Assembly: GCA_040756875.1 (NCBI GenBank)
Contig: JBFLYH010000002.1
Span: forward strand, 222,526-286,525
Length of the DNA: 64,000 nucleotides
Direction: 5' to 3'
From: a candidate division FCPU426 bacterium
GTDB lineage: Bacteria > Oederibacteriota > JAAXVQ01 > JAUVAV01
Shown: piece after piece, positions 1-64,000 of the stretch
Position numbering within the stretch: the first letter of the stretch is position 1
Layout of the letters: each line of letters begins with the position of its first letter
The notes under the pieces: model-generated
What the model was told of the DNA's origin: nothing
The model's input: only the letters and a program-made list of their open reading frames with translations
The model's database searches: none
Made by a program: the position numbers and the translations under genes

Positions 1-812
1 TTTTTCGCTTCTTCGTTCATCATGGAAGGATACTGGTCGAGCAGCAGCTGGTAGGTGCAGCGGGCGGCCGCCGTGTCGTTCAGCCGCTGCTGGCATTCGC
101 CCACGCCCATGAGCGCCTCGGCGGCCAGGAACCCGCCGCGGTAGTCTTTTTCCAGCGCCAGGTAGATCCGGATGGCTTCCTCATACTGCTCGGCAGCCTC
201 GGCCACCTTGCCCAGCCCGAGCCTGGCCTCGGCCTCCCAGTCCGTGCGGGGCAGGGCCTGTTGCACGCTTTGGTACGTGGCGCGGGCCTGGTCCAGTTCG
301 CCGGCCGCGAGCTGGCATTCGGCGATCTGCAGATCAGCCCAGGCGTTCATGGCCGACTCGCCCTGCGGCTCGCGCAGCTGCCGGTACAGGTCGATGGCTT
401 CGGCCCAGTGGCTCTGTTCCCGCTGCGTTTCCGCCATGGCGATCTGGGCCTGGCGCCGCGTTTCGTTCTCTTTCGTCCGTTCCAGCACCCGCTGGTATTC
501 CTTCAGCGCGGCCGGATAGCGCTTGGCCAGGGCCAGCCGCTGGGCGTTTTCGAAATGGCGCTGGACGACCCGCTCGGGATTGCCCCAGCCGGTCAGATAG
601 CCGTAGCCCTGCACGATCAGCAGCACGGCTGCGCCGCTGCCCAGGAGCAGCATCCAGAACCGCCGCGAGGACTGCAGCGTGACCGCGGGCGCGGAGGGTT
701 CGGGCCCGGCAACCGGCTGCACCGGAGCCGCGCTCTTTTTCGGAGCAGGTTTGTTTCTGGCAACCGGCTTGGGTTTGGGAGTCGCTTTTTTCTTGGACGA
801 TGGCACGATCAC
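1..812 (-). CDS. Membrane-anchored TPR-repeat protein (runs off the window start; not in the ORF track)
   Basis: Manual minus-strand translation from GTG at 812 (or 806) after GGAGG: Lys/Pro-rich N-terminus, one hydrophobic segment (FWMLLLGSGAAVLLIVQGYGYL), then TPR-like helices (EARLGLGKVAEAAEQYEEAIRIY, AEALMGVGECQ). No stop before position 1. Confidence 0.75.
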   Translation of the reverse strand, partial: MIVPSSKKKATPKPKPVARNKPAPKKSAAPVQPVAGPEPSAPAVTLQSSRRFWMLLLGSGAAVLLIVQGYGYLTGWGNPERVVQRHFENAQRLALAKRYPAALKEYQRVLERTKENETRRQAQIAMAETQREQSHWAEAIDLYRQLREPQGESAMNAWADLQIAECQLAAGELDQARATYQSVQQALPRTDWEAEARLGLGKVAEAAEQYEEAIRIYLALEKDYRGGFLAAEALMGVGECQQRLNDTAAARCTYQLLLDQYPSMMNEEAK

Positions 813-919
813 AATCCTCCTCGGGAATGAAAGTAGTTTGCTATTCATGCAGGCGCGCCCGAACGTCGGGAGGCGAACACATGCAAGTTGACGAATCCGC
901 TTTCGCTTATCCGAATGCG

Positions 920-1282
920 CTACGGCGCGTTGACCCAGGCTTCGCCCCGCAGGCTTTCGCCGGCAGCGGTCCGGCCGGACACCAGCACCTTGTACCGCCC
1001 GGGCTGCCAGACCGCGCCCCAGGGAATTTGCGTGACGAACGTCCAGGTGCGCCCCTGGTCGGCGGTTTTCAGGGGCACGACCGGCGAGCCGGCCCAATCC
1101 AGGCGCCCCGTAACCTCGACCGTGTCCGCCGGAGCCAGCACTCGCACGCTGACCACGGTGCCGGGATAAATGGTGTCCGGCGTGACGGTCACGTCCAGCC
1201 GGGGCCCGGCCACAGGCACGGTGGCGCAGGCTGCGCACGCCCAGGCGGCCAGCAGCCAGAGCAGGGCGGGCCGGCGTTTCAC
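920..1282 (-). CDS. Small putative lipoprotein with a beta-rich (Ig-like) domain, 120 aa
   Basis: C-terminal part of ORF 920..1855. GTG start overlaps the amidohydrolase stop (GTGA). Signal-like KRRPALLWLLAAWACAAC followed by beta-strand-like sequence. Confidence 0.65.
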   Translation of the reverse strand: MKRRPALLWLLAAWACAACATVPVAGPRLDVTVTPDTIYPGTVVSVRVLAPADTVEVTGRLDWAGSPVVPLKTADQGRTWTFVTQIPWGAVWQPGRYKVLVSGRTAAGESLRGEAWVNAP

Positions 1283-2469
1283 GCCCGGCCTCCCAAAAAG
1301 TCCAGCGCCGCCTGGGCCAGCACCGCGGCGCCGGAGGCCAATCCGCGCTCGTCGAAATCGAACCGCGGGTGGTGCCAGGGATAACGGAAGCGCGCCGCGC
1401 TTCCGCCCACGCCCACCCGGAAAAAACACGCCGGCCGCCGGCGCGCGAAATAAGTGAAATCCTCGCCGGTCATAAGCGGCCGCGCCCATTCCCGCACGCC
1501 TCCCCTTCCCAGCACGGCCAGCCCGGCGCGCCGCACCAGTCCGGCTGCCCGCGGGTGGTTCACCAAGGGCGGGTGCCCGGGTTGCAGGCTGAAGCGCGCC
1601 TCGGCGCGGTGCGCGCGGCAAATGTTGCGGCTGATGCGCGCCACCCGCTGCGCCAGGCTGCGCCGCGTGGCCGCGGACAGGCTGCGCAGGGTCCCTTCCA
1701 GCACCGCTTCCCCGGCAATGGCGTTGTAGGCTTCCCCGCCCCGGATCCGGCCCACGCTCACCACGGCCGGCTCCAGCGGGTCCTGCTCCCGCGCCACGGC
1801 CTGCTGCAGGCCGGTGATCACGGCCGCGGCTGCGGCGATCGCGTCCACGCTGCAATGCGGCAGGGCCGCGTGGCCGCCCCGGCCCGTGACGGTCAGGACA
1901 AAGGCGTCGGCCGCGGCCATGGCCGCGCCCTCGCGCACGCCGATGGTCCCGGCCGGAAGCTGGGTGTCCACGTGCCCGGCCAGGATCAGGTCCACGCGGG
2001 GATGTTCCAGCACGCCGGCCGCGATCATGGCCTGGGCGCCGCCGGGCGGAACCTCCTCGCTGGGTTGGAAGATCAGTTTCACGCTCCCGGCCAGCTGCTC
2101 CCGCCGGCCGGCCAGGATCTGCGCCGCGCCCAGCAGCATGGCCTGGTTGCCGTCGTGGCCGCAGGCGTGCATGACGCCCGGAACGCGCGAGGCATAGGGC
2201 GCGCCGGTCGCCTCGCAGATCGGCAGGGCGTCCATGTCCGCGCGCAAGGCCAGCACGGGCCCGGGCCGGCGGCCGCGCAGGAGCGCCACCACGCCGGTGC
2301 GGGCTACCCCGGTCCTGACCTGCCAGCCCGCTGAACGCAGCACCCGGGCCAAAAAGGATGCGGTGCGGCGCTCGCGGAAAGCCAGTTCCGGCTGGCGGTG
2401 GATTTCCCGGCGCCAGGCGCGCAGCCGGGGCAAAAGCTTCCGGGCCTGGCCGGCGGCACTCCTGTCCAC
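1279..2469 (-). CDS. M20D family amidohydrolase
   Basis: Motifs RREIHRQPELAF, LRADMDALP, MHACGHD, FQPSEE, GEDF, HHPRFD. Confidence 0.93.
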   Translation of the reverse strand: MDRSAAGQARKLLPRLRAWRREIHRQPELAFRERRTASFLARVLRSAGWQVRTGVARTGVVALLRGRRPGPVLALRADMDALPICEATGAPYASRVPGVMHACGHDGNQAMLLGAAQILAGRREQLAGSVKLIFQPSEEVPPGGAQAMIAAGVLEHPRVDLILAGHVDTQLPAGTIGVREGAAMAAADAFVLTVTGRGGHAALPHCSVDAIAAAAAVITGLQQAVAREQDPLEPAVVSVGRIRGGEAYNAIAGEAVLEGTLRSLSAATRRSLAQRVARISRNICRAHRAEARFSLQPGHPPLVNHPRAAGLVRRAGLAVLGRGGVREWARPLMTGEDFTYFARRRPACFFRVGVGGSAARFRYPWHHPRFDFDERGLASGAAVLAQAALDFLGGRA

Positions 2470-2470
2470 T

Positions 2471-2932
2471 TTATTCCTCCCGCGCGATGGCCCGGACCAC
2501 GTCGGCCTTGCCCACGATGCCGACCAGCTTCCCGGCCTTGACCACGGGCAACAGGTGCCGCTTGCGTTCGTGCATGATGGTGGCGACGGCCGAAAGCTCC
2601 AGCTCAGGCTCGATGGTCAGCACGTCCCGGCTCATGATGTCCGCCACTTTCTTGCCGATGACTTTCTGCAGTTCCTTTTCGTATTTGCGGGGGCTCTCCA
2701 GGTAGATGACCGCGTCGAACACGGTCACGACCGTGGGCAGATGCACGTTGGCGTCGCGGAAAATCAGGTCGCCTTCGGTCACGATGCCCGCCAGCTTGCC
2801 GGCGCGGTCCACCACCGGCGCTCCGGAGATATGGTGCTTCAGCAGGAATTGGGCCAGCGCCTTCACCGTGGTGTCCGGTTTGACGGTCAGCACCCGTTTG
2901 GTCATGATGTCCTTGGCACGTATGGCTTTCAT
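2471..2932 (-). CDS. CBS domain pair protein
   Basis: Two CBS repeats (AKDIMT...ISGAPVVD...GIVTEGDL; VADIMS...LLPVV...GIVGKADV); GGAGG RBS. Confidence 0.9.
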   Translation of the reverse strand: MKAIRAKDIMTKRVLTVKPDTTVKALAQFLLKHHISGAPVVDRAGKLAGIVTEGDLIFRDANVHLPTVVTVFDAVIYLESPRKYEKELQKVIGKKVADIMSRDVLTIEPELELSAVATIMHERKRHLLPVVKAGKLVGIVGKADVVRAIAREE

Positions 2933-2965
2933 CGTTCCTCCTTCAGGATAGATCGCGCATCCCTT

Positions 2966-4513
2966 TCAAGCCCAGCGCAGTTGGGCCAATGCGTTAGGGA
3001 TAAAGGCGGCGACATCCCGGGCCCGAACGCCCTGGCCCCAGGTGTCGCAAGCAGCCAGCTCGCCCGCCCGTCCGTGAATATACGCCGCACACGCAGCCGC
3101 GGCCCAGGGGTCCATGCCCTGCGCGGCCAGGGCCGCGAGCACGCCGGACAAAACGTCCCCGGTCCCGGCAGTGGCCAGGGCCTGGGTGCCGGCGCTGACC
3201 ACGCCCAGCGGGCCGTCGCCAGGGGCCTGCACCAGGGTGGGCGAGCCTTTCAGCAGCACCACGGCGTTCCAGGCCCGCCCCGCGGCTTGCGCCGCGGCCT
3301 GGCGGTCCTGGTTCACGGCCTCCACGCTGCGGCCCAGCAAACGGCCGGCTTCGCCCGCATGCGGGGTGAGCACCAGGGGCGTTGGATGTTTTTCCGGAAG
3401 CGCTTCCGGCGCCAAGGCGTCCGCGTCCACGACCACGGCCCTGGGGCCGGCCGCGCGCCGCAAGAACGCGCTGACCAGCCTGGCCGTGGCGCGCGTGCGG
3501 CCCAGGCCAGGGCCGATGACCACTGCGTCCTGCTCCTGGGCCAAAGCCAGCAGCGCGGCCAGCGCTTCAGGCGCGAAGGCCCCGGCAGCCGACGCGGGCA
3601 GGGGCGTGCACAGTTCCTCCAGGGCTTGGCTGCGGACCGCGGCGTCCAGGCAGCGCGGATACGCCAGGCGCACGAAGCCCGCGCCCGCGCGCGCGGCTCC
3701 CTGCCCGGCCAACAGCAGCGCGCCGTGGTACTGCGCCGAGCCGCCGATCACCAGGACTTTCCCTGCCAGGCGCTTGTGCGCATGCGCCGGCCGGCGGGGC
3801 AGGCGGCGTCCGACTTCCATTGCATCCCAAAACTGCTCGGCCTCTCCTTCGCCGGACAAAAGCGACGGCGGAAAACCGATGGACGCCACGCGCACCTGCC
3901 CCACCCAGGGCAGGGCCGCAGGCTGAAACAAACCCCGTTTGGGGAGACCGAACGTCACTGTGACATCCGCGGCCACGGTGGGCGGCTGCGGCCGGCCGGT
4001 GTCCGCGTCCAAACCCGAGGGCACGTCGGCCGCCACCACCAGACAGCGCGCCCGGGCCAGGGCCGAAATGGCGCCGGCCAGGGGCTCGCGGGGAGCGCCC
4101 TGGGCGCCGATCCCCAGCAGGGCGTCCACCGCCGCGTCCGCCCGGGCCAGCAGGGCCCGGCTTTCCTCGGGAAACGCATCAACCCGGCGGCTGACCCTGG
4201 CCGGGGTCTGCTCCAGGCGCTCCAGGTTGCTTTGGGTCTCGGGCGCGAGCCGTTCGCCCGCCAGCAGGACCACGTCCACCTCGACCCCGCGGACCGCGAG
4301 CATCCGGGCGCACACCAAGCCGTCGCCGCCGTTCTTGCCCGGGCCGGCCAGCACCACCACCCGTCGCGGCGAACGCAGGGGCAGGCGCGACAGCACCGCT
4401 TCGGCCAGCGCCTGGCCGGCCTGCTCCATCAACTCCAGCGTGGAGCAGCCGAAGCGATTGATCGCCTCCTGTTCCATGGCCTGCATGTCCTGGGTGCTAA
4501 CGATTTTCAACAC
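2966..4513 (-). CDS. nnr: Bifunctional NAD(P)HX epimerase/dehydratase
   Basis: YjeF_N motifs (LMEQAG, GPGKNGGDG, DALLGIG, DVPSG) plus carbohydrate-kinase motifs (IGPGLG, VVDADAL, LTPHAGE, AGTGDVLSG). Confidence 0.93.
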   Translation of the reverse strand: MLKIVSTQDMQAMEQEAINRFGCSTLELMEQAGQALAEAVLSRLPLRSPRRVVVLAGPGKNGGDGLVCARMLAVRGVEVDVVLLAGERLAPETQSNLERLEQTPARVSRRVDAFPEESRALLARADAAVDALLGIGAQGAPREPLAGAISALARARCLVVAADVPSGLDADTGRPQPPTVAADVTVTFGLPKRGLFQPAALPWVGQVRVASIGFPPSLLSGEGEAEQFWDAMEVGRRLPRRPAHAHKRLAGKVLVIGGSAQYHGALLLAGQGAARAGAGFVRLAYPRCLDAAVRSQALEELCTPLPASAAGAFAPEALAALLALAQEQDAVVIGPGLGRTRATARLVSAFLRRAAGPRAVVVDADALAPEALPEKHPTPLVLTPHAGEAGRLLGRSVEAVNQDRQAAAQAAGRAWNAVVLLKGSPTLVQAPGDGPLGVVSAGTQALATAGTGDVLSGVLAALAAQGMDPWAAAACAAYIHGRAGELAACDTWGQGVRARDVAAFIPNALAQLRWA

Positions 4514-4627
4514 GGCCGCGTGTCGCTCCGGGGTGAAATGGAACCCTCCGCGAAGGGGATGAGAGGCAAATTATAGCACGCCCGTTTAAGGCGGGCCTAC
4601 AAAAAACCCGGACAAGGGGCTTGAAAC

Positions 4628-4662
4628 GCCGAAAGCCCCGGACAGAGACCGGGGCTTTCGGT
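4628..4662 (-). terminator. GC-rich hairpin, probable terminator of the PorV/OmpA gene
   Basis: Inverted repeat CCGAAAGCCCCGG-N7-CCGGGGCTTTCGG about 35 nt past the stop at 4698. Confidence 0.6.
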
Positions 4663-4697
4663 GGTACGGGGATAACTGTTTTCCGGCTGCCAGCCGC

Positions 4698-6461
4698 CTA
4701 CCGCCGGTAGATGATGGTGATTTCCACGCGGCGGTTTTGCTGCCGGCCGCTCTCGGTCTGATTGCTGGCCGCGGGATTTTTGTTGCCCCGGGCGTGGACC
4801 GAAAAATCCTTGAGCGGAATTTTATACGAGGCGGTCAGATACCGGGAGACCGACTCTGCGCGGCGCTGGGACAGGAGGAACGACGAGGGCGATTCGCTGC
4901 CGCCGTCCGTGTAGCCCTCGATCATGACTTTGACGTACGGCCGGCTCTTGATCTTGATGGCCGCCTCGGAAAGCTGCTTGACCGCCGCGTCGGAGAGATC
5001 GGCCGCGCCTTCGTCGAAATACACGGGCTGGAGGGTTTCCTGGCTGGGCGCCTCCTCGTCCCCACGGGACTTGGCCACCACTGCGCCGCTCAGCTTTTCG
5101 GCCCCGCCGTCCGTGGTCTCGACCTTGAAGGCGTAGCGGCAGAAGATGGATTCCTTGACCGGCTGCTGGTTCTGGTCCTTGCCGTCCCAGGTGATGGGGC
5201 TGGGCAGTCCCTTGCCCGTAAACGACTTGACCGTGCGGTCCTTGGCGTCCGCGATTTTAAGGGACCAGCGTTTGACCTTTTTGCCCTCGGACACGATCAG
5301 TTTGAACGTCGCGCTTTCGATCTGGGTCTTGACCTTGGCGTCGGGCTTGGCGTCCACTTCCACGCGGATGTCCGTGCGCATGGCCATGTCGGAAACCTTG
5401 GGCAGGAGGACGTTGCCCTCCGTGCCCATCTGCTCCGGCAGCAGCACTCCGGTGCCGCCGGTCACGGGGCGGGCGGCTTTCACCCGGCGGATGCGTTTGA
5501 CCTTCTTGGCCGCCTTGGCGGTCGCGAATTCATACGTCAGCGCGATCCGGTGCGTAAGCCCCAGGTCGCCGAACGGCGCCACGGCGTAATCCAGCTTGAA
5601 GTTCGAAATGTTGACGCCCAGACCGGCCGACAGGCCGGTCATGCCGCCCAGCTGGTTGATTTCGGATACGCGGTATCCCGCGCGGATCGCGACCGCCCCC
5701 TGATAATCGTACTCCAGGCCGAAATTGGCGTAAACCGGCTGGTCCACCGGGATCGGCACGTTGGCGTCGGCCACGATCAAAAAGTGGTCGCGCTTGTCGT
5801 CCACCAGGAGCGGCAGGTTGTAGCCCAGGCCGGCCTTGATGGTGAGGGGCAGCTGGAAGCCTTCCAGGGGCAGGCCCAGATTCTGGATCACCAGGCCGGC
5901 GTTGAGGTTGGGCAGAAGGTCGCGGTAGCGGGCGCCGAGGTCCAGGGCCAGGGTCATGCTGTTGAAGGTGTCCACGCTTTCGGACACCAGGCGCACCGAG
6001 CCGCCTACGTCCAGGTCGCCGTAGAGCTGCGTGCCGTAACCCGCGCCGACCACCAGGGTGTAAGGCGTGAAGGTCTGGTTGAGCGGCACGGGATAACCGT
6101 CCGTGTCCACGCCGATCTTGTCGAAGGTGCCGAAATTGATGTAATTGACGCTGAAGGCCATGCCGCCCTTGAAGAGCCTCTGGGCGTAGGTGAGATAGGC
6201 GTCCTGAATGTCCTGGAGCCAGAGGTTGTGCATGTAGGAGAGCTGGGGGTTGGAAATCTGGGCGAGTCCGGCCGGGTTCCAGTACAGGGCGTAGATGTCC
6301 TCGGCCGCCGCGGCCTGGGCTTCGCCCATGGCTACGGCCCGCGGGCCGATGCCGATCTGCAGGACTTTGCCGGCCGTGCTGAGCACCGCTTCGTTGGCGC
6401 CCGCCGCCAGGGGCATTCCGAGCATCCACAAACCCGCGACCATCAGTCTTCTCATCCGCAT
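4698..6461 (-). CDS. PorV/PorQ (UPF0164)-type outer-membrane barrel fused to a FlgD-Ig-like module and an OmpA-like peptidoglycan-binding domain
   Basis: Signal peptide; GIGPRAVAMGEA and ALYWNPAGLA; DYAVAPFGDLGLTHRIAL barrel end; ITWDGKD module; OmpA C-domain (VYFDEG, IEGYTD, LSQRRAESV, GRQQNRRVEI). Confidence 0.8.
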   Translation of the reverse strand: MRMRRLMVAGLWMLGMPLAAGANEAVLSTAGKVLQIGIGPRAVAMGEAQAAAAEDIYALYWNPAGLAQISNPQLSYMHNLWLQDIQDAYLTYAQRLFKGGMAFSVNYINFGTFDKIGVDTDGYPVPLNQTFTPYTLVVGAGYGTQLYGDLDVGGSVRLVSESVDTFNSMTLALDLGARYRDLLPNLNAGLVIQNLGLPLEGFQLPLTIKAGLGYNLPLLVDDKRDHFLIVADANVPIPVDQPVYANFGLEYDYQGAVAIRAGYRVSEINQLGGMTGLSAGLGVNISNFKLDYAVAPFGDLGLTHRIALTYEFATAKAAKKVKRIRRVKAARPVTGGTGVLLPEQMGTEGNVLLPKVSDMAMRTDIRVEVDAKPDAKVKTQIESATFKLIVSEGKKVKRWSLKIADAKDRTVKSFTGKGLPSPITWDGKDQNQQPVKESIFCRYAFKVETTDGGAEKLSGAVVAKSRGDEEAPSQETLQPVYFDEGAADLSDAAVKQLSEAAIKIKSRPYVKVMIEGYTDGGSESPSSFLLSQRRAESVSRYLTASYKIPLKDFSVHARGNKNPAASNQTESGRQQNRRVEITIIYRR

Positions 6462-6579
6462 GGCGCACCGCCCTTACGGTTTCGTCCTGCGCTTCCTGCC
6501 GCCCGGCCAAGCGGGCCGCATACAATATATAATAGTAGCAAACCCTGCAAAGCTTTGGCAAGTTTCAAAATTCAAAATC

Positions 6580-7983
6580 CTATCCGGATTGCCCCACCGC
6601 CTGCACCTTCAGGAAATTGGCGGCCCGGCCCGCGGGCGAACCCGCCACGATGACCATGACGTCCCCCTGCCGCACGCGGCGCGAGCGCAGCAGCAGGACC
6701 TCGGCCTCGCGCACCACGTTCTCCATCCCCGGACGGCGCCGCAGGCTCAGCCCGTCCAATCCCCAGTAGAGCTGCAGGCGGCGCTGGACTTCGGCCGAGT
6801 GGGCCAGCGCGATTACCGGCACCTGCGGCCGCAGCCTGGACACCAGGCACGCCGTGCGGCCGGAATGCGTGAACACGACCAGGGCGCGGGCCCGCAGGGA
6901 CTCGGCCAGCCCGGCGGCCGCGGACACCACCCGGTCCTCGGTCCCGGTCTGTTCGGGATGCAGGCGGTTGTAGCCCGGCTGGGATTCGGCCTCGCGGGCA
7001 ATGGCCGCGAGCATGCGGGCGGCCTGGACCGGATACTGGCCGGCCGCGGTCTCGCCGGACAGCAGCAGCGCGTCGCTGCCGTCGAAAATCGCGTTGGCCA
7101 CGTCCGACGCCTCGGCGCGCGTGGGCGTGGGCTGGGTGATCATGCTCTGCAGCATCTGCGTGGCCGTGATCACGAAACGGCCCAGCCGGTTGGCCTGGGC
7201 GATGATCCGCTTCTGCACGCCGGGCACGCGCTCCGGCGAAAGCTCCACGCCCAGGTCGCCGCGGGCGACCATCACGCCGTCCGCGGCCAGGATGACTTCC
7301 TCCAGGCAGGCGAGCGCCTGCGGCTTTTCGATCTTGGCCACGATGCCCGCATGGCCGCCGGCGCGCCGGATCAGGCCCCGCAGCAGGCGCAGGTCCCCGG
7401 GCCGGGTCACGAAGGACAGGGCCACGTAATCCAGGCCGAGGCGCAGGGCCAGGGCCAGGTCCCGGCGGTCCTTGGCCGTGAGGGCCGGCACCTTCAGCTG
7501 CGTGCCGGGCAGGTTGAGGCCCTTGTGGTCGCGCAGCTTGCCGCCGGTCTTGACCCGGCAGAGCACGTCCGCGCCCTGGCTGCGCTCCACGGCGAGTTCC
7601 AGCAGCCCGTCGTCGAGCAGGATGCGCTCGCCCGGCCGCACGTCGCGCGCCAGGCCGGCGTACGAAACCGGAATCAGCTCCTGGCTGCCTAGAACGGCGC
7701 GCGGCGTCAGCCGCACGCGGCTGTGTTCGGCCAGCCGCACCTCGCCGCCCGGAAAGCGGCCCACCCGCAGCTTGGGCCCGGCCAGGTCGACCAAAGTGGC
7801 CACGGTCGCCCCCTGGCGCCGGGCCTCGGCGCGGAGCGCCTGGATGCGCCGCGTATGGTCGGCGTGGGTGCCGTGCGCGAAATTGATGCGCGCGCAGTTC
7901 ATGCCCGCGCGGATCAGCGCGGCCAGCACGCTGGGCCGGTCCGTGGCCGGCCCCAGGGTGAAAATCAGCTTGGTGCGTGTCAT
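6580..7983 (-). CDS. pyk: Pyruvate kinase
   Basis: RTKLIFTLGPA, RINFAHG, DLAGPKLR, AKIEK, VMVARGDLGVE, ATQMLQSM, PTRAEASDVANA, LSGETA. Confidence 0.97.
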   Translation of the reverse strand: MTRTKLIFTLGPATDRPSVLAALIRAGMNCARINFAHGTHADHTRRIQALRAEARRQGATVATLVDLAGPKLRVGRFPGGEVRLAEHSRVRLTPRAVLGSQELIPVSYAGLARDVRPGERILLDDGLLELAVERSQGADVLCRVKTGGKLRDHKGLNLPGTQLKVPALTAKDRRDLALALRLGLDYVALSFVTRPGDLRLLRGLIRRAGGHAGIVAKIEKPQALACLEEVILAADGVMVARGDLGVELSPERVPGVQKRIIAQANRLGRFVITATQMLQSMITQPTPTRAEASDVANAIFDGSDALLLSGETAAGQYPVQAARMLAAIAREAESQPGYNRLHPEQTGTEDRVVSAAAGLAESLRARALVVFTHSGRTACLVSRLRPQVPVIALAHSAEVQRRLQLYWGLDGLSLRRRPGMENVVREAEVLLLRSRRVRQGDVMVIVAGSPAGRAANFLKVQAVGQSG

Positions 7984-8013
7984 GGGGCTCCCCCATTCAA
8001 ACGGGATAATGGC

Positions 8014-8118
8014 GATTGCCGCGCTCTCCCTAAAGGGCTCGCTCGCAATGACCCCTTCTCTATCCTTATCGTCATTGCGAGGAGTCCCGAGGAAGTATCG
8101 AAGGGTGACGAAGCAATC
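8014..8118. repeat. Palindromic intergenic repeat, family A (GATTGC...CTCGCAATGAC / GTCATTGCGAG...GAAGCAATC)
   Basis: The same motif pair recurs in 10769-11283, 13551-13623 and 25635-25717. Confidence 0.8.
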
Positions 8119-8268
8119 CCGATTCTACCAGCTTAATACGGCAAGAAGAATCGCGCCACCTGCAGAATTATATTGGCCCCCCGACCGGATACATTTATTG
8201 GTGCCTCCGGCACCGTGGGACGGCCAATGGGTCCGGCTGATGTCTGCACGGCCCAGGTTAACTGCAAG

Positions 8269-8718
8269 TTAAAACGGCAGCATCACGCTGGCTATTTGCA
8301 GAAGAACATTGGCCGCAATTCCGGCCAGCACGTCGTCGGCCATGACGCCCCAGCCTCCGGGCCAGGCCTGCACGCGGCGGATCACCCAGGGCTTCCACAC
8401 GTCGAACAGCCGGAACAGGAAAAAAGCCGCCAGGGGATAGAATGGATGCCAGGGCAGATAGGCCGCGGCCAGCAGCATGCCCGCGATTTCGTCGATGACG
8501 ATTTTGTGCGAGTCTTTTTCGTTCAGGACGCGTTCAGCCAGGGTGGCGGACCAGACGCCGACCGCCGATACCGCGAGCAGCGCCGCGGCGTACAGCCAGG
8601 GATGCCCGCGCAGGAGCCAATACGGCAGCAGGGCCACGGCTGAAGCCACCGTGCCTGACGCCCAGGGCGCGTAGCCCACGCCCAAAACCGAAGCCACCCA
8701 GAGCGCCAGCCGGTTCAC
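8269..8718 (-). CDS. pgpA: Phosphatidylglycerophosphatase A
   Basis: C-terminal 149 aa of ORF 8269..9351. GTG overlaps the pgsA stop. Motifs ASGTVAS, KDSHKIVIDEIAG, FRLFDVWKP, GVMADDVLAG. Confidence 0.92.
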   Translation of the reverse strand: MNRLALWVASVLGVGYAPWASGTVASAVALLPYWLLRGHPWLYAAALLAVSAVGVWSATLAERVLNEKDSHKIVIDEIAGMLLAAAYLPWHPFYPLAAFFLFRLFDVWKPWVIRRVQAWPGGWGVMADDVLAGIAANVLLQIASVMLPF

Positions 8719-9359
8719 GCCGAGTGCTCCTGCCACAGTTCCTTGTTCTTTTCGAGGTACTCCACGCCTGAATACAGGGACAGGAGGGCCACGACGAACA
8801 TGGCCCAGTACGGGGCGTGTTGGGCGAACCCGCGCAGTACGCGGCCCACGGCTCCCCACGCGAGCACGGTCTGCTCCCAGGGCGGCATCCAAGCCTGCAG
8901 CGAAGCCACGACCACGTTGACGGTCAGGATCAGGATCACGGCCACGATCTGGGAAATGGTCTTGTGCTTGCCGGCCTGCGAGGCGGCGATCACCCGGCCC
9001 TGCACCGCGGCCAGCACGCGCAGGCCGGTGATGGCGAACTCGCGCCCGATGATGAGGATCACCATCCAAGCCGGGGCCAGATCCATCTGCACGAAGCAGA
9101 TGAACACCGTGGCCATGAGCAATTTGTCGGCCAGCGGGTCCATGATGCGGCCGAAGTTGGTCTCCAGTTTCCGTTCGCGGGCGATCTTGCCGTCCCAGTA
9201 ATCGGTGATGGCCGCGACGATGAAAATCAGCAGGGCCGCGTACTGGCCCCACAGACGCTCGGACAGGAGCGCCACCATCAGCAGCGGCACGGCCGCGATG
9301 CGGGCGAGGGTCAGGCGGTTGGGAAGGTTCAGGCGCTGCCAGCGCGTCCACCAGCTCAC
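8715..9359 (-). CDS. pgsA: CDP-diacylglycerol--glycerol-3-phosphate 3-phosphatidyltransferase
   Basis: NLPNRLTLARI, TDYWDGKIAR, FGRIMDPLADK, REFAITGLR. Confidence 0.96.
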   Translation of the reverse strand: MSWWTRWQRLNLPNRLTLARIAAVPLLMVALLSERLWGQYAALLIFIVAAITDYWDGKIARERKLETNFGRIMDPLADKLLMATVFICFVQMDLAPAWMVILIIGREFAITGLRVLAAVQGRVIAASQAGKHKTISQIVAVILILTVNVVVASLQAWMPPWEQTVLAWGAVGRVLRGFAQHAPYWAMFVVALLSLYSGVEYLEKNKELWQEHSA

Positions 9360-10678
9360 AGGATCACCCCGGTCAAGTCATGTTCGCCGGCGCCGGTCAC
9401 GCGCGCCCGCACGATGGTTCCGGCCCGGCCGGCGCCGGTCAGCACGATGCCGCCGTCCACTTCCGGCGCGTCGCCTGCCGTGCGCCCCAGCCACAGGCGC
9501 GGTCCGGCGGCCTCTTCGAGCAAACAGTCCACCACGGTCCCCACGCGCCGTGCCAGGCGACGGCGGCTGATCTCGGCCTGCGCCAGCATCAACTCGCGCC
9601 GGCGCCGGTCGCGCGTAGCCTGCGGCACCCTGGGCCTGAGCGCGGCCGACGGCGTGCCGGCTTCGGCCGAATAGGTGAACACGCCCACGCGGTCGAATTC
9701 CGCGGCGCGGACGAAATCCAGCAGGGCCCGGTGCTCGGCCTCGGTCTCGCCCGGGAAACCCGTCAGGAGCGTGGTGCGGAGCACGATGCCCGGCACCCGT
9801 TGTCTGAGGGTCCGTACCAGCCCGAGAAACTTTTCGGCCCCGCCCGGCCGGCCCATGGCGCGCAACACGCGCGGATGGGCGTGCTGCACGGGCATGTCCA
9901 GGTACTTGCACACCTTGGGTTCCCGCGCCAGCCGCCGGACCAGCGCTTCGTCCACGCCGTCCGGATTCACGTACATCAGCCGCAGCCACTTCAGGCCGGG
10001 GATCTTCACCAGGCGGTCGATCAAGGCAGGCAGCAGCGGACGCCGCGAAACATCATACCCGTAGCGCGCCAGGTCTTGCGCCACCAGGACGATTTCCTTC
10101 GCGCCCCTGGCGGCCAGGGCGCGCGCTTCGGTTAGGACCTCGTTCATGGGCACCGAGCACAGCGGCCCGCGCAGGCGCGGAATGATGCAGAAGGTGCAGC
10201 GCCGCGAACAGCCTTCGGCGATTTTCACGTACGCCGTGCCCGGGCCCGAGACTCCTCGGTGCACAGGGCCCCCGAAGCGCCCGGAGGAAGGAGCGAGCCG
10301 CTGCGCCGCTTCCACCCAGCTGTCGACGGCGTGCGGCGGCAGGGCCTGGTCCACCTGCGGCACCAGTTTTTGCAGGCGCCCGGCGCCGTACTTGGCCACC
10401 AGGCAGCCCACGGCCAGGAGCCTGCGGCCGCGTTGCTTCCGCTTCCAGGCCGCGGCTTCCAGGAGCGCCTGCACGGCTTCTTCCTCGGCCGGCCGGATGA
10501 AGGCGCAGGTGTTGAGCACCAGCACCTCGGCCTCGTCCGGTTCCGCGACCACGCGGTAGCCCGACGCGGTGAGCGCCGCGATTGCATGCTCGGAATCAAC
10601 CTGATTTTTGGGACAGCCCAGGGTGATCAGGCAAACCTTGGGGGCCCAGGGATTGTTTATAGCCAATGGAATCCGCAT
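9356..10678 (-). CDS. rimO: Ribosomal protein S12 methylthiotransferase
   Basis: LGCPKNQVDSE, NTCAFI, radical-SAM CSRRCTFC, APEVDG, C-terminal TRAM domain; upstream of pgsA. Confidence 0.95.
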   Translation of the reverse strand: MRIPLAINNPWAPKVCLITLGCPKNQVDSEHAIAALTASGYRVVAEPDEAEVLVLNTCAFIRPAEEEAVQALLEAAAWKRKQRGRRLLAVGCLVAKYGAGRLQKLVPQVDQALPPHAVDSWVEAAQRLAPSSGRFGGPVHRGVSGPGTAYVKIAEGCSRRCTFCIIPRLRGPLCSVPMNEVLTEARALAARGAKEIVLVAQDLARYGYDVSRRPLLPALIDRLVKIPGLKWLRLMYVNPDGVDEALVRRLAREPKVCKYLDMPVQHAHPRVLRAMGRPGGAEKFLGLVRTLRQRVPGIVLRTTLLTGFPGETEAEHRALLDFVRAAEFDRVGVFTYSAEAGTPSAALRPRVPQATRDRRRRELMLAQAEISRRRLARRVGTVVDCLLEEAAGPRLWLGRTAGDAPEVDGGIVLTGAGRAGTIVRARVTGAGEHDLTGVIL

Positions 10679-10768
10679 GTAGTGTGATGATTGTAAACCA
10701 GACCCCCACTATACCGCCAATGCCCATATCCTGCACCCAAAATCTGCCCAATTTGTTTTAAATGGGAC

Positions 10769-11517
10769 GTTATTGCGAGGGGTTTATACGAAGCAACCTT
10801 CAACGCAGCGCGTCATTGCGAGGGAATTGTCCGAAGCAATCTATTTCGAACTCCCCCTACCCCCTCTTTAGCAAAGAGGGGGTAGGGGGAGTTGAGATTG
10901 CCGCGTCCCCTTCGGGGACTCGCAATGACGGACTATTATCCACAGAAGTCATTGCGAGGAGTCCCGCGTGCGGGACGACGAAGCAATCCATCATTCGGTT
11001 TTCTGGTTCTGTCGTCATTCCGGCATGTCGTCAGCCGGAATCCAGTATGATGTAGGGGCGTTCAATTGAACGCCCCTACTGGACCCCGGCTTTCGCCGGG
11101 GTGACGAAAAGTAAAATCTCTCTTTGGCAAAGAAGGAGCAGAGGGAGTTGTGCCAGGGGTTTGTCCGAGGCTATCCTGCGTGACGAGATTGCCGCACCTC
11201 CTGTGAAACAGAGGCTCGCAATGACAGAATAATATTCCACGAAGTCATTGCGAGGAACCCGCAGGTAGGGCGACGAAGCAATCTTTCATTCGGTCTTTTG
11301 GTTTTGCCGTCATTCCGGCATGTATTAAGCCGGAATCCAGTGATTTTGATCGTTTGTTTTTTTATGGAGCCCCCCCGGGCGAAGCCCGGGGTACCAACTT
11401 CAACCCCTTGTTACCCGCTCTTGGCGACATCCCCGAAGCAACCATTACGCATTCACCCCCGAGCAAGCTCGGGGTGCCCTGCGGAGGGGACTGGACCCCG
11501 GCTTTCGCCGGGGTGAC
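10769..11517. repeat. Nested cluster of at least five palindromic repeat families (REP/MITE-like mosaic)
   Basis: Several GTCATTGCGAG/GAAGCAATC units; two GTCATTCCGGC...GCCGGAATCCAG and CTGGACCCCGGCTTTCGCCGGGGTGAC pairs; GTAGGGGCG-hairpin-CGCCCCTAC (11052-11079); AACTCCCCCTACCCCCTCTTT/AAAGAGGGGGTAGGGGGAGTT hairpin; 127-nt element at 11364-11490. Confidence 0.85.
11364..11490. mobile_element. Short two-hairpin non-coding element, copy 1 (possible non-autonomous IS200/IS605-type element)
   Basis: Homologous to 39327-39460: same ends (ATGGAGCCCCCC ... AGGGGA), identical 18-mer GGCGACATCCCCGAAGCA, two subterminal hairpins. Confidence 0.55.
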
Positions 11518-11566
11518 AGCGATTAGTAGAAGCACACAAGACTAACGTTCGAAACCTTTTCACACA

Positions 11567-12184
11567 TTAGAATGTTTTTAATTTATTAATTATTTCAATT
11601 TCATCCGCAATAGTTTTTCTTTTATATATATGACAATTATAGGAATTAGCCTCCGGTTCCCAATCAAAATATGCCCCATAGTCTTTAGTCTTGATTTTTT
11701 TCGAGGCTTCATCAGACAAAGTGAATTTCGATTTAAATAAACCGAGAATCCTTGAGCGGCCAATATATTTTACAAATATTTCGACAAAATACTCTCCAGG
11801 TATAAATTCAAATTGGGTTCCGTCTTTTGGTAAAAGAAAGTGGTGATTAAGTGCAACGCCGTTTTCACCAACAAAAAGGCCACTCCCTCTGACAAGTTCT
11901 TTTTCCTTATACACCCATATATTAAATACTTGGGTATTTTCCCCGCGTTTAACTTTAGCAAACATGTTTTCGATGACATTGCCTTTTTTTGAAGTACTAA
12001 ATAGCAGCGTTCGCAGAAAAACCTGATTCTCTCCGGCACCATCCGGACCCAAATATACGACCGTCGGTTGTGTCATTCGTATTTTTCCTTTATGATAAAA
12101 AGTCAGCCAAAGGTTAACGACCGATACTATCAACGCAAAAATAGATAATAAGATACTTGCCACTGCAAGCAAGTCGCTCAACAT
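11567..12184 (-). CDS. AT-rich hypothetical protein with an N-terminal transmembrane helix, 205 aa
   Basis: Open frame in AT-rich DNA; ATG at 12184 preceded by GGAGG; hydrophobic N-terminus LLAVASILLSIFALIVSVVNLWL. Confidence 0.75.
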   Translation of the reverse strand: MLSDLLAVASILLSIFALIVSVVNLWLTFYHKGKIRMTQPTVVYLGPDGAGENQVFLRTLLFSTSKKGNVIENMFAKVKRGENTQVFNIWVYKEKELVRGSGLFVGENGVALNHHFLLPKDGTQFEFIPGEYFVEIFVKYIGRSRILGLFKSKFTLSDEASKKIKTKDYGAYFDWEPEANSYNCHIYKRKTIADEIEIINKLKTF

Positions 12185-12210
12185 ACCCGCGCCTCCTTTC
12201 CAAAGCAAAT

Positions 12211-12308
12211 GGGATTCCGGCTTTCGCCGGAATGACGTCCTTCTGTCATTGCTCGTTACCCCGGCCCAGTCCTGGCGTATCTGAACCAGGGCGAAAGCCG
12301 GGGTCCAG
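12211..12308. repeat. Palindromic repeat family B between the cassette genes
   Basis: GGATTCCGGCTTTCGCCGGAATGAC and ACCCCGGC...GAAAGCCGGGGTCCAG match the copies at 11014-11105 and 11309-11517. Confidence 0.75.
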
Positions 12309-12315
12309 GAAATAA

Positions 12316-12687
12316 TTACTCGGAGTATTTCTTCAATATCCTTCCCTTATCCTCATTCTCCTTATCCCCTTTAAAATACATCTCCACCAACTCCACCCTA
12401 TCCTCCGCCTCAAAGTAAGTGTAGATCACCCGGAGCCTGGTATTCGCGCCCCGGCCCTTGAGGGCCTTGCAGGCGAACTTGCGGGCTTTATACATTTTAG
12501 GCTGGTCAATGCCCAGACCTGCGATGGGCACAATTCCTTGGTTGTCTTTATTCAGCTTGTGAAACAGCGGAAGCTGCACCGAGAGAAACACCTTAAGGTC
12601 ATCATCTAGGGTGGGAAAGCGCTTTTTGAGTTTCTTTAGATCCTTCTCAAATTCCGGCAGACGTGTGATGTCACTGAATGCTGTCAT
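12316..12687 (-). CDS. RelE/ParE/HigB-like toxin (putative ribosome-dependent endoribonuclease)
   Basis: 123-aa basic protein: PEFEKDLKKL, MYKAR, GRGANTRLRVIY, VEMYFKGDKEN; overlaps the upstream antitoxin stop by 17 nt. Confidence 0.7.
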   Translation of the reverse strand: MTAFSDITRLPEFEKDLKKLKKRFPTLDDDLKVFLSVQLPLFHKLNKDNQGIVPIAGLGIDQPKMYKARKFACKALKGRGANTRLRVIYTYFEAEDRVELVEMYFKGDKENEDKGRILKKYSE

Positions 12688-13462
12688 CGCTTTTTCTCAC
12701 AGAGTAGGGGGCAGTGCGGTAAAAGACAGCTTCGTACTCGATGTTCTTCCCTTCCTCAGCCGTCATCCAGGGAACATCGCCATGAGAATACTCTTCCATT
12801 TGTTTGGCGTTTTTGTCCCCCAGCCTGCAGATCACGTCGTCGATTATTTCCTTTTCAGTGGCCTTGAGTCCGCTCAAATCCGGCTCGCGCAAGGGCAGAT
12901 ACTTGGTTTGCGGATAATTAAAGTATTTACTTTTCACTCTTTCAATCTCTTTGGCATTAACCATCCTGTCCACAATCGTTTTGAACTCCCTCGGCGTGGG
13001 GCCGTGATGATTTTTGATGTAAGTGGCACCGATAAGCTGCTCCTCAAAACGTTCGTAATAATCAAAGTCCATGAAATAGAGGAGCTTGTAGATAACACTC
13101 TCGCCCATATTTGGTTTAGACCCGACTTGGCCTAAAATATATAGCAATATTTCTTTGAATTTTTTCAGGTTCCTCTGCGGCACATTAATGCGTATCTCGG
13201 GTTTTGCCTCCCTATGTTCTTCCTCGGGTTCCAGGACTACCTGCGGCTCCTTGCTCAAATCCAGGATACTTTCCACGGAAACGCCGAATATCTCCGAAAC
13301 CTTCTTCAGTTCCTCCACAGAAAGCGCCCTGCTGCCATTCTCGATTTGGGAAATGGTGGGCCGGACCACCCCCAAGTGGTCTGCCAAGCTCTGCTGGCTG
13401 ATTCCCCGGGATTCCCGCAAGGATTTAATGCGTTTCCCAATATTCTTATTAAAACCAGGCAC
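12671..13462 (-). CDS. XRE-HTH plus DUF4065 (Panacea/SocA-like) antitoxin
   Basis: N-terminal HTH (IKSLRESRGISQQSLADHLGVVRPTISQIENG); C-terminal KLLYFMDF, YIKNHHGPTP, YSHGDVPW. Confidence 0.85.
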   Translation of the reverse strand: MPGFNKNIGKRIKSLRESRGISQQSLADHLGVVRPTISQIENGSRALSVEELKKVSEIFGVSVESILDLSKEPQVVLEPEEEHREAKPEIRINVPQRNLKKFKEILLYILGQVGSKPNMGESVIYKLLYFMDFDYYERFEEQLIGATYIKNHHGPTPREFKTIVDRMVNAKEIERVKSKYFNYPQTKYLPLREPDLSGLKATEKEIIDDVICRLGDKNAKQMEEYSHGDVPWMTAEEGKNIEYEAVFYRTAPYSVRKSDDSIQ

Positions 13463-13488
13463 GGACCTCGCCCCCTTCCTTCAATTAC

Positions 13489-13517
13489 AGTATATCTTAG
13501 GTAATAATACTTGTCAA
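13489..13517 (-). promoter_or_regulatory. Sigma70-type promoter of the TA operon
   Basis: Minus strand TTGACA (13512-13517), 17-nt spacer, TATACT (13489-13494). Confidence 0.8.
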
Positions 13518-13550
13518 TATCATGTTATATTTTATTACATTTCAAGGATG

Positions 13551-13686
13551 GATTGCTTCGTCCCCTAAGGGGACTCGCAATGACTTTTTTTCTGTCATTG
13601 CGAGGGCTTTTTCCGAAGCAATCTATTTTGAACTCCCCCCACCCCCTCTTTGCCAAAGAGGGGGATTAAGGGGGAGTTGAGATTGC
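13551..13686. repeat. Family A plus family D composite repeat (right flank of the TA cassette)
   Basis: 13594-13686 is a close direct copy of 10812-10901. Confidence 0.8.
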
Positions 13687-13695
13687 AGTTGGTTT

Positions 13696-14193
13696 TTACC
13701 GGTAATTGACGAACTGCAGGTGGATTTTAAGGTTGGCGGCCCGCAGGTGCTGCTGGACAGCCTGCAAATCGTCCAGCACTTTGCCGGAAATGCGGACCTG
13801 GTCGCTTTGGATCGCGGCCTGCACTTTGATTTTCAGGTCCTTGACCAGCTTGACGATTTCCTTGGCTTTATCCGTGGGAATGCCCTGCTGGAGCTTGTAC
13901 ACCTGCCGCGCGCTGCCGCCCGGGGCGACTTCGCAGTCTTCGCGGGTGATGGCCGCCAGCGGTACGCCGCGTTTGGCCAGGCGCGTGTCCAGAATGTCCG
14001 CCAGCGAGCGGATCCTGAAATCGCTGTCCGCGGTCAGGGTCAGGGTCATGGCGTTTTGGTCGAACGCAACCTTGGCCAGAGCGTTCTTGAAATCGTAGCG
14101 CTGGCTGACCTCGCGCTGGGTCTGCTCCACGGCGTTGACCACTTCCTGCTTGTCCAGCTTGCAAACCACGTCGAACGAATGTTCTTGGGCCAT
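13696..14193 (-). CDS. yajQ: YajQ family nucleotide/c-di-GMP-binding protein
   Basis: HSFDVV, QEVVNAVEQ, RYDFK, QGIPTDKAKEIVK, KVQAAIQSDQVRISGK..DDLQ, QFVNYR. Confidence 0.95.
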   Translation of the reverse strand: MAQEHSFDVVCKLDKQEVVNAVEQTQREVSQRYDFKNALAKVAFDQNAMTLTLTADSDFRIRSLADILDTRLAKRGVPLAAITREDCEVAPGGSARQVYKLQQGIPTDKAKEIVKLVKDLKIKVQAAIQSDQVRISGKVLDDLQAVQQHLRAANLKIHLQFVNYR

Positions 14194-14206
14194 GAGTGGG
14201 GGTGTC

Positions 14207-15001
14207 CTAGGGGGTGGCGGGCGCCGGCACGCGTTCGGTTTCGATCACAGGCTGGCGCCGCTCGAAAATGACTTCTTTGCGCACTTCGCCGGTTTCGCCC
14301 AGCGGAGGCTGCAGCTCGCCGTTGAAATAAATTTCGATCCCGCCCGCGTTCCCGGTCCACAGCACGAAGCGCTCCTGGGCCTGCCAGGTCCGCTCCTCGT
14401 TGGGATTGAGGGTGATGTCCGGCTCCTGCCGGCCGTCGATCATGAGCGTGATCCAGGTCTTGTCTTTGCCTTTGATCTTGAGGGTCAGGGGGTCGTCCGG
14501 GCCGGGGGCTTTCGGCAGGGCCGCGGCCGGCGCGTTGAGTTCGCCGGAGACAGCGGGCGGGTTCGCGGTCTCTTCCTGCCCGGCCGGCCACAGCAAAAAC
14601 AGGCCCGCGCCCAGGCCGGTCACCAGCAGGATCGCCACCAGCGGCACCCAAACGTTCTGGTTGCTCTTGCGCCCGCCGTTGGAGTGCCCGGACGTGGGCG
14701 GCTCGGTGCACTGGGCGTGCTGGAGGATTTTATACTGGGAGAGGATGCGTTCGTCGTCGATCTCCAGGTACTTGGCGTAGGCGCGCAGAAACCCGCGGAT
14801 GTACGCCTCGCAGGGCAGCACGTCGAAGCGGTCCTCTTCGAACGCTTCGAGATAGCGCTTCCCGATTTTGGTGTGCTCGGCCACCTCGACCAGGGAGATG
14901 CCCCGGGCCTTGCGCTGCGCGCGCAGCTGTTCGCCGATGGTGAGCGTTTTTTCTTCGGTGCTGGTTTTTTCGTTTTCCGTCACTTGCGTGGCCTCGGTCA
15001 T
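14207..15001 (-). CDS. rodZ: RodZ-like protein (HTH, TM helix, DUF4115)
   Basis: IGEQLRAQRKARGISLVEVAEHTKI..YLEAFEE, YIRGFLRAYAKYL; one TM helix; C-terminal GNAGGIEIYFNG. Start set at ATG 15001. Confidence 0.85.
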   Translation of the reverse strand: MTEATQVTENEKTSTEEKTLTIGEQLRAQRKARGISLVEVAEHTKIGKRYLEAFEEDRFDVLPCEAYIRGFLRAYAKYLEIDDERILSQYKILQHAQCTEPPTSGHSNGGRKSNQNVWVPLVAILLVTGLGAGLFLLWPAGQEETANPPAVSGELNAPAAALPKAPGPDDPLTLKIKGKDKTWITLMIDGRQEPDITLNPNEERTWQAQERFVLWTGNAGGIEIYFNGELQPPLGETGEVRKEVIFERRQPVIETERVPAPATP

Positions 15002-15087
15002 GGAACTGCCCCCCTTCCTTGTCCGCCTTGACCTTGGGGACCCCATATTATCAAATCCGCCCGGAGGCGCAATATTTATTATCCCCT

Positions 15088-15888
15088 TTAAAACAGGTCG
15101 ATCACTTCGGCGCCGGCCGGCGGCTTGAACTCGAACCAGTCCGCCGGCAGCCCGCTTTCCGGATCGCGCAGCAGGTCCTCCTGGGTGTGGATCTTCACGT
15201 TGCGGAACTCGACCGCCACTTCCCTTTCAGCCGAGACCGCGATCCGGCTGGGCGCCAGCTGGCTTCCGTCCAGCCACAGGCGCGCCTGCTTAAAGGCCAG
15301 TCCCGAATCCGGCTTGGGGATGATTTCAAAGCCCCGCTCCCGGGGGCGCTTGGCGTCCGGCGCCAAGGCGCGGACCTCGCAGCGGGAGAGCAGGCTGGCC
15401 AGCCCGCCGCCCAGCTCCAGAAACAGCTCGCCCGCGTCGCCCGCGGCTGGCAGGGAGCCTACTTGCACCTGGTTGATCTTTTCCAAATACAGCCAGCGCC
15501 GGCTGCCGTTCGAAACCAGCTGCTGCACGTCCGGCTCCTGGTATTCCACTTTGTACCGCCGCCCCGCAGCCATCCAGGCCTTGCCCCGGGCCACCAAATC
15601 CTTGCCCCCGGGCCCTGCGCCGCTCACGGTCATGGCGAAATCCGCCTCCAGGTCGCCGATGGCTTCCTGGGCCTCGCGCAACTCGCGGGCCGCGCCTTTG
15701 TCGTTGGGTTTCATGGCCACGGTCTGATTGACGACGACCGAGGTGTTTCCCTCGGCGCCTCCGGCGCCCGGCGAGGACATTCCGGCCGGAGCGGGCACAG
15801 GGGTCGGCGCGGGTTTGCGGCCCGCGCCCAGCGCGGCCACGGCCAGCGCGCAGGCCAGCAGGCACCAGGCGTTCGTTGTTCGTCTCAT
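15088..15888 (-). CDS. lolA: Outer-membrane lipoprotein carrier LolA family
   Basis: Signal peptide; LEADF, YKVEYQEPDVQQLVSNGSRRWLY...NQV, FEFKPPAGAEVID; directly follows ftsK. Confidence 0.8.
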   Translation of the reverse strand: MRRTTNAWCLLACALAVAALGAGRKPAPTPVPAPAGMSSPGAGGAEGNTSVVVNQTVAMKPNDKGAARELREAQEAIGDLEADFAMTVSGAGPGGKDLVARGKAWMAAGRRYKVEYQEPDVQQLVSNGSRRWLYLEKINQVQVGSLPAAGDAGELFLELGGGLASLLSRCEVRALAPDAKRPRERGFEIIPKPDSGLAFKQARLWLDGSQLAPSRIAVSAEREVAVEFRNVKIHTQEDLLRDPESGLPADWFEFKPPAGAEVIDLF

Positions 15889-15891
15889 GTT

Positions 15892-18270
15892 TTATTCCTC
15901 CTGTTGGTTCAGGGCTTCGGGCCCCAGGCTGTCCGGCGAAATCAGGACTTTGCGCGGCTTGCTGCCGTCCGGCGGGCCGACGATGCCCCGCTGCTCCATC
16001 AGGTCCAGCAGCCGGGCCGCGCGGGAATAGCCGACCTTGAGCCGCCGCTGCAGGAGCGAGGTGCTGGCCTGCTTGGCCCGCACCACCCAGCCGATGGCTT
16101 CCTGGAACAATTCGTCCTCTTCCTCCCCGCCCTCGCCGGCCTGGCCCGAGGCCTTCTGCTTGACCTCCACGAACGCCGGATCGAACACCGGGGCGCCCTG
16201 CTGCCGCCAGTGCTTGACCACGCGCTCCACTTCGGGCGTGGAAATGAACACGCCCTGGATGCGCATGGGCTTGGTCGCCGAAGCCGGGGCATACAGCATG
16301 TCGCCGCGCCCCAGCAGCGCGTCCGCGCCGTTCATGTCGAGGATGGTCCGCGAATCCACCTTGGAGGACACCTGGAAGGCGATGCGCGAGGGGAAGTTGG
16401 CTTTGATCAGTCCGGTGATCACGTCCACCGAGGGCCGCTGCGTGGCCAGCACCAGGTGGATGCCCACGCCGCGCGCCATCTGGGCCAGCCGGGTGATGGT
16501 GGTTTCCACCTCGTTGGCCGCGATCATCATCAGGTCGGCCAGCTCGTCGATGAACACCACGATGTAGGGCATGTGCACCATCCGGGCGTCCGGGGCCCAG
16601 GCCTGGTCCCCCGTGGCCGCGGCTTGTTCGGCCACCCGCTGGTTGTAGGTTTGGATGTCGCGCACGCCCAGCTCGGCGAACCGCTGATAGCGCGCCTCCA
16701 TTTCCTTGACCAGGAGCCTGAGCGCCATGGCCGCCTCGCGGGCGTCGGTGATGACCGGGCTCTTGAGGTGCGGGATGCCGTTGTAGCTCGTAAGCTCCAC
16801 GCGCTTGGGGTCGATCATGAGGAATTTCACCTGCCGGGGCGTGGTCCGGAACAGCAGGCTGCTGATGATGCCGTTGACGCAGGCGCTCTTGCCCGAACCC
16901 GTGGCGCCCGCGATCAGCAGGTGGGGCATGGCATCCAGCCTCCCGAAAATATGCTTGCCGCCGATGTCCTTCCCCACCGCGAACGTGAGCACGGACTCTT
17001 CGGTGTTGAACGCCGGGTCGCCCAAAAGCTCCTGGATGCTCACGATCTGCTTCTCCTGGTTGGGGATCTCGATGCCGACCGCGCCCTTGCCCGGGATCGG
17101 CGCCTCGATGCGCACGTGTTCGGCTTTCATGGCCAGGGCGATGTCGTCCGCCAGCGAAAGGATGCTGTTGACTTTGACGCCGGGCGAAGGCTGCAGTTCG
17201 TAGCGCGTGACCACGGGGCCGGGGCAGACTTCGACCACCTTGGCCGCCACGCCGAACTGGTTCAGGCTGCGTTCCAGCGTCTGGCTCATGCCCTCGAAAT
17301 AAGCGGTGTTGAGCGTGGGGTTGGACTTCGGCGCGTTCAGCAACTCCAGGCTCGGCAGGACGTATTCCTTTTCCGTTTCAGCCGGCTGGTCCGCGGTTTC
17401 TCCGGTTTTCGGGGCCGCCGGCGGCTTGACCGGCTGGGGACGCGGCTTTTCGATCACCGGCGGAGCGCTGATGTTGATCTTGGGCCGTTCGGGCAGCGGC
17501 GGCATCGCCGGCGGCGCGGCGGCCGGAGGCTTGCTTTTAACGGGCTTGACCGCCCGGGCCTCGGCCGGATGGGCGTAATCCAACTGCGAGCGCGAATGCT
17601 TGACCCCGGCGTGCAACCGTTCCCAGAAACGGCGGATAAAGCCCGCCACGTACGGTTCCACTTCCAATAGATAGAGGGAAATAATCAGCAGGGTTCCGGC
17701 CACCACGTAGGTGCCGATCGTGGAGAAGATCGCCACCAGCACGCCCGCGGCCGCGGAAGCCGGCACCCCTCCGGCCGGAAGGGCCACGGGCCCGAACAAG
17801 CGCAGGCCCTTGGGCATCTGCGACCAGAACTGGGCCGCGTTCTTCCAGGCGTAGAAGGCCGGCGCCTTGGCCAGACTCAGGGGCTGAGGGTGAAACAGCT
17901 GGGTCAGAATGCCCAGGGCCAGCACGGTCAGGACCAGGCCCAGGAGCTTGAAAGTGCCGTGCTCCACGTCCGTGCTGCGGAACACGAGCCAGCCATAGAC
18001 CGCGATCATGGCCGGCAGCGCGTAGATCCAGACGCCGAACAGCGCGAGCCCGACGCGGAAGAGGATTTCGCCGCTGGGCCCCAGGGCGTTCTGCCCTGCG
18101 CTGTGCGGCCAGATGGCCGCGGCCAGCAGCACGGCGAAAGCCCACCAGCCGATGCCCAGCACCTCCTGCCGCCGCTTGCCTGAAAACATTTCGCGCAGGG
18201 TCCAGGGGGCGGAATCCGGCGCCTTCGCGCCGTTGCCCTTGCGTTTCATTTTCAACCAGAACGTCGCCAT
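15892..18270 (-). CDS. ftsK: DNA translocase FtsK
   Basis: N-terminal TM helices; GPVVTRYE, MPHLLIAGATGSGKS, MIDPKRVEL, IDELADLM, ATQRPSVDV, gamma domain LQRRLKVGYSRAARL. Confidence 0.97.
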   Translation of the reverse strand: MATFWLKMKRKGNGAKAPDSAPWTLREMFSGKRRQEVLGIGWWAFAVLLAAAIWPHSAGQNALGPSGEILFRVGLALFGVWIYALPAMIAVYGWLVFRSTDVEHGTFKLLGLVLTVLALGILTQLFHPQPLSLAKAPAFYAWKNAAQFWSQMPKGLRLFGPVALPAGGVPASAAAGVLVAIFSTIGTYVVAGTLLIISLYLLEVEPYVAGFIRRFWERLHAGVKHSRSQLDYAHPAEARAVKPVKSKPPAAAPPAMPPLPERPKINISAPPVIEKPRPQPVKPPAAPKTGETADQPAETEKEYVLPSLELLNAPKSNPTLNTAYFEGMSQTLERSLNQFGVAAKVVEVCPGPVVTRYELQPSPGVKVNSILSLADDIALAMKAEHVRIEAPIPGKGAVGIEIPNQEKQIVSIQELLGDPAFNTEESVLTFAVGKDIGGKHIFGRLDAMPHLLIAGATGSGKSACVNGIISSLLFRTTPRQVKFLMIDPKRVELTSYNGIPHLKSPVITDAREAAMALRLLVKEMEARYQRFAELGVRDIQTYNQRVAEQAAATGDQAWAPDARMVHMPYIVVFIDELADLMMIAANEVETTITRLAQMARGVGIHLVLATQRPSVDVITGLIKANFPSRIAFQVSSKVDSRTILDMNGADALLGRGDMLYAPASATKPMRIQGVFISTPEVERVVKHWRQQGAPVFDPAFVEVKQKASGQAGEGGEEEDELFQEAIGWVVRAKQASTSLLQRRLKVGYSRAARLLDLMEQRGIVGPPDGSKPRKVLISPDSLGPEALNQQEE

Positions 18271-18273
18271 ATC

Positions 18274-19935
18274 CTACGTCTCCACCACCACGGGAATGAT
18301 CATGGGAAAGCGCATGATCTCCTTCTTGAAAAACCGTTTCAGCGCCGTGCGCACGGTGTCCTGCAGGACCTGCGTGTCCGCGCGGCCGGCGCTCGTCTCC
18401 TCGGCCAGCAGCCCGCGCAGGTGTTCGGCCGCGCGTTCGGTCAGGCGCCCGGATTCGGCCTCGTCCGCGATGCCGCGCGCGATCAGGTCCGGCCCGGCGA
18501 CCAGCTCGCCGGAGTGCCGGTCCACGCCCAGGATCGCGACCACCATGCCGTCCTGCGCCAGGTGCTGGCGGTCGCGCAGCACCACGCGGCCCACGTCGCC
18601 GACGCCTTTGCCGTCCACGAATACGTTGCCGGCCGCCGCTTCCCCGCTGCGCGCCACGCCGGCGGCCGAGAGCGCCACCTGCTGGCCGTTTTCAAGGATC
18701 GTGATCCGTTCGTCGGACAGGCCCGCTTCCCGCGCCAGGGCGGCGTGCCGCACCAAGTGGCGCAGTTCGCCGTGGACCGGAATGAAATGGCGCGGCCGCA
18801 CCAGGTTCAGCATGACCTTGAGTTCCTCCTGGGCGGCGTGGCCGGACACGTGAATCTCGCTCACCCGCTCGTAGTGCACCTGGCAACCCAGGCGGAAGAG
18901 GTGGTTGATCATGTTGCCGATCCGGCGTTCGTTGCCCGGAATGGTGCGGGCCGATATGATCACCGTGTCCCCGGGCTTGAACTGCAAATCGTCGTTCTCG
19001 CCCACCGCGGCCCGCGCCAGGGCCGAACGGGGTTCGCCCTGGCTGCCTGTGGTGAGGATCACCGTCTTTTCCGGCGGCAGCCGCGCGATGTCGGTCGAGC
19101 GCAGCCACAGATTCGGCGGCAGGTCCACGTACCCCAGCTCGTGCGCGGTGCGCAGGTTCTTGGTCATGCTCATACCCAGCACGCCCACTTTGCGCTGGTG
19201 CCGCTCGGCGGCCTGGAGCGCCTGCTGGAAGCGGGGCACGTTGCTGGAAAAGCAGGCGATCACCACCCGCCCCTGCGCGTCCCGGATGATCTCGTCGAAC
19301 GCCTGGCCGACTTCCCGCTCGGACAGCGTGTAGCCCGGCCGCTCGGCGTTGGTGGAATCCGAAAACAGCAGGTCCACGCCCTTCTGCCCCCAGGCGCCGA
19401 AGCGGGCCAGGTCGGTCTGCTGTCCATCGACCGGCGTGGGATCGAGCTTGAAGTCGCCGGTATGCACGATGTTGCCCGCGGGCGTGGAGATCCCCAGCCC
19501 GAAGCCGTCGATGATCGAATGCGTCACCCGGAAAAATTCGATCCGGAAGGGGCCGAGCGACAATTCGTCGCCCGCGGCCACGGCTTTCAGCTGCACGTCC
19601 GGCAGGTTCGGATGCTCCTCCAGCTTGTTGGCCACGATGCCCAGCGTCATGCGCGAACCGTACACCGGCACTGGGAGTTCGCGCAGCACGTACGGCAGGC
19701 CGCCCACATGGTCCTCGTGTCCGTGCGTGAGCACGATGCCAATGACCTGGTCCCGCCGCTCCCGGAGATAGGAAATGTCCGGAATGACGAAATCCACGCC
19801 CAGCTGGTCCTCGGACGGAAAAGCCAGGCCGGCGTCGACGATCAGAATCTGGCCCTGGCACTCGAGCGCCAGCATGTTTTTTCCAATTTCGCCCAATCCG
19901 CCCAGGGGCGTGATCAGGCACTGCGTTTGGCTCAT
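18274..19935 (-). CDS. rnj: Ribonuclease J
   Basis: PLGGLGEIGKNM, THGHEDH, HTGDFK, DSTNAE, TGSQGEP, IHVSGH, PVHGE. Confidence 0.97.
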   Translation of the reverse strand: MSQTQCLITPLGGLGEIGKNMLALECQGQILIVDAGLAFPSEDQLGVDFVIPDISYLRERRDQVIGIVLTHGHEDHVGGLPYVLRELPVPVYGSRMTLGIVANKLEEHPNLPDVQLKAVAAGDELSLGPFRIEFFRVTHSIIDGFGLGISTPAGNIVHTGDFKLDPTPVDGQQTDLARFGAWGQKGVDLLFSDSTNAERPGYTLSEREVGQAFDEIIRDAQGRVVIACFSSNVPRFQQALQAAERHQRKVGVLGMSMTKNLRTAHELGYVDLPPNLWLRSTDIARLPPEKTVILTTGSQGEPRSALARAAVGENDDLQFKPGDTVIISARTIPGNERRIGNMINHLFRLGCQVHYERVSEIHVSGHAAQEELKVMLNLVRPRHFIPVHGELRHLVRHAALAREAGLSDERITILENGQQVALSAAGVARSGEAAAGNVFVDGKGVGDVGRVVLRDRQHLAQDGMVVAILGVDRHSGELVAGPDLIARGIADEAESGRLTERAAEHLRGLLAEETSAGRADTQVLQDTVRTALKRFFKKEIMRFPMIIPVVVET

Positions 19936-20048
19936 TGGCTTTTTTTTCCTGCTTTTTGCGGGTTTTGGGGCATTATAGCAGACCCTCCGAAAGGCAACCA
20001 GCGAAAACTCCGGACCTCTGCTTGCGGCCGGCAGGAGTTCCCGAAAAA

Positions 20049-20091
20049 TAAAACAACGTAGAGCGTTCTTCGAACGCTCTACGTTGTTTTA
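20049..20091. terminator. Perfect 20-bp inverted repeat, probable intrinsic terminator
   Basis: TAAAACAACGTAGAGCGTTC-TTC-GAACGCTCTACGTTGTTTTA, with T-tracts available on both strands. Confidence 0.8.
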
Positions 20092-20116
20092 GAAGAAACC
20101 TACTTGGTAGGGTAAG

Positions 20117-20164
20117 TTATTTCTTCTTCTTCGTGGCTTTCTTCGCTTTTTTCTTCGTCGCCAT
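20117..20164 (-). CDS. Lysine-rich micropeptide MATKKKAKKATKKKK (15 aa)
   Basis: ATG at 20164 preceded by AAGGGGGA; TAA at 20117; terminator 25 nt downstream; AT-rich upstream region with TTGACA at 20246-20251. Confidence 0.6.
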   Translation of the reverse strand: MATKKKAKKATKKKK

Positions 20165-20327
20165 GCTTCGTAGGTCCCCCTTTTCCAGATAATGTGTACC
20201 TATAGAATATAGATACAAAATATAGTTATCAAAATATCTCCTATCTGTCAAGTTAAAAAAATCCTTTTATTTCCTCAAATAACAAAATTGTATCAGGGAT
20301 GAAAATGACTACTATTTTGAAAACAGG

Positions 20328-21620
20328 TTAGATACGGAATCCCCGCAACTGCGCCTCAGCCGCTTCGGAGATCGGGCCCACGGCCGCCGAACAGACGGGC
20401 GCTTTTAGAAAAAGCGAACGCATGGCAGCCGCCAGACCGGCGCGAGACAGGCCATCGATCTCGCGCAGCACCTGGGCCGGCGTGGGATGCGACTGCAGAT
20501 ACATCTCCTGCTGCAGCAGGTTCCACATGTGCGTGGACGAACTTTCCAGGGAGATCAGCAGGTTGCCGCGCATTTGCTCGCGTATGTCCCGCCCTTCCTG
20601 CGCGGTGGGCCCTGCGGAGGCCAGGCGATGCGTTTCCTCCTGCACGCGCTTGAGTGCCTCGGAGAGGTTGCGCGGATGGCAGGCCAGATAAATGCCGGCC
20701 AGACCGGTGTCGCGGTAGTAGTCCACGAAAGAGTAAACGGCGTACACCAGGGCGCGGCGTTCGCGGATTTCGTAAAACAGCCGCGAATTGGGGCCGCCGC
20801 CGAGGATGCTGTTGACCGCCAGCGAGGCCAGCCGCTGCGGCGAGGCATACGCCAATCCTCTTACGCCCAGGCAGACGTGCACCTGTTCCAGGGAACGGCG
20901 CTGAACGAGCGCGCGGGCGCCGGATTTCGGCAGCGCGGGCGCGGGTGCCGCGGGCCCCGGCGTTTTCGCCAGCCGGCCCAGCAGCCGCCGGGCCTCGGCC
21001 GCGGCCGCGGCGGGGGTGATCCGGCCGGCCACGGCCAGGATCATTTTGCCGGGCTGGTAATGCCGCGCCATGAAACCCGCCAGGTCCGCGCGGTGCGCGG
21101 CGCGCAGGTGCCGGCGGGTGCCGAGGATCGGCCAGCCCAGGGGGTGGCGCGGCCACAGGGATTGGAACAGCAGGTCATGCACGTATTCGTCCGGTGCGTC
21201 CTCCACCATGCGGATCTCCTCCAGGATGACGCGCTTCTCTTTCCGCAGTTCGCGCTCCGGCAGTTGGGGATGACGCAGCATGTCCGCGATGACGTCCAGG
21301 GCGAGCGAAAAATGGGGGGCCGGCACCTTGGCGTAGAAAGTGGTGCTTTCGCGGCCCGTGGCCGCGTCCAGATGGCCGCCGACCGCGGCCAAAACCCGCG
21401 ACAGCTCGCGCGTGTCCCGGCGCCGCGTGCCTTGAAAAACCATGTGTTCGACGAGGTGGCTCAGTCCCCGCTCCGGTTCGCGTTCGTCCCGCGAACCGAC
21501 CGCCACGTTGACGCCGAGCGAGACCGAGGCCAGATGCGGCAGGGGCTGGACCAGCACCAGCAGGCCATTGGGGAGGGTGATGCGGACCGGAGTGGACTGG
21601 AGGAGATTAACGGCCGACAA
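20328..21620 (-). CDS. M16 (pitrilysin) family zinc peptidase
   Basis: TLPNGL, GSRDE, inverted zinc motif HLVEH, EKRVILEEI, SRLFYEIRERRALVY. Confidence 0.93.
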   Translation of the reverse strand: MSAVNLLQSTPVRITLPNGLLVLVQPLPHLASVSLGVNVAVGSRDEREPERGLSHLVEHMVFQGTRRRDTRELSRVLAAVGGHLDAATGRESTTFYAKVPAPHFSLALDVIADMLRHPQLPERELRKEKRVILEEIRMVEDAPDEYVHDLLFQSLWPRHPLGWPILGTRRHLRAAHRADLAGFMARHYQPGKMILAVAGRITPAAAAAEARRLLGRLAKTPGPAAPAPALPKSGARALVQRRSLEQVHVCLGVRGLAYASPQRLASLAVNSILGGGPNSRLFYEIRERRALVYAVYSFVDYYRDTGLAGIYLACHPRNLSEALKRVQEETHRLASAGPTAQEGRDIREQMRGNLLISLESSSTHMWNLLQQEMYLQSHPTPAQVLREIDGLSRAGLAAAMRSLFLKAPVCSAAVGPISEAAEAQLRGFRI

Positions 21621-23025
21621 GCAGTTTCCTTCCCACGGCGGCGAGGGTTTCCAGCAACGCGGGGTCGTTGGCTTCGAGGTACAGGCGCGCCACGGGTTCG
21701 GTGCCCGAAAGGCGGATGGCCAGCCAGGCGCCGCCCTCCAAAAGATATTTGAACCCGTCCAGGGTATCCACCTGTTTCACCGCGCGGCCGGCCAGCTGTT
21801 TGGGATGGTAGTGCTGCAGTTTCTTTTTCAGCGCCGCGCCCGCTTCCTGGGTCGCCAGCTTGACGTTGACGCGCTGGGTAAGGATCCGGCCCACGCGGCT
21901 GAACAAGTCGTCCAGCACCGCGCGCAGGCTGCGCCGCTCGCGCGCGACCAGCTCGGCCATGAGCAGGCAGGCCAGCACGCCGTCTTTTTCCGGCACGTGC
22001 CCGGCCACGGTCAAGCCGCCGCTTTCCTCCCCGCCGGCGAGGAACCCGCCGCGCTGCATGCTTTCGCCGATATACTTGAACCCCACAGGCGTCACTTCGA
22101 CTTCCAGCCCGTAAGCCCCGGCCACGGCGTCCACCAGGTGGCTCGTGACCACCGAGCGCACCACGCGCCCCTTGAGGCCGCGGTGCTTGACCAGCAGGTA
22201 CACGGTCAGGGCCAGGATTTCGTTGGGCGTGAGGTAGGTCCCGTCCGCATCCAGCACGCCGAAGCGGTCCGCGTCGCCGTCCGTGGACAGCACCAGCGAG
22301 GCGCGTTCGGCGCGCATGCGATCGCGGGCTTCCTGCAGCCGTTCGGAGCTCGGCTCGGGCGGATGGCCGCCGAAGAGCGGATCGCGCCAGTCGTGCAGCA
22401 CGCTCACGCGGCAGCCGGCCCGGCGCAGGGCCTCTTCCAGGTAGCCGCGGCCCGCGCCGTACAGCGGATCGGCTACGACCGCGAGCTTCGCGCTCCGGAT
22501 GACGTCCAGAGGCAGCATCCGGTCCAGCCGTTGGAAATAACCCGGCTTGGGATCCAAGGGGAGGATTTTCCCGCGCCGGCCGCCCCGGGGCGCCCGGCCT
22601 CCGCCCTGGGCCAGAAACTTCGCGGCCAGTTTCTCCAGGGGCGCCACTTCCTCGCGCGTGGCCGGGCTGCCGTGGGCGTTCGACCACTTGAAGCCCTGGT
22701 ATTCGGCCGGATTGTGGCTGGCTGTGAAATTGATGCCGCCGGCCAGCTTCAAATCCAGGATGGCGGCGGCCAGCACCGGCGTGGGCGCCGACTCCTCCAC
22801 CACGTGCACCCGGATGCCCTCTTCGCTCAAGATCCTCGCCGCCAGCGCGGTGAACTGTTCGGAGAGAAAACGCGGGTCATGGCCCACCAGCACGCCGCGG
22901 CCTGCGATCCGCTGGGCTTTGAGCCGCCGGGCCACGGCGCGGGTCACCGCGGTCACGCCCGTGAACGTGAAGCCAGCGGCAATGAGATCGCGCCAGCCCG
23001 AGGTGCCGAAATGAATGGGAGACAT
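21607..23025 (-). CDS. Phosphoglucomutase/phosphomannomutase
   Basis: FGTSGWR, catalytic TASHNP, metal loop DGDADR, sugar loop GGEESGG, RLSGTEP. Start set at ATG 23025 (GGAG RBS). Confidence 0.93.
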   Translation of the reverse strand: MSPIHFGTSGWRDLIAAGFTFTGVTAVTRAVARRLKAQRIAGRGVLVGHDPRFLSEQFTALAARILSEEGIRVHVVEESAPTPVLAAAILDLKLAGGINFTASHNPAEYQGFKWSNAHGSPATREEVAPLEKLAAKFLAQGGGRAPRGGRRGKILPLDPKPGYFQRLDRMLPLDVIRSAKLAVVADPLYGAGRGYLEEALRRAGCRVSVLHDWRDPLFGGHPPEPSSERLQEARDRMRAERASLVLSTDGDADRFGVLDADGTYLTPNEILALTVYLLVKHRGLKGRVVRSVVTSHLVDAVAGAYGLEVEVTPVGFKYIGESMQRGGFLAGGEESGGLTVAGHVPEKDGVLACLLMAELVARERRSLRAVLDDLFSRVGRILTQRVNVKLATQEAGAALKKKLQHYHPKQLAGRAVKQVDTLDGFKYLLEGGAWLAIRLSGTEPVARLYLEANDPALLETLAAVGRKLLVGR

Positions 23026-23047
23026 GAAGCCACTCCTCCGATGGACT

Positions 23048-23075
23048 GCAGGGGCGTTCACTTGAACGCCCCTAC
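23048..23075. repeat. REP-like palindrome (G[T/C]AGGGGCGTTCA-NT-TGAACGCCCCTAC)
   Basis: Near-identical to 11052-11079. Confidence 0.75.
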
Positions 23076-23091
23076 TTTATTTGGGACGTAC

Positions 23092-25590
23092 TCAAGCCTG
23101 CCACTCCTGCAGCATCTGGCCGTAGCGCAGGGCCAGCTGCTGGGACTGTTCGAGGTTCACGCCTTCGGCGTTGACGTGGAATATCGGTTTGTCCGCATCC
23201 GGGATGATGATCACCCAGGCGCGGCCGTGCCACACCTTGACGCCGTCGATGAGCTCCACCTTTTCCTTGCGCGTGTGCTCGATCAGGCGGCGCATGATGG
23301 AGCCTTTTTTCTCCCAGCCGCAGGGCACGTGGGTCCGCACCAGGTGGATGGGCGGAATCTGGTTGATGAGCGCGGACAGCGGCTCGCCGGCCGCGGCCAG
23401 GCATTCCAGCAGTTTGGCCGTGGCCATCATGGCGTCGAAAGCCGGCTGGAACTGAGGGAACACGTATCCGCCCTTGGATTCGCCCACGAACTCCACGGGC
23501 AGGCTGGCCGCGGCCTCGAGCATGGAGGCATACTGGGTCTTGATTTTGGTTATCGTGCACCCGTGCTTCTCGGCCATGTCCTCGATGACGCGGGTGGCGG
23601 AAATCGGCACGGCCAGCTTGCTGCCGGGCTTGGCCTTCATGACCAGGAGCGCCATGAGCGCTAGCGCCTTGTCGCCGTCCAGCACGCGCCCCTCGTTGTC
23701 AGCGATCGAGATTTTTTGCGCGCCCGCGTCCAGCATGACGCCCACGTGCGCGTGGAGGGTGCCCACGATCTCGCCCAGCCGCTTCAGCGACTGGTTCAGC
23801 TCCTCGGGCGAGCGCGTCAGGCGCGTGCCGTCGGGATAGGAGTTGAGCGCCACCACCTCGCAGTTCAGATCGCCCAGCACCTGCGGGAAAATGCCGACCG
23901 CGCTGCCCCAGGCGTAGTCGATCACCAGTTTGAAGCGGGCGTTGCGGATCCGTTCCCGGTCCAGCACGCGGCCGAAGCCTTCCTGGTAGTATTCCAGCGC
24001 GCGCTGCGGGAACATGATCTCGCCGGCTTCCTCCATGTCCGCCCGGGGGAAATCCTCGCGGAAGAACAGGTTTTCCACGCCCTTTTCCTTGGCGCTCGAC
24101 AGTTCCTTGCCCTGGGCGTCGAAAAACTTCACGTCCATGAGCTTGGCGTTGTAGGGCGATTTGCGCACGTGGAAGCCGCCGGCCACGTTCAGGGCGCGGA
24201 TCGCGTAACGCGCCACGGGCACCGGCACCACGCGCATGTCGTACACATTCACCCCGACCGAGGCCAGGCCGGTCATGATGGCGCGGTCGATGATGCGGGA
24301 GCTCTTGTGGTTGTCGCGGCTGGAGACGACGTAATCGCCCTTGCGCAGCGAGGCGCCGAAGGCCGCGCCCAGTTTGGCGGCGAATTCGGGGGTGAGTTCG
24401 ATGTTGCCCAGGCCCGAGACGCCGTAGGAATCGAAGATGTGCCGGGACCAGCGTTCGCCCCAGATCAGGGAGGTCGACAAGGTGGTGCCGTCCTCGATGA
24501 CCTTGTAGGGCCAGACCTTGACCTCGGCTTTGACCGTGGCGTCCTCGCCGATGGTGCAGTGGTCCGCGACCACCGCGCCCACGCCCAGATAGGTGCGGGC
24601 GCCGATCTGGCAGTCGTTGGCGACCGTCACTTCCTTGAGATTGGCGCCGTTGCCGATGGATACGTTGTCCCACACCACGGAGCCGATGATTTTGGAGCTT
24701 TCACCCACGCGGCAGGAGCCGCCGAGAACCGAGCCGGACAGCCGCACGTTGGGTCCGATCCAGCAGTGCTCGCCCAGCACCACGCCGTCCTGCAGTTCGG
24801 CCGTAGGGTCGATGTAACAGCCCGCGCCGATCCAATTGCCGTTTTGCCACTCGCCCCGGCCGGGGTTGACCCAGTCCCGGCCCTGGCGCAGGGCGTCGAA
24901 GTGCGCCTGGCGGTACTCGGTCAGGTTGCCGACGTCCTTCCAGTAGCAGTTCTCCGCGATGTAGCCGTAGAGCGGCGCTTGGTCGGCCAGCATCTGGGGA
25001 AAGAGCTGCTTGCCGAAGTCGAACTCCTCGTCCGCCGGGATCCGTTCCAGGGCCTCGGGCTCCAGGATGTAGATGCCGGTGTTGATGGTGTCGGAGAACA
25101 CCTCGCCCCAGCTCGGCTTCTCCAGAAAGCGCGCGATGCGGCCGTCCTCGCGGGTGATGACCACGCCGAAGGCCAGGGGGTTCTCCACCCGGCTCAAAAC
25201 CAGCGTGGCCTGCGACTTGTTGCGGCGGTGGAATTTCACGGCCTCGGTCAGATTGATGTTGGTCAACACGTCGCCGGAAATGACCAGGAAGGGTTCATTG
25301 CCGAGCAGGGCCGCGCCCTTTTTCACGCAGCCGGCGGTGCCCAGGTCAGAATCCGGCAGCAGGTACTTGATCTTCAGGCCGCGCGAAGCGCCGTCCTGGA
25401 AGTGGTCCTGAATGACTTCCGGCTGGAAATACAGCGCGACCACCAGTTCCTCGAAGCCGTGCCGTTTGAGCAGCTGGAAGATGTGCTCCAGCATCGGCTG
25501 GTTCAGCATCGGGACCATCGGTTTGGGCAGGTTGCAGGTCAGCGGCCGCAGCCGCGTGCCGAACCCGCCGGCCATCACCATGGCTTTCAT
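23092..25590 (-). CDS. Mannose-1-phosphate guanylyltransferase with hexapeptide repeats, fused to a phosphomannomutase-like domain
   Basis: MAGGFGTRLRPLT..PKPM, GTAG, ISGD, FLEKP, YWKDVG; left-handed beta-helix repeats; C-terminal PGM/PMM fold. Confidence 0.9.
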   Translation of the reverse strand: MKAMVMAGGFGTRLRPLTCNLPKPMVPMLNQPMLEHIFQLLKRHGFEELVVALYFQPEVIQDHFQDGASRGLKIKYLLPDSDLGTAGCVKKGAALLGNEPFLVISGDVLTNINLTEAVKFHRRNKSQATLVLSRVENPLAFGVVITREDGRIARFLEKPSWGEVFSDTINTGIYILEPEALERIPADEEFDFGKQLFPQMLADQAPLYGYIAENCYWKDVGNLTEYRQAHFDALRQGRDWVNPGRGEWQNGNWIGAGCYIDPTAELQDGVVLGEHCWIGPNVRLSGSVLGGSCRVGESSKIIGSVVWDNVSIGNGANLKEVTVANDCQIGARTYLGVGAVVADHCTIGEDATVKAEVKVWPYKVIEDGTTLSTSLIWGERWSRHIFDSYGVSGLGNIELTPEFAAKLGAAFGASLRKGDYVVSSRDNHKSSRIIDRAIMTGLASVGVNVYDMRVVPVPVARYAIRALNVAGGFHVRKSPYNAKLMDVKFFDAQGKELSSAKEKGVENLFFREDFPRADMEEAGEIMFPQRALEYYQEGFGRVLDRERIRNARFKLVIDYAWGSAVGIFPQVLGDLNCEVVALNSYPDGTRLTRSPEELNQSLKRLGEIVGTLHAHVGVMLDAGAQKISIADNEGRVLDGDKALALMALLVMKAKPGSKLAVPISATRVIEDMAEKHGCTITKIKTQYASMLEAAASLPVEFVGESKGGYVFPQFQPAFDAMMATAKLLECLAAAGEPLSALINQIPPIHLVRTHVPCGWEKKGSIMRRLIEHTRKEKVELIDGVKVWHGRAWVIIIPDADKPIFHVNAEGVNLEQSQQLALRYGQMLQEWQA

Positions 25591-25634
25591 GCGTCGGGGC
25601 TCCTTACTATATCTTTGAGTATTTTATTTATGCT

Positions 25635-25717
25635 GTCATTGCGAGCTCCACGAAGCAATCTTTTTTCTCAATCGAGATTGCTTCGTCGTTCCAACCCCCG
25701 GAACTCCTCGCAATGAC
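25635..25717. repeat. Palindromic repeat family A
   Basis: GTCATTGCGAG...GAAGCAATC followed by GATTGCTTCG...CTCGCAATGAC. Confidence 0.8.
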
Positions 25718-25728
25718 CACGCACAGAA

Positions 25729-28356
25729 TTATTTAAATATATTCTGAAGGTTCAGCTTCTTCAACTGTTCTTTGGCCTTCTCCAGCTCCTTGGCCGCGTT
25801 GTCTTTAACTTCCTGCGCGGACTTGCCCTTTTGCTGCTCCACGTACGAGTTGATCTTCTGCTGGGCTTCCTGGGCCGCGGCCTGGCTCTTCTTCTGCACG
25901 TACGACCCGGCCTGGCCCTTGATCCAGTCCCAGTCCGGTTTCACGTCCGGTTTGGACACCGGCCCGTTCAGGCGCGCGGGCACGGTCACCCAGCCCTTTT
26001 CGTCCTTCAGCACCTCGGCGTAGCGGCTGAGCTCGGGCGACAGGGTTTGCGCGGCCCGGGGATGCAGGCGGGGCTGCAGCTTGAAGTCGCGGAAGGCGGC
26101 CGCGAAAGTGACGGTGCCGTTCGCGGTCAGGCGCAGGTCGCCTCCCTCGCCCGTGGGCCCGGATTCGGCGACAAAACGGTTGACCGTGACCACCTGCTTG
26201 GCGAGGGTGAAATCCAGGTCCGCGCGCTCGAAGGGAATGTCCTGCTTGAATTTTTCGGACCCGAACCATTGCGCGAGCTGGTCCTGGAAGTCGAATTTGC
26301 GGATGCGGCCGTCCCGGAGCTCGAAGCGCCCCTTGCCGGCCAGGTTGGGCCGGGCCTGGGCCCGGCGGATGCCGCGTCCCGAAAGGTCCAGCGTGCCGCT
26401 CAGGCGGCCGGCGAACTTGTCCTTCAGTTCGGCGAGCAATTCGGGTTTCTTGAGCTTGGCCGCGACGAAGGTGTCCAGCAAGTCGTTGAGCATGGGTTCC
26501 AGGTCCACGCGCTCCGTGCGGACGGACACCGCGTAACCCAGCAGGGCCGAGGCGGCGTCCAGCCGGGTTTCGTGCTTCAGGCTGCCGTCATACCCCTTGA
26601 CCGAGCCCTTCAGGGTCAGCACGCGGTCTTTGAGCTTTTCCTCGAGGTCCACGGCACCCAGCTTGACATTCCCGAACCGCACGCCGTCGAGCTGCGCGCG
26701 GCCCGACACGTCCAGGCGGGCGGGAAAAAAAGCGCGGGCATCCGGTTCCGGCGCTTCCTCTTCCGCGGTCGCAGCGGCCGGCGTGGTGCCCGCGGCCGCG
26801 GCGCGACTGGGCACGAGGGCGAGCAGGGCGTCCACGTCCAGCACCTTGCCGGACAGGGTCCACTGAACTTTGGCCGCGAGGTTGCCGGGCTTGAGCGTGT
26901 CCGGTTCGCGCAGGTCGAATTTTTCCGCGTGCAGAGTGGCGGTCAGGGCCTGGCCGGCCACTTGCGCGGACAGCCGGGAAATCTTCAATTGCGTGGGTCT
27001 GAGGCTGACTTGGGCGTCGAGCCGCTCCAGCAAGGCCTTGTCCCCGGCCCGCACGCTAATATCCTTGGCCTGCGCTTCCGCGGAAAAATCCATCTGCCTG
27101 GGCGAGGCCAGCGGCCCCCGCGCGTGCGCCTCCAGGCTGATGTGCCCGCTGGGCGCGGGCAGCCCCTCGGCCAGGAACTTCTGCAGACCGGCCAGATCCA
27201 CGGTCCCGTTCCAGGTTGCATCCACGGCCCGCTCGCCGGCCAGGTCGTCCAGCGCCAACGCCAGCTCGGCCCGGATGCCTTCGCCCTGCAGCGTCCGTTT
27301 GGTCTTCAGGCGCCCGGCCTGCAATTCCGCGGTTCCCTTGAGGGCCAGCAGCAGGCTGAGGCTGTCGCGCTGGATGGTCAGGCGGGAGTCGTCGGCCACG
27401 TCCACTTTCAGCTCGGTCCAGGGAGCGGCCGGGCCGTTGCAGTTGAAGGTCAGGTTCGTGGCGCCGGCCAGCCGCATTCCGGGAGGCAGCTTGTCCGCAA
27501 CCTCGGCGGGCAGCAGGTCCTTCTGCACGGCCGCCCAGTCCACGTCCAGTTTCCCGGACACGTGCACCTGCGGGGCGCTCAGCGCCTGATCCACCGTGCC
27601 GGCGGCGGCCAGGTTCGCGCCCGGCAGGCGGATCTCCGCCTGGTCGAGCCGGAACGCGGCTTCGGCATAGTTGAAGCGCCAGATCAGTTTCGCTTCCACG
27701 GGATAGCGCCGGTCCAGGGCCAGGACTGCGGCCTTCAGTTCCACGGTCACGGGGGTCAGGCCGGCCAGGGTCAGGTTGGAGACCGAAAGATTCATATCGG
27801 AAACACGGTATTCCGTGGCCTGGTCGCGGAAAGTCAAATCAGCGCCAACCAGCGAGAATTCAGAAACCAGCAATTCCACGGGGAGCTTGGCCGGCAGCGA
27901 ACGCGCGGCCGGGGTGGCGGGTTCGGCGTCCGGCCGGCGGGAGGAAATCCAGTCGGAAATGTTCATTTGCCCGTCGCGCCGCCGTTCCACCAGCAAGCGG
28001 GGCTTTTCGAAACGGATGCTTTTCAAAACCACGCGGCCCAGCAGGAGGGGCCACAGGCGGTACTGCACGCTGACCACGTCGTCCGTGAAAAAGGGGTCCT
28101 GGGAGAACCCCGGCGCATTGTCGATGCGGAGGTCGCGGATTTCAAATCCGCGCCAGACCTGGAAGCCCACGCGGCCGATGGTGACGCGGCGTTTGACGGC
28201 CGCGGAGATTTTCTCCTCGGCCTGGGTTTTGACGCGGTCCCAGGGAATGAACCGGGGAATGACCAGCGCGGCCGCGACCGCCAGAACCGCCAGGCCGACC
28301 AACAGCACCAGGCCCCGGCGCCACCAGCCGCCTGTGCGCTTCTCCTTGGAGGCCAT
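25729..28356 (-). CDS. AsmA family protein
   Basis: N-terminal TM anchor, LWPLLLGRVVLKSIRFEKPRLLVERRRDGQMNISD, long beta-taco-like body, AsmA-like C-terminus (VPARLNGPVSKP). Start set at ATG 28356. Confidence 0.85.
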   Translation of the reverse strand: MASKEKRTGGWWRRGLVLLVGLAVLAVAAALVIPRFIPWDRVKTQAEEKISAAVKRRVTIGRVGFQVWRGFEIRDLRIDNAPGFSQDPFFTDDVVSVQYRLWPLLLGRVVLKSIRFEKPRLLVERRRDGQMNISDWISSRRPDAEPATPAARSLPAKLPVELLVSEFSLVGADLTFRDQATEYRVSDMNLSVSNLTLAGLTPVTVELKAAVLALDRRYPVEAKLIWRFNYAEAAFRLDQAEIRLPGANLAAAGTVDQALSAPQVHVSGKLDVDWAAVQKDLLPAEVADKLPPGMRLAGATNLTFNCNGPAAPWTELKVDVADDSRLTIQRDSLSLLLALKGTAELQAGRLKTKRTLQGEGIRAELALALDDLAGERAVDATWNGTVDLAGLQKFLAEGLPAPSGHISLEAHARGPLASPRQMDFSAEAQAKDISVRAGDKALLERLDAQVSLRPTQLKISRLSAQVAGQALTATLHAEKFDLREPDTLKPGNLAAKVQWTLSGKVLDVDALLALVPSRAAAAGTTPAAATAEEEAPEPDARAFFPARLDVSGRAQLDGVRFGNVKLGAVDLEEKLKDRVLTLKGSVKGYDGSLKHETRLDAASALLGYAVSVRTERVDLEPMLNDLLDTFVAAKLKKPELLAELKDKFAGRLSGTLDLSGRGIRRAQARPNLAGKGRFELRDGRIRKFDFQDQLAQWFGSEKFKQDIPFERADLDFTLAKQVVTVNRFVAESGPTGEGGDLRLTANGTVTFAAAFRDFKLQPRLHPRAAQTLSPELSRYAEVLKDEKGWVTVPARLNGPVSKPDVKPDWDWIKGQAGSYVQKKSQAAAQEAQQKINSYVEQQKGKSAQEVKDNAAKELEKAKEQLKKLNLQNIFK

Positions 28357-28363
28357 GCGCGTT

Positions 28364-29452
28364 TCAGCCCCGCTTGCCGGCCGAACCGCTGCCCGCGCCG
28401 GCCGTGGCACGCGCACGCGCGGGTTCGGACTCCTCGGCCTGGGGTTTGGCGGGTTCTGCACCCCGGGGCGGCATCAGTTTCTCGCGCAGCGCCTTCTCCA
28501 GCGTCTGCATGATCTCGCGGTTTTCCTTGAGGAAGGCTTTCGCAGCTTCGCGGCCCTGGCCGATGCGCTGGCCCTGGTAGGCAAACCAGGCGCCGCTCTT
28601 TTCGACCAGATTGTGCTCCACGCCCAAATCCAGGATGTCGCCCTCCTTGGAAATGCCCTCGCCGAAGAGAATGTCGAAGTTCGCCAGGCCGAAGGGAGGA
28701 GCGACCTTGTTCTTCACCACCTTGACTTTGACGCGGTTGCCGATCGCCTCATCCCCGCGCTTGAGGGTTTCCGTGCGGCGGATGTCCAGGCGCAGGCTGG
28801 CGTAAAACTTGAGGGCCCGGCCGCCGGGCGTGGTTTCCGGGTTGCCGAACATGACGCCGATTTTCTCGCGCAGCTGGTTGATGAAGATCACCGCGGTGTT
28901 GGAGCGGCTGCTGATGGCGGTCAGCTTGCGCAACGCCTGGGACATCAGGCGCGCCTGCAGGCCCACGTGGGCGTCGCCCATTTCGCCTTCGATTTCAGCG
29001 CGGGGTACCAGCGCGGCCACGGAGTCGATGACGATGATGTCGACCGCGCCGGACCGGACCAGCGTTTCGGCGATATCCAAGGCCTGTTCCCCGGAATCGG
29101 GCTGGGAAATGAGCAGGTTGTCGATGTCCACGCCGATCTTGCGCGCATACTCCGGGTCCAGGGCGTGTTCCGCGTCGATAAAGGCCGCGTTGCCGCCCGC
29201 TTTCTGCAGTTCGGCGATGATGTGCTGGGCCAGGGTGGTTTTGCCGGACGATTCGGGGCCGAAGAGCTCCACGATGCGGCCGCGGGGAATGCCGCCCACG
29301 CCGATCGCGATGTCCAGGGACACCGAGCCCGTGGGAATCGCGGCCACGTCCTGCACCGGCCGCTCGCTGAATTTCATGATCGTACCCTTGCCGAATTGCT
29401 TTTCAATCTGGGAAATGGCCTGTTCCAATGCTTTAAGTTTTTCGTTCGACAT
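28364..29452 (-). CDS. recA: Recombinase RecA
   Basis: [52 protein letters not shown]. Start set at ATG 29452. Confidence 0.99.
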
Positions 29453-29703
29453 GTTTCGATCCTCCAGAGGTCGGGTTCCGGTATCCATGCGGCTGGGCAA
29501 GGGAAAGGGGGAGAAATGCGCCGGCCGGATTCACAGAAAAACACTTGTATTAAAAGCGTTTTCAGGCGCGATTCTAGCACGGCCCAGAACCGGTGTCAAG
29601 GTCTTTCCCCCCGCGACTGCGGTCTAGCCGCATGGCAGCCGGGTTTGATATAATGCTTTGACCGTCTGATCCGGAATTTCATGCATCCAAAGGAGACCGC
29701 ATC

Positions 29704-30252
29704 ATGGCCATGACCAAAGCCGCAGGCCTCATCAATACCCGCAACCTTCTGCGCGCTAAAGGCGCGGGCGTGGAGCAGGCCATGCTGGCCCAACTGACGC
29801 CTCAGGAAGTGCGAATTTATCAGGACGCGCTCCCGGTCACCCAGCTGCCCATTGAACTGCTGTCCAAAGTGGCCGTGCTGTCCGCGCCTCTGCTCTTCCC
29901 TGGCCAGGGCCGCCTGGAAGCCCTGCTGTCCCTCGGCCGCGTCAGCGCCCTGAGCGACCTGAAGGGCATCTACAAGATTTTACTGAGGTTTACCACGCCG
30001 GAATTCGCCATGAAACAGGCTGCCCGCCTGTGGACGACCCTGCACACCCAGGGCGAAGCGCGTTGTTTTTCGGACGGCGAGAAACGCATCGTGTTCGAGG
30101 TGATGGGTTATCCGGACTTGCCGGAGCCGATGCGGCAGGTGCTGGGAGGATACATACTCGGCATGGCGGAACTGACCGGCATTCGCAACGCGCGGATCGC
30201 GCTGCAGGAGGAGAACCCCCGGGTGTGGCGTTGGGTCGTGACCTGGGGCTGA
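29704..30252 (+). CDS. Hypothetical protein (possibly DUF2378/V4R-like)
   Basis: 182-aa ORF with AAGGAG RBS and host-like codons; the family guess rests on overall pattern only. Confidence 0.7.
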   Translation: MAMTKAAGLINTRNLLRAKGAGVEQAMLAQLTPQEVRIYQDALPVTQLPIELLSKVAVLSAPLLFPGQGRLEALLSLGRVSALSDLKGIYKILLRFTTPEFAMKQAARLWTTLHTQGEARCFSDGEKRIVFEVMGYPDLPEPMRQVLGGYILGMAELTGIRNARIALQEENPRVWRWVVTWG

Positions 30253-30256
30253 TCGT

Positions 30257-30640
30257 TCATGCTTTCGCGTCGAGCATCCGGTCCGCCTCCTCCAGGGTGG
30301 CGGCGACTTCCTGCGAGGCGGTGTAACCCGCCTCCTTGCCCTTCCGCTCGAACTGCATCCGGCTCAAAATGTTGCGCGCTTCCACAACCCGGATCACGCG
30401 GCCCACGCCCTGTTGCTGCAGGAAGCTCTGGGCCCGCTGGATATGGGCGGTCCCTTCTTCGCTGAACGGCTGGGCCTTGGAGATATCGTTGACCACGCTG
30501 AAGCCGGGTTTCATTTTGCGGGCCTGGACGATGACTTCATCAGCCGCGGATTTGGCTTCGGCTTCGCTGAAGAATCCCTCCAAAATCAGATACAGCCGGT
30601 TTTTCGCCTGATCCACCTTGACCGAATATTTTGCGCCCAT
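30257..30640 (-). CDS. Small hypothetical protein (possibly STAS/SpoIIAA-like alpha/beta fold)
   Basis: 127-aa ORF with GGAGG upstream, a TATACT upstream and host-like codons; converges on 29704..30252. Confidence 0.7.
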   Translation of the reverse strand: MGAKYSVKVDQAKNRLYLILEGFFSEAEAKSAADEVIVQARKMKPGFSVVNDISKAQPFSEEGTAHIQRAQSFLQQQGVGRVIRVVEARNILSRMQFERKGKEAGYTASQEVAATLEEADRMLDAKA

Positions 30641-30756
30641 GACCTGGCCCGCCTCCGTCCTGTCGAATGGAAAGTGGTAACGACTGACTTTACAAAGTAA
30701 AAGTATACTCTAAAAATCCCGCTTTTCCAGAAATTCGGGGAATAAAGACGTTTTTC

Positions 30757-30845
30757 TTACAGGTAGGAATCCTGCTGGGCGAGATAATTTTTAACGTAAT
30801 CCTCCACGCCCGCTTCCAGGGTGTGGAACGGGCGGTCGTAGCCCG
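30757..30845 (-). pseudogene. Displaced 3' end of hldD (28 codons plus stop) including the 20-bp repeat core
   Basis: Translates GYDRPFHTLEAGVEDYVKNYLAQQDSYL*, versus GYDRPFTSLEDGIQDYVRNYLQKDDPHL* at the end of the intact gene. Confidence 0.85.
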
Positions 30846-30864
30846 TGCAAAGGGTAGGTTTTCG

Positions 30865-33800
30865 TCAGAAGTTTCCTCTTCCCGAGGGTACATCGGGATT
30901 GCTGCGGCTCACATCGTAGCCTTTAAAGCGCCCCAGCCCGGCAGGGAGATTAAAGACCCGCCCGTTTTCCCGGACCAGCAACCGGTCTCCCATGCGGGTG
31001 ATATTCTGAACCCCCAAGGCGCCTTTCAGCATCTCCTGCCCGAGTGCCTGGCCGGCGCTCGGGCGAAAGCCCGGATGCTGAAACCCCGTTTTTCCCGACG
31101 CACCGACAGAAAACGCCGACCCAATGGGATAATGCATGCTCAACCAGGCTGCCCGTACGGTCAGCAGCGCTCCCGCCGTTTGCCCCCCGGCAGCTGCGAT
31201 GAGGTCGGTTTCCAGCGAGCCGTAGCCTGTGGCCGACGCTTTCCGGGAGGCGTATACCGCCACGGCCGAAAGGACATTGCTGTTGATCATGCTCCAGGTC
31301 TTCAAAACCATTTCCGCTTCGTAGCGGGATAACACGTCCGGCGCAGGCCGCATATAGTATTCCAGAACGTCCGGCGAGGGTCCCAGATAAATCCCTTCCT
31401 GCGATTCGGAAACCGTCCCAGGATCAGGTCCCGAAGAAACCACTGGCTGCGGGGGCCCCTCCAGGCTGCCGGCGAAGCCGTACCCACAGGACGCGTCGTC
31501 ATAACTCATGCCGCCGTTCTGTTTATATATTTTATCCACGAGGTTCGCCCACAGAAGGTAATCCAAAACCATCATGATGGCGTCATACCCGCTCAAATAA
31601 ACCGGCGCCAGGGCGGGATCGACCGCCTCTCCCGCCTGGGCGTCCCCGATTTCTTCCGTGGGAGCCAAGCCGGTGGCATCTAAATAAGCGGCCGGATTGT
31701 TATTGGCATAGGTATATAAATTCAAGCCGGCCTTGACCCCGGCCGGGTCCCGCTGCAGAAACCGTCCCAGCGAAGACGAATAGCTGCGCGTCCGGGAATG
31801 GTAAAGCGGTACGCCCGGTGTGTGCCACATGCCGGCGAACCCCGCGTTAAAGGGGCTGGCCTCCCATTCGCCGCCTTCGGGCGCCCCAAAGGGACGATAG
31901 GTGGGCGAGCAGCGAATGCCACCCGTCCGGTCCGACAGTACGCGCAACGAATTCAGGCGGTCATGGGTCAGCCAATAAGGTTCGTCGCCGTCCCATGCTT
32001 GCACGATGATCGCCGGCCCGTTTCCAGCGACAAATTCCTTCCATCGCCCTCCCTGCCATTCGGCCATCGGCAACTGCTCGCCGTGGAATCGGAACCATGC
32101 CTCGTTGCTTACTTCGGCCACGACGCGCCCCAGGGCGTCGCGGTAATAGGCTGCCTGCCGCGCGTTGGTGTCGGAGCGAAAGACCTCCTGCAGGCTCCCG
32201 TCCGAATCATAGGTGTAGCGGTAGTCCTGGTCCTGTCTCAGGCTGCCGTTCCGGTCATACAACCAGGGCCGGCCAGCCACCAACTGATACTGGTTCAGTT
32301 CATTCGGCACGCTCGTGTACTCCGGCAGGCCGGGTTCCCGCGTGGCCAGGCGGTTGCCCATCTCGTCGTAATCGAAAACTGCGTCAGCCGGCAGCGCGTA
32401 GGTCCCTAGAAAAGCATCGACGACCTGCTGACCCGCCGCGTCATCCGGTTCAACGGGCGCTCCGGGTGGCGAAATCGCCGGAATCTTTTCAAACCACTCG
32501 AGCGGGCCATCCTGATAATGCGCCAAACGATAGAGGGAATCGAGGGCATAGGTCCTGGTCCGCGCTTCTGAGGGAGCCAGGCAGCTTTCACGCCTGACGA
32601 ATCCGGCCGGATCGCGTAAAACCTGGTTGCGCCACAGCACGTTTTGGTCGCGGTCGCTCAAGGACCGCTCGGTGCTCAGACCGCGGCCGTCGTAAGCCAG
32701 GTTCAGGGCCAGGCCGTTTCCGTAGTGAGCCGAAAGCAGTCGCTCTCCGACATAGCGATAGGTCGCGATGTCGCCTCCTCCCGTAGGGTCTGTAACGGCG
32801 GTCACGCGCCCCAACCGGTCATACCGATAACCGACCCTTCGCCCGGATGGATAAATAACCGTTTCCTTTTTCCGGTTCAGACCGTACGACCAAGTCAGGG
32901 TTTGCGGAGGTGGAACGCCGGCCAGGGATTGCAGAGTGACTTTTTCCCACAACGGCAACCCCCCCGAATCCCGGGCGATCGCCACCTGGCAGTACTCGTT
33001 CGCGTGCGTCGTCAAATGGCCGGCCGCGTCGTAGGCGAATGACGCCTTGCGCGAGGCCAGCATAGAGGCGCGGTCGGCCGGTAAAACGGCGGACTCGTCC
33101 ACCGTCACAGCCACCATACGGTTGAGCGGATCGTACTGCCGCCGGAACACCCTTCCGCTCCGGTCCGTGAGGGAAACGACGTTCCCGGCCGGGTCATAGC
33201 GCAGCCGCTGCCGGGGTTCCGCTGAACCGATGGCATACCACGACTCGACCTCCCGGTTCAGCGCATCGTACTTGAACTCGGTCCGCCGCCCGGCAGGGTC
33301 AACGATGGCCGTGGTGTTGCCGTTGGCGTCGTATTCGTATTGCGTAAGGCAGTCTGCGATCAGCGGGGCGCCGCCCAGGCCGGTGCTGGTCATCTCCTGC
33401 GTTTGTTTTATCACCTGGCCGAAAGCGTTGTGTTCCCAGCGCGTAATATTGCCCAGGGGATCCCGGGTCATGACCCGGTTTCCCAGCGAATCATAGGCGT
33501 GCTCCCAGCAATTCCCAAATGCATCGACGTGCCGTATTTCACGGTTAAAGTCATCATAAGCAGATAGCATCAAGAAGACCTCGTGCCGGACAACCTCCCC
33601 GGTCCCGGGATTCCGGACCGGCTCGAAAGTATAGACTCGGACCGCGTTTCCACTCCCGTCAAAAACCCGAAAAAGACGATTGCCCACTTCGTCCGTCTCC
33701 TCCACCGGACGCCCCTGGCCGTCCAATCGCCGCGACCGGCACCCGCCGCCTGGTTGCACCACCCCCCATTCCCTTCCCAGCGCATCCAGATGATGCTCGA

Positions 33801-36800
33801 CGATCGCCCGGGTCACCCGGCCCTGGGCTTGGGCCGCAAAAAAAACCTCGTCCACCTGCTCGGGATCCGTCGGCACCGGCGATAATATCGGCTCAGAAAA
33901 AACGGCCTCCGCCTGCCGAATCAGCGAGCCATGCTCGTCGTACTCTTTTTCCAGGCGCGAAAGCAGTTCGTACTGCCCGTCCGGCCGTTGTTGCACTCTT
34001 CTCAAGATCAAGGGATTATCCATTTGATCGTAATCGATGACGCTCAAATGGCCTGCCGCGTCAGTCTGAACCAGCGGCCGGCCCCAGGCATCCACTGAAA
34101 AGCAAAACTGATCCCCTTGCCAAAAGCCGTGATAGTGGTAAAAACCCCGGGGTCCCTGCGTGAACCTCACATTCCCAGCTTCGTCGTAAAAAAACCGGTC
34201 CACGGAGCGGTCAGGCGAGCAGGCGGCCTGTGTCGTGCGCACCAGGCGGCGCAGGGGATCGTAATCCCGGTAGGTCAGCGCCCCGCGCGCATCGCGGGTT
34301 TTGCACAGCAGGTCTTCATCGTTATAATATTTGCGCTGGGTGCGCATGGGACCGCCAGCCTCCGGCCCCCGGCGTTCGACGGTCAGGTTGCCGCCTGAGT
34401 CATACTCCCTTTCCAGGCGCACAGCCTGGCTAGCGCGCAGGATGCCGGTTTCATCGCGCCACTCCTGCCGCTCCAGCAGCAGGCGTCCCTTGGGATCGTA
34501 GGCAAACTCAGACAGCAAGGGGCCGGGCGCCCCCATTCGTGCCTGCCGGATCTTGAAGCCCAAGGGATTGAACACATACTGCGTTTCCCGCCCACGGGCG
34601 TCGGTTTGCCTGACCACGCGGCCGAGTGGGTCCGCTTCCTCTTCCACGGTGGCCTGGCTGCGGATCCGGCCCACGGCCAGGGCCTGTCCGAGCATATCCC
34701 GCAGCTCCACCCGATGCGCGCCGCGCTCCAACCCGTCGATGATGTATTCCGCGTCCTGGGCCTGGTTCCACCCCGGCGTTCGGACCTGCCCGTCCACTTT
34801 GATTTCCACTTCCGGATGATCCGCCCGCCGTTCATCCATGCCGCAGGTCTGATAGAGGGTTATCCGCGTTCCCTCCACGTCCACTGCCACGCCGTCACCC
34901 GCCGCCCCTCCGGACAGCCACCCGGACTCCGTCGCCTGCCAAGTCCCGTATTTTCGGATTTCCAAAACATCGGGCGTTTTTCCGTCCAATTTCCAGTCCG
35001 CCTGGGGGACGAATCGGCGCCGGACAAACCCCGCCCGAGCGGCGTCGGTTTCCGCGTAGTACTCGGTGAGCCATTCGAACCCGTTCATGTCCACCCGCCT
35101 GACTTCCCTCAATTTCCCGTCGCAGTCTGCATAGTGGAAGGTTTCCCGCAGGTTGGTCAGCACAGCTTGGCCCAGGGCCGACGAAGGGCGGGTCCGATCC
35201 GGCAGACGCCGCTCCAGCAACTGCCCCTGGCTGCCATACTCAAAACAGCTGAGATGCCTTTGGTGGGCTTGGTAGTGGGGATGATTCGGATCGAAGCCCG
35301 GTGCGCCGGGATCGAGCGACTCGGCATGCAGCGGATCCGCCGACCGGGTGTGCCGAGGGTCGGAGCGGCTGAGCAGAAGCTGCCTTTCCGGCTCAAAGCG
35401 GCTCTTAATCACGCGGTCCCGGGGCGATGAAGTCGTTTTGACCGGCGGCAGTTGCCGCCACCAGGTTTGAATGCCCAGCCCCGCCGGCAACAGGCGTTCC
35501 GCGCGAGCCACTTCGGCGAGCAAATTTCCAAAACTCATTCGGTCTTGCTTGGTCAGCCCGGCCAGGACGAAAGGCATTTCAGGCCAAGCGGAGAAGTCCG
35601 CCAGATGGTCGCGTCCGTACAAATACTGCCGCACGGCGCCGTCCGGGCCGAGCCGGGCGACCAGCGCTCCATCGGGATTGAAGCGGTTGCAGGTGACAGC
35701 TTCGTGCATCCCGCATCCGGCTGCATATTTTTCTCGCCGATGCAACTCGTTGCCGTATTCATTCAAGTAATGGGAGACGACATGCCCGCTCCGCCTGCGC
35801 TCGCGCACCAGCAACACGGCCTGATCCGCGAGCGCTTCAGTCTCCGGCTGGTCATCAAGCCACTCATAGTCCAACTCCATTTCGCCCTGGTTTTCCCGCT
35901 GCCGGATCACATAGCCGAAGAATTCCGAAAGTGCGTTGGTTTCGTACTGGTTCTCGGCTGTGATCCGCCCCTGCCAATCCACGATCCTGGCGAGCTTGAG
36001 CCCCTGCCCCACGCAGTCATACTCGTATTTTTCCAGGATCTCCGCGAAGCCGCCTGCCTGCGCCGGGCCGGCCACCGAGGATAAATGGCCCCAATCGTCA
36101 TAGGCGTAGCCGATGAAACGGCCGGTATGATCGCTCAACCGGACCAGCCTGCCCTCCTGGTCGTAATCGAAATTCACATGCCGGCCGGGGGAATTCACAT
36201 CCACGCGCTTCAACCGGTCATCGTCCGAATAGTAGAACTCTAAGCAATGGCCGTAGGGGTTCAGGATGCGGCGGATGCGGTGCTGGCCCAGCTGGCCGGT
36301 CGGTTGGAACTCGTATTTCAAGCCGCCGGTTTTTTCCAGAACGTAGGACGGGCCGAGAGGGGTGGCACAGGGAACCAGGACGTCATGCACGCCGTTGGGC
36401 GGCGCAAAGTAATTGTACGCCCCTGCGCTCAACCCCGAATCGAAATCAGGATGCCGCGCGAACAGAGTGGATTTGAGCTCGCCGGTCAGGACCTCGACGA
36501 GATATTCATTTTCCTCGCGAAGCCGAAGGTTGTAGTTATGGTCCCATTGCGGGCCAAGCGGGCCGTAATACAGCGTGCGGCTGCGATACGTGCGCCGGAA
36601 GGCAAAATCCATCCCGGCGCCGTTCACTGTGAAATCCGTATGTTGACTGAAGAATTCGCCGCGGTGGAGGGTAATGGGGTGCCCGGTGGTTTCGGCGTTC
36701 TGCTCGCCCGCCGGACTGTTGAGAATTCCCAACCCCTTCAGGCAAAACCGGACCAGGGAGACGATGTCCGTTGCCCGGTCAGCCTGGAGATAGTCGTTGA

Positions 36801-37155
36801 TCAGGCCAAGTTGTGTGGGGGATAGATCCATCCGCTCCTTGATCTTCTCGAGGAGCAATTCCGTCCAGGAGTCCGCCTCCGGCAGCAACCTGCTTCCATC
36901 CGGCCCTAGAACGGCCAGCAGCATGCCCAGGGGGTCCCGGCTGGCGCGGTTTAAAAACTCCGCCTGCTTGAGCGACTCGCGGGCCAGGGTGGCGGGAAAC
37001 ACGTTTTGGCCGAAAACCGTGTCAGCCACGCCCTGCACAAAGACGAAGCGGGCAAGGGCCTTCGTCAATCCGCCGCTGCTCAAGCCATTGAGTATCCCCG
37101 AAACCTTGTAAGCCACGAACGTCAAACCGGCCAGGCCGGCTAGCACGGGAAGCAT
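30865..37155 (-). CDS. Rhs/YD-repeat protein with DUF6531-like N-domain, Rhs core and a 266-aa C-terminal domain of unknown function
   Basis: GHPITLHRGEF...FRRTYRSR...GPQWDHNY; many YD repeats (YEYDANGN, YDALNR, YDPAGN); core RSYSSSLGRFLQRDPAG...NLYTYANNNPAAYLDATGL. Confidence 0.92.
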   Translation of the reverse strand: MLPVLAGLAGLTFVAYKVSGILNGLSSGGLTKALARFVFVQGVADTVFGQNVFPATLARESLKQAEFLNRASRDPLGMLLAVLGPDGSRLLPEADSWTELLLEKIKERMDLSPTQLGLINDYLQADRATDIVSLVRFCLKGLGILNSPAGEQNAETTGHPITLHRGEFFSQHTDFTVNGAGMDFAFRRTYRSRTLYYGPLGPQWDHNYNLRLREENEYLVEVLTGELKSTLFARHPDFDSGLSAGAYNYFAPPNGVHDVLVPCATPLGPSYVLEKTGGLKYEFQPTGQLGQHRIRRILNPYGHCLEFYYSDDDRLKRVDVNSPGRHVNFDYDQEGRLVRLSDHTGRFIGYAYDDWGHLSSVAGPAQAGGFAEILEKYEYDCVGQGLKLARIVDWQGRITAENQYETNALSEFFGYVIRQRENQGEMELDYEWLDDQPETEALADQAVLLVRERRRSGHVVSHYLNEYGNELHRREKYAAGCGMHEAVTCNRFNPDGALVARLGPDGAVRQYLYGRDHLADFSAWPEMPFVLAGLTKQDRMSFGNLLAEVARAERLLPAGLGIQTWWRQLPPVKTTSSPRDRVIKSRFEPERQLLLSRSDPRHTRSADPLHAESLDPGAPGFDPNHPHYQAHQRHLSCFEYGSQGQLLERRLPDRTRPSSALGQAVLTNLRETFHYADCDGKLREVRRVDMNGFEWLTEYYAETDAARAGFVRRRFVPQADWKLDGKTPDVLEIRKYGTWQATESGWLSGGAAGDGVAVDVEGTRITLYQTCGMDERRADHPEVEIKVDGQVRTPGWNQAQDAEYIIDGLERGAHRVELRDMLGQALAVGRIRSQATVEEEADPLGRVVRQTDARGRETQYVFNPLGFKIRQARMGAPGPLLSEFAYDPKGRLLLERQEWRDETGILRASQAVRLEREYDSGGNLTVERRGPEAGGPMRTQRKYYNDEDLLCKTRDARGALTYRDYDPLRRLVRTTQAACSPDRSVDRFFYDEAGNVRFTQGPRGFYHYHGFWQGDQFCFSVDAWGRPLVQTDAAGHLSVIDYDQMDNPLILRRVQQRPDGQYELLSRLEKEYDEHGSLIRQAEAVFSEPILSPVPTDPEQVDEVFFAAQAQGRVTRAIVEHHLDALGREWGVVQPGGGCRSRRLDGQGRPVEETDEVGNRLFRVFDGSGNAVRVYTFEPVRNPGTGEVVRHEVFLMLSAYDDFNREIRHVDAFGNCWEHAYDSLGNRVMTRDPLGNITRWEHNAFGQVIKQTQEMTSTGLGGAPLIADCLTQYEYDANGNTTAIVDPAGRRTEFKYDALNREVESWYAIGSAEPRQRLRYDPAGNVVSLTDRSGRVFRRQYDPLNRMVAVTVDESAVLPADRASMLASRKASFAYDAAGHLTTHANEYCQVAIARDSGGLPLWEKVTLQSLAGVPPPQTLTWSYGLNRKKETVIYPSGRRVGYRYDRLGRVTAVTDPTGGGDIATYRYVGERLLSAHYGNGLALNLAYDGRGLSTERSLSDRDQNVLWRNQVLRDPAGFVRRESCLAPSEARTRTYALDSLYRLAHYQDGPLEWFEKIPAISPPGAPVEPDDAAGQQVVDAFLGTYALPADAVFDYDEMGNRLATREPGLPEYTSVPNELNQYQLVAGRPWLYDRNGSLRQDQDYRYTYDSDGSLQEVFRSDTNARQAAYYRDALGRVVAEVSNEAWFRFHGEQLPMAEWQGGRWKEFVAGNGPAIIVQAWDGDEPYWLTHDRLNSLRVLSDRTGGIRCSPTYRPFGAPEGGEWEASPFNAGFAGMWHTPGVPLYHSRTRSYSSSLGRFLQRDPAGVKAGLNLYTYANNNPAAYLDATGLAPTEEIGDAQAGEAVDPALAPVYLSGYDAIMMVLDYLLWANLVDKIYKQNGGMSYDDASCGYGFAGSLEGPPQPVVSSGPDPGTVSESQEGIYLGPSPDVLEYYMRPAPDVLSRYEAEMVLKTWSMINSNVLSAVAVYASRKASATGYGSLETDLIAAAGGQTAGALLTVRAAWLSMHYPIGSAFSVGASGKTGFQHPGFRPSAGQALGQEMLKGALGVQNITRMGDRLLVRENGRVFNLPAGLGRFKGYDVSRSNPDVPSGRGNF

Positions 37156-37197
37156 GGGCTGTCACCTCTCCCAATGGGTGCGGAACCGTTTTTCCGC

Positions 37198-39249
37198 CTA
37201 CCGCCGCTTCCGCGCCGTTTTCGCGCCTTTGGCTTCCGCGGACGACTGGATTTTTTCCTTGCGATAGGCGCTGGCGATCAATTTCCGCATTTTTTCGGGC
37301 GGATAGCGCCGGTTGAACCTATCCTGCACGGCATTCCGGGTTAGCGGTGTTTTCAGCGTCCTGGGATTCAGCGCGGTGACAGCCGCCCGCAACAACTGGC
37401 CGCGGATCTTCGTCGCCTCCGTGCGGCTGACGCCCAATTCTTCCCGAATGTCCTCGCAAGTCAACCGTGCCAGGTCCGTCACCCGGAGAAGTGCGCGTTT
37501 TTTTCCCAATCCCTTTTCCATATAAGGGCGGAACCGCTCAAATCCGGCCAGCGACTGGTCCTGGATGCCCGCAGCGGCCAGCTGGCCGAGCAGTTGCGCC
37601 AGACGGTCAGCCACGAGCGGGCTATCAAAGAAAGAAACCTGGCCATATGCATGGCGCCGCGGCGAGCCGAGGCTGGCCACGGCCTTCTCGTTGACCGCAC
37701 GGAAAAAAACATCGGCCCGTCTACCGTAGAGGGCGCCGGTTTCCGGCAGGGATTGGGTAAACACCACAGATTCCTCGTTTTCCACATCAGACACGTTGCC
37801 GCTGCCAGACTGCTCCTGGTCAACACCCGATCCGTCGCCGGCAGTCGGCGTCGTGCAAGCGCGAAGAAAGCGCCCCAGAACCACCATCTGGTCTCCGTAA
37901 CCCTCGTATTCCTCGAAAACGAGCGCCACCTCCTCGATCCCGACATTCGGGGTCTTGGCGATCACTTTCAGTAGATCGTATTTGATGGCAGGGGAACCGG
38001 GCCATCCCGTCAGCGTAAAATTCTTGATCTGTTCGTGAGCGAGCATGCGGTAATCGGCCGAAACGTAATTCCAGGTATTCATGAGGCGCGCGTACTCGGC
38101 GTAATCGGGAATCTGACCGACGTCGAGGCGGAGCGCCTCGGCCGTCTTGGCCAGGTTTTCCGGCATATACAAATCGTTCAAAGGGATGAAACGCGGCCGG
38201 TATGTTTTAAATGTGGTGACGTGGGTCGTTTCCAAGGTTGCCTCGACGCAAAACCCCGGGATCGAAGCCGGCCGGTTGACCACGAGAAAAAATTCCTGAA
38301 TCCCCTCCAATTGCCGCATGCCCTGGGCAAAGGAAAATTTGCTCTGCTGGATGTGCGGCCGGGGCTGCACATGAAACACGACCCGGTTGGTCCCCAGGTG
38401 GTATCCCTGCAGCAGACTGTAAATATGATTCAGGCTGGTCGAGTGCGACAGGGATTCCCGCTTCTCGCGGGAGAGGTCGATGTTCGTCACTTGCTGGCTT
38501 TGCTGATTGTTGCGCGACGTGGTTCCCCATTGCCCGGTGTTCGATACAGAACCCTCCGAGGACTCGGACGACTGGTACGAATCCTCATTGCTCCATTGGG
38601 CGACCCCAAACGCCGCGCTGCCTCCCTCGGTTTGGCTTCCCCCCGATCCCCGGCTGGAGCCCCAGGAGGAGGCCGATCCGGTGTCCAGGTCGTAATTTTC
38701 GCTGCTGACTGTATCGGTCATCTGTTTACCGACATTGACGTTGTTTGCGGACTGGCTGAGAATCTCCCCGCTTTCGGTGACCGCCTCATACATTTCGCGT
38801 TTGGTCGGTTCGAAGGCGGAAACATAGGGATAATCCTCGAGGGGAACGGGCCCTTCCGCTTTGGGCAGGATACTGACCTGCAACAAAGCGCCGAAACAGG
38901 GCAGGCACTGATCCATACCCGGGATGTCCACCAGGGCGGCGCCGCTTTCATAGGGCATGTTCAACTCGTCTATATAGTGGGCATACTCGGCGATTTTGCC
39001 GCCAATCTCGTCGTCTTTGGCGAGAAAGCTGCTGATGGTGCACACTACTTTGAGATAGGTCACCTTGCGCTGGCAGTATTCCGGAGGCAACTCGGCGGGC
39101 TCATGATAGAACACGGCGATCGAGGATTTCCACATGGCGGGAAACGCCGCTCCGGCGTTTAGTTTGCTCTGGGCATCGATCATGTTCTTCGATACACCCA
39201 TGCGTTTCCAGGGAACATTGACCGGCAAAGACATTTCCGTGAATGACAT
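37198..39249 (-). CDS. Hypothetical 683-aa protein with a central Ser/Thr/Gly-rich segment and a C-terminal helix-hairpin-helix-like motif
   Basis: Long ORF, ATG at 39249 after GGAGGGG; 42 bp upstream of the Rhs gene on the same strand. Confidence 0.8.
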   Translation of the reverse strand: MSFTEMSLPVNVPWKRMGVSKNMIDAQSKLNAGAAFPAMWKSSIAVFYHEPAELPPEYCQRKVTYLKVVCTISSFLAKDDEIGGKIAEYAHYIDELNMPYESGAALVDIPGMDQCLPCFGALLQVSILPKAEGPVPLEDYPYVSAFEPTKREMYEAVTESGEILSQSANNVNVGKQMTDTVSSENYDLDTGSASSWGSSRGSGGSQTEGGSAAFGVAQWSNEDSYQSSESSEGSVSNTGQWGTTSRNNQQSQQVTNIDLSREKRESLSHSTSLNHIYSLLQGYHLGTNRVVFHVQPRPHIQQSKFSFAQGMRQLEGIQEFFLVVNRPASIPGFCVEATLETTHVTTFKTYRPRFIPLNDLYMPENLAKTAEALRLDVGQIPDYAEYARLMNTWNYVSADYRMLAHEQIKNFTLTGWPGSPAIKYDLLKVIAKTPNVGIEEVALVFEEYEGYGDQMVVLGRFLRACTTPTAGDGSGVDQEQSGSGNVSDVENEESVVFTQSLPETGALYGRRADVFFRAVNEKAVASLGSPRRHAYGQVSFFDSPLVADRLAQLLGQLAAAGIQDQSLAGFERFRPYMEKGLGKKRALLRVTDLARLTCEDIREELGVSRTEATKIRGQLLRAAVTALNPRTLKTPLTRNAVQDRFNRRYPPEKMRKLIASAYRKEKIQSSAEAKGAKTARKRR

Positions 39250-39326
39250 GGCGCCCCTCCCACGTATTGACTGCACGACGGGCTCTATTGTTATACGGCA
39301 GTGGGCAAATGGCAATGGATTTCCCG

Positions 39327-39460
39327 ATGGAGCCCCCCGGCCGAAGGGCCCGGGGCACCTCCTCTGACCTCGGCACCTACTGCCTGGGCAGGGCGACATC
39401 CCCGAAGCAGGAAGATACGCATTCCTCCCCGCGCATGCGCGGGGTTCCCTGCAAAGGGGA
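39327..39460. mobile_element. Short two-hairpin non-coding element, copy 2
   Basis: Homologous to 11364-11490, with compensatory changes in the second hairpin. Confidence 0.55.
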
Positions 39461-39516
39461 TGGAAGGTTCGCTCCGGAAAAGGCAACGTCGAAGAAGGGC
39501 GGCGTTTCGAAACCGC

Positions 39517-40485
39517 TTATAGGTGGGGGTCATCCTTCTGCAGGTAGTTTCGAACGTAATCTTGGATCCCGTCTTCCAAAGAAGTGAACGGGCGGTCGTA
39601 GCCCGCGGCCTGCAATTTCTTGATGTCCGCTTCGGTGCGGTACTGGTAGCGGTCCCGGAGCTCGGCCGGCATCTCGATGTACTCGATCCGCGGCTCGCGG
39701 CCCATGGCCTGGAACACCGCGCGGACCAGATCGTTCCAGGTCCGCGCCTGGCCGGTGCCCACGTTGAAGATGCCGTTGGCTTTGGGGTGCTCCAGCAGCC
39801 AGGCCAGCACCTCCACTGCGTCCTTGACGTATACGAAATCCCGGACCTGTTCGCCGTCGCGGTATTCGGGCCGGTAGGATTTGAACAGCTTGACGCTGCC
39901 GGTGTCCCGGATCTGGCCGAACGCCTTGTGGATCACGCTGCGCATGTCGCCTTTGTGGTATTCGTTGGGTCCGTACACGTTGAAAAATTTCAGGCCGGCG
40001 ATGCTCTTGGCCGCGCCGGTGCGGATCGCCCACAGGTCGAACAGCTGCTTGGAGTAGCCGTACATGTTCAGCGGCTTGAGGGTCAGGCTCACCGCGTCCT
40101 CGTCGCTGTAGCCCAGGCCGCCGTCGCCGTAGGTGGCGCCGGAACTGGCGTACAGGAAACGCACCCCGTGCGCCAGGGCCCATTCGGCCAGGGTGCGGGT
40201 GTACTGGGTGTTGTTCTGCATGAGGTACTGGCTGTCCCTCTCCGTGGTCGAACTGCAGGCGCCCATGTGCACCAGGGCCGTGACCTTGGGCAGGCGCCCG
40301 GACTCCAGCCGGCACAGCAGCTCGCGGTGGTCCCAATAGTCGGCAAAGCGGCGGTTAACGAGGTTCCGCCACTTGTCCGTGGCGTCCAATACGTCCACCA
40401 CCAGCAAGTCCTCACGTCCAAGCTGGTTCAGCTTCCACAGCAGCGCGCTGCCGATGAATCCCGCCCCGCCGGTCACGATGATCAT
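39517..40485 (-). CDS. hldD: ADP-L-glycero-D-manno-heptose 6-epimerase
   Basis: C-terminal 322 aa of ORF 39517..41325: MIIVTGGAGFIGS, HMGACSSTTE, YASSGATYG, YGYSK, FNVYGPNEYHKG, RDFVYVKD, YQYRTEAD. ATG overlaps the cheB stop. Confidence 0.95.
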   Translation of the reverse strand: MIIVTGGAGFIGSALLWKLNQLGREDLLVVDVLDATDKWRNLVNRRFADYWDHRELLCRLESGRLPKVTALVHMGACSSTTERDSQYLMQNNTQYTRTLAEWALAHGVRFLYASSGATYGDGGLGYSDEDAVSLTLKPLNMYGYSKQLFDLWAIRTGAAKSIAGLKFFNVYGPNEYHKGDMRSVIHKAFGQIRDTGSVKLFKSYRPEYRDGEQVRDFVYVKDAVEVLAWLLEHPKANGIFNVGTGQARTWNDLVRAVFQAMGREPRIEYIEMPAELRDRYQYRTEADIKKLQAAGYDRPFTSLEDGIQDYVRNYLQKDDPHL

Positions 40486-41555
40486 TTGCCACCCGCCTTG
40501 CTCGCCTGCACCAGGCGCACGATCTGGCCGCTCATGGAAGTAATCGGATACACGCCGTCGGCCACGCCGGCCTCGACCACGGATTTGGGCATGCCGTAGA
40601 CCACGCAAGTGGACTTGTCCTCGGCCAGGACCTTGCCGCCGGCCTTGTTGACGATGATGCTGCCCTGGGTGCCGTCGTGCCCCATGCCGGTCAGGATCAC
40701 GGCCAGGCAGTTCCCGCGGTACAATTTGGCGGCCGACTCCAGGGTCACGTCCACCGCCGGCCGCACGCTGTTGCGGGTCGGCCCCTGGTGGAGGCGGATC
40801 ACGTCCTTGCCGTTCTCGCTGACCACGATCATGTGATGATTGCTCGGCGCCAGGTACACGTGTCCGACCAGCACCTCGTCCCCCTCCTCCGCCTCCTTGA
40901 CGCTCAGCTTGCTCACGCGGTCCAGTCGCTCGGCGAGGGATTTGGTGAACCCGGCCGACATATGCTGCACGACCAGGACGGCCGCCGGCAGGTCCGCGGG
41001 CAGATGGGGGATGACCTCGTACAGGGCGCGGGGCCCGCCGGTCGAACTGCCGATCACCACGATCTGCCGGCCGGCCTTGAGCGTTTCCGGGAGGGGTTCG
41101 GCCGTTTCCAGGCCTTCGTATTCCAGGAACTTCAGCCGCGAAATATCCACCTGCGCCGCGGTGCGGACCTTGTTGACCAGTTCCTCGGCGACCTTGGACA
41201 GATCCAGGCTGATGGGTCCGGAAGGCTTGCAGACGAAATCCACGGCCCCGTATTCCAGGGCCCGCAGCGTCATTTCGCCGCCGCGTTCGGTGTAGGCCGA
41301 AAGCATGACCACCGGCGTGGGGCATTCGCTCATGATGTAGCCGAGGGTCTGCAGGCCGTCCAGCTTGGGCATCTCGATGTCCAGGGTCACCACGTCGGGA
41401 TGGTAATCGGTGACCTTCTGGATGGCTTCCAGGCCGTCGCGGGCCGTGGCGACCACTTCAATGTCCTCAGCCGCGTTCAGGATGTTGCTGATGGTCTTGC
41501 GCATGAAGGCCGAATCATCGACCGCCAGGACTTTAATGGGGCGGGAAGGCTCCAT
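40482..41555 (-). CDS. cheB: Chemotaxis response regulator methylesterase
   Basis: Receiver domain (VDDSAFMR, TLDIEMP) plus esterase triad motifs GSSTGGP, VQHM, LTGMGHDG. Confidence 0.97.
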   Translation of the reverse strand: MEPSRPIKVLAVDDSAFMRKTISNILNAAEDIEVVATARDGLEAIQKVTDYHPDVVTLDIEMPKLDGLQTLGYIMSECPTPVVMLSAYTERGGEMTLRALEYGAVDFVCKPSGPISLDLSKVAEELVNKVRTAAQVDISRLKFLEYEGLETAEPLPETLKAGRQIVVIGSSTGGPRALYEVIPHLPADLPAAVLVVQHMSAGFTKSLAERLDRVSKLSVKEAEEGDEVLVGHVYLAPSNHHMIVVSENGKDVIRLHQGPTRNSVRPAVDVTLESAAKLYRGNCLAVILTGMGHDGTQGSIIVNKAGGKVLAEDKSTCVVYGMPKSVVEAGVADGVYPITSMSGQIVRLVQASKAGGK

Positions 41556-41573
41556 ACAACAGCGGAAGGAAGG

Positions 41574-41939
41574 CTATTTCGCCAGCGCGCGTTCGACGGC
41601 CTCGAGCACGCGGGGCGGCTGGAACGGCTTGATGACGAAATCCTTGGCGCCGGCCGCGATCGCCTCGATGACCATCGCCTGCTGTCCCATGGCGCTGCAC
41701 ATGATGATCACCGCCTTGGGGTCCATCTGGATGATTTCCTTGACGGCCTCGATGCCGTTCACCTCGGGCATGATGATGTCCATGGTCGTCAAGTCGGGAT
41801 GCAGCTTCTTGAACAGTTCGACCGCCTCTCGGCCGTCCTTGGCCTCGCCCACGATTTCGTAGTTCTGTTTCTCCAATATGCCGCGGATCATCACTCGCAT
41901 GAAAGCCGCGTCATCGGCGATCAGGATTCTGGCTGGCAT
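41574..41939 (-). CDS. cheY: Single-domain response regulator CheY
   Basis: ADDAAFMR, TMDIIMP, CSAMGQQ, FVIKPF. Confidence 0.93.
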   Translation of the reverse strand: MPARILIADDAAFMRVMIRGILEKQNYEIVGEAKDGREAVELFKKLHPDLTTMDIIMPEVNGIEAVKEIIQMDPKAVIIMCSAMGQQAMVIEAIAAGAKDFVIKPFQPPRVLEAVERALAK

Positions 41940-42475
41940 TCGCTTTCCTCCCGCTGGGAAGTTTCCGGAAGTGCGGCCCGTCCGCCGGGCAGACTCTCCA
42001 AGGAGGCCTGCTCCAGCTGGTGGGTTTCTGATTCCGAAAGTATTTTGTCGAAATTCAACATGATAATGATCCGCCCGGGCAACTTGCCGATGCCGGCGAG
42101 ATATTCGCCGGCAATGTCCGCCACCATGGCGGGGGGCGGCTCGATCGCGTCCACGGGCAGGCGCACCACTTCGCTGACCTCGTCCACGATCATGCCCAAA
42201 ATCTGCTCGTCCACTTCCACTTCCATGATCCGCTGTTTCCGCTCGGGCGTGGTGTCCAGCGGCAGATCAAAGCGGCGGCGCAGATCCAGGATGGGGATGA
42301 TGCGCCCCCGCAGGTTCACGACTCCTTCGATGAAACGCGGCGCCCGGGGCACCCGCGTGATTTCAACCAGCCGCAGGATCTCGTGCACCTGGTGGATGGG
42401 CGCGCCGAACTCCTCGCCCCCAAGCTTGAACACCACCAGGCGGATCTCGTTTTTGACCTCGCGGCCCGTTTGCAT
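41921..42475 (-). CDS. cheW: Chemotaxis scaffold CheW
   Basis: LVVFKLGGEEFG, VHEI, ITRVP, GVVNLRGRIIPILDL, GMIVDEV. Confidence 0.95.
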   Translation of the reverse strand: MQTGREVKNEIRLVVFKLGGEEFGAPIHQVHEILRLVEITRVPRAPRFIEGVVNLRGRIIPILDLRRRFDLPLDTTPERKQRIMEVEVDEQILGMIVDEVSEVVRLPVDAIEPPPAMVADIAGEYLAGIGKLPGRIIIMLNFDKILSESETHQLEQASLESLPGGRAALPETSQREESECQPES

Positions 42476-42979
42476 TTACAGCTCGCGTTCGCCGGTCAGC
42501 GCCGTGCGGATCTTCATCAGCCCCGAATCGGCGTAATATTCCACCGACCGGCCCTGGCTGCCGCCCGTGTCTTCGCCCACCACGGGGATGCTGAATTCGC
42601 GCAGTTTATCCTTCACCGCCTGCACGTTGCGCTGGCCGATGCTGATGTTGCCTTCGGTGCCGCCGTTGCGCCCCGGAAAGGCGAACATGTTCGCGCCGCC
42701 GACCAGCTTGGCCTGGAGGCGCGAGAACGGAATGCCCGTCTGCAAAAAATGGTCCAGCATGGTCTTCACCGCGGTATCGGCGAATTTGGCGGGATTGAGT
42801 TCCTGCCGGAACCGGGGTTGTTTGGAGTCCGGCAGCATAATGTGCGCCATGGCGGCGATATGCGTTTCCGGATCCCACAAACCCAATCCCACGCACGAGC
42901 CCAGGCCGAACGTCACCAGGATATCACGGCTGCGGGCGACTTTCCAACTTGCCATTCCGACTTTAATGCGTTCAGGCAT
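42476..42979 (-). CDS. cheD: Chemoreceptor glutamine deamidase CheD
   Basis: GLGSCVG, AHIMLP, KFADTA, AKLVGGANMF, IGQRNV, EDTGG..GR. Confidence 0.96.
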   Translation of the reverse strand: MPERIKVGMASWKVARSRDILVTFGLGSCVGLGLWDPETHIAAMAHIMLPDSKQPRFRQELNPAKFADTAVKTMLDHFLQTGIPFSRLQAKLVGGANMFAFPGRNGGTEGNISIGQRNVQAVKDKLREFSIPVVGEDTGGSQGRSVEYYADSGLMKIRTALTGEREL

Positions 42980-43604
42980 CGACAACCCCGGCTGCTTTCT
43001 GGATGGCCTCCACCATCAAATCCAACGCGCTGGTTTCCGGGATCAGAAAGAACGTCCCCGAAATTTTCGTTTCGGTTTCGATGATTTCCGTCCTTAACAT
43101 CAGAGCAAATTGGGTGTCGGTGGATATTTCAACCAGAATGGTTTGAAGAATCGCGGTCATGGTATCAATGGCCAGCGCGGGCACAGAGGGAATCATGCGC
43201 TTGTCCAGGAACTTGGCCAGGGCGTTGAGATAGGCCCCGGACAGGATGGTTCCCAGCTCCTTAAGCGCCGACATTTTCATCTCGCTCAGCATGGCGGTGG
43301 AACCCAGCGTGTGCCCCAGGAGCATGTCCGTCAGTTGGACCAGATTGCGGTGCGGGAACGTCACGAGAATCTTGGAAGGCAGGTCGCCGAACACTTCGAG
43401 ATAAATGCCGGCAGCCACGTCCTCTGACCCTCCCACCACCTCGGGCACTTTTTCGATCGGAATCACCATGACTTCCGGAACGGACATGCTGATGGTGCGC
43501 CCCACGAGTTGCGACAGGGCGGTGGCCGCATTACCGGCGCCGATGTTGCCCAGTTCCCTCAGGGCGTCCCTGTAAAAAGCGTTGATCTGGGTCGGGTCGG
43601 TCAT
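42972..43604 (-). CDS. cheC: CheY-P phosphatase CheC
   Basis: DALRELGNIGAGNAATALS, SALKELGTIL, SVP. The second ExxN site reads ELGT. Confidence 0.93.
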   Translation of the reverse strand: MTDPTQINAFYRDALRELGNIGAGNAATALSQLVGRTISMSVPEVMVIPIEKVPEVVGGSEDVAAGIYLEVFGDLPSKILVTFPHRNLVQLTDMLLGHTLGSTAMLSEMKMSALKELGTILSGAYLNALAKFLDKRMIPSVPALAIDTMTAILQTILVEISTDTQFALMLRTEIIETETKISGTFFLIPETSALDLMVEAIQKAAGVVDA

Positions 43605-43607
43605 GGC

Positions 43608-43979
43608 CTATTCCCTTTCTTGTTCCACTTTTTGGATGGCTTCAATCACGCTGGTGGGCTGGAAGGGTTTGATGATGAAATCCCTGGCGCCGGCCTGCAT
43701 GGCTTCCACCACCAAAGCTTGCTGCCCCATGGCGCTGCAAATGATGATCCGCGCCTTGGCGTCCAGTTCCACGATCTTCTTGACCGCTTCGATCCCGCCC
43801 ATTTCGGGCATGATCAGGTCGATCAGGGTGATGTCCGGCTTAAGCCGTTGATAGGCTTCAATCGCCACCCGGCCATTCTCAGCCTCGCCCACGATGGCAT
43901 AGCCGTGGCTGGTGAGGATGTTGCGCAACATCATGCGCATAAACGACGCGTCGTCCACGATCAGGATCCGACTAGGCAC
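43608..43979 (-). CDS. cheY: Second CheY
   Basis: GTG at 43979 after GGAGG; VDDASFMR, LIDLIMP, CSAMGQQ, FIIKPF. Confidence 0.92.
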   Translation of the reverse strand: MPSRILIVDDASFMRMMLRNILTSHGYAIVGEAENGRVAIEAYQRLKPDITLIDLIMPEMGGIEAVKKIVELDAKARIIICSAMGQQALVVEAMQAGARDFIIKPFQPTSVIEAIQKVEQERE

Positions 43980-44004
43980 TACGGCTCCTCCCCTCCCCAG
44001 GCGG

Positions 44005-44343
44005 CTACAGGGCCGCTTCCCCGCGCTCGCTCGTCCGGATCCGCACAGCTTCTTCGACCGGCAAGACAAAAAGCTTGCCGTCTCCCAATCTGCCGGTTTT
44101 TCCGGTGGTTGTGACCAATTTGAGGACTTTGTCCACTTTTTGGTCCGTAATGACTACTTCTATCATAACTCGGGGTTGAAATTCAACTCCGTAATTCCGG
44201 CTGGCCTTCTGTTTGAGCTGGGACTGATGGATCCCGAACCCGCGGACTTCGTACACGGTCATGCCTTGCACGCCCTCGCGCAGCAGCGCCTGCTTGACGG
44301 CTTCCAGTTTGGCCGGCGGCAGAATGCATTTAATCAGTTTCAT
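44005..44343 (-). CDS. PII-family signal transducer with a divergent T-loop
   Basis: 112 aa, colinear with GlnB/GlnK: GMTVYEVRGFG, Tyr51, TGRLGDGKLF, RIRT. Confidence 0.92.
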   Translation of the reverse strand: MKLIKCILPPAKLEAVKQALLREGVQGMTVYEVRGFGIHQSQLKQKASRNYGVEFQPRVMIEVVITDQKVDKVLKLVTTTGKTGRLGDGKLFVLPVEEAVRIRTSERGEAAL

Positions 44344-44365
44344 GCCCGCGTTCCCTTCCGGTTCA

Positions 44366-46582
44366 TCACTGTATCAAACGCCGCGCCGTGGCGCCGGACG
44401 ACGGCCGGAACGATTCCATCCAGTCCTGGGCGCTGCGCATTTTTTCCGCGGCGCGCAGCGCCGCTTCGGTGCTGGGGGCCAGCTGAATGAAGCGGTCCCA
44501 GGCCGCTACGGCCTCGTCCCACCAGTACCGCTGGCTGTAGATCGTGGCCAGCCGTTCGTGCACCTCGATGTGCTTCGGGTTCAATTCCAGGGTCCGGCCG
44601 TATTCCACCTCGGCCTCGTCCAGCCACTTTTTTTGCAGGTAGATCTCCCCGAGGTAGTAATGGGCGTCCGGATAATCGGGATTGATGGCCACGGCGCGCA
44701 GGAGCACGTCCTGGGCCTCGTTGGTCCGCTCCAGGCGCTTGTAGATCAGCCCCAGGTTGGTGCAGGCCTCCACGTAGCGGGGATTGATCACCAGGGCCTT
44801 GTTGTATTCGGAGACGGCCTCCTCGAAACGGTCGGTATTGCGGTAGACGTTGGCCAGGTCGTAGTGCGCCGCGGCGTTCTGGGGATTGGCCTTGATGTCG
44901 GCCTGCAGCTTCTCGATCGCTTCCTTGAAGATGTCCTTTTTCTTGGCCGCGGAGGCGAGATTGCGCCGGGCGGTTTCGTAATTGGGGTCAATGGCCAGGG
45001 CGTGGTTGAACTCTTCGATGGCCTTGTCGTAAATGCCCTTCTGGTAATAAATGACGCCCAGGTTGTTGTAGGCCTTGGCGTACTGGGGGTTGATCTCGAT
45101 CGCCTTGCGGTATTCATCCAGGGCATCGTCGAAGTTGCCAATGCTTTTATAGGCCATGCCCAGGGAATTGTGGGCCACCGCGTTCTCCGGGTCGACGGCC
45201 AGTGCTTTCTGGTATTCGATGATGGCTTCTTCGAAGCGCCCCTTGTCGGCCAGGGCCAGGCCCAGATAGATGTTGGCTTCGCTGTCCTGGGCGTAAGCCG
45301 GAGACAGTTCGATGGCCCGCCGGAACTCGCGCACCGCGCCGTCGTAGTTGTTGTGCCGGTAGTAATAGATTCCGAGCTGGTAGTGGGCGTCGGCAAAGTG
45401 GGGATTGCGGGCGATGGCGCGCTCGATCTCCGTGATCGCCTCCTGGATCTTGCCCTGGCGGTAATAAACGATGCCTAATTCATAGTGGCTGCGCACGTTC
45501 TCCGGATCCCGTTCGAACACCCGGCGCAGCTGGTCCTCGGCTTCAGGAAACATGCCTTGCTGCCGGTACAGGATGCCGGCGTTGATGAAGGCGTCGCTGA
45601 GGGCCGGGTTGAGCTCCTGGGCCCGGCGGAAATATTTGATGGCCTCGGTGGGATGGTTCATTTCGAAATATATTTCGCCCAGGCTGTTGGCGAGCTCGGC
45701 GTCCTTGGGATTGACGGCTACCGCCTTCTCGTACTGCTGAATGGCTTCGTTCAGCAACCCCTTGAGGCGGTAGGCCTTGCCCAGCTCCTTGTAGGCCGCG
45801 GCCGGATCGGATTCGCCCGTCGGCGCAACGGGCGCGGCTTCCAGCCCCGGCGCCGGCTCCTCCCCGCCTTTGTAATAGTCGATGGCGAGATTGGTGGAGG
45901 TCTGCGCATAGCCCGGATTGATTTCCACCGCCCGCGCGAACTCCCGCTCCGCTTCCTGGTTCATGCCCTTGTCGCCGTAGGCGAAGCCCAGGTTGTAGTG
46001 GGCCACGGCGAACTCGGGGTTGATCTGCACCGCAGTCTGGAACTCGCGGATCGCCTGGTCGTACAACCCCTTGTTGTAGCAAATCTCGCCGAGCGTGTTG
46101 TGCAGGTCGGCGAAATGCGGGGCCTGAGCAATCCCCTTTTTCATGACCTCCATGGCCTCGTCGAAACGGCCGAGGCTTTTATAGACGATGCCCAGCGAAT
46201 TGATGGCGAACAGGTGCGAAGGGGTGATCTCGACGGCCCGCTGGTACTCGGCGATGGCTTCCTGATAGCGGCCAGTGTAGCGGAAGGCGTTGCCGAGGTT
46301 GTAATGCGCGTCCGCGTCCTCAGGATACATCTGGATGGCGCGCTGGTAGGCGCCGATGGCGCGGTCGTAAATGCCCGTGTTCTTGTTGACCGCCAGCAGG
46401 TTTTCCATGGCCTGCGACAGGTTGTGGTCGATTTCCAGGGCGCGCTTGAATTCCTTGATGGCTTCGACGTACATGCCCTTGGAATAATAAAACACGCCCA
46501 GATTGTTGTGGGCCGAGGCATCGTTCTGGTCGATGCCGTATTCGAACTCCCGCAGATTCTGGGCGTCTTCTTTTTCGCTCAT
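44366..46582 (-). CDS. Large TPR-repeat protein (738 aa)
   Basis: Many canonical 34-aa TPRs (AHNNLGVFYY, AHYNLGNAF, AYNNLGVIYY). ATG at 46582 overlaps the upstream stop. Confidence 0.92.
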   Translation of the reverse strand: MSEKEDAQNLREFEYGIDQNDASAHNNLGVFYYSKGMYVEAIKEFKRALEIDHNLSQAMENLLAVNKNTGIYDRAIGAYQRAIQMYPEDADAHYNLGNAFRYTGRYQEAIAEYQRAVEITPSHLFAINSLGIVYKSLGRFDEAMEVMKKGIAQAPHFADLHNTLGEICYNKGLYDQAIREFQTAVQINPEFAVAHYNLGFAYGDKGMNQEAEREFARAVEINPGYAQTSTNLAIDYYKGGEEPAPGLEAAPVAPTGESDPAAAYKELGKAYRLKGLLNEAIQQYEKAVAVNPKDAELANSLGEIYFEMNHPTEAIKYFRRAQELNPALSDAFINAGILYRQQGMFPEAEDQLRRVFERDPENVRSHYELGIVYYRQGKIQEAITEIERAIARNPHFADAHYQLGIYYYRHNNYDGAVREFRRAIELSPAYAQDSEANIYLGLALADKGRFEEAIIEYQKALAVDPENAVAHNSLGMAYKSIGNFDDALDEYRKAIEINPQYAKAYNNLGVIYYQKGIYDKAIEEFNHALAIDPNYETARRNLASAAKKKDIFKEAIEKLQADIKANPQNAAAHYDLANVYRNTDRFEEAVSEYNKALVINPRYVEACTNLGLIYKRLERTNEAQDVLLRAVAINPDYPDAHYYLGEIYLQKKWLDEAEVEYGRTLELNPKHIEVHERLATIYSQRYWWDEAVAAWDRFIQLAPSTEAALRAAEKMRSAQDWMESFRPSSGATARRLIQ

Positions 46583-47220
46583 GCCGATTCTCCGGCGGCC
46601 TCGACCCACTTCTGGGCGTTGACGTTTTCCAGCACGGTCTCGAGGTGCAGGACCGTGATCAGGTGGTTTTGGTGTTTGCCCACGCCGTACACATGGCGCT
46701 GGTCCAGCCCGCGCAGCAGGGCCGGGCTGCTCTCGATCCGGTCGATGGGCAGCTGCAGCACGGCTTCGACTTCGTCCACCAGCAGGCCGTAAAGCTGGGA
46801 GGTGATTTCCACCACGATGATGCGGGAATCCTCGGTTTGCGGCTGGGGTTCCTGCCCCAGGCGCCGGGCCAGGTTGATCACTGGCACCACCAGGCCGCGG
46901 TATTTGATCAGCCCCTCGATGAATTTGGGCATCTTGGGCAGGTGGTTCACCTGCTGGGAGCGGATGATCTCGCGGACGAACAGCGCTTCGAAGGCGAACT
47001 CCTCCTTGGCCAGCCGGAAGGTCACCACCAGCAGGCCCTGCAACACGTGCAGGATGTCCTCCTCCTGCACGTAGCCGAGCCGCACCAGGGTTTTCCCGAG
47101 CGGCTCCGCGGCCCGCTGCTGCTCGGCCAGGGCCTTGTCCAGTTGTTCCCGCTGCAGGCGTCCGCTTTGGACCAGCAATTCACCCAGCGACTTTTCCTGC
47201 TGGCGCTGCATGAAAGCCAT
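46579..47220 (-). CDS. CheW fused to an N-terminal MshEN-like (T2SSE_N) module
   Basis: SLGELLVQSGRLQREQLDKALAEQ-x5-PLGKTLVRLGYVQEEDILHVLQ, then a CheW domain (VTFRLAKEEF, GLIKYRGLVVPVINL, YGLLVDEV). Start set at ATG 47220. Confidence 0.85.
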   Translation of the reverse strand: MAFMQRQQEKSLGELLVQSGRLQREQLDKALAEQQRAAEPLGKTLVRLGYVQEEDILHVLQGLLVVTFRLAKEEFAFEALFVREIIRSQQVNHLPKMPKFIEGLIKYRGLVVPVINLARRLGQEPQPQTEDSRIIVVEITSQLYGLLVDEVEAVLQLPIDRIESSPALLRGLDQRHVYGVGKHQNHLITVLHLETVLENVNAQKWVEAAGESA

Positions 47221-47222
47221 GT

Positions 47223-48395
47223 TCAGCCACCCTTGACGAACTTGAGATTGTTCCGCAGGATCTCGTTCTGCGGGTCGAGCTCCAGCGCCTTCTCCCACAC
47301 TTTGAGCGCCTTGTCGTGCTCGTTCTGCCGGTAGAAAATGTTGCCGAGCTTGAGGTAGGCTTCGGCCAAATGCGGCTCCAGTTTGATCACGGCCTTGAAC
47401 GCCGACATGGCTTTGGCGTATTCACCCTGCCGGTACAAGAGGTTGGCCAGGCCCAGCTGCACCGCGACGTCGGTGGCGTTCAGTTTCAGGGCCGCCTCGT
47501 ACTCTTTGAGCGCGTCCACCGCCCGGTCCTGCTGATCATAGATGAAAGCCAGGATTTTGTGGAGATTAGCGTCCGCCGGGTTCATTTCCAAAACCTTCTT
47601 GTAGGCCGCGACCGCTTCGTTCTTTTTTCCCAGCAGGGCGTACACCTGCCCCAGCAGCGTGAACGCGTCGAGGTTTTTAGGGTTGATCTTGAGGGCGCGC
47701 TGGATGAAGGCCAGCGCGTCCTGCGGTTTGTTGCCCCGCACCAGCAGCTGCCCCAGGTTCTGCAGGCTCACGGCGTCGTCCGGATTGAGCTCCAGCGCCT
47801 GGCGGAAGGCGTTCTCAGCCTCGCCCAGACGGCCCATTTTGGTCTTCAGGCCGCCGATGATGTTGAACACGCCGGCGTGCTTGGGATTGATCTTGAGCGC
47901 CGCTTCGTACTCGGCCACGCCTTCGGCGTAACGTCCCTGGCTCTCGTGGATGTAACCCAGTTTGAAATGGACTTCGGACAGGTTGGGGTTGATGCGCAGC
48001 GAAGCCTCGTACTCGCGCCGCGCCTCCTCCCACGACCCCTGCTTGTAATAGGCGTCCCCGAGGTTGTTGTGCAGGCCCGAGTCCTCGGCGTTGATCTCCA
48101 GCGCTTTGCGGAACTCGCTGATCGCTTCCTCGGTTTTCCCGGTGTTGGCGTAGATCAGGCCCAGCTTGCAGTGGGCGTTCACGTGCATGGAATTGGCCGC
48201 GATGACCTGCAGATACGAAGCCACCGCCCGGTCGTACTCGCCCACGTTGGAGTAGAGGATCCCCAGTTGAAAATGAACCTCCGCGTCCTTGGGGTTCAGT
48301 TCCAGGGCCTTCTGAAATTCCCGGATGGCGTCCTGATACCGCCGGTTCAGGGAAAAGGCCACGCCCAGGTTGATGTGGTCCTGAATCTTTTCCAC
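47223..48395 (-). CDS. TPR-repeat protein (390 aa)
   Basis: Tandem TPRs along the whole length; GTG start after GAGGAG. Confidence 0.92.
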   Translation of the reverse strand: MEKIQDHINLGVAFSLNRRYQDAIREFQKALELNPKDAEVHFQLGILYSNVGEYDRAVASYLQVIAANSMHVNAHCKLGLIYANTGKTEEAISEFRKALEINAEDSGLHNNLGDAYYKQGSWEEARREYEASLRINPNLSEVHFKLGYIHESQGRYAEGVAEYEAALKINPKHAGVFNIIGGLKTKMGRLGEAENAFRQALELNPDDAVSLQNLGQLLVRGNKPQDALAFIQRALKINPKNLDAFTLLGQVYALLGKKNEAVAAYKKVLEMNPADANLHKILAFIYDQQDRAVDALKEYEAALKLNATDVAVQLGLANLLYRQGEYAKAMSAFKAVIKLEPHLAEAYLKLGNIFYRQNEHDKALKVWEKALELDPQNEILRNNLKFVKGG

Positions 48396-48420
48396 GCTTG
48401 CTCCTCGTCCTAAAAAAAGC

Positions 48421-49227
48421 TCATACAGGTGTTTCCCGCCGCTGATAAATGCGCTCCCGGATATCGATCACGTCGAACCAGCGCCGCATTTCGCCGAGCA
48501 GCGTCTCGGTTTTACCCAGCACTAAAAAACCTCCGCTGCGCAGGCGGGTGTGAAACCCCTTGAAGAGGCGTTCCTGCAGGCCGCCGATGAAATAAATCAG
48601 GACGTTCCGGCACACGATCAGGTCGAATTGCTCGTCCGGCAGCGAGCCGGTCAGGTCGTGCAGCCGGCACTCGACGCGGCGCTTCAATTCGGGTTTAACC
48701 ACCCGCTCTTCGCCCTCAAAAATAAAGTACTTCGCCCGGAGGTCGATCTGCACGGGCTTGATGCTGGCGGCGCTGTAGCGTCCGGCCTTGGCCAGTTCCA
48801 GCACCGTGGGATCGATATCCGTGGCCAAAATCGACCACTGGCAGGAAACCGGCAGCCCTTCGCTGAGGCTGATGGCCAGGGAATAGGGTTCCTGTCCATG
48901 CGCGCACCCTGCGCTCCAGACCCTGATCCTGGCGCGGTCCTGCCACAGCGGAATCACCTTGCGCTTGATCTGGCCGTATACCCCCGGATCCCGGAAAAAC
49001 GTCGAGACATTGATTGTAAGGCGGTCCAGCAGGTTGGCGTATTCCTGTGGATTGCCCTCGAGCAGCCGGCGGTAATCGGCGTACGTCGCGCTCTGAGTGG
49101 CGCGCATGCGCACCGCCAGACGGCGCTTTAAATAGCTGATTTTATACTGACTGGCGTCCAAACCCGCCTTGCGCCAAATGGCGTTGAGCAGCAGGTTAAA
49201 CTGCCGGTCCTCGGGTTCGGTGATCAT
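48421..49227 (-). CDS. cheR: Chemotaxis methyltransferase CheR
   Basis: LTINVSTFFRD, RVWSAGC..GQEPYSLA, ATDID, FDLIVCRNVLIYF. Confidence 0.95.
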   Translation of the reverse strand: MITEPEDRQFNLLLNAIWRKAGLDASQYKISYLKRRLAVRMRATQSATYADYRRLLEGNPQEYANLLDRLTINVSTFFRDPGVYGQIKRKVIPLWQDRARIRVWSAGCAHGQEPYSLAISLSEGLPVSCQWSILATDIDPTVLELAKAGRYSAASIKPVQIDLRAKYFIFEGEERVVKPELKRRVECRLHDLTGSLPDEQFDLIVCRNVLIYFIGGLQERLFKGFHTRLRSGGFLVLGKTETLLGEMRRWFDVIDIRERIYQRRETPV

Positions 49228-49727
49228 TCGGTCTGCAACAGTACCTGATCGCCAGCCTGAATAATATCACGCGCCGCGAGAACCCGTCCAATGGTTAATC
49301 CCTCCTGATTGGAAAGGATTTCCAGCTTGCCCACCTGTTTCAGCCAGCCGGTTTTTCGCGACTCGGCCCGGTCCGCTTCCTGGTCCATGAAATGGTAAAT
49401 ATAATGGATTTCTCCGGCATGCATGGCTACTTTTCGGTTCGGGGAAAGGCAAACTTGGTCGCCGAGCGTTATCAGCAGGTGATCGTCCAAATGGCGGGTG
49501 ATCGTGGCCCAGGCGTGGCCCGGAGCCCGCAGCAGGGCCGATGGCCCCGGGTTCCCTTCGGGCGGGCTGGCTTCGTTCGCATCCGGCTCGGCATAAGCGG
49601 CTGCCTGTTCAGGATCAGCGTTTTCCTGAACCTGGGGTTCCTCGGTCTGGGCCCAGGCCGAGGGGACGGCAATCTGCCAACAAACCAGCAATAGCGAAAA
49701 TATCAACAACTTGGGCATTGTATGCAT
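49224..49727 (-). CDS. Exported hypothetical protein with a beta-rich C-terminal domain
   Basis: Signal peptide (LLIFSLLLVCWQIAVPSAWA), acidic/Pro linker, GDQV...VGKLEI...GRVL...IQAGDQV. Stop overlaps the cheR start. Confidence 0.7.
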   Translation of the reverse strand: MHTMPKLLIFSLLLVCWQIAVPSAWAQTEEPQVQENADPEQAAAYAEPDANEASPPEGNPGPSALLRAPGHAWATITRHLDDHLLITLGDQVCLSPNRKVAMHAGEIHYIYHFMDQEADRAESRKTGWLKQVGKLEILSNQEGLTIGRVLAARDIIQAGDQVLLQTE

Positions 49728-49829
49728 CGTCAGAGTCCTCGGGTGTTGTTGATAGTGTCGGATGCAGCCCCGGCACGGATAACCTTAAGTATAATATATT
49801 TTTAAGCCGAAGGGAAACGAGAATCCGGT

Positions 49830-50717
49830 TTAAGCGGGCTTGTATCCGGAGAGAACGCGCGGGATCTGCTGCCAGTCCAGGCGGGCTTCGAGTTCTGAAA
49901 AACCCGCGCCGGCAAACAACTTCCAGGCAGCGGCCTTCTGGGAAATGCCGATTTCACAAACAAACAGGCCGCCAGGGCGCAGCAAGCGGTAAACCAGGGG
50001 CAGCAACCGGCGGATGACTGTCAATCCGTCTGGTCCGCCGTCCAGGGCGAGCCGCGGTTCAAAGCGCACCTCAGGCTGGAGTTTGGATACTTCCGAGCTT
50101 GGAATATAAGGCGGATTGGAAACCACCAGGTCCATTTTCCCATGCCAGCGTTGGGGCATAGTAGTCCCCTGGCACAGGCGCACGCGGGCGCCCAAACGCA
50201 ACAAACGGCGGTTTTTTACGGCCCAAGCCAGGGCCTGACCAGAACGGTCAAGGCCCCACACCCTGGCCCGGGGATATCGAACAGCCAGCGCCAGCGCCAA
50301 ATTCCCCGAACCTGTGCCTACATCAAGCAGCAAGCGGGGCTCGTTCCGGAGCCTCCGTTTGGCTTCCTCCAGAATTAATTCGGTTTCAGGCCTGGGAATC
50401 AGCACCCCTCGCCCGGTTTTAAGCGTTAGACCGTCAAAGTATTCGCTGCCCAGCAAGTATTGCAAGGGCACCCTGCGGCTGCGGGCTGAAATCAAAGAAA
50501 CGAAAGCCTTGCCCGTTGCCTTTGGCAGAAGTTCATCCAAACCGGCCAGGACCTTGGCTTTGGAAAGCTTGCCAGCATGAGCCAGCAATTCAACCGCATT
50601 CTGGCGGGCTGCTTCAACGTTGGCTGAGGAGAGTTTATGGGTAGCCCAGAGCAGCCACGCCTGAAGCGTGTGCCGGCTGGAACTATCGGGAATTTGAATT
50701 GACTTGGCCTGCTGCAT
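49830..50717 (-). CDS. prmC: Release factor glutamine methyltransferase
   Basis: PLQYLLG, VLIPRPETE, DVGTGSG, VSNPPYI, EP..ALDGGPDGL. Confidence 0.95.
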   Translation of the reverse strand: MQQAKSIQIPDSSSRHTLQAWLLWATHKLSSANVEAARQNAVELLAHAGKLSKAKVLAGLDELLPKATGKAFVSLISARSRRVPLQYLLGSEYFDGLTLKTGRGVLIPRPETELILEEAKRRLRNEPRLLLDVGTGSGNLALALAVRYPRARVWGLDRSGQALAWAVKNRRLLRLGARVRLCQGTTMPQRWHGKMDLVVSNPPYIPSSEVSKLQPEVRFEPRLALDGGPDGLTVIRRLLPLVYRLLRPGGLFVCEIGISQKAAAWKLFAGAGFSELEARLDWQQIPRVLSGYKPA

Positions 50718-50783
50718 AATTTAACATATCGTCCGTATTCTCTATGAATCAACCGTTTTTCGACATTTTCTCAAGGTGATCAC

Positions 50784-51212
50784 ATGACCTTGATCCTGCG
50801 TCCTCATCATCTGCTTTGCCGCCTGGGATTTAATGGCTACGGCTATTCTCCGGAATACGTCGCTGAAATGAGCCGGATCGCCAAGCTGTTCAATTCCGGC
50901 AGGGTCAAAACCGTCATCATTAAACCCGGATTGGACCATATCTGCCGCAGTTGCCCGCACCATGAGTATGAATGCTCGCCGGAAAAATTGGGTATCCGCG
51001 GCCGGACCATGGCTGAACTGGATCATTGCACCCTGCGCACGCTGAAGCTGAAACCCGGCCATCCCTATCCTCTGCCTGAGATCGACGAACGGATCGCCCG
51101 CCTCACGCCCGAGGAATTTCAAACCATCTGCCGGGGTTGCGAATGGCAGCGCCTCGACCTCTGCAGCCAGGCGCACGAGAAATTGCGCCGCCGCCTGCGC
51201 ATCGAACCATAA
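50784..51212 (+). CDS. DUF1284-like Cys-rich protein
   Basis: LRPHHLLC..GF.GYGYS, DHICRSCP, ICRGCEW..LDLC. Confidence 0.85.
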   Translation: MTLILRPHHLLCRLGFNGYGYSPEYVAEMSRIAKLFNSGRVKTVIIKPGLDHICRSCPHHEYECSPEKLGIRGRTMAELDHCTLRTLKLKPGHPYPLPEIDERIARLTPEEFQTICRGCEWQRLDLCSQAHEKLRRRLRIEP

Positions 51213-51231
51213 TTATCGTCTTCTCCTCAAC

Positions 51232-51375
51232 ACCAGCGCAGGGGCATTCCCCGGAATGCCGCCTCACCAGTCTCACCTATAACAAGTATCTGTTCGGATT
51301 CGGATTGGAATTCCGAATCCGAACTCAAAATATCGAAGACCATGAGGCGGTGATGGGAAATGCCTCTGCGCTGGT
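51232..51375. other. 144-nt rod-like nested inverted repeat between convergent genes (candidate structured RNA or MITE)
   Basis: Outer 21-bp imperfect stem, inner CCGCCTCA/TGAGGCGG stem, unpaired centre, perfect 13-bp apical stem GTTCGGATTCGGA/TCCGAATCCGAAC. Confidence 0.55.
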
Positions 51376-51380
51376 CTACC

Positions 51381-52442
<1,062 letters not shown>

Positions 52443-52537
52443 GGGTATGCTCCTGATCTCAACGATCTAAATCATATTCTTTATCCCTCCCCCTGCGAGG
52501 AGGGAGGGGGATACTATTCACGGATAACATCCATTCT

Positions 52538-52597
52538 AAAAAAAAACCACAGATCCTCGGCGCAAGGGGCTAGCCGCCCGCGCAGGAACCCGTGGTT
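52538..52597 (-). terminator. Probable intrinsic terminator after thyX
   Basis: Minus strand ACCACGGGTTCCT...AGGATCTGTGGT followed by a long T run. Confidence 0.6.
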
Positions 52598-52603
52598 AAA
52601 AAG

Positions 52604-53290
52604 CTACAGCGCCTGGTACTTGGCCCGGACCTCGGCCGTCTTGCCGCAGGTCATCTCCCCTTCCGGGCACGGACCGGACGCGCATCCCGGCCCGGCCTGG
52701 TGGAAAATGCTCGGCGCCTGCGCCTTGGCCAGGGCCAGCATGCGGTCCGCCAGCTCGTGGATCTCCCACTGCGCCCGGTTGCAGCAGCGCAGGCGGAAGA
52801 AATGCAGCAGCTCCCGCGCGTTCATGGTGACCACGATCTTGGATTCGCAGGCATTGGGCAGCAGGTAGCGGGCATCCTCGGCCGGCACGCCCGCGGCCAG
52901 CAGCGCCTCGTAGGCTTCGCCCACCACGGCCAGGGCCGCGGAAAAACGCCCGGCCAGGTCCGGCCGGGCGGCCACGGACGGTGGTGTGACGTAGGGAAAA
53001 TCGCGCAGGGTGACATAACGCTGGCTTTGCTGGGAATAGGAGGCCAGGCGGTGGCGCACCAGCTGGTGCGTTAGGGCCCGGGACACGCCTTCCACGCCGA
53101 AGGTGAATGACACGTGCTCCAGGGCCGAATGGTGGCCCAGTTTGACCAGGCGGCGGATGAAGGCGGCGGTTTTTTCCGGAGTCAGCTTTTCGGCGATGGT
53201 CCCGAGGTCCGAGGCGGAATAGCACAGGCGTGCGGCTTGCGCCACCACCTGCTCAGGGTCCTGCGGGAATTTGAGCAGCATCACCTGCAT
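52604..53290 (-). CDS. thyX: Flavin-dependent thymidylate synthase
   Basis: GHHSALEH, SRALTHQLVRHRLASYSQQSQRY, EDARYLLP, RCCNRAQWEI. Confidence 0.97.
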   Translation of the reverse strand: MQVMLLKFPQDPEQVVAQAARLCYSASDLGTIAEKLTPEKTAAFIRRLVKLGHHSALEHVSFTFGVEGVSRALTHQLVRHRLASYSQQSQRYVTLRDFPYVTPPSVAARPDLAGRFSAALAVVGEAYEALLAAGVPAEDARYLLPNACESKIVVTMNARELLHFFRLRCCNRAQWEIHELADRMLALAKAQAPSIFHQAGPGCASGPCPEGEMTCGKTAEVRAKYQAL

Positions 53291-53330
53291 AAGGCCACCG
53301 AGGGTCGGTCCGGGTTGGGGTGCGGGAAGG

Positions 53331-53540
53331 CTAGGATTTTTTGGCGTCGTAACGGCGGCGGAACTTCTCCACGCGGCCGGCCGTGTCCACCAGCTTCTGC
53401 GTGCCGGTGAAGAACGGGTGGCACGAGGAGCAGATTTCCACGCGCATGGTGGGCGGAACCGTGGAACGGGTTTCGACTACGTTGCCGCAGGCGCACACGA
53501 ATTTCGTGGGTTCATATTTGGGGTGCAACTTTTCCTTCAT
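53331..53540 (-). CDS. rpmE: 50S ribosomal protein L31, zinc-binding type
   Basis: [33 protein letters not shown] at 53540 after GGAGG. Confidence 0.97.
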
Positions 53541-53575
53541 GGAACGATCCTCCTTCAAACTTTGAAAAGCGCGGT

Positions 53576-53604
53576 ATTGTAGCACAGCTGAAAAGAAGAG
53601 GCAA
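53576..53604 (-). promoter_or_regulatory. Probable rpmE promoter
   Basis: Minus strand TTGCCT, 17-nt spacer, TG-n-TACAAT (extended -10). Confidence 0.65.
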
Positions 53605-53697
53605 GCGATCCTGCGGACCTTTTCGGCTTTTCGCGGATCCCGGTACCCCTTGAAATCGCCTTTTATTTCAAGCGTTTAATCGCCGCACAACGGTCTG

Positions 53698-54945
53698 CTA
53701 GGTGTTCATGGCATCAAGGAAGGCTTTGTTGTTCTTGGTCTTGCCCATTTTATCCAGGAGCAATTCCATGGCTTCCACCATGGAAATCGGGTTCAGGACT
53801 TTGCGCAGCAGCCAGATGCGCGCCAGGTCCTCGGGCGGAATCAGCAGCTCCTCTTTGCGGGTGCCGGAGCGCTGGATGTCAATGGCCGGGAAAACGCGCT
53901 TCTCCACGAGCTTGCGGTCCAGGCACAGTTCCATGTTGCCCGTGCCCTTGAACTCTTCGAAAATGACTTCGTCCATGCGGCTGCCCGTGTCCACCAGGGC
54001 CGTGGCGATGATGGTGAGGCTGCCGCCCTCCTCCAGGGCGCGGGCCGCGCCGAAGAAGCGCTTGGGGCGCTGCAGGGCGTTGGAGTCCACGCCGCCGGAC
54101 AGGATCTTGCCGGACGAGGGGATGATGGTGTTGTGGGCCCGGCCCAGGCGGGTGATGGAGTCGAGCAGGATCACCACGTCGCGCTTGTGCTCCACCAGGC
54201 GCTTGGCCTTCTCGATCACCATGTCCGCGACCTGCACGTGCCGGTCCGCCGGCTCGTCGAAGGTCGAGGAGATGACCTCGCCCTTGACCGAGCGCTGCAT
54301 GTCCGTGACTTCCTCGGGGCGCTCGTCGATGAGGAGCACGATCAGCCAGATGTCCGGATTGTTGGCCGTGATGGCGTTGGCGATTTTCTGTAACAGGATC
54401 GTCTTGCCGGTGCGGGGCGGGGCCACGATCAGCCCGCGCTGCCCTTTGCCGATGGGGATCAGGAGGTCCATGATGCGGGTGCTGATGTCGCCGCCCGGGT
54501 ACTCGAGCTTGATCCGCTCGCGGGGATGGATGGGCGTGAGGTTGTCGAACAGGATCTTGTCGACCTGCTTCTCCGGCGGCTCGAAATTGATGTTCTCGAC
54601 CTTCAGCAGGGCGAAGTAGCGCTCCCCTTCCTTGGGCGGCCGTACCTGGCCGGTCACCGTGTCGCCGGTCCGCAGGTCGAAGCGCCGGATCTGTGAGGGG
54701 GAAACGTAGATGTCGTCCGGCCCGGGCAGGTAATTGTAGTCCGGCGAACGCAGGAAGCCGAAGCCGTCGGGCAGCACCTCCAACACGCCTTCGGCGCTGA
54801 TTTCTCCGTTTTGCAAAGCCTGGGCCTCGATGATCTTGAAGATCAGCTCCTGGGTCTTGAGTCCCGAGACCCCGGTGAGCTTGAGCTTTTTGGCCATGCC
54901 GTTCAGCTCGGAGATGCTTTTATGCTTTAATTCGGTAATATTCAT
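53698..54945 (-). CDS. rho: Transcription termination factor Rho
   Basis: [61 protein letters not shown]. Confidence 0.99.
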
Positions 54946-55195
54946 GCCCTTTCCTTCCTGCGCGGACGGTCGTTGGGCGTCGGCGCAATAGTCCAGTGGA
55001 CGCGGTTGATGCGGCTGATGAGGCTGGGTTGGAAGCTTACCACCAGTATCGGTTCATCCTTGGAATGAATTGAGCGTTCAACGTGCGGACCCCTCAAGCG
55101 CTGCGCTGAAACTTCCGGGAATGGATCCTATACCTGCGGGATAAGTGTTCGTGATGATTAGGCATCCGATCGCGCCTTTTGGGTAGGCGCATTGA

Positions 55196-55224
55196 AGTAT
55201 AGCCAAGGACCCGCACCCTGTCAA
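55196..55224 (-). promoter_or_regulatory. Probable rho promoter
   Basis: Minus strand TTGACA (55219-55224), 17-nt spacer, TATACT (55196-55201), with an AT-rich upstream tract. Confidence 0.78.
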
Positions 55225-55252
55225 CTTTATTAATATCTTTTTTTCTCCCGGC

Positions 55253-56707
55253 CTAGGCGCCGCGTTTGCCCATGGACTCATCGTAGGGTTTCACCAAGTC
55301 GCGGCCGTCCCGCTTCGCCTGGTACAAAGCGGTGTCCGCGGTGGTGATCAGGACTTCCCGCGACAGCGCATGGTCGGGATAAACGCTCACCCCGGCGGAA
55401 ATCGTCAGCGTCAGCTTGAGCCCGCCCGCCTCGATCGGTGTTGCCTTGAGATAGGAATTGATCCCCTGGGCCACTACGACCGCCCGGGCCAGGGGCGTGT
55501 TGGGCAGAAGCACCGCGAATTCCTCCCCGCCGTAGCGGGCCGCCAGGGCCGTGGGCCCGGCCATTTCCTGGATCCGGCTTGCGGCCTCCACCAGGACCGC
55601 GTCGCCGGCTTGGTGGCCGTGCTGGTCGTTGACGCGCTTGAAATGGTCCAGGTCCAGCATGATCAGGGACAGGTGCTGGCGGTAGCGTTCCGCGCGGTGC
55701 AGCTCCTCGCGCAGGCGTTCCTGAAAGTAGCGGTGCACGTACAGGCCGGTCTGGCTGTCCGTAAAGGACAGGGTCTGGACCTTGCGGTACAGGAGCGATT
55801 TGCGCAGGGCGAAAACGATCTGCTTGCCCAGGGTCTCGGCCTGCGAAAAATCCGTGGGCGTAAAGCTTCCGGGCTGGGCCGTGGCCAGGAGCATCAAGCC
55901 GATGACGATGTCGTGCATGATCAGCGGAATGCCCACCAGCGACCGCAGCTGGCTCTGCTGGGTCAGATAACGGAAGCGCGGGTCCGCGCACATGTCCTTG
56001 ATCCGGATGGCGCTGTAGGAATCGCCCAGCCAGGCCAGGATTTCGGCGGCGGGCAGCCGGTCCGGAAAGCCCTCGTCCGACACCTCGTGCCCGCGCAGGC
56101 CCACGCGCAGAAAATCCTCCGAATCGTCGTCAGGCACGTAAAACGCCAGGCGCGCGTCCTCTTCGCTTTGGTCCGAGAAGTGTTGCGGAAAGAGCTGAGC
56201 CACTTCCACCCGGGCTTCGTCCAGCATGCTTTCAAGCTTGATGGTGCCGGAAAGCTTCTTGGCCACCTGGTACAGCGTGATCAAATTGTCCAGTTTTTCT
56301 TTGTAGCCCTCGATCTGTCGGCTGATCTGGTAGCCCTTCCGCTCCACCCGCAACAATTCATGCTCCAGGGGCTGGCGTTCCTTGGCTTCGGCTTTGAGGC
56401 GGGCGTCCCGGTCCTGCGACAGCAGGGCCGCCAGCCCGGAGGCTATGCCGACCGCCACCAGCGCGGTGACCGCGGCCGGCTGCGGCAGCCAGTGCAGCCA
56501 GAAACCGGCCACCAGAGACGCGACCGCCAGTACGCTGGTCACCACGATGCCGATCGAAAACTCCAGCACCCCGCCCAGGAGCACCAGGGGAATCAGGAAC
56601 AGCGCGAAGCCGTTGGCTGTTTTCGGGTTCTGGCCCAGCAGCATCAGGCTCATGGCCAGCAGCCAGCCCAGCACCAAGGCGCTGTAGTGCCTGACCGGGC
56701 GGTTCAT
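55253..56707 (-). CDS. Membrane GAF-GGDEF diguanylate cyclase (484 aa)
   Basis: C-terminal part of ORF 55253..57220; ATG at 56707 overlaps the upstream stop. TM helices, coiled coil, GAF, DLDHFKRVND.HGH.AGD, RYGGEEF. Confidence 0.9.
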   Translation of the reverse strand: MNRPVRHYSALVLGWLLAMSLMLLGQNPKTANGFALFLIPLVLLGGVLEFSIGIVVTSVLAVASLVAGFWLHWLPQPAAVTALVAVGIASGLAALLSQDRDARLKAEAKERQPLEHELLRVERKGYQISRQIEGYKEKLDNLITLYQVAKKLSGTIKLESMLDEARVEVAQLFPQHFSDQSEEDARLAFYVPDDDSEDFLRVGLRGHEVSDEGFPDRLPAAEILAWLGDSYSAIRIKDMCADPRFRYLTQQSQLRSLVGIPLIMHDIVIGLMLLATAQPGSFTPTDFSQAETLGKQIVFALRKSLLYRKVQTLSFTDSQTGLYVHRYFQERLREELHRAERYRQHLSLIMLDLDHFKRVNDQHGHQAGDAVLVEAASRIQEMAGPTALAARYGGEEFAVLLPNTPLARAVVVAQGINSYLKATPIEAGGLKLTLTISAGVSVYPDHALSREVLITTADTALYQAKRDGRDLVKPYDESMGKRGA

Positions 56708-58125
56708 GATCCGGCTCCGGCCGCGAGAATGCGGTTGCGCCCCTGCCGTTTTGCCTGGTACAGGGCGGCGTCGGTCTGGCGGATGATTTCGTTCATGTCC
56801 TTTCCGTTCCGCGGGCATTCGCCCACGCCGCCGCTGATCGTGAGGTGCAGCACCTCGGTGTTGGCCTGAAAGCCCCGTTGCGCAATGCGGTCGCGGATGC
56901 GCTCGGCCATGACCAGGGCTCCTTCCTGGGCGGTGTGGGGCAGGATCAGGGCGAATTCCTCGCCTCCGAAGCGGCATACCAGGTCCATGACGCGGGCTTC
57001 GGCTTTCAGGGCCTCCCCAAACTGCGCCAGAACCTGGTCGCCCGCCAGGTGCCCCAGGCGGTCGTTGATGCGCTTGAAGTGGTCGATGTCGAGGATGAGG
57101 AGCGAAAACGCCTCGCCGTGTTCCCGGAAACGCTGCAGTTCCTCGGCGAAGCGCTGATTGAAGAAACGCCGCAAATACAGGCCGGTCAGCCCGTCGGTAA
57201 TGGCCAGTTCCTGGGCGCACTGGTAGAGATTGGCGTTTTCCGCGGCCACGCCGGCCAGGTCGCCCAGCAGGGTGAACAGGCGCAAATCATCCTTGGTGAA
57301 GATGTCCGGCCAGGGGCTTTCGGCCCGCAGCAGGCCGAAAACGTGACCGGCCGAGAGCATGGGCACCAGCATGAGGTTCCGGACCAGCACGCCGGGCTCC
57401 GGGGCCTGGAAACGGAAATCATGCTGGGTGTCGCTGACCAGGAGCGGCGTGCGGTGCTGCAGGGTCCAGCGGGTGTAGGGATCGTCGGGCTGCTGCTTCT
57501 GCTCCGCGTCCGGCGGCAGGCACTGGCAGACCGCTTCTGTCCGTTCGGGAAACTCGAAGGACACCAGGTAGCGACCGCGCTCCGCGCCGATGATCTGCCG
57601 CACTTCGGCCAGCACCTTGTCCGCGAGCTTGTCCAGCGCCAACTGCGAACCGAAGACGCGCGAAGCCCGGTTGAGGTCGGAGTACTTCTTGAATTTTTTC
57701 TGATTCGAGACGTTGACCACCAGATCGGTTTTATACTGGTCGCGCGCCAGGGCCAGGCGTTCGCGCAGGCGGTCCAGGGTGCGCCCGTGCTCCCGCTGTT
57801 CAGCCGCGAGGCGGACATGGTGGAACAGGGCCACGCCCCAGGCCATGAGCGCGACCGGCACGTGAACCAGCAGCGCGGAACGGGCGGCCGGCTCCGTTTC
57901 CCGCAGGGCCAGAAACCAGAAGAGCAGCACCGTGAACACCGCCAGGCCGTTTCCGGCCACCAGGCCCGTGCACCACAAGGCCGCGACCGGGATCAGCACG
58001 GCCGCGGACAGCCAGCCCCGTTCGCCGGAGAGATGGACCATCAGCACCAGCGCAGGATAGGCCAGCAGCAGGCCCAGCAGGCACAGCCAGCGGTAGCGTG
58101 GGTTGCATTGCGCCCAAAAGAGCAT
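56704..58125 (-). CDS. Membrane GAF-GGDEF diguanylate cyclase (473 aa)
   Basis: TM helices, GAF, TDGLTGL, DIDHFKRIND, RVMD I-site, RFGGEEF. Confidence 0.92.
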   Translation of the reverse strand: MLFWAQCNPRYRWLCLLGLLLAYPALVLMVHLSGERGWLSAAVLIPVAALWCTGLVAGNGLAVFTVLLFWFLALRETEPAARSALLVHVPVALMAWGVALFHHVRLAAEQREHGRTLDRLRERLALARDQYKTDLVVNVSNQKKFKKYSDLNRASRVFGSQLALDKLADKVLAEVRQIIGAERGRYLVSFEFPERTEAVCQCLPPDAEQKQQPDDPYTRWTLQHRTPLLVSDTQHDFRFQAPEPGVLVRNLMLVPMLSAGHVFGLLRAESPWPDIFTKDDLRLFTLLGDLAGVAAENANLYQCAQELAITDGLTGLYLRRFFNQRFAEELQRFREHGEAFSLLILDIDHFKRINDRLGHLAGDQVLAQFGEALKAEARVMDLVCRFGGEEFALILPHTAQEGALVMAERIRDRIAQRGFQANTEVLHLTISGGVGECPRNGKDMNEIIRQTDAALYQAKRQGRNRILAAGAGS

Positions 58126-58130
58126 CCGGC

Positions 58131-58856
58131 CTACCTCCTGTCCCGGAAATGCGGCCAGGCCGCGCGGGCCGCCTGCCTCAGGTCCGCCAGGGAACCTCGG
58201 TTGGCCAGGGTCATATCCGCCACCCGCCGGTAATCCGCGTTAGGCCGCTGGCGCCTGATCCTGGCCAGCGCGGCAGCCGGGGACAGCCCGAGCTTCCGCA
58301 CCAGGCGTTGAACCCGGGCGGCGGACGGCGCCTGTACCCACATCACCCGGCGGCCCAGGCCGCGGAAAATTTTTTCTGTGTATACCGCCATGTCCAGCAC
58401 CAGGGGCTGCGTCCGGCGGCTGCGGTGGTTCCGGATCTCCTGCTCCAGCAGGCGGCGCAGGCGCGGATGCGTGATCCGGTTCAGGGTCCGCAGCGCGCGG
58501 CGGTCGGCGAACACCGCGGCGCCCAGCCGGTCGCGGCGGATGGCGCCGTTCGCGGACACCGCCCAGGGCAGTCGGTCCAGGGCACGGCCCCGGCGATCCG
58601 TAAAATCCGCGGGCGACAGCGGCGGCCGCACGGCGCGCCGTTTCCCCCAGCGCGCCTCGCAAAAAGCATCCAGGATTTCATGCCAGGCCGGCGCGCCGGT
58701 TGCGAGCAGCCGGCGGGCGAGGCGGTCAACGTCCAGCACGCGCGCACCCAGGCGGCCGAAGACCGCGGCCACGGTGCTTTTACCCGAGCCGCTGCCTCCG
58801 GTCACGATTAACACCGGTGCTGCACTGGCGGACGTGCGCTTTTTCACCCCCGGCAC
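58131..58856 (-). CDS. coaE: Dephospho-CoA kinase
   Basis: TGGSGSGKST, DVDRLAR, RDRLGAAVF, LNRITHP; follows polA. Confidence 0.9.
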   Translation of the reverse strand: MPGVKKRTSASAAPVLIVTGGSGSGKSTVAAVFGRLGARVLDVDRLARRLLATGAPAWHEILDAFCEARWGKRRAVRPPLSPADFTDRRGRALDRLPWAVSANGAIRRDRLGAAVFADRRALRTLNRITHPRLRRLLEQEIRNHRSRRTQPLVLDMAVYTEKIFRGLGRRVMWVQAPSAARVQRLVRKLGLSPAAALARIRRQRPNADYRRVADMTLANRGSLADLRQAARAAWPHFRDRR

Positions 58857-58977
58857 TCCTTCAATATCGTTCGGCTGGTCCTTCCCCTCCTGGGGGAGGG
58901 TTTGATCGGACAGGCGGGAATACTATTGTGGACCTATTATACGCGAGCTGTTCCGGCGCCACACCGGAAAACCGCTT

Positions 58978-61563
58978 TCACCCGTGCGCTTCCATCCAGT
59001 TGCGCCCCCAGGCCGCCTCCACCACCAGCGGCACTTTCAGGGGGACAATGCCGCCCATGCGGGCCACGACCATGTCCCGCAGGCCGGGCATCTCGGCTTC
59101 CGGGCCTTCGAACAGCAATTCATCGTGCACTTGCAGGATCATGCGGGATTGCAGCCGCTTCGCTTCCAGGTCCTTGGCCACGGCCACCATGGCCAGTTTG
59201 ATCAGATCCGCGGCCGCTCCCTGGATGGGCGTATTGATGGCCATGCGCTCTCCCGCCTCGCGGACCGCGCGGTTGGCCGAGGCCACGTCGGGCGTGGACC
59301 GGCGGCGCCCCATGAAGGTGGCGACGAAGCCCTGGCGCCGGGCGTCGGTCAGCAGCTGGTCCAGGTAGCGCCGCACCCGGGGGTAACGGGCGTAGAACCC
59401 GTCGATGAATGACTTGGCGCGCTGGTTCGAAATGCGCAGCTGCCGCGCCAGCCCAAAAGGACTGACACCGTAGGCGATGCCGAAATTACAGGTTTTTGCC
59501 TGCCTCCGCATTTCGGGCGTCACCTGCTCGCGCGGCACGTTGAAAATGTCGGCGGCCGTGGCCTGATGGATGTCCAGCCCCTGCTCGAAATCCGCGATCA
59601 TGCGCGGGTCGCCGGAGAGGTGGGCCAGGAGGCGCAGCTCGATCTGGGAGTAGTCCGCCGAAAGCAGGCAATATCCCGGTTCGCCGGGCACGAACATCCG
59701 GCGCAGCTGGCGGCCGCGTTCGGTCCTCACCGGAATGTTCTGGAGGTTCGGGTCCGACGAAGACAGGCGGCCCGTGGCCGCGCCCACCTGGTGGAACGTC
59801 GTGTGCACGCGGCGGTCCCGCGGGTCCACCAGTTGCGGCAGCACGTCCAGGTAGGTGGACTTCAGCTTCTGCGCCTGGCGGTAATCGAGGATCTTCTGCG
59901 GCAGGGGGTGCTGGGCCGCCAATTGCTCAAGCACGTCCACGCTGGTCGAACGGCCGGTTTTGGTTTTCTTCCCGGAGGCCAGGCCCAGGCGGTCGAACAG
60001 CACCTCGGCCAGCTGCTGGGTCGAGCGCAGGTTGAACGGCCCGCCGGCCAGCCCGTTGATCTCGTTTTCCAGTTCCGCCATCTCCCGGCCCAGGTCCGCG
60101 GCCATGTCCGACAGGGCCCGGCTGTCCACGGCTACGCCGCGCGCTTCCATGGCGGCCAGCACGGGCAGCAGGGGCAGCTCCACCTCGCGGTAGAGGCGTT
60201 CCGACTCGCCCTGGGCGAGCTGGGCCAGCAGGTTCGGCCCCACCAGCAGCCAGGCGCAGGCCAGCACGGCGAGCTTGTCCTCGGGCGGCGGGCCGCCCAG
60301 AAGCCGCGCGACGAAATCCGCGGGCCGGTTGCTCGGCAGGTCCAGCAGGTGCGCGGCCAGGTGCAGGTCGTCCAGGGAACCCTGCAGGCTGCTCCCCAGG
60401 CGGCGCAGGGCCGCGTCCACGGGCTTGAGGTCATACCCGATTTTAGCGACGGCCGGGTCGTTCAGGACGGCCGTCACGCCGGGTTGCGCGGCCAACAAAT
60501 CCGTGAGCGCTGATTTCGATTCCGGGTCAGGATACGGCAGCCAGGCCGCGGTCCGGGTGGAGGCGGCCAGGGCCAGGCCCTGGGGCAGGCTTTCCACGGC
60601 CAGGAGGCCGGCTTGGCGTGCCTCGGCCAGCACCGCGTCCGTCGCCGCGGCGGCGGACAATTCCTGCGCCCAGGCGCCGGCAACCGCAGGGGCCGCGCCC
60701 TGGCGCAAGAGCAGGCGTTTGAATCCCAGTTCGGCCAGCAAGGCCAGGGCCGCGTCCGGCGTTTTGGCCGGAAGCGCGAGGTCCTGCCATTTCAGCGACA
60801 GGGGCGCGTCCTGGCGCAAAACCACCAGGCCGAAGGCCTGCTCGGCCGCGGCTTGATGCGCCGAGAGTTTTTCGCGCAGCTTGGCTTGGGGCACGCGGTC
60901 CAGGCTGCGGTACAACGCTGCCAGGGAGCCGTGCGTTCGGATCAACTCCACCGCGGTTTTGGGGCCCACGCCCGGCACGCCGGGGATGTTGTCCGAACTG
61001 TCGCCCATGAGCGCCAGGACGTCCGCCACCTGGGTGGGCGGCACGCCGAAAAACGCCTCCACCCTGGCCGGGTCCAGCACCTCGTATTCCTTCTGGCCCG
61101 CGCGCTGGGGTTTGACCAGGCTGACGCCCTGGCCCACGAGCTGCAGCAGGTCCTTGTCATTGCTGAAGATGAGCACTTCAAAGTCTTCGTCCTGCGCCCG
61201 CCGCGCCAGGGTGCCGATGAGATCATCCGCCTCCCAGCCCGGCTGTTCAAGCGGCCGGACCGCGAAAGCCTCGGTCAGCGACTTCACCAGGGGAATTTGT
61301 TCCACCAGGGCTTCGGGCACGGCTTCGCGCTGGGCTTTGTAGGCCGGGAACTGCTGGTGCCGGTGCGTGGGCTCGGGCCGATCGAACACCGCGGCCGCGT
61401 GCGTGGGCGAGAACGTTTCGATCAGGTTGAGCAGGGTTTGGGCAAAGCCGAAGACCGCGTTCACCGGCCGGCCCTTGGGGTCGGTGAGCTCTTTGATGGC
61501 GTAAAAGGCCCGGTACAGCTGGGCCGTGCCGTCGATCAACAGCAGTTTTTTCTTCAATGCCAA
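58978..61563 (-). CDS. polA: DNA polymerase I
   Basis: 5'-3' nuclease (LIDG, EADDLIG, DKDLLQ, GDSSDNIPGV) and polymerase motifs (TGRLSSSDPNLQNIP, DYSQIELR, QVHDEL). Confidence 0.98.
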   Translation of the reverse strand: MALKKKLLLIDGTAQLYRAFYAIKELTDPKGRPVNAVFGFAQTLLNLIETFSPTHAAAVFDRPEPTHRHQQFPAYKAQREAVPEALVEQIPLVKSLTEAFAVRPLEQPGWEADDLIGTLARRAQDEDFEVLIFSNDKDLLQLVGQGVSLVKPQRAGQKEYEVLDPARVEAFFGVPPTQVADVLALMGDSSDNIPGVPGVGPKTAVELIRTHGSLAALYRSLDRVPQAKLREKLSAHQAAAEQAFGLVVLRQDAPLSLKWQDLALPAKTPDAALALLAELGFKRLLLRQGAAPAVAGAWAQELSAAAATDAVLAEARQAGLLAVESLPQGLALAASTRTAAWLPYPDPESKSALTDLLAAQPGVTAVLNDPAVAKIGYDLKPVDAALRRLGSSLQGSLDDLHLAAHLLDLPSNRPADFVARLLGGPPPEDKLAVLACAWLLVGPNLLAQLAQGESERLYREVELPLLPVLAAMEARGVAVDSRALSDMAADLGREMAELENEINGLAGGPFNLRSTQQLAEVLFDRLGLASGKKTKTGRSTSVDVLEQLAAQHPLPQKILDYRQAQKLKSTYLDVLPQLVDPRDRRVHTTFHQVGAATGRLSSSDPNLQNIPVRTERGRQLRRMFVPGEPGYCLLSADYSQIELRLLAHLSGDPRMIADFEQGLDIHQATAADIFNVPREQVTPEMRRQAKTCNFGIAYGVSPFGLARQLRISNQRAKSFIDGFYARYPRVRRYLDQLLTDARRQGFVATFMGRRRSTPDVASANRAVREAGERMAINTPIQGAAADLIKLAMVAVAKDLEAKRLQSRMILQVHDELLFEGPEAEMPGLRDMVVARMGGIVPLKVPLVVEAAWGRNWMEAHG

Positions 61564-61629
61564 ACTCCCTTCAATGCATCCGCCCCTGAGTCACACAGAT
61601 GAACTTGGAAATACAAAACATAAAGCCGA

Positions 61630-61872
61630 TCACGAAGAACACGAATGCACCACTGAATACACGAAGCTGGTCAGCGTTAAAGATTCTTACTCCCGTTCCC
61701 CTTCGTGGCCTTCGTGCTCAGCTTCGTGCCCTTCGTGGTAAATGACTTCGATCTTAAAAATGCTTCACCACGAAGCCACGAAGAACACGAAGAAACGCAG
61801 AGGCCGGGGTTAAAGGCCTTTACTCCCGTTCCCCTTCGTGGCCTTCGTGCTCAGCTTCGTGCCCTTCGTGGT
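61630..61872. repeat. Tandem pair of CACGAAG/CTTCGTG-rich palindromic units
   Basis: Identical 53-nt block at 61687-61739 and 61820-61872, each preceded by complementary CACGAAGAACACGAA tracts. Confidence 0.85.
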
Positions 61873-61897
61873 CCGTCTTTTATAAGTGGTTTAGGGC

Positions 61898-63298
61898 CTA
61901 ATGTTTTCCCTGGTGGTTTTTGCGCACCAGGGTGGCCACGGTCTCCACGTGATAGGTGTGCGGAAAAAAGTCCAGGGGCTGCGCCTGCAGCACCCGGTAT
62001 CCGGCTGAGGCCAGCCGGGCCAGGTCGCGGGCCAGGGTAACCGGGTTGCACGAGACCATGACCACGCGCTTGGGCTTGGTCTGGCACAACTGGTTCAGCA
62101 CTTTGGGGTCCACGCCCTTGCGCGGAGGATCGAGCACCACCACGTCGGGCTGCAGGCCTTTGGCAGCCAGCTGCCTGAAGCCCGCGGCCGCGTCCGCGGC
62201 CAGGAATTCGGCCTGCGAAAAACCGTTGAGATGCTTGTTGGCCTGGGCGTCTTCCACGGCCGACGAAACTTCCTCCACGCCCACGACCAGCCGAGCCTGC
62301 CTGGCCAGGGACAAGGTCAGGAGCCCCACGCCGCAATACAGGTCAACCACGCTTTCATGCCCGGAGAGCGCCGCTGCCTGCCCCACGGCGGACAGCAGTT
62401 GCGGCAGTTGAAACGGGTTCACCTGAAAGAAAGAACCCGCGGAGATGCGGAATTTCAGGCCCTCGATTTCTTCATATATATAGGGACGGCCGGCCAGGGA
62501 TTTGAAAACCCGACCCAGAATGACGTTGGTCGTTTCAGTATTCACGTTCTGGACCACGCCCACCAGCTCAGGCACGCGCTGTATCAGTTGTTCTGAAAAT
62601 TCATCCAGCCTGGGCGCCGACTCCGCCGGGGTCACCAGAATCGCCAGGGCTTCCTTGGTGTGGTGCCCCAAGCGGATCACCAGATGCCGCAGATCCCCGG
62701 TTCCCGAGGTTTCGTCGTATCCGCGGTAGCCGAAAACCCCGGCCAGTTCGCGCACGGCCTTCAGGACGCGGTTGCCCAGCACGGGCTGGACCGGGCATTC
62801 GGCGATGGGCACGACCCGGTGGGTCTTGGTGGCGTAGAAGCCGGCGGCCAGGTCGCCGTTTTGGGCCTGCAGAGGGATCTGGATTTTATGCCGGTAACCG
62901 GTTTGCGGCACGGCTTTGATCACGCCCGGAACCGAAGCGGTCCGGATCCGGCCCACGTGCTGCAGGGCGTTTTGCACGAACAACTGCTTGGCCTGGATTT
63001 GCGCGGGATAAGCCAGATGCTGCCAGGAACATCCGCCGCATTCCTCGGCGTGCGGACAAAACGGGGCGACGCGGTCCGGGGAGGGCTCCAGGACCGCCAG
63101 CAGCTCCGCGCGGGCGAAGTGGGACTTCACCTGCTGCACGCGGCAACTCACGCGGTCGCCCGGCAGCGCGCCGGCCACGAACACCACCAGGCCGCCGTGA
63201 CGGCCGATGCCCTCGCCGCCGTAGGCCAGGCTCGCGATCGCCAGCTCCAGCTCTTCGCCCACGCGGACCGAAGCCGGCGTGGTTGGCGCAGCAGACAA
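61898..63298 (-). CDS. rlmD: 23S rRNA (uracil-1939-C5)-methyltransferase
   Basis: TRAM domain, CPHAEECGGC, SFFQVN, DLYCGVG, LDPPRKG, VSCNP.TLARD, FFPHTYHVE. Confidence 0.93.
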   Translation of the reverse strand: MSAAPTTPASVRVGEELELAIASLAYGGEGIGRHGGLVVFVAGALPGDRVSCRVQQVKSHFARAELLAVLEPSPDRVAPFCPHAEECGGCSWQHLAYPAQIQAKQLFVQNALQHVGRIRTASVPGVIKAVPQTGYRHKIQIPLQAQNGDLAAGFYATKTHRVVPIAECPVQPVLGNRVLKAVRELAGVFGYRGYDETSGTGDLRHLVIRLGHHTKEALAILVTPAESAPRLDEFSEQLIQRVPELVGVVQNVNTETTNVILGRVFKSLAGRPYIYEEIEGLKFRISAGSFFQVNPFQLPQLLSAVGQAAALSGHESVVDLYCGVGLLTLSLARQARLVVGVEEVSSAVEDAQANKHLNGFSQAEFLAADAAAGFRQLAAKGLQPDVVVLDPPRKGVDPKVLNQLCQTKPKRVVMVSCNPVTLARDLARLASAGYRVLQAQPLDFFPHTYHVETVATLVRKNHQGKH

Positions 63299-63318
63299 AA
63301 CGAGCTCCTTTCCGCTTG

Positions 63319-64000
63319 CTATTGCAACTTCTCGCGCAGTAATTGGTTGACCCGTTGCGGATTGGCTTTGCCCTGCGAAGCTTTCATCACTTGGCCGACC
63401 AGGAACCCGAGCGCCTGCTGCTTGCCTTTGCGATATTCCGCCGCCGGGCCGGGATTCTCCGCGATGGCCTGTTCCACAAGCTTGGCCAACGCCTGGGGAT
63501 CGGAGATCTGGGACAACCCTTTGCTTTTGATGATTTCATCGGGGTCTTTTCCGGTCGCGTACATTTCCTCGAACACCTGTTTGCCAATTTTGGAGGAAAT
63601 CTCTCCGGAACTGGTCAAGGTGGCCAGTTGCCCCAGCTGGGAAGGCGAGATGGGGAGCGTGGCAATGGTTTCGTATTCCAGATCCTTGCCCTCGGCGTTC
63701 AAGCGGCCGAGATAATCGCCGGTCAGCCAGTTGCTGACCGCCTTGGGCGGGGCGGAGGCGACCGCCGCGTCGAAAAAGTCCGCCAGCATGCGCGAAGAGG
63801 TCAGGACGCCGGCGTCGTAGGCGGTGAGTTGGGGCAGCTTTTGCAGCCGCTCCCGCCGGGCGCGCGGCAGTTCGGGCAGCTCGCGGCGGCGGTCCTCGAT
63901 CCAGGCCGGCTCCAGTTCCAGGAGCGGCAGGTCGGGTTCGGGGAAATACCGATAGTCGTGCGCCTCTTCCTTGCCGCGCATGGGCAGGGTCTTGCCCTGC
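63319..64000 (-). CDS. gatB: Asp/Glu-tRNA amidotransferase subunit B (5' part outside the window)
   Basis: MRGKEEAHDYRYFPEPDLP, LPELP, GFLVGQVMKASQGKANP. Confidence 0.97.
   Translation of the reverse strand, partial: QGKTLPMRGKEEAHDYRYFPEPDLPLLELEPAWIEDRRRELPELPRARRERLQKLPQLTAYDAGVLTSSRMLADFFDAAVASAPPKAVSNWLTGDYLGRLNAEGKDLEYETIATLPISPSQLGQLATLTSSGEISSKIGKQVFEEMYATGKDPDEIIKSKGLSQISDPQALAKLVEQAIAENPGPAAEYRKGKQQALGFLVGQVMKASQGKANPQRVNQLLREKLQ

Follow-up and report, generated by a model that had tools for sequence, protein, structure and literature searches.

A putative F1-like chemosensory cluster with PII, TPR and MshEN_N-CheW proteins, probably split from its CheA module in a candidate division FCPU426 bacterium

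The chemosensory operon in the 64,000-nucleotide stretch of DNA analysed here (the window) is very probably the 12-gene front and middle part, joined by hldD as a passenger, of a phylum-conserved F1-like cluster that has been split from its cheA module. The same genome carries a cheA gene (on contig C2) that lies 246 kb from the operon and has as companions only a second cheC (cheC2) and a gene for an FtsA-like ATPase. Outside the window's order (the taxonomic lineage), cheA-cheC2 directly followed cheB in all 18 assessable loci, and it is this orthology and synteny that argue for pairing the operon with the C2 cheA. All 13 genes of the original prediction are present, in the order and on the strand claimed: exp167, cheR, TPR390, cheW2 (MshEN_N-cheW), TPR747, PII, cheY2, cheC, cheD, cheW1, cheY1, cheB and hldD (Table 1). 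The final che gene of the block in this genome is cheB.

Table 1. Features of the operon, listed in the direction of transcription (positions within the window).
Feature	Position	Strand	Evidence or remark
prmC-exp167 intergenic stretch	49728..49829	-	AT-rich, TATA-like hexamers
exp167	49224..49727	-	First operon gene; stop overlaps cheR start (ATGA)
cheR, receptor methyltransferase	48421..49227	-	CheR_N 50.8 bits and CheR 166.6 bits (Pfam)
TPR390	47223..48395	-	TPR families only (Pfam, NCBIfam)
cheW2, 213-aa adaptor	46579..47220	-	CheW 114.6 bits (Pfam); MshEN_N-type module fused N-terminally
TPR747, 738 aa from ATG 46582	44366..46582	-	TPR families only (Pfam, NCBIfam)
che-PII, 112 aa	44005..44343	-	P-II 91.8 bits (Pfam)
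cheY2, single-domain response regulator	43608..43979	-	Response_reg 106.1 bits (Pfam)
cheC, CheY-P phosphatase family	42972..43604	-	CheC 83.8 bits (Pfam)
cheD, receptor deamidase	42476..42985	-	CheD 107.9 bits (Pfam)
cheW1, plain CheW adaptor	41921..42475	-	CheW 132.8 bits (Pfam)
cheY1, single-domain response regulator	41574..41939	-	Response_reg 104.6 bits (Pfam)
cheB, receptor methylesterase with receiver domain	40482..41555	-	Response_reg and CheB_methylest 217.9 bits (Pfam)
hldD, ADP-glyceromanno-heptose 6-epimerase	39517..40485	-	TIGR02197 415.5 bits, cut-off 274.6 (NCBIfam); Epimerase (Pfam)

Direct reading of the sequence placed ATGA start/stop overlaps at three junctions (exp167/cheR, cheW2/TPR747 and cheB/hldD), and the remaining junctions have gaps of 0 to ~25 nt or overlaps of at most 19 nt. 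For four genes, a start other than that of the listed open reading frame is more likely: ATG 47220 for cheW2 (listed as 46579–47298, with the Pfam CheW domain at residues 91–225 of that frame), ATG 46582 for TPR747 (listed as 44366–46609), GTG 43979, preceded by GGAGG, for cheY2 (listed as 43608–44069), and ATG 40485 for hldD. The product of exp167 has a hydrophobic, signal-peptide-like N-terminus and is predicted to be exported. It was assigned to no family by Pfam or NCBIfam, its Atlas leads were weak (FlgT_C-like, score 0.86), and the related loci searched yielded relatives of it in two cases, L018 (144 bits) and L023 (32 bits). The intergenic stretch ahead of it is, from its composition, the likely operon promoter; a consensus promoter scan listed no site there, and neither the promoter-like sites (7 versus 3.9 ± 2.0 by chance) nor the terminator-like sites (16 versus 15.2 ± 3.7) included any above chance level. 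The stretch was matched in no RNA run. CheY1 and CheY2 share 61% identity; for CheW1 and the CheW domain of CheW2 the figure is 34%. Of the two CheC active-site motifs, the first is intact and the second carries an N to T substitution.

Relatives of the operon in many families follow the order cheR-TPR390-cheW2-(TPR747)-PII-cheY2-cheC-cheD-(MCP)-cheW1-cheY1-cheB-cheA-cheC2, with a receptor gene between cheD and cheW1 in 12 of 25 loci. Within one GTDB phylum, whose members NCBI labels Firestonebacteria or Goldiibacteriota, 16 of 23 families retain the stretch cheR-TPR-cheW2-(TPR)-PII-cheY-cheC-cheD. Of 30 assessable loci, 28 have PII, and cheY2 always directly follows it; TPR390 is found in every assessable locus, immediately after cheR wherever that position was covered; and TPR747 is missing only from L053 and L069, both of one family, among the loci reaching its position. 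Because the PII and TPR genes are conserved in homologous clusters, a chemosensory system with PII, TPR and MshEN_N-CheW proteins, as the original prediction envisaged, is real. Two loci of family f21 have cheR-TPR-cheW2 only, and a che-PII query gave no match in these two genomes, which are 83–84% complete. Of the phylum's 99 genomes, 65 by our own count have CheW2 with its N-terminal domain, and 47 have the FtsA-like gene. The latter occurs in none of the 22 genomes of families lacking CheW2 and is absent from 28 of the 31 genomes of family f12. Conservation was seen within a single phylum, not across phyla: every full-length relative found belongs to the GTDB phylum of the window. Our literature searches found no paper describing the cluster.

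The closest models and structures for CheC, CheD, CheA and the cluster MCP point to class F1, a term reportedly belonging to the 2010 classification of Wuichet and Zhulin. The best NCBIfam models were CheC_Thtogales for CheC (154 bits, short of the 250 required) and CheD_Thtga for CheD, and the cluster MCP aligns gaplessly to T. maritima TM1143, its closest solved counterpart. CheA scored best with a haloarchaeal model (565 bits versus 373 for the E. coli type), and its closest solved homologue is that of T. maritima. Together with the presence of CheC and CheD, these matches indicate an F1-like system (Thermotoga/Bacillus/archaeal type) with conserved PII, TPR and c-di-GMP-type additions, split in this lineage. 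It shares CheA P1–P5, CheW, CheY, CheB, CheR, CheC and CheD with the F1 systems of Bacillus subtilis, Thermotoga maritima and haloarchaea, but adds PII, two large TPR proteins, a second CheW bearing MshEN_N, a second CheY and a second CheC. Many lineages further add an FtsA-like/ThiS-repeat ATPase, HD-GYP or PilT-TPR. The genome analysed here has its kinase module and receptors detached from the block.

As to output, type IV pili were raised earlier as a possible target of control; that pilus twitching or retraction, and not a flagellar motor, is what the system governs we hold to be doubtful. MshEN_N modules are typical of pilus ATPases, 10 of 20 loci of other families encode a PilT-TPR fusion of ~780 aa upstream of cheR, and in this genome pilT-like, pilin-like, pilM, pilN, pilO and pilQ genes are found 3.8 kb upstream of the cheA module in the same orientation. 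Support for a pilus link comes from this gene neighbourhood; however, the interval between pilQ and cheA is filled by housekeeping genes (aroC, aroK, a pta-like gene and a methyltransferase gene), and no pilus genes were found in the 12–15 kb flanks of four distant relatives. The genome also encodes two flagellins and FlhA, and the F1-like kit, with a P2-bearing CheA and single-domain CheYs, resembles that of flagellar systems. Pil-Chp systems are marked by a multi-Hpt ChpA, PilG/PilH and PilJ, and these features are absent from the kit.

In some known routes c-di-GMP enters chemotaxis through PilZ-type adaptors, such as P. aeruginosa MapZ with CheR1 and A. brasilense Tlp1, whereas the predicted receptor module here is an MshEN_N domain on CheW. 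This module of CheW2 is of the four-helix MshEN_N type and spans residues ~8–62, with two 24-residue motifs and a 5-residue spacer, as in V. cholerae MshE and T. thermophilus PilF GSPII-B. It scored 55.2 bits against the NCBIfam c-di-GMP_motif model NF053729 (MshE-related domain; cut-off 38), and the Pfam MshEN model gave no match to it even at E ≤ 10. Profile comparison with the PDB returned PilF GSPII-B (E 1e-11) and MshE (E 5e-11). The top Foldseek match of the AF2 model of CheW2 (pLDDT 87.8) was MshE with c-di-GMP (PDB 5HTL; TMq 0.75, rmsd 1.0 Å, 40% identity), and the modelled domain superposes on c-di-GMP-bound domains at 0.8–1.0 Å with 40–47% identity; owing to the small size of the domain, the Foldseek E-values are weak (0.013). 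The NCBIfam score and the fold and profile matches bear out the “MshEN-like” label given to this CheW. Unlike the known receptors, however, the module is fused to a stand-alone CheW and its motifs deviate from the strict published motif, with S and P for R at position 1 and L for Q at position 24 of motif 2. Neither motif fully matches even the relaxed pattern published with it, and the supplement to that study gives MshEN fusions to CheA and CheX, none to CheW (Wang et al, 2016; PMC5013675). The proposed integration of c-di-GMP is retained as a predicted link, based on sequence, fold and an HD-GYP gene that adjoins cheR in eight related loci.

The che-PII protein has the length and the fold signature of GlnB/GlnK, aligns gaplessly to solved GlnB (PDB 2EG1, E 1e-30) and keeps the canonical nucleotide-binding residues; the 25 che-PIIs compared all share G35, G84, D88, G89, K90, F92, R101 and R103. 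It differs from GlnB/GlnK in that its gene lies in a che operon beside cheY, away from amtB/glnA, in its divergent T-loop, and in scoring below both NCBIfam equivalog cut-offs (101 versus 181 and 94 versus 202). The T-loop is variable, Y51 is unconserved in the family, and the window PII has H39 and R58 where most relatives have Q and K or R, respectively; given these deviations, 2-oxoglutarate sensing is uncertain. Four other PII-like open reading frames occur in the genome. A single che-PII clade apart from the GlnB/K-type paralogues was not rejected (p-AU 0.51), and the other paralogues group together (93/87); we read che-PII as a dedicated paralogue. A precedent for PII influence on c-di-GMP levels and taxis comes from A. 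brasilense, where the general PII GlnZ is linked to aerotaxis and has two c-di-GMP enzymes, a diguanylate cyclase and a phosphodiesterase, as targets (Gerhardt et al, 2020; PMC7646526); che-PII would differ in being dedicated to its cluster.

TPR390 consists entirely of about 10–11 TPR repeats, and TPR747 is likewise all-TPR and large. As in CheR-TPR fusions of the WspC and FrzF type, the TPR partner is tied to CheR, since TPR390 always comes straight after cheR. The genes are separate here, however, and the ~10 repeats of TPR390 contrast with the short, often 2-repeat tail of the fusions; the ACF pathways use multidomain regulators (Munoz-Martinez et al, 2012; PMC3447774), whereas the CheYs here are single-domain. 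Might the PII and TPR genes be passengers like hldD, held by chance or co-expression, with roles in envelope biogenesis or in nitrogen/carbon control? PII retains all the nucleotide-binding residues of its nitrogen-regulatory counterparts, TPR proteins are generic, and hldD shows that an unrelated gene can become translationally coupled into the operon. Yet PII keeps its place between cheW2/TPR747 and cheY2 in 28 of 30 loci, drawn from many families and with identities down to 36–40%, separate GlnB/K-type paralogues exist in the genome, che-PII falls short of the equivalog cut-offs, and hldD, unlike PII, is confined to one order. We therefore regard this explanation as quite improbable.

That hldD marks the breakpoint of a rearrangement is probable: all six assessable loci of the window's order have it behind cheB, and no other locus examined does. 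The FtsA/PilM-like ATPase of the kinase module bears ThiS-like repeats, and its gene immediately follows cheC2 in all four distant genomes tested, with dprA, topA and xerC downstream of it in distant relatives as in this genome; in a close relative the FtsA-like gene is ~210 kb away. A genome-wide search located two cheA genes, nine MCP matches and three stand-alone CheW genes, and three of the MCPs align end to end with the cluster MCP of relatives. The original prediction correctly reported the local absence of CheA, MCP and flagellar families, none of which matched any of the 43 open reading frames scanned in the window. It read this as a self-contained chemosensory class that lacks CheA and receptors and integrates PII and c-di-GMP through TPR scaffolds, a view in keeping with the cheA- and MCP-free state shared by all six assessable loci of the window's order but now scarcely credible, because the orthologous cheA-cheC2-ftsA-like module is present in the same genome and contiguous with the block in relatives, receptors of the matching length class are encoded here or, in relatives, within the cluster, and CheW, CheR, CheB, CheD and CheY have, to our knowledge, no role without kinase and receptors. 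The missing CheA and receptor at the operon are a local artefact of rearrangement.

Under the split-cluster interpretation, a rearrangement in the window's order would have broken the cluster at the cheB-cheA junction, leaving cheA, cheC2 and the FtsA/PilM-like ATPase gene beside dprA-topA-xerC; the in-cluster receptor would have been lost, with receptors of the same length class encoded elsewhere in the genome. Arrays may then be built of these receptors, CheA, CheW1 and CheW2. CheA would phosphorylate CheY1, CheY2 and CheB, CheC and CheC2 would dephosphorylate CheY-P, and CheD, CheR and CheB would modify the receptors. Three conserved additions would supply this system with signals of cell state. 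The MshEN_N module of CheW2 probably binds c-di-GMP and alters array coupling, and the dedicated PII is probably a sensor of ATP/ADP, perhaps also of 2-oxoglutarate, that binds another protein of the cluster; our first guess for this partner, from gene adjacency, is CheY2. TPR390 and TPR747 may act as scaffolds, the former as the detached counterpart of a CheR-TPR tail.

The C2 CheA comprises Hpt, P2, dimerisation, ATPase and CheW domains. The other CheA, encoded on contig C1, is without P2 and belongs to a self-sufficient second system whose cluster contains cheA, cheW, two Cache MCPs, cheR, cheD, HDOD, cheY, cheX, cheB, a CheX-like gene and cheY. The MCPs of this C1 cluster align ~28 residues shorter than the three length-matched MCPs.

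Pfam confirmed every gene assignment of the original prediction for the che block, whose 13 genes are all co-directional (Table). The last of them encodes ADP-glyceromanno-heptose 6-epimerase (HldD), which scored above the NCBIfam cut-off. The first encodes a 167-residue protein (exp167) with a signal-peptide-like N-terminus and no family match in Pfam or NCBIfam; a FlgT_C-like assignment from the Atlas (score 0.86, TM 0.5–0.6) was too weak for naming. The start and stop codons overlap as ATGA at the exp167/cheR, cheW2/TPR747 and cheB/hldD junctions, and elsewhere neighbouring genes overlap slightly or are separated by 0 to ~25 nt, which argues for a single tightly coupled operon. A consensus scan for promoters and terminators returned matches at chance level only. 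A search of sequencing runs for this stretch yielded no RNA run; the single match was DNA of a groundwater metagenome, perhaps its source. Upstream of the operon, a 100-nt AT-rich spacer is followed by prmC.

Table. Location and content of the features discussed in the text (G000, genome of the window; C1 and C2, its contigs; L016, L017 and L101, extracted loci).
Feature	Coordinates	Strand	Content
che operon	window 39517–49727	minus	exp167, CheR, all-TPR protein of 390 aa (TPR390), CheW with N-terminal extension (CheW2), all-TPR protein of ~740 aa (TPR747), P-II of 112 aa (che-PII), CheY (CheY2), CheC, CheD, plain CheW (CheW1), second CheY (CheY1), CheB, epimerase (Pfam)
Second che cluster (L017)	G000:C1:916001–936000		cheA without P2, cheW, two Cache-type MCPs, cheR, cheD, HDOD protein, cheY, cheX, cheB, 426-aa CheX-like protein, cheY
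C2 cheA	C2:518645–520714	as che operon	Hpt, P2, H-kinase_dim, HATPase_c, CheW domains
FtsA/PilM-like actin-fold ATPase, 706 aa	L016:7870–9990 = G000:C2:515873–517990	minus	C-terminal half: ThiS-like beta-grasp repeats
Type IV pilus locus and cheA module	L101 (G000:C2:526001–541000) plus L016	same orientation	pilus locus: pilT-like, pilin-like, pilM, pilN, pilO, three unknown ORFs, pilQ
ORF pair downstream of hldD	window 30865–39486	minus	762-aa ORF without Pfam or NCBIfam family; 2096-aa ORF with RHS repeats and DUF6531
GAF-GGDEF gene pair	window 55253–58125	minus	two adjacent diguanylate cyclase genes
Low-GC island	window ~10000–17700		GC 0.50–0.54 versus ~0.62–0.70 around
HTH + SocA/Panacea antitoxin-type gene	window 12671–13462		in low-GC island
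883-aa ORF	window 15019–17670		in low-GC island; no family

The cluster had been described as lacking both CheA and a receptor. This holds within the window, where none of the 43 scanned ORFs matched CheA, MCP or flagellar families, but not for the genome (3.22 Mb in 7 contigs, completeness figure 100%), in which we identified two cheA genes, nine MCP-signalling matches and three stand-alone cheW genes, two of them in the operon. One cheA belongs to a second che cluster on C1, which is complete and requires nothing from the window. The other lies on C2, 246 kb from the block, and is followed only by a second cheC (cheC2) and the gene for an FtsA/PilM-like ATPase, beyond which are dprA, a ComB-like gene, topA and xerC. 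Three MCPs of this genome align end-to-end with the cluster MCP of relatives, and the alignment of the C1-cluster MCPs to it is ~28 residues shorter; this difference is consistent with two independent systems that use different receptor classes.

By orthology and synteny with relatives, the C2 module is probably the missing part of the operon. A protein search with the 213-aa CheW2 returned ~33 full-length relatives at 53–78% identity and a few at 36–45%. Searching their alignment against one genome per species gave 16 loci with a full-length relative; in the same scan, the N-terminal module alone also matched T2SSE/PilB-type ATPases. The cluster proteins were mapped on these 16 loci and on 20 loci from other families, and after removal of three duplicate contigs 33 distinct loci were available. 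Their consensus order is cheR-TPR390-cheW2-(TPR747)-PII-cheY2-cheC-cheD-(MCP)-cheW1-cheY1-cheB-cheA-cheC2. An MCP gene stands between cheD and cheW1 in 12 of 25 loci (Pfam-checked in L026; two judged only by a same-sized gap). The PII and TPR genes are conserved in these homologous clusters, as PII is present in 28 of the 30 loci that reach its position and TPR747 is missing from only two, L053 and L069, of a single family. The two loci without PII (L028 and L029, family f21) carry only cheR-TPR390-cheW2, and the che-PII query returned no che-type PII from either of these f21 genomes (83–84% complete).

The same loci argue against a chemosensory class that dispenses with its kinase, since the ortholog of the C2 cheA-cheC2 pair directly follows cheB in 18/18 assessable loci outside the GTDB order of the window. 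Within that order, this position is occupied by hldD (6/6 assessable loci). The FtsA-like gene directly follows cheC2 in all four distant genomes tested, and in three distant genomes it is succeeded by an uncharacterised gene, dprA, topA and xerC, the same neighbours as in the genome of the window. These shared neighbours indicate that the kinase module stayed in place and that the cheR to cheB block was separated from it. In a close relative, the FtsA-like gene lies ~210 kb from the block. Since the cheB-hldD junction recurs in six independent assemblies from this order, mis-assembly is excluded as an explanation for the split. The separation of the block from the kinase module occurred once, in the ancestor of the window’s order. 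For annotation, a che cluster “without CheA” can therefore turn out to be half of a system whose remaining genes lie elsewhere.

The 5' end of the operon is the variable part. A gene for a PilT-TPR fusion of ~780 aa, in which a PilT-type ATPase is joined to a TPR region, lies upstream of cheR in 10 of the 20 loci from other families (L053, L055–L058, L067–L069 and L071, with L054 partial). In eight loci, cheR is preceded by genes for a small TPR/YfiO-like lipoprotein, an uncharacterised protein and an HD-GYP (HD_5) protein, and only the exported 167-aa protein is found there in close kin of the window.

NCBI labels the loci as Candidatus Firestonebacteria, Candidatus Goldiibacteriota, “uncultured Spirochaetia” or “Candidatus Methylomirabilis”. 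Comparison of coordinates showed that the Spirochaetia and Methylomirabilis MAGs are contigs of genomes placed in the window’s phylum; all labels resolve to this one GTDB phylum, and the cassette is thus phylum-wide, not cross-phylum. CheW2 matches (E ≤ 1e-20) were found in 68 of its 99 species genomes, covering 16 of 23 families, and 65 of these 68 matches start no later than residue 8 and hence cover the N-terminal module (count from table). Matches to CheW2 in three genomes of genus g9 (G025–G027), from the window’s order, run from residue 40–58 onward only, and the FtsA-like gene is present; by sequence, these may carry an adaptor form without the N-terminal module. Among the best 150 protein matches to the CheW2 alignment, most are proteins with 3–5 tandem CheW domains and four contain both CheW2 domains in one stretch (P0031, P0159, P0166 and P0183). 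The FtsA-like gene occurs in 47/99 genomes, in none of the 22 genomes of families without CheW2, and 28 of the 31 genomes in family f12 lack it; where present, it always adjoins cheA-cheC2. Its family is represented mostly in Bacillota and Thermotogota (Atlas).

The system resembles the Thermotoga/Bacillus/archaeal kind of chemotaxis system, termed F1. CheC and CheD occur together with CheW, CheY, CheB and CheR in the block (Pfam), with CheA in the same genome. The best curated models for CheC and CheD are those of Thermotogales, both below equivalog cut-offs, and CheA scored best with the haloarchaeal model (565 bits versus 373 for the E. coli type; NCBIfam). The closest solved CheA is that of T. 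maritima. The C2 cheA has the classical five-domain build, including P2, as has its ortholog in L026. A gapless alignment of 193 residues links the MCP encoded in the L026 cluster to T. maritima TM1143, a 44-heptad (44H) receptor; the length class was judged by this alignment. The original prediction had named the CheC–CheD pair as typical of this pathway. Together these features point to an F1 system, as judged by best-scoring NCBIfam and PDB relatives. Both active-site motifs of CheC2 are kept in 19/19 loci, and the window’s CheC has an N to T substitution in the second motif.

Two other known arrangements do not match. Pil-Chp systems of the Tfp class feature a ChpA-type kinase with several Hpt domains and a receiver, and a PilG/PilH/PilJ set; in contrast, the C2 CheA carries a single Hpt and lacks a receiver, and the link to pili is one of gene neighbourhood only. 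In CheR-TPR fusions, as described by Munoz-Martinez et al (2012; PMC3447774), a short TPR domain, often of 2 repeats, is fused to CheR, and the clusters contain multidomain response regulators. Here the 268-aa CheR contains no TPR; the 10–11 TPR stretches are those of TPR390, which is encoded separately, and the CheYs are single-domain proteins.

The N-terminal module of CheW2 spans a 53-residue unit composed of two 24-residue repeats (residues 11–34 and 40–63) and a 5-residue spacer (residues 35–39). The MshEN_N c-di-GMP site described by Wang et al (2016; PMC5013675) is laid out in the same way, with two 24-residue motifs and a 5-residue spacer. The module shares 44–56% identity with the N-termini of T2SSE ATPases, and its profile matched the solved chains of T. 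thermophilus PilF GSPII-B (E 1e-11) and V. cholerae MshE (E 5e-11). The original prediction of an MshEN-like CheW stands insofar as the module passed the NCBIfam model of an MshE-related c-di-GMP domain (NF053729; 55.2 bits versus a cut-off of 38) and its predicted fold resembles MshE and PilF. The AlphaFold2 model of this N-terminus (pLDDT 87.8) contains four helices. The first Foldseek match is MshE with c-di-GMP (TMq 0.75, rmsd 1.0 Å, 40% identity), and the top 11 rows are all MshE or PilF GSPII-B with c-di-GMP (TMq 0.67–0.75, rmsd 0.8–1.1 Å), at weak E-values of 0.013 at best.

The Pfam MshEN model (PF05157) gave no match to the CheW2 N-terminus at E ≤ 10 (a weak DUF4388 match, E 0.0036, was the only one), and the module departs from the strict motif residues. 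In pilus ATPases, PF05157 spans the stretch following this module. The strict motif places R and Q at positions 1 and 24, respectively, of each repeat; CheW2 has S11 and P40 at position 1 and Q34 and L63 at position 24. An alignment of 20 sequences shows S11 and P40 as nearly invariant and L63 as invariant, and one of 23 sequences agrees for S11 and P40. The relaxed motif pattern of Wang et al (2016; PMC5013675) is fully fitted by neither repeat. In solved PilF GSPII-B, which binds c-di-GMP, position 1 is occupied by K and L, and its K167L, Q190E and Q218E mutants were crystallised with c-di-GMP according to PDB entry titles; thus, motif positions 1 and 24 are not decisive. The HD-GYP gene beside cheR in eight relatives lends independent neighbourhood support to a c-di-GMP link. 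Binding of c-di-GMP by this module is plausible. Among the MshEN_N fusions in the supplement of Wang et al (2016; PMC5013675), CheA and CheX are listed and CheW is not, whereas the partner here is CheW.

Che-PII is a recognisable PII protein (Pfam P-II, 91.8 bits) that aligns without gaps over 111 residues with the solved GlnB 2EG1 and has a T-loop of standard length. Residues G35, G84, D88, G89, K90, F92, R101 and R103, which we take to be the nucleotide-binding set, are invariant in 25 che-PIIs. The protein failed the GlnB/GlnK equivalog models (101 bits versus 181 and 94.4 bits versus 202; NCBIfam). The T-loop sequence is variable. The che-PII of the window has H39 and R58, and position 51, a tyrosine in the window, is I, V or L in many relatives. 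In contrast to canonical GlnB/GlnK, che-PII therefore lacks a conserved Y51, and it has no link to amtB, glnA or nitrogen genes; its constant position is between TPR747 (or cheW2) and cheY2 (28/30 loci). The genome encodes four further PII-like ORFs. In a tree including paralogues from six genomes, the non-che paralogues group together at 93/87, bar one very long branch, and holding the che-PIIs as a single clade was not rejected (p-AU 0.51), which is no proof of such a clade.

PII proteins are classic sensors of energy and carbon/nitrogen balance, and chemotaxis pathways are classic sensors of the outside world. That a PII gene is a fixed member of a chemotaxis operon throughout a phylum suggests a direct connection between metabolic and external sensing, and a CheW with an MshEN_N module would, if it binds c-di-GMP, offer a new c-di-GMP route to the receptor array. 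A full-text literature search, with subscription journals mostly outside its coverage, found no paper on a PII gene in a che cluster or on an MshEN-CheW. In Azospirillum, according to Gerhardt et al (2020; PMC7646526), PII acts on c-di-GMP enzymes and aerotaxis. The arrangement is relevant to researchers of both PII and chemotaxis, and the cluster proteins, being small and soluble, lend themselves to production and in vitro assays even though the organisms have not been cultured.

Given the observed parts list, rearrangement and conservation, the known roles of the families let us propose how the system would work. Receptors of the 44H-like kind would assemble into arrays with the C2 CheA, CheW1 and CheW2; CheA would phosphorylate CheY1, CheY2 and CheB, and CheC and CheC2 would remove the phosphate. 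CheD, CheR and CheB would set the modification state of the receptors. Through CheW2, c-di-GMP would affect coupling in the array, and PII would signal ATP/ADP (perhaps 2-oxoglutarate) to a cluster protein, for which CheY2, its constant neighbour, is our first guess. TPR747 would serve as a scaffold, and TPR390 would be the counterpart of the TPR tail in the CheR-TPR fusions described by Munoz-Martinez et al (2012; PMC3447774). We tentatively hypothesise, as one of several conceivable outcomes and not the probable one, that PII reads these metabolites and binds CheY2, CheC/CheD or the TPR scaffold, thereby gating taxis by energy and C/N state while c-di-GMP acts on the array via the MshEN_N-CheW. 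An F1-type system under such a “dual gate”, with one metabolic and one second-messenger input, would be without described counterpart.

For the output, flagellar genes are present in the genome and the che kit is of flagellar type. The cheA module is also close to a type IV pilus locus, 3.8 kb downstream of it, with aroC, aroK, a PTA_PTB gene and a methyltransferase gene between them. In four distant relatives, the 12–15 kb flanks contained no pilus genes. A pilus output is nevertheless possible because of this pilus locus near the cheA module and the PilT-TPR fusions in other families.

The surroundings of the operon hold several further features. Directly downstream of hldD, the ORF pair that includes the RHS-repeat protein looks like a polymorphic-toxin-type locus. 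The GAF-GGDEF genes lie ~5.5 kb upstream of the operon, from which they are separated by prmC, a DUF1284 gene, thyX and rho. Besides the antitoxin-type gene, the low-GC island contains three ORFs without a family, the 883-aa ORF being one of them.
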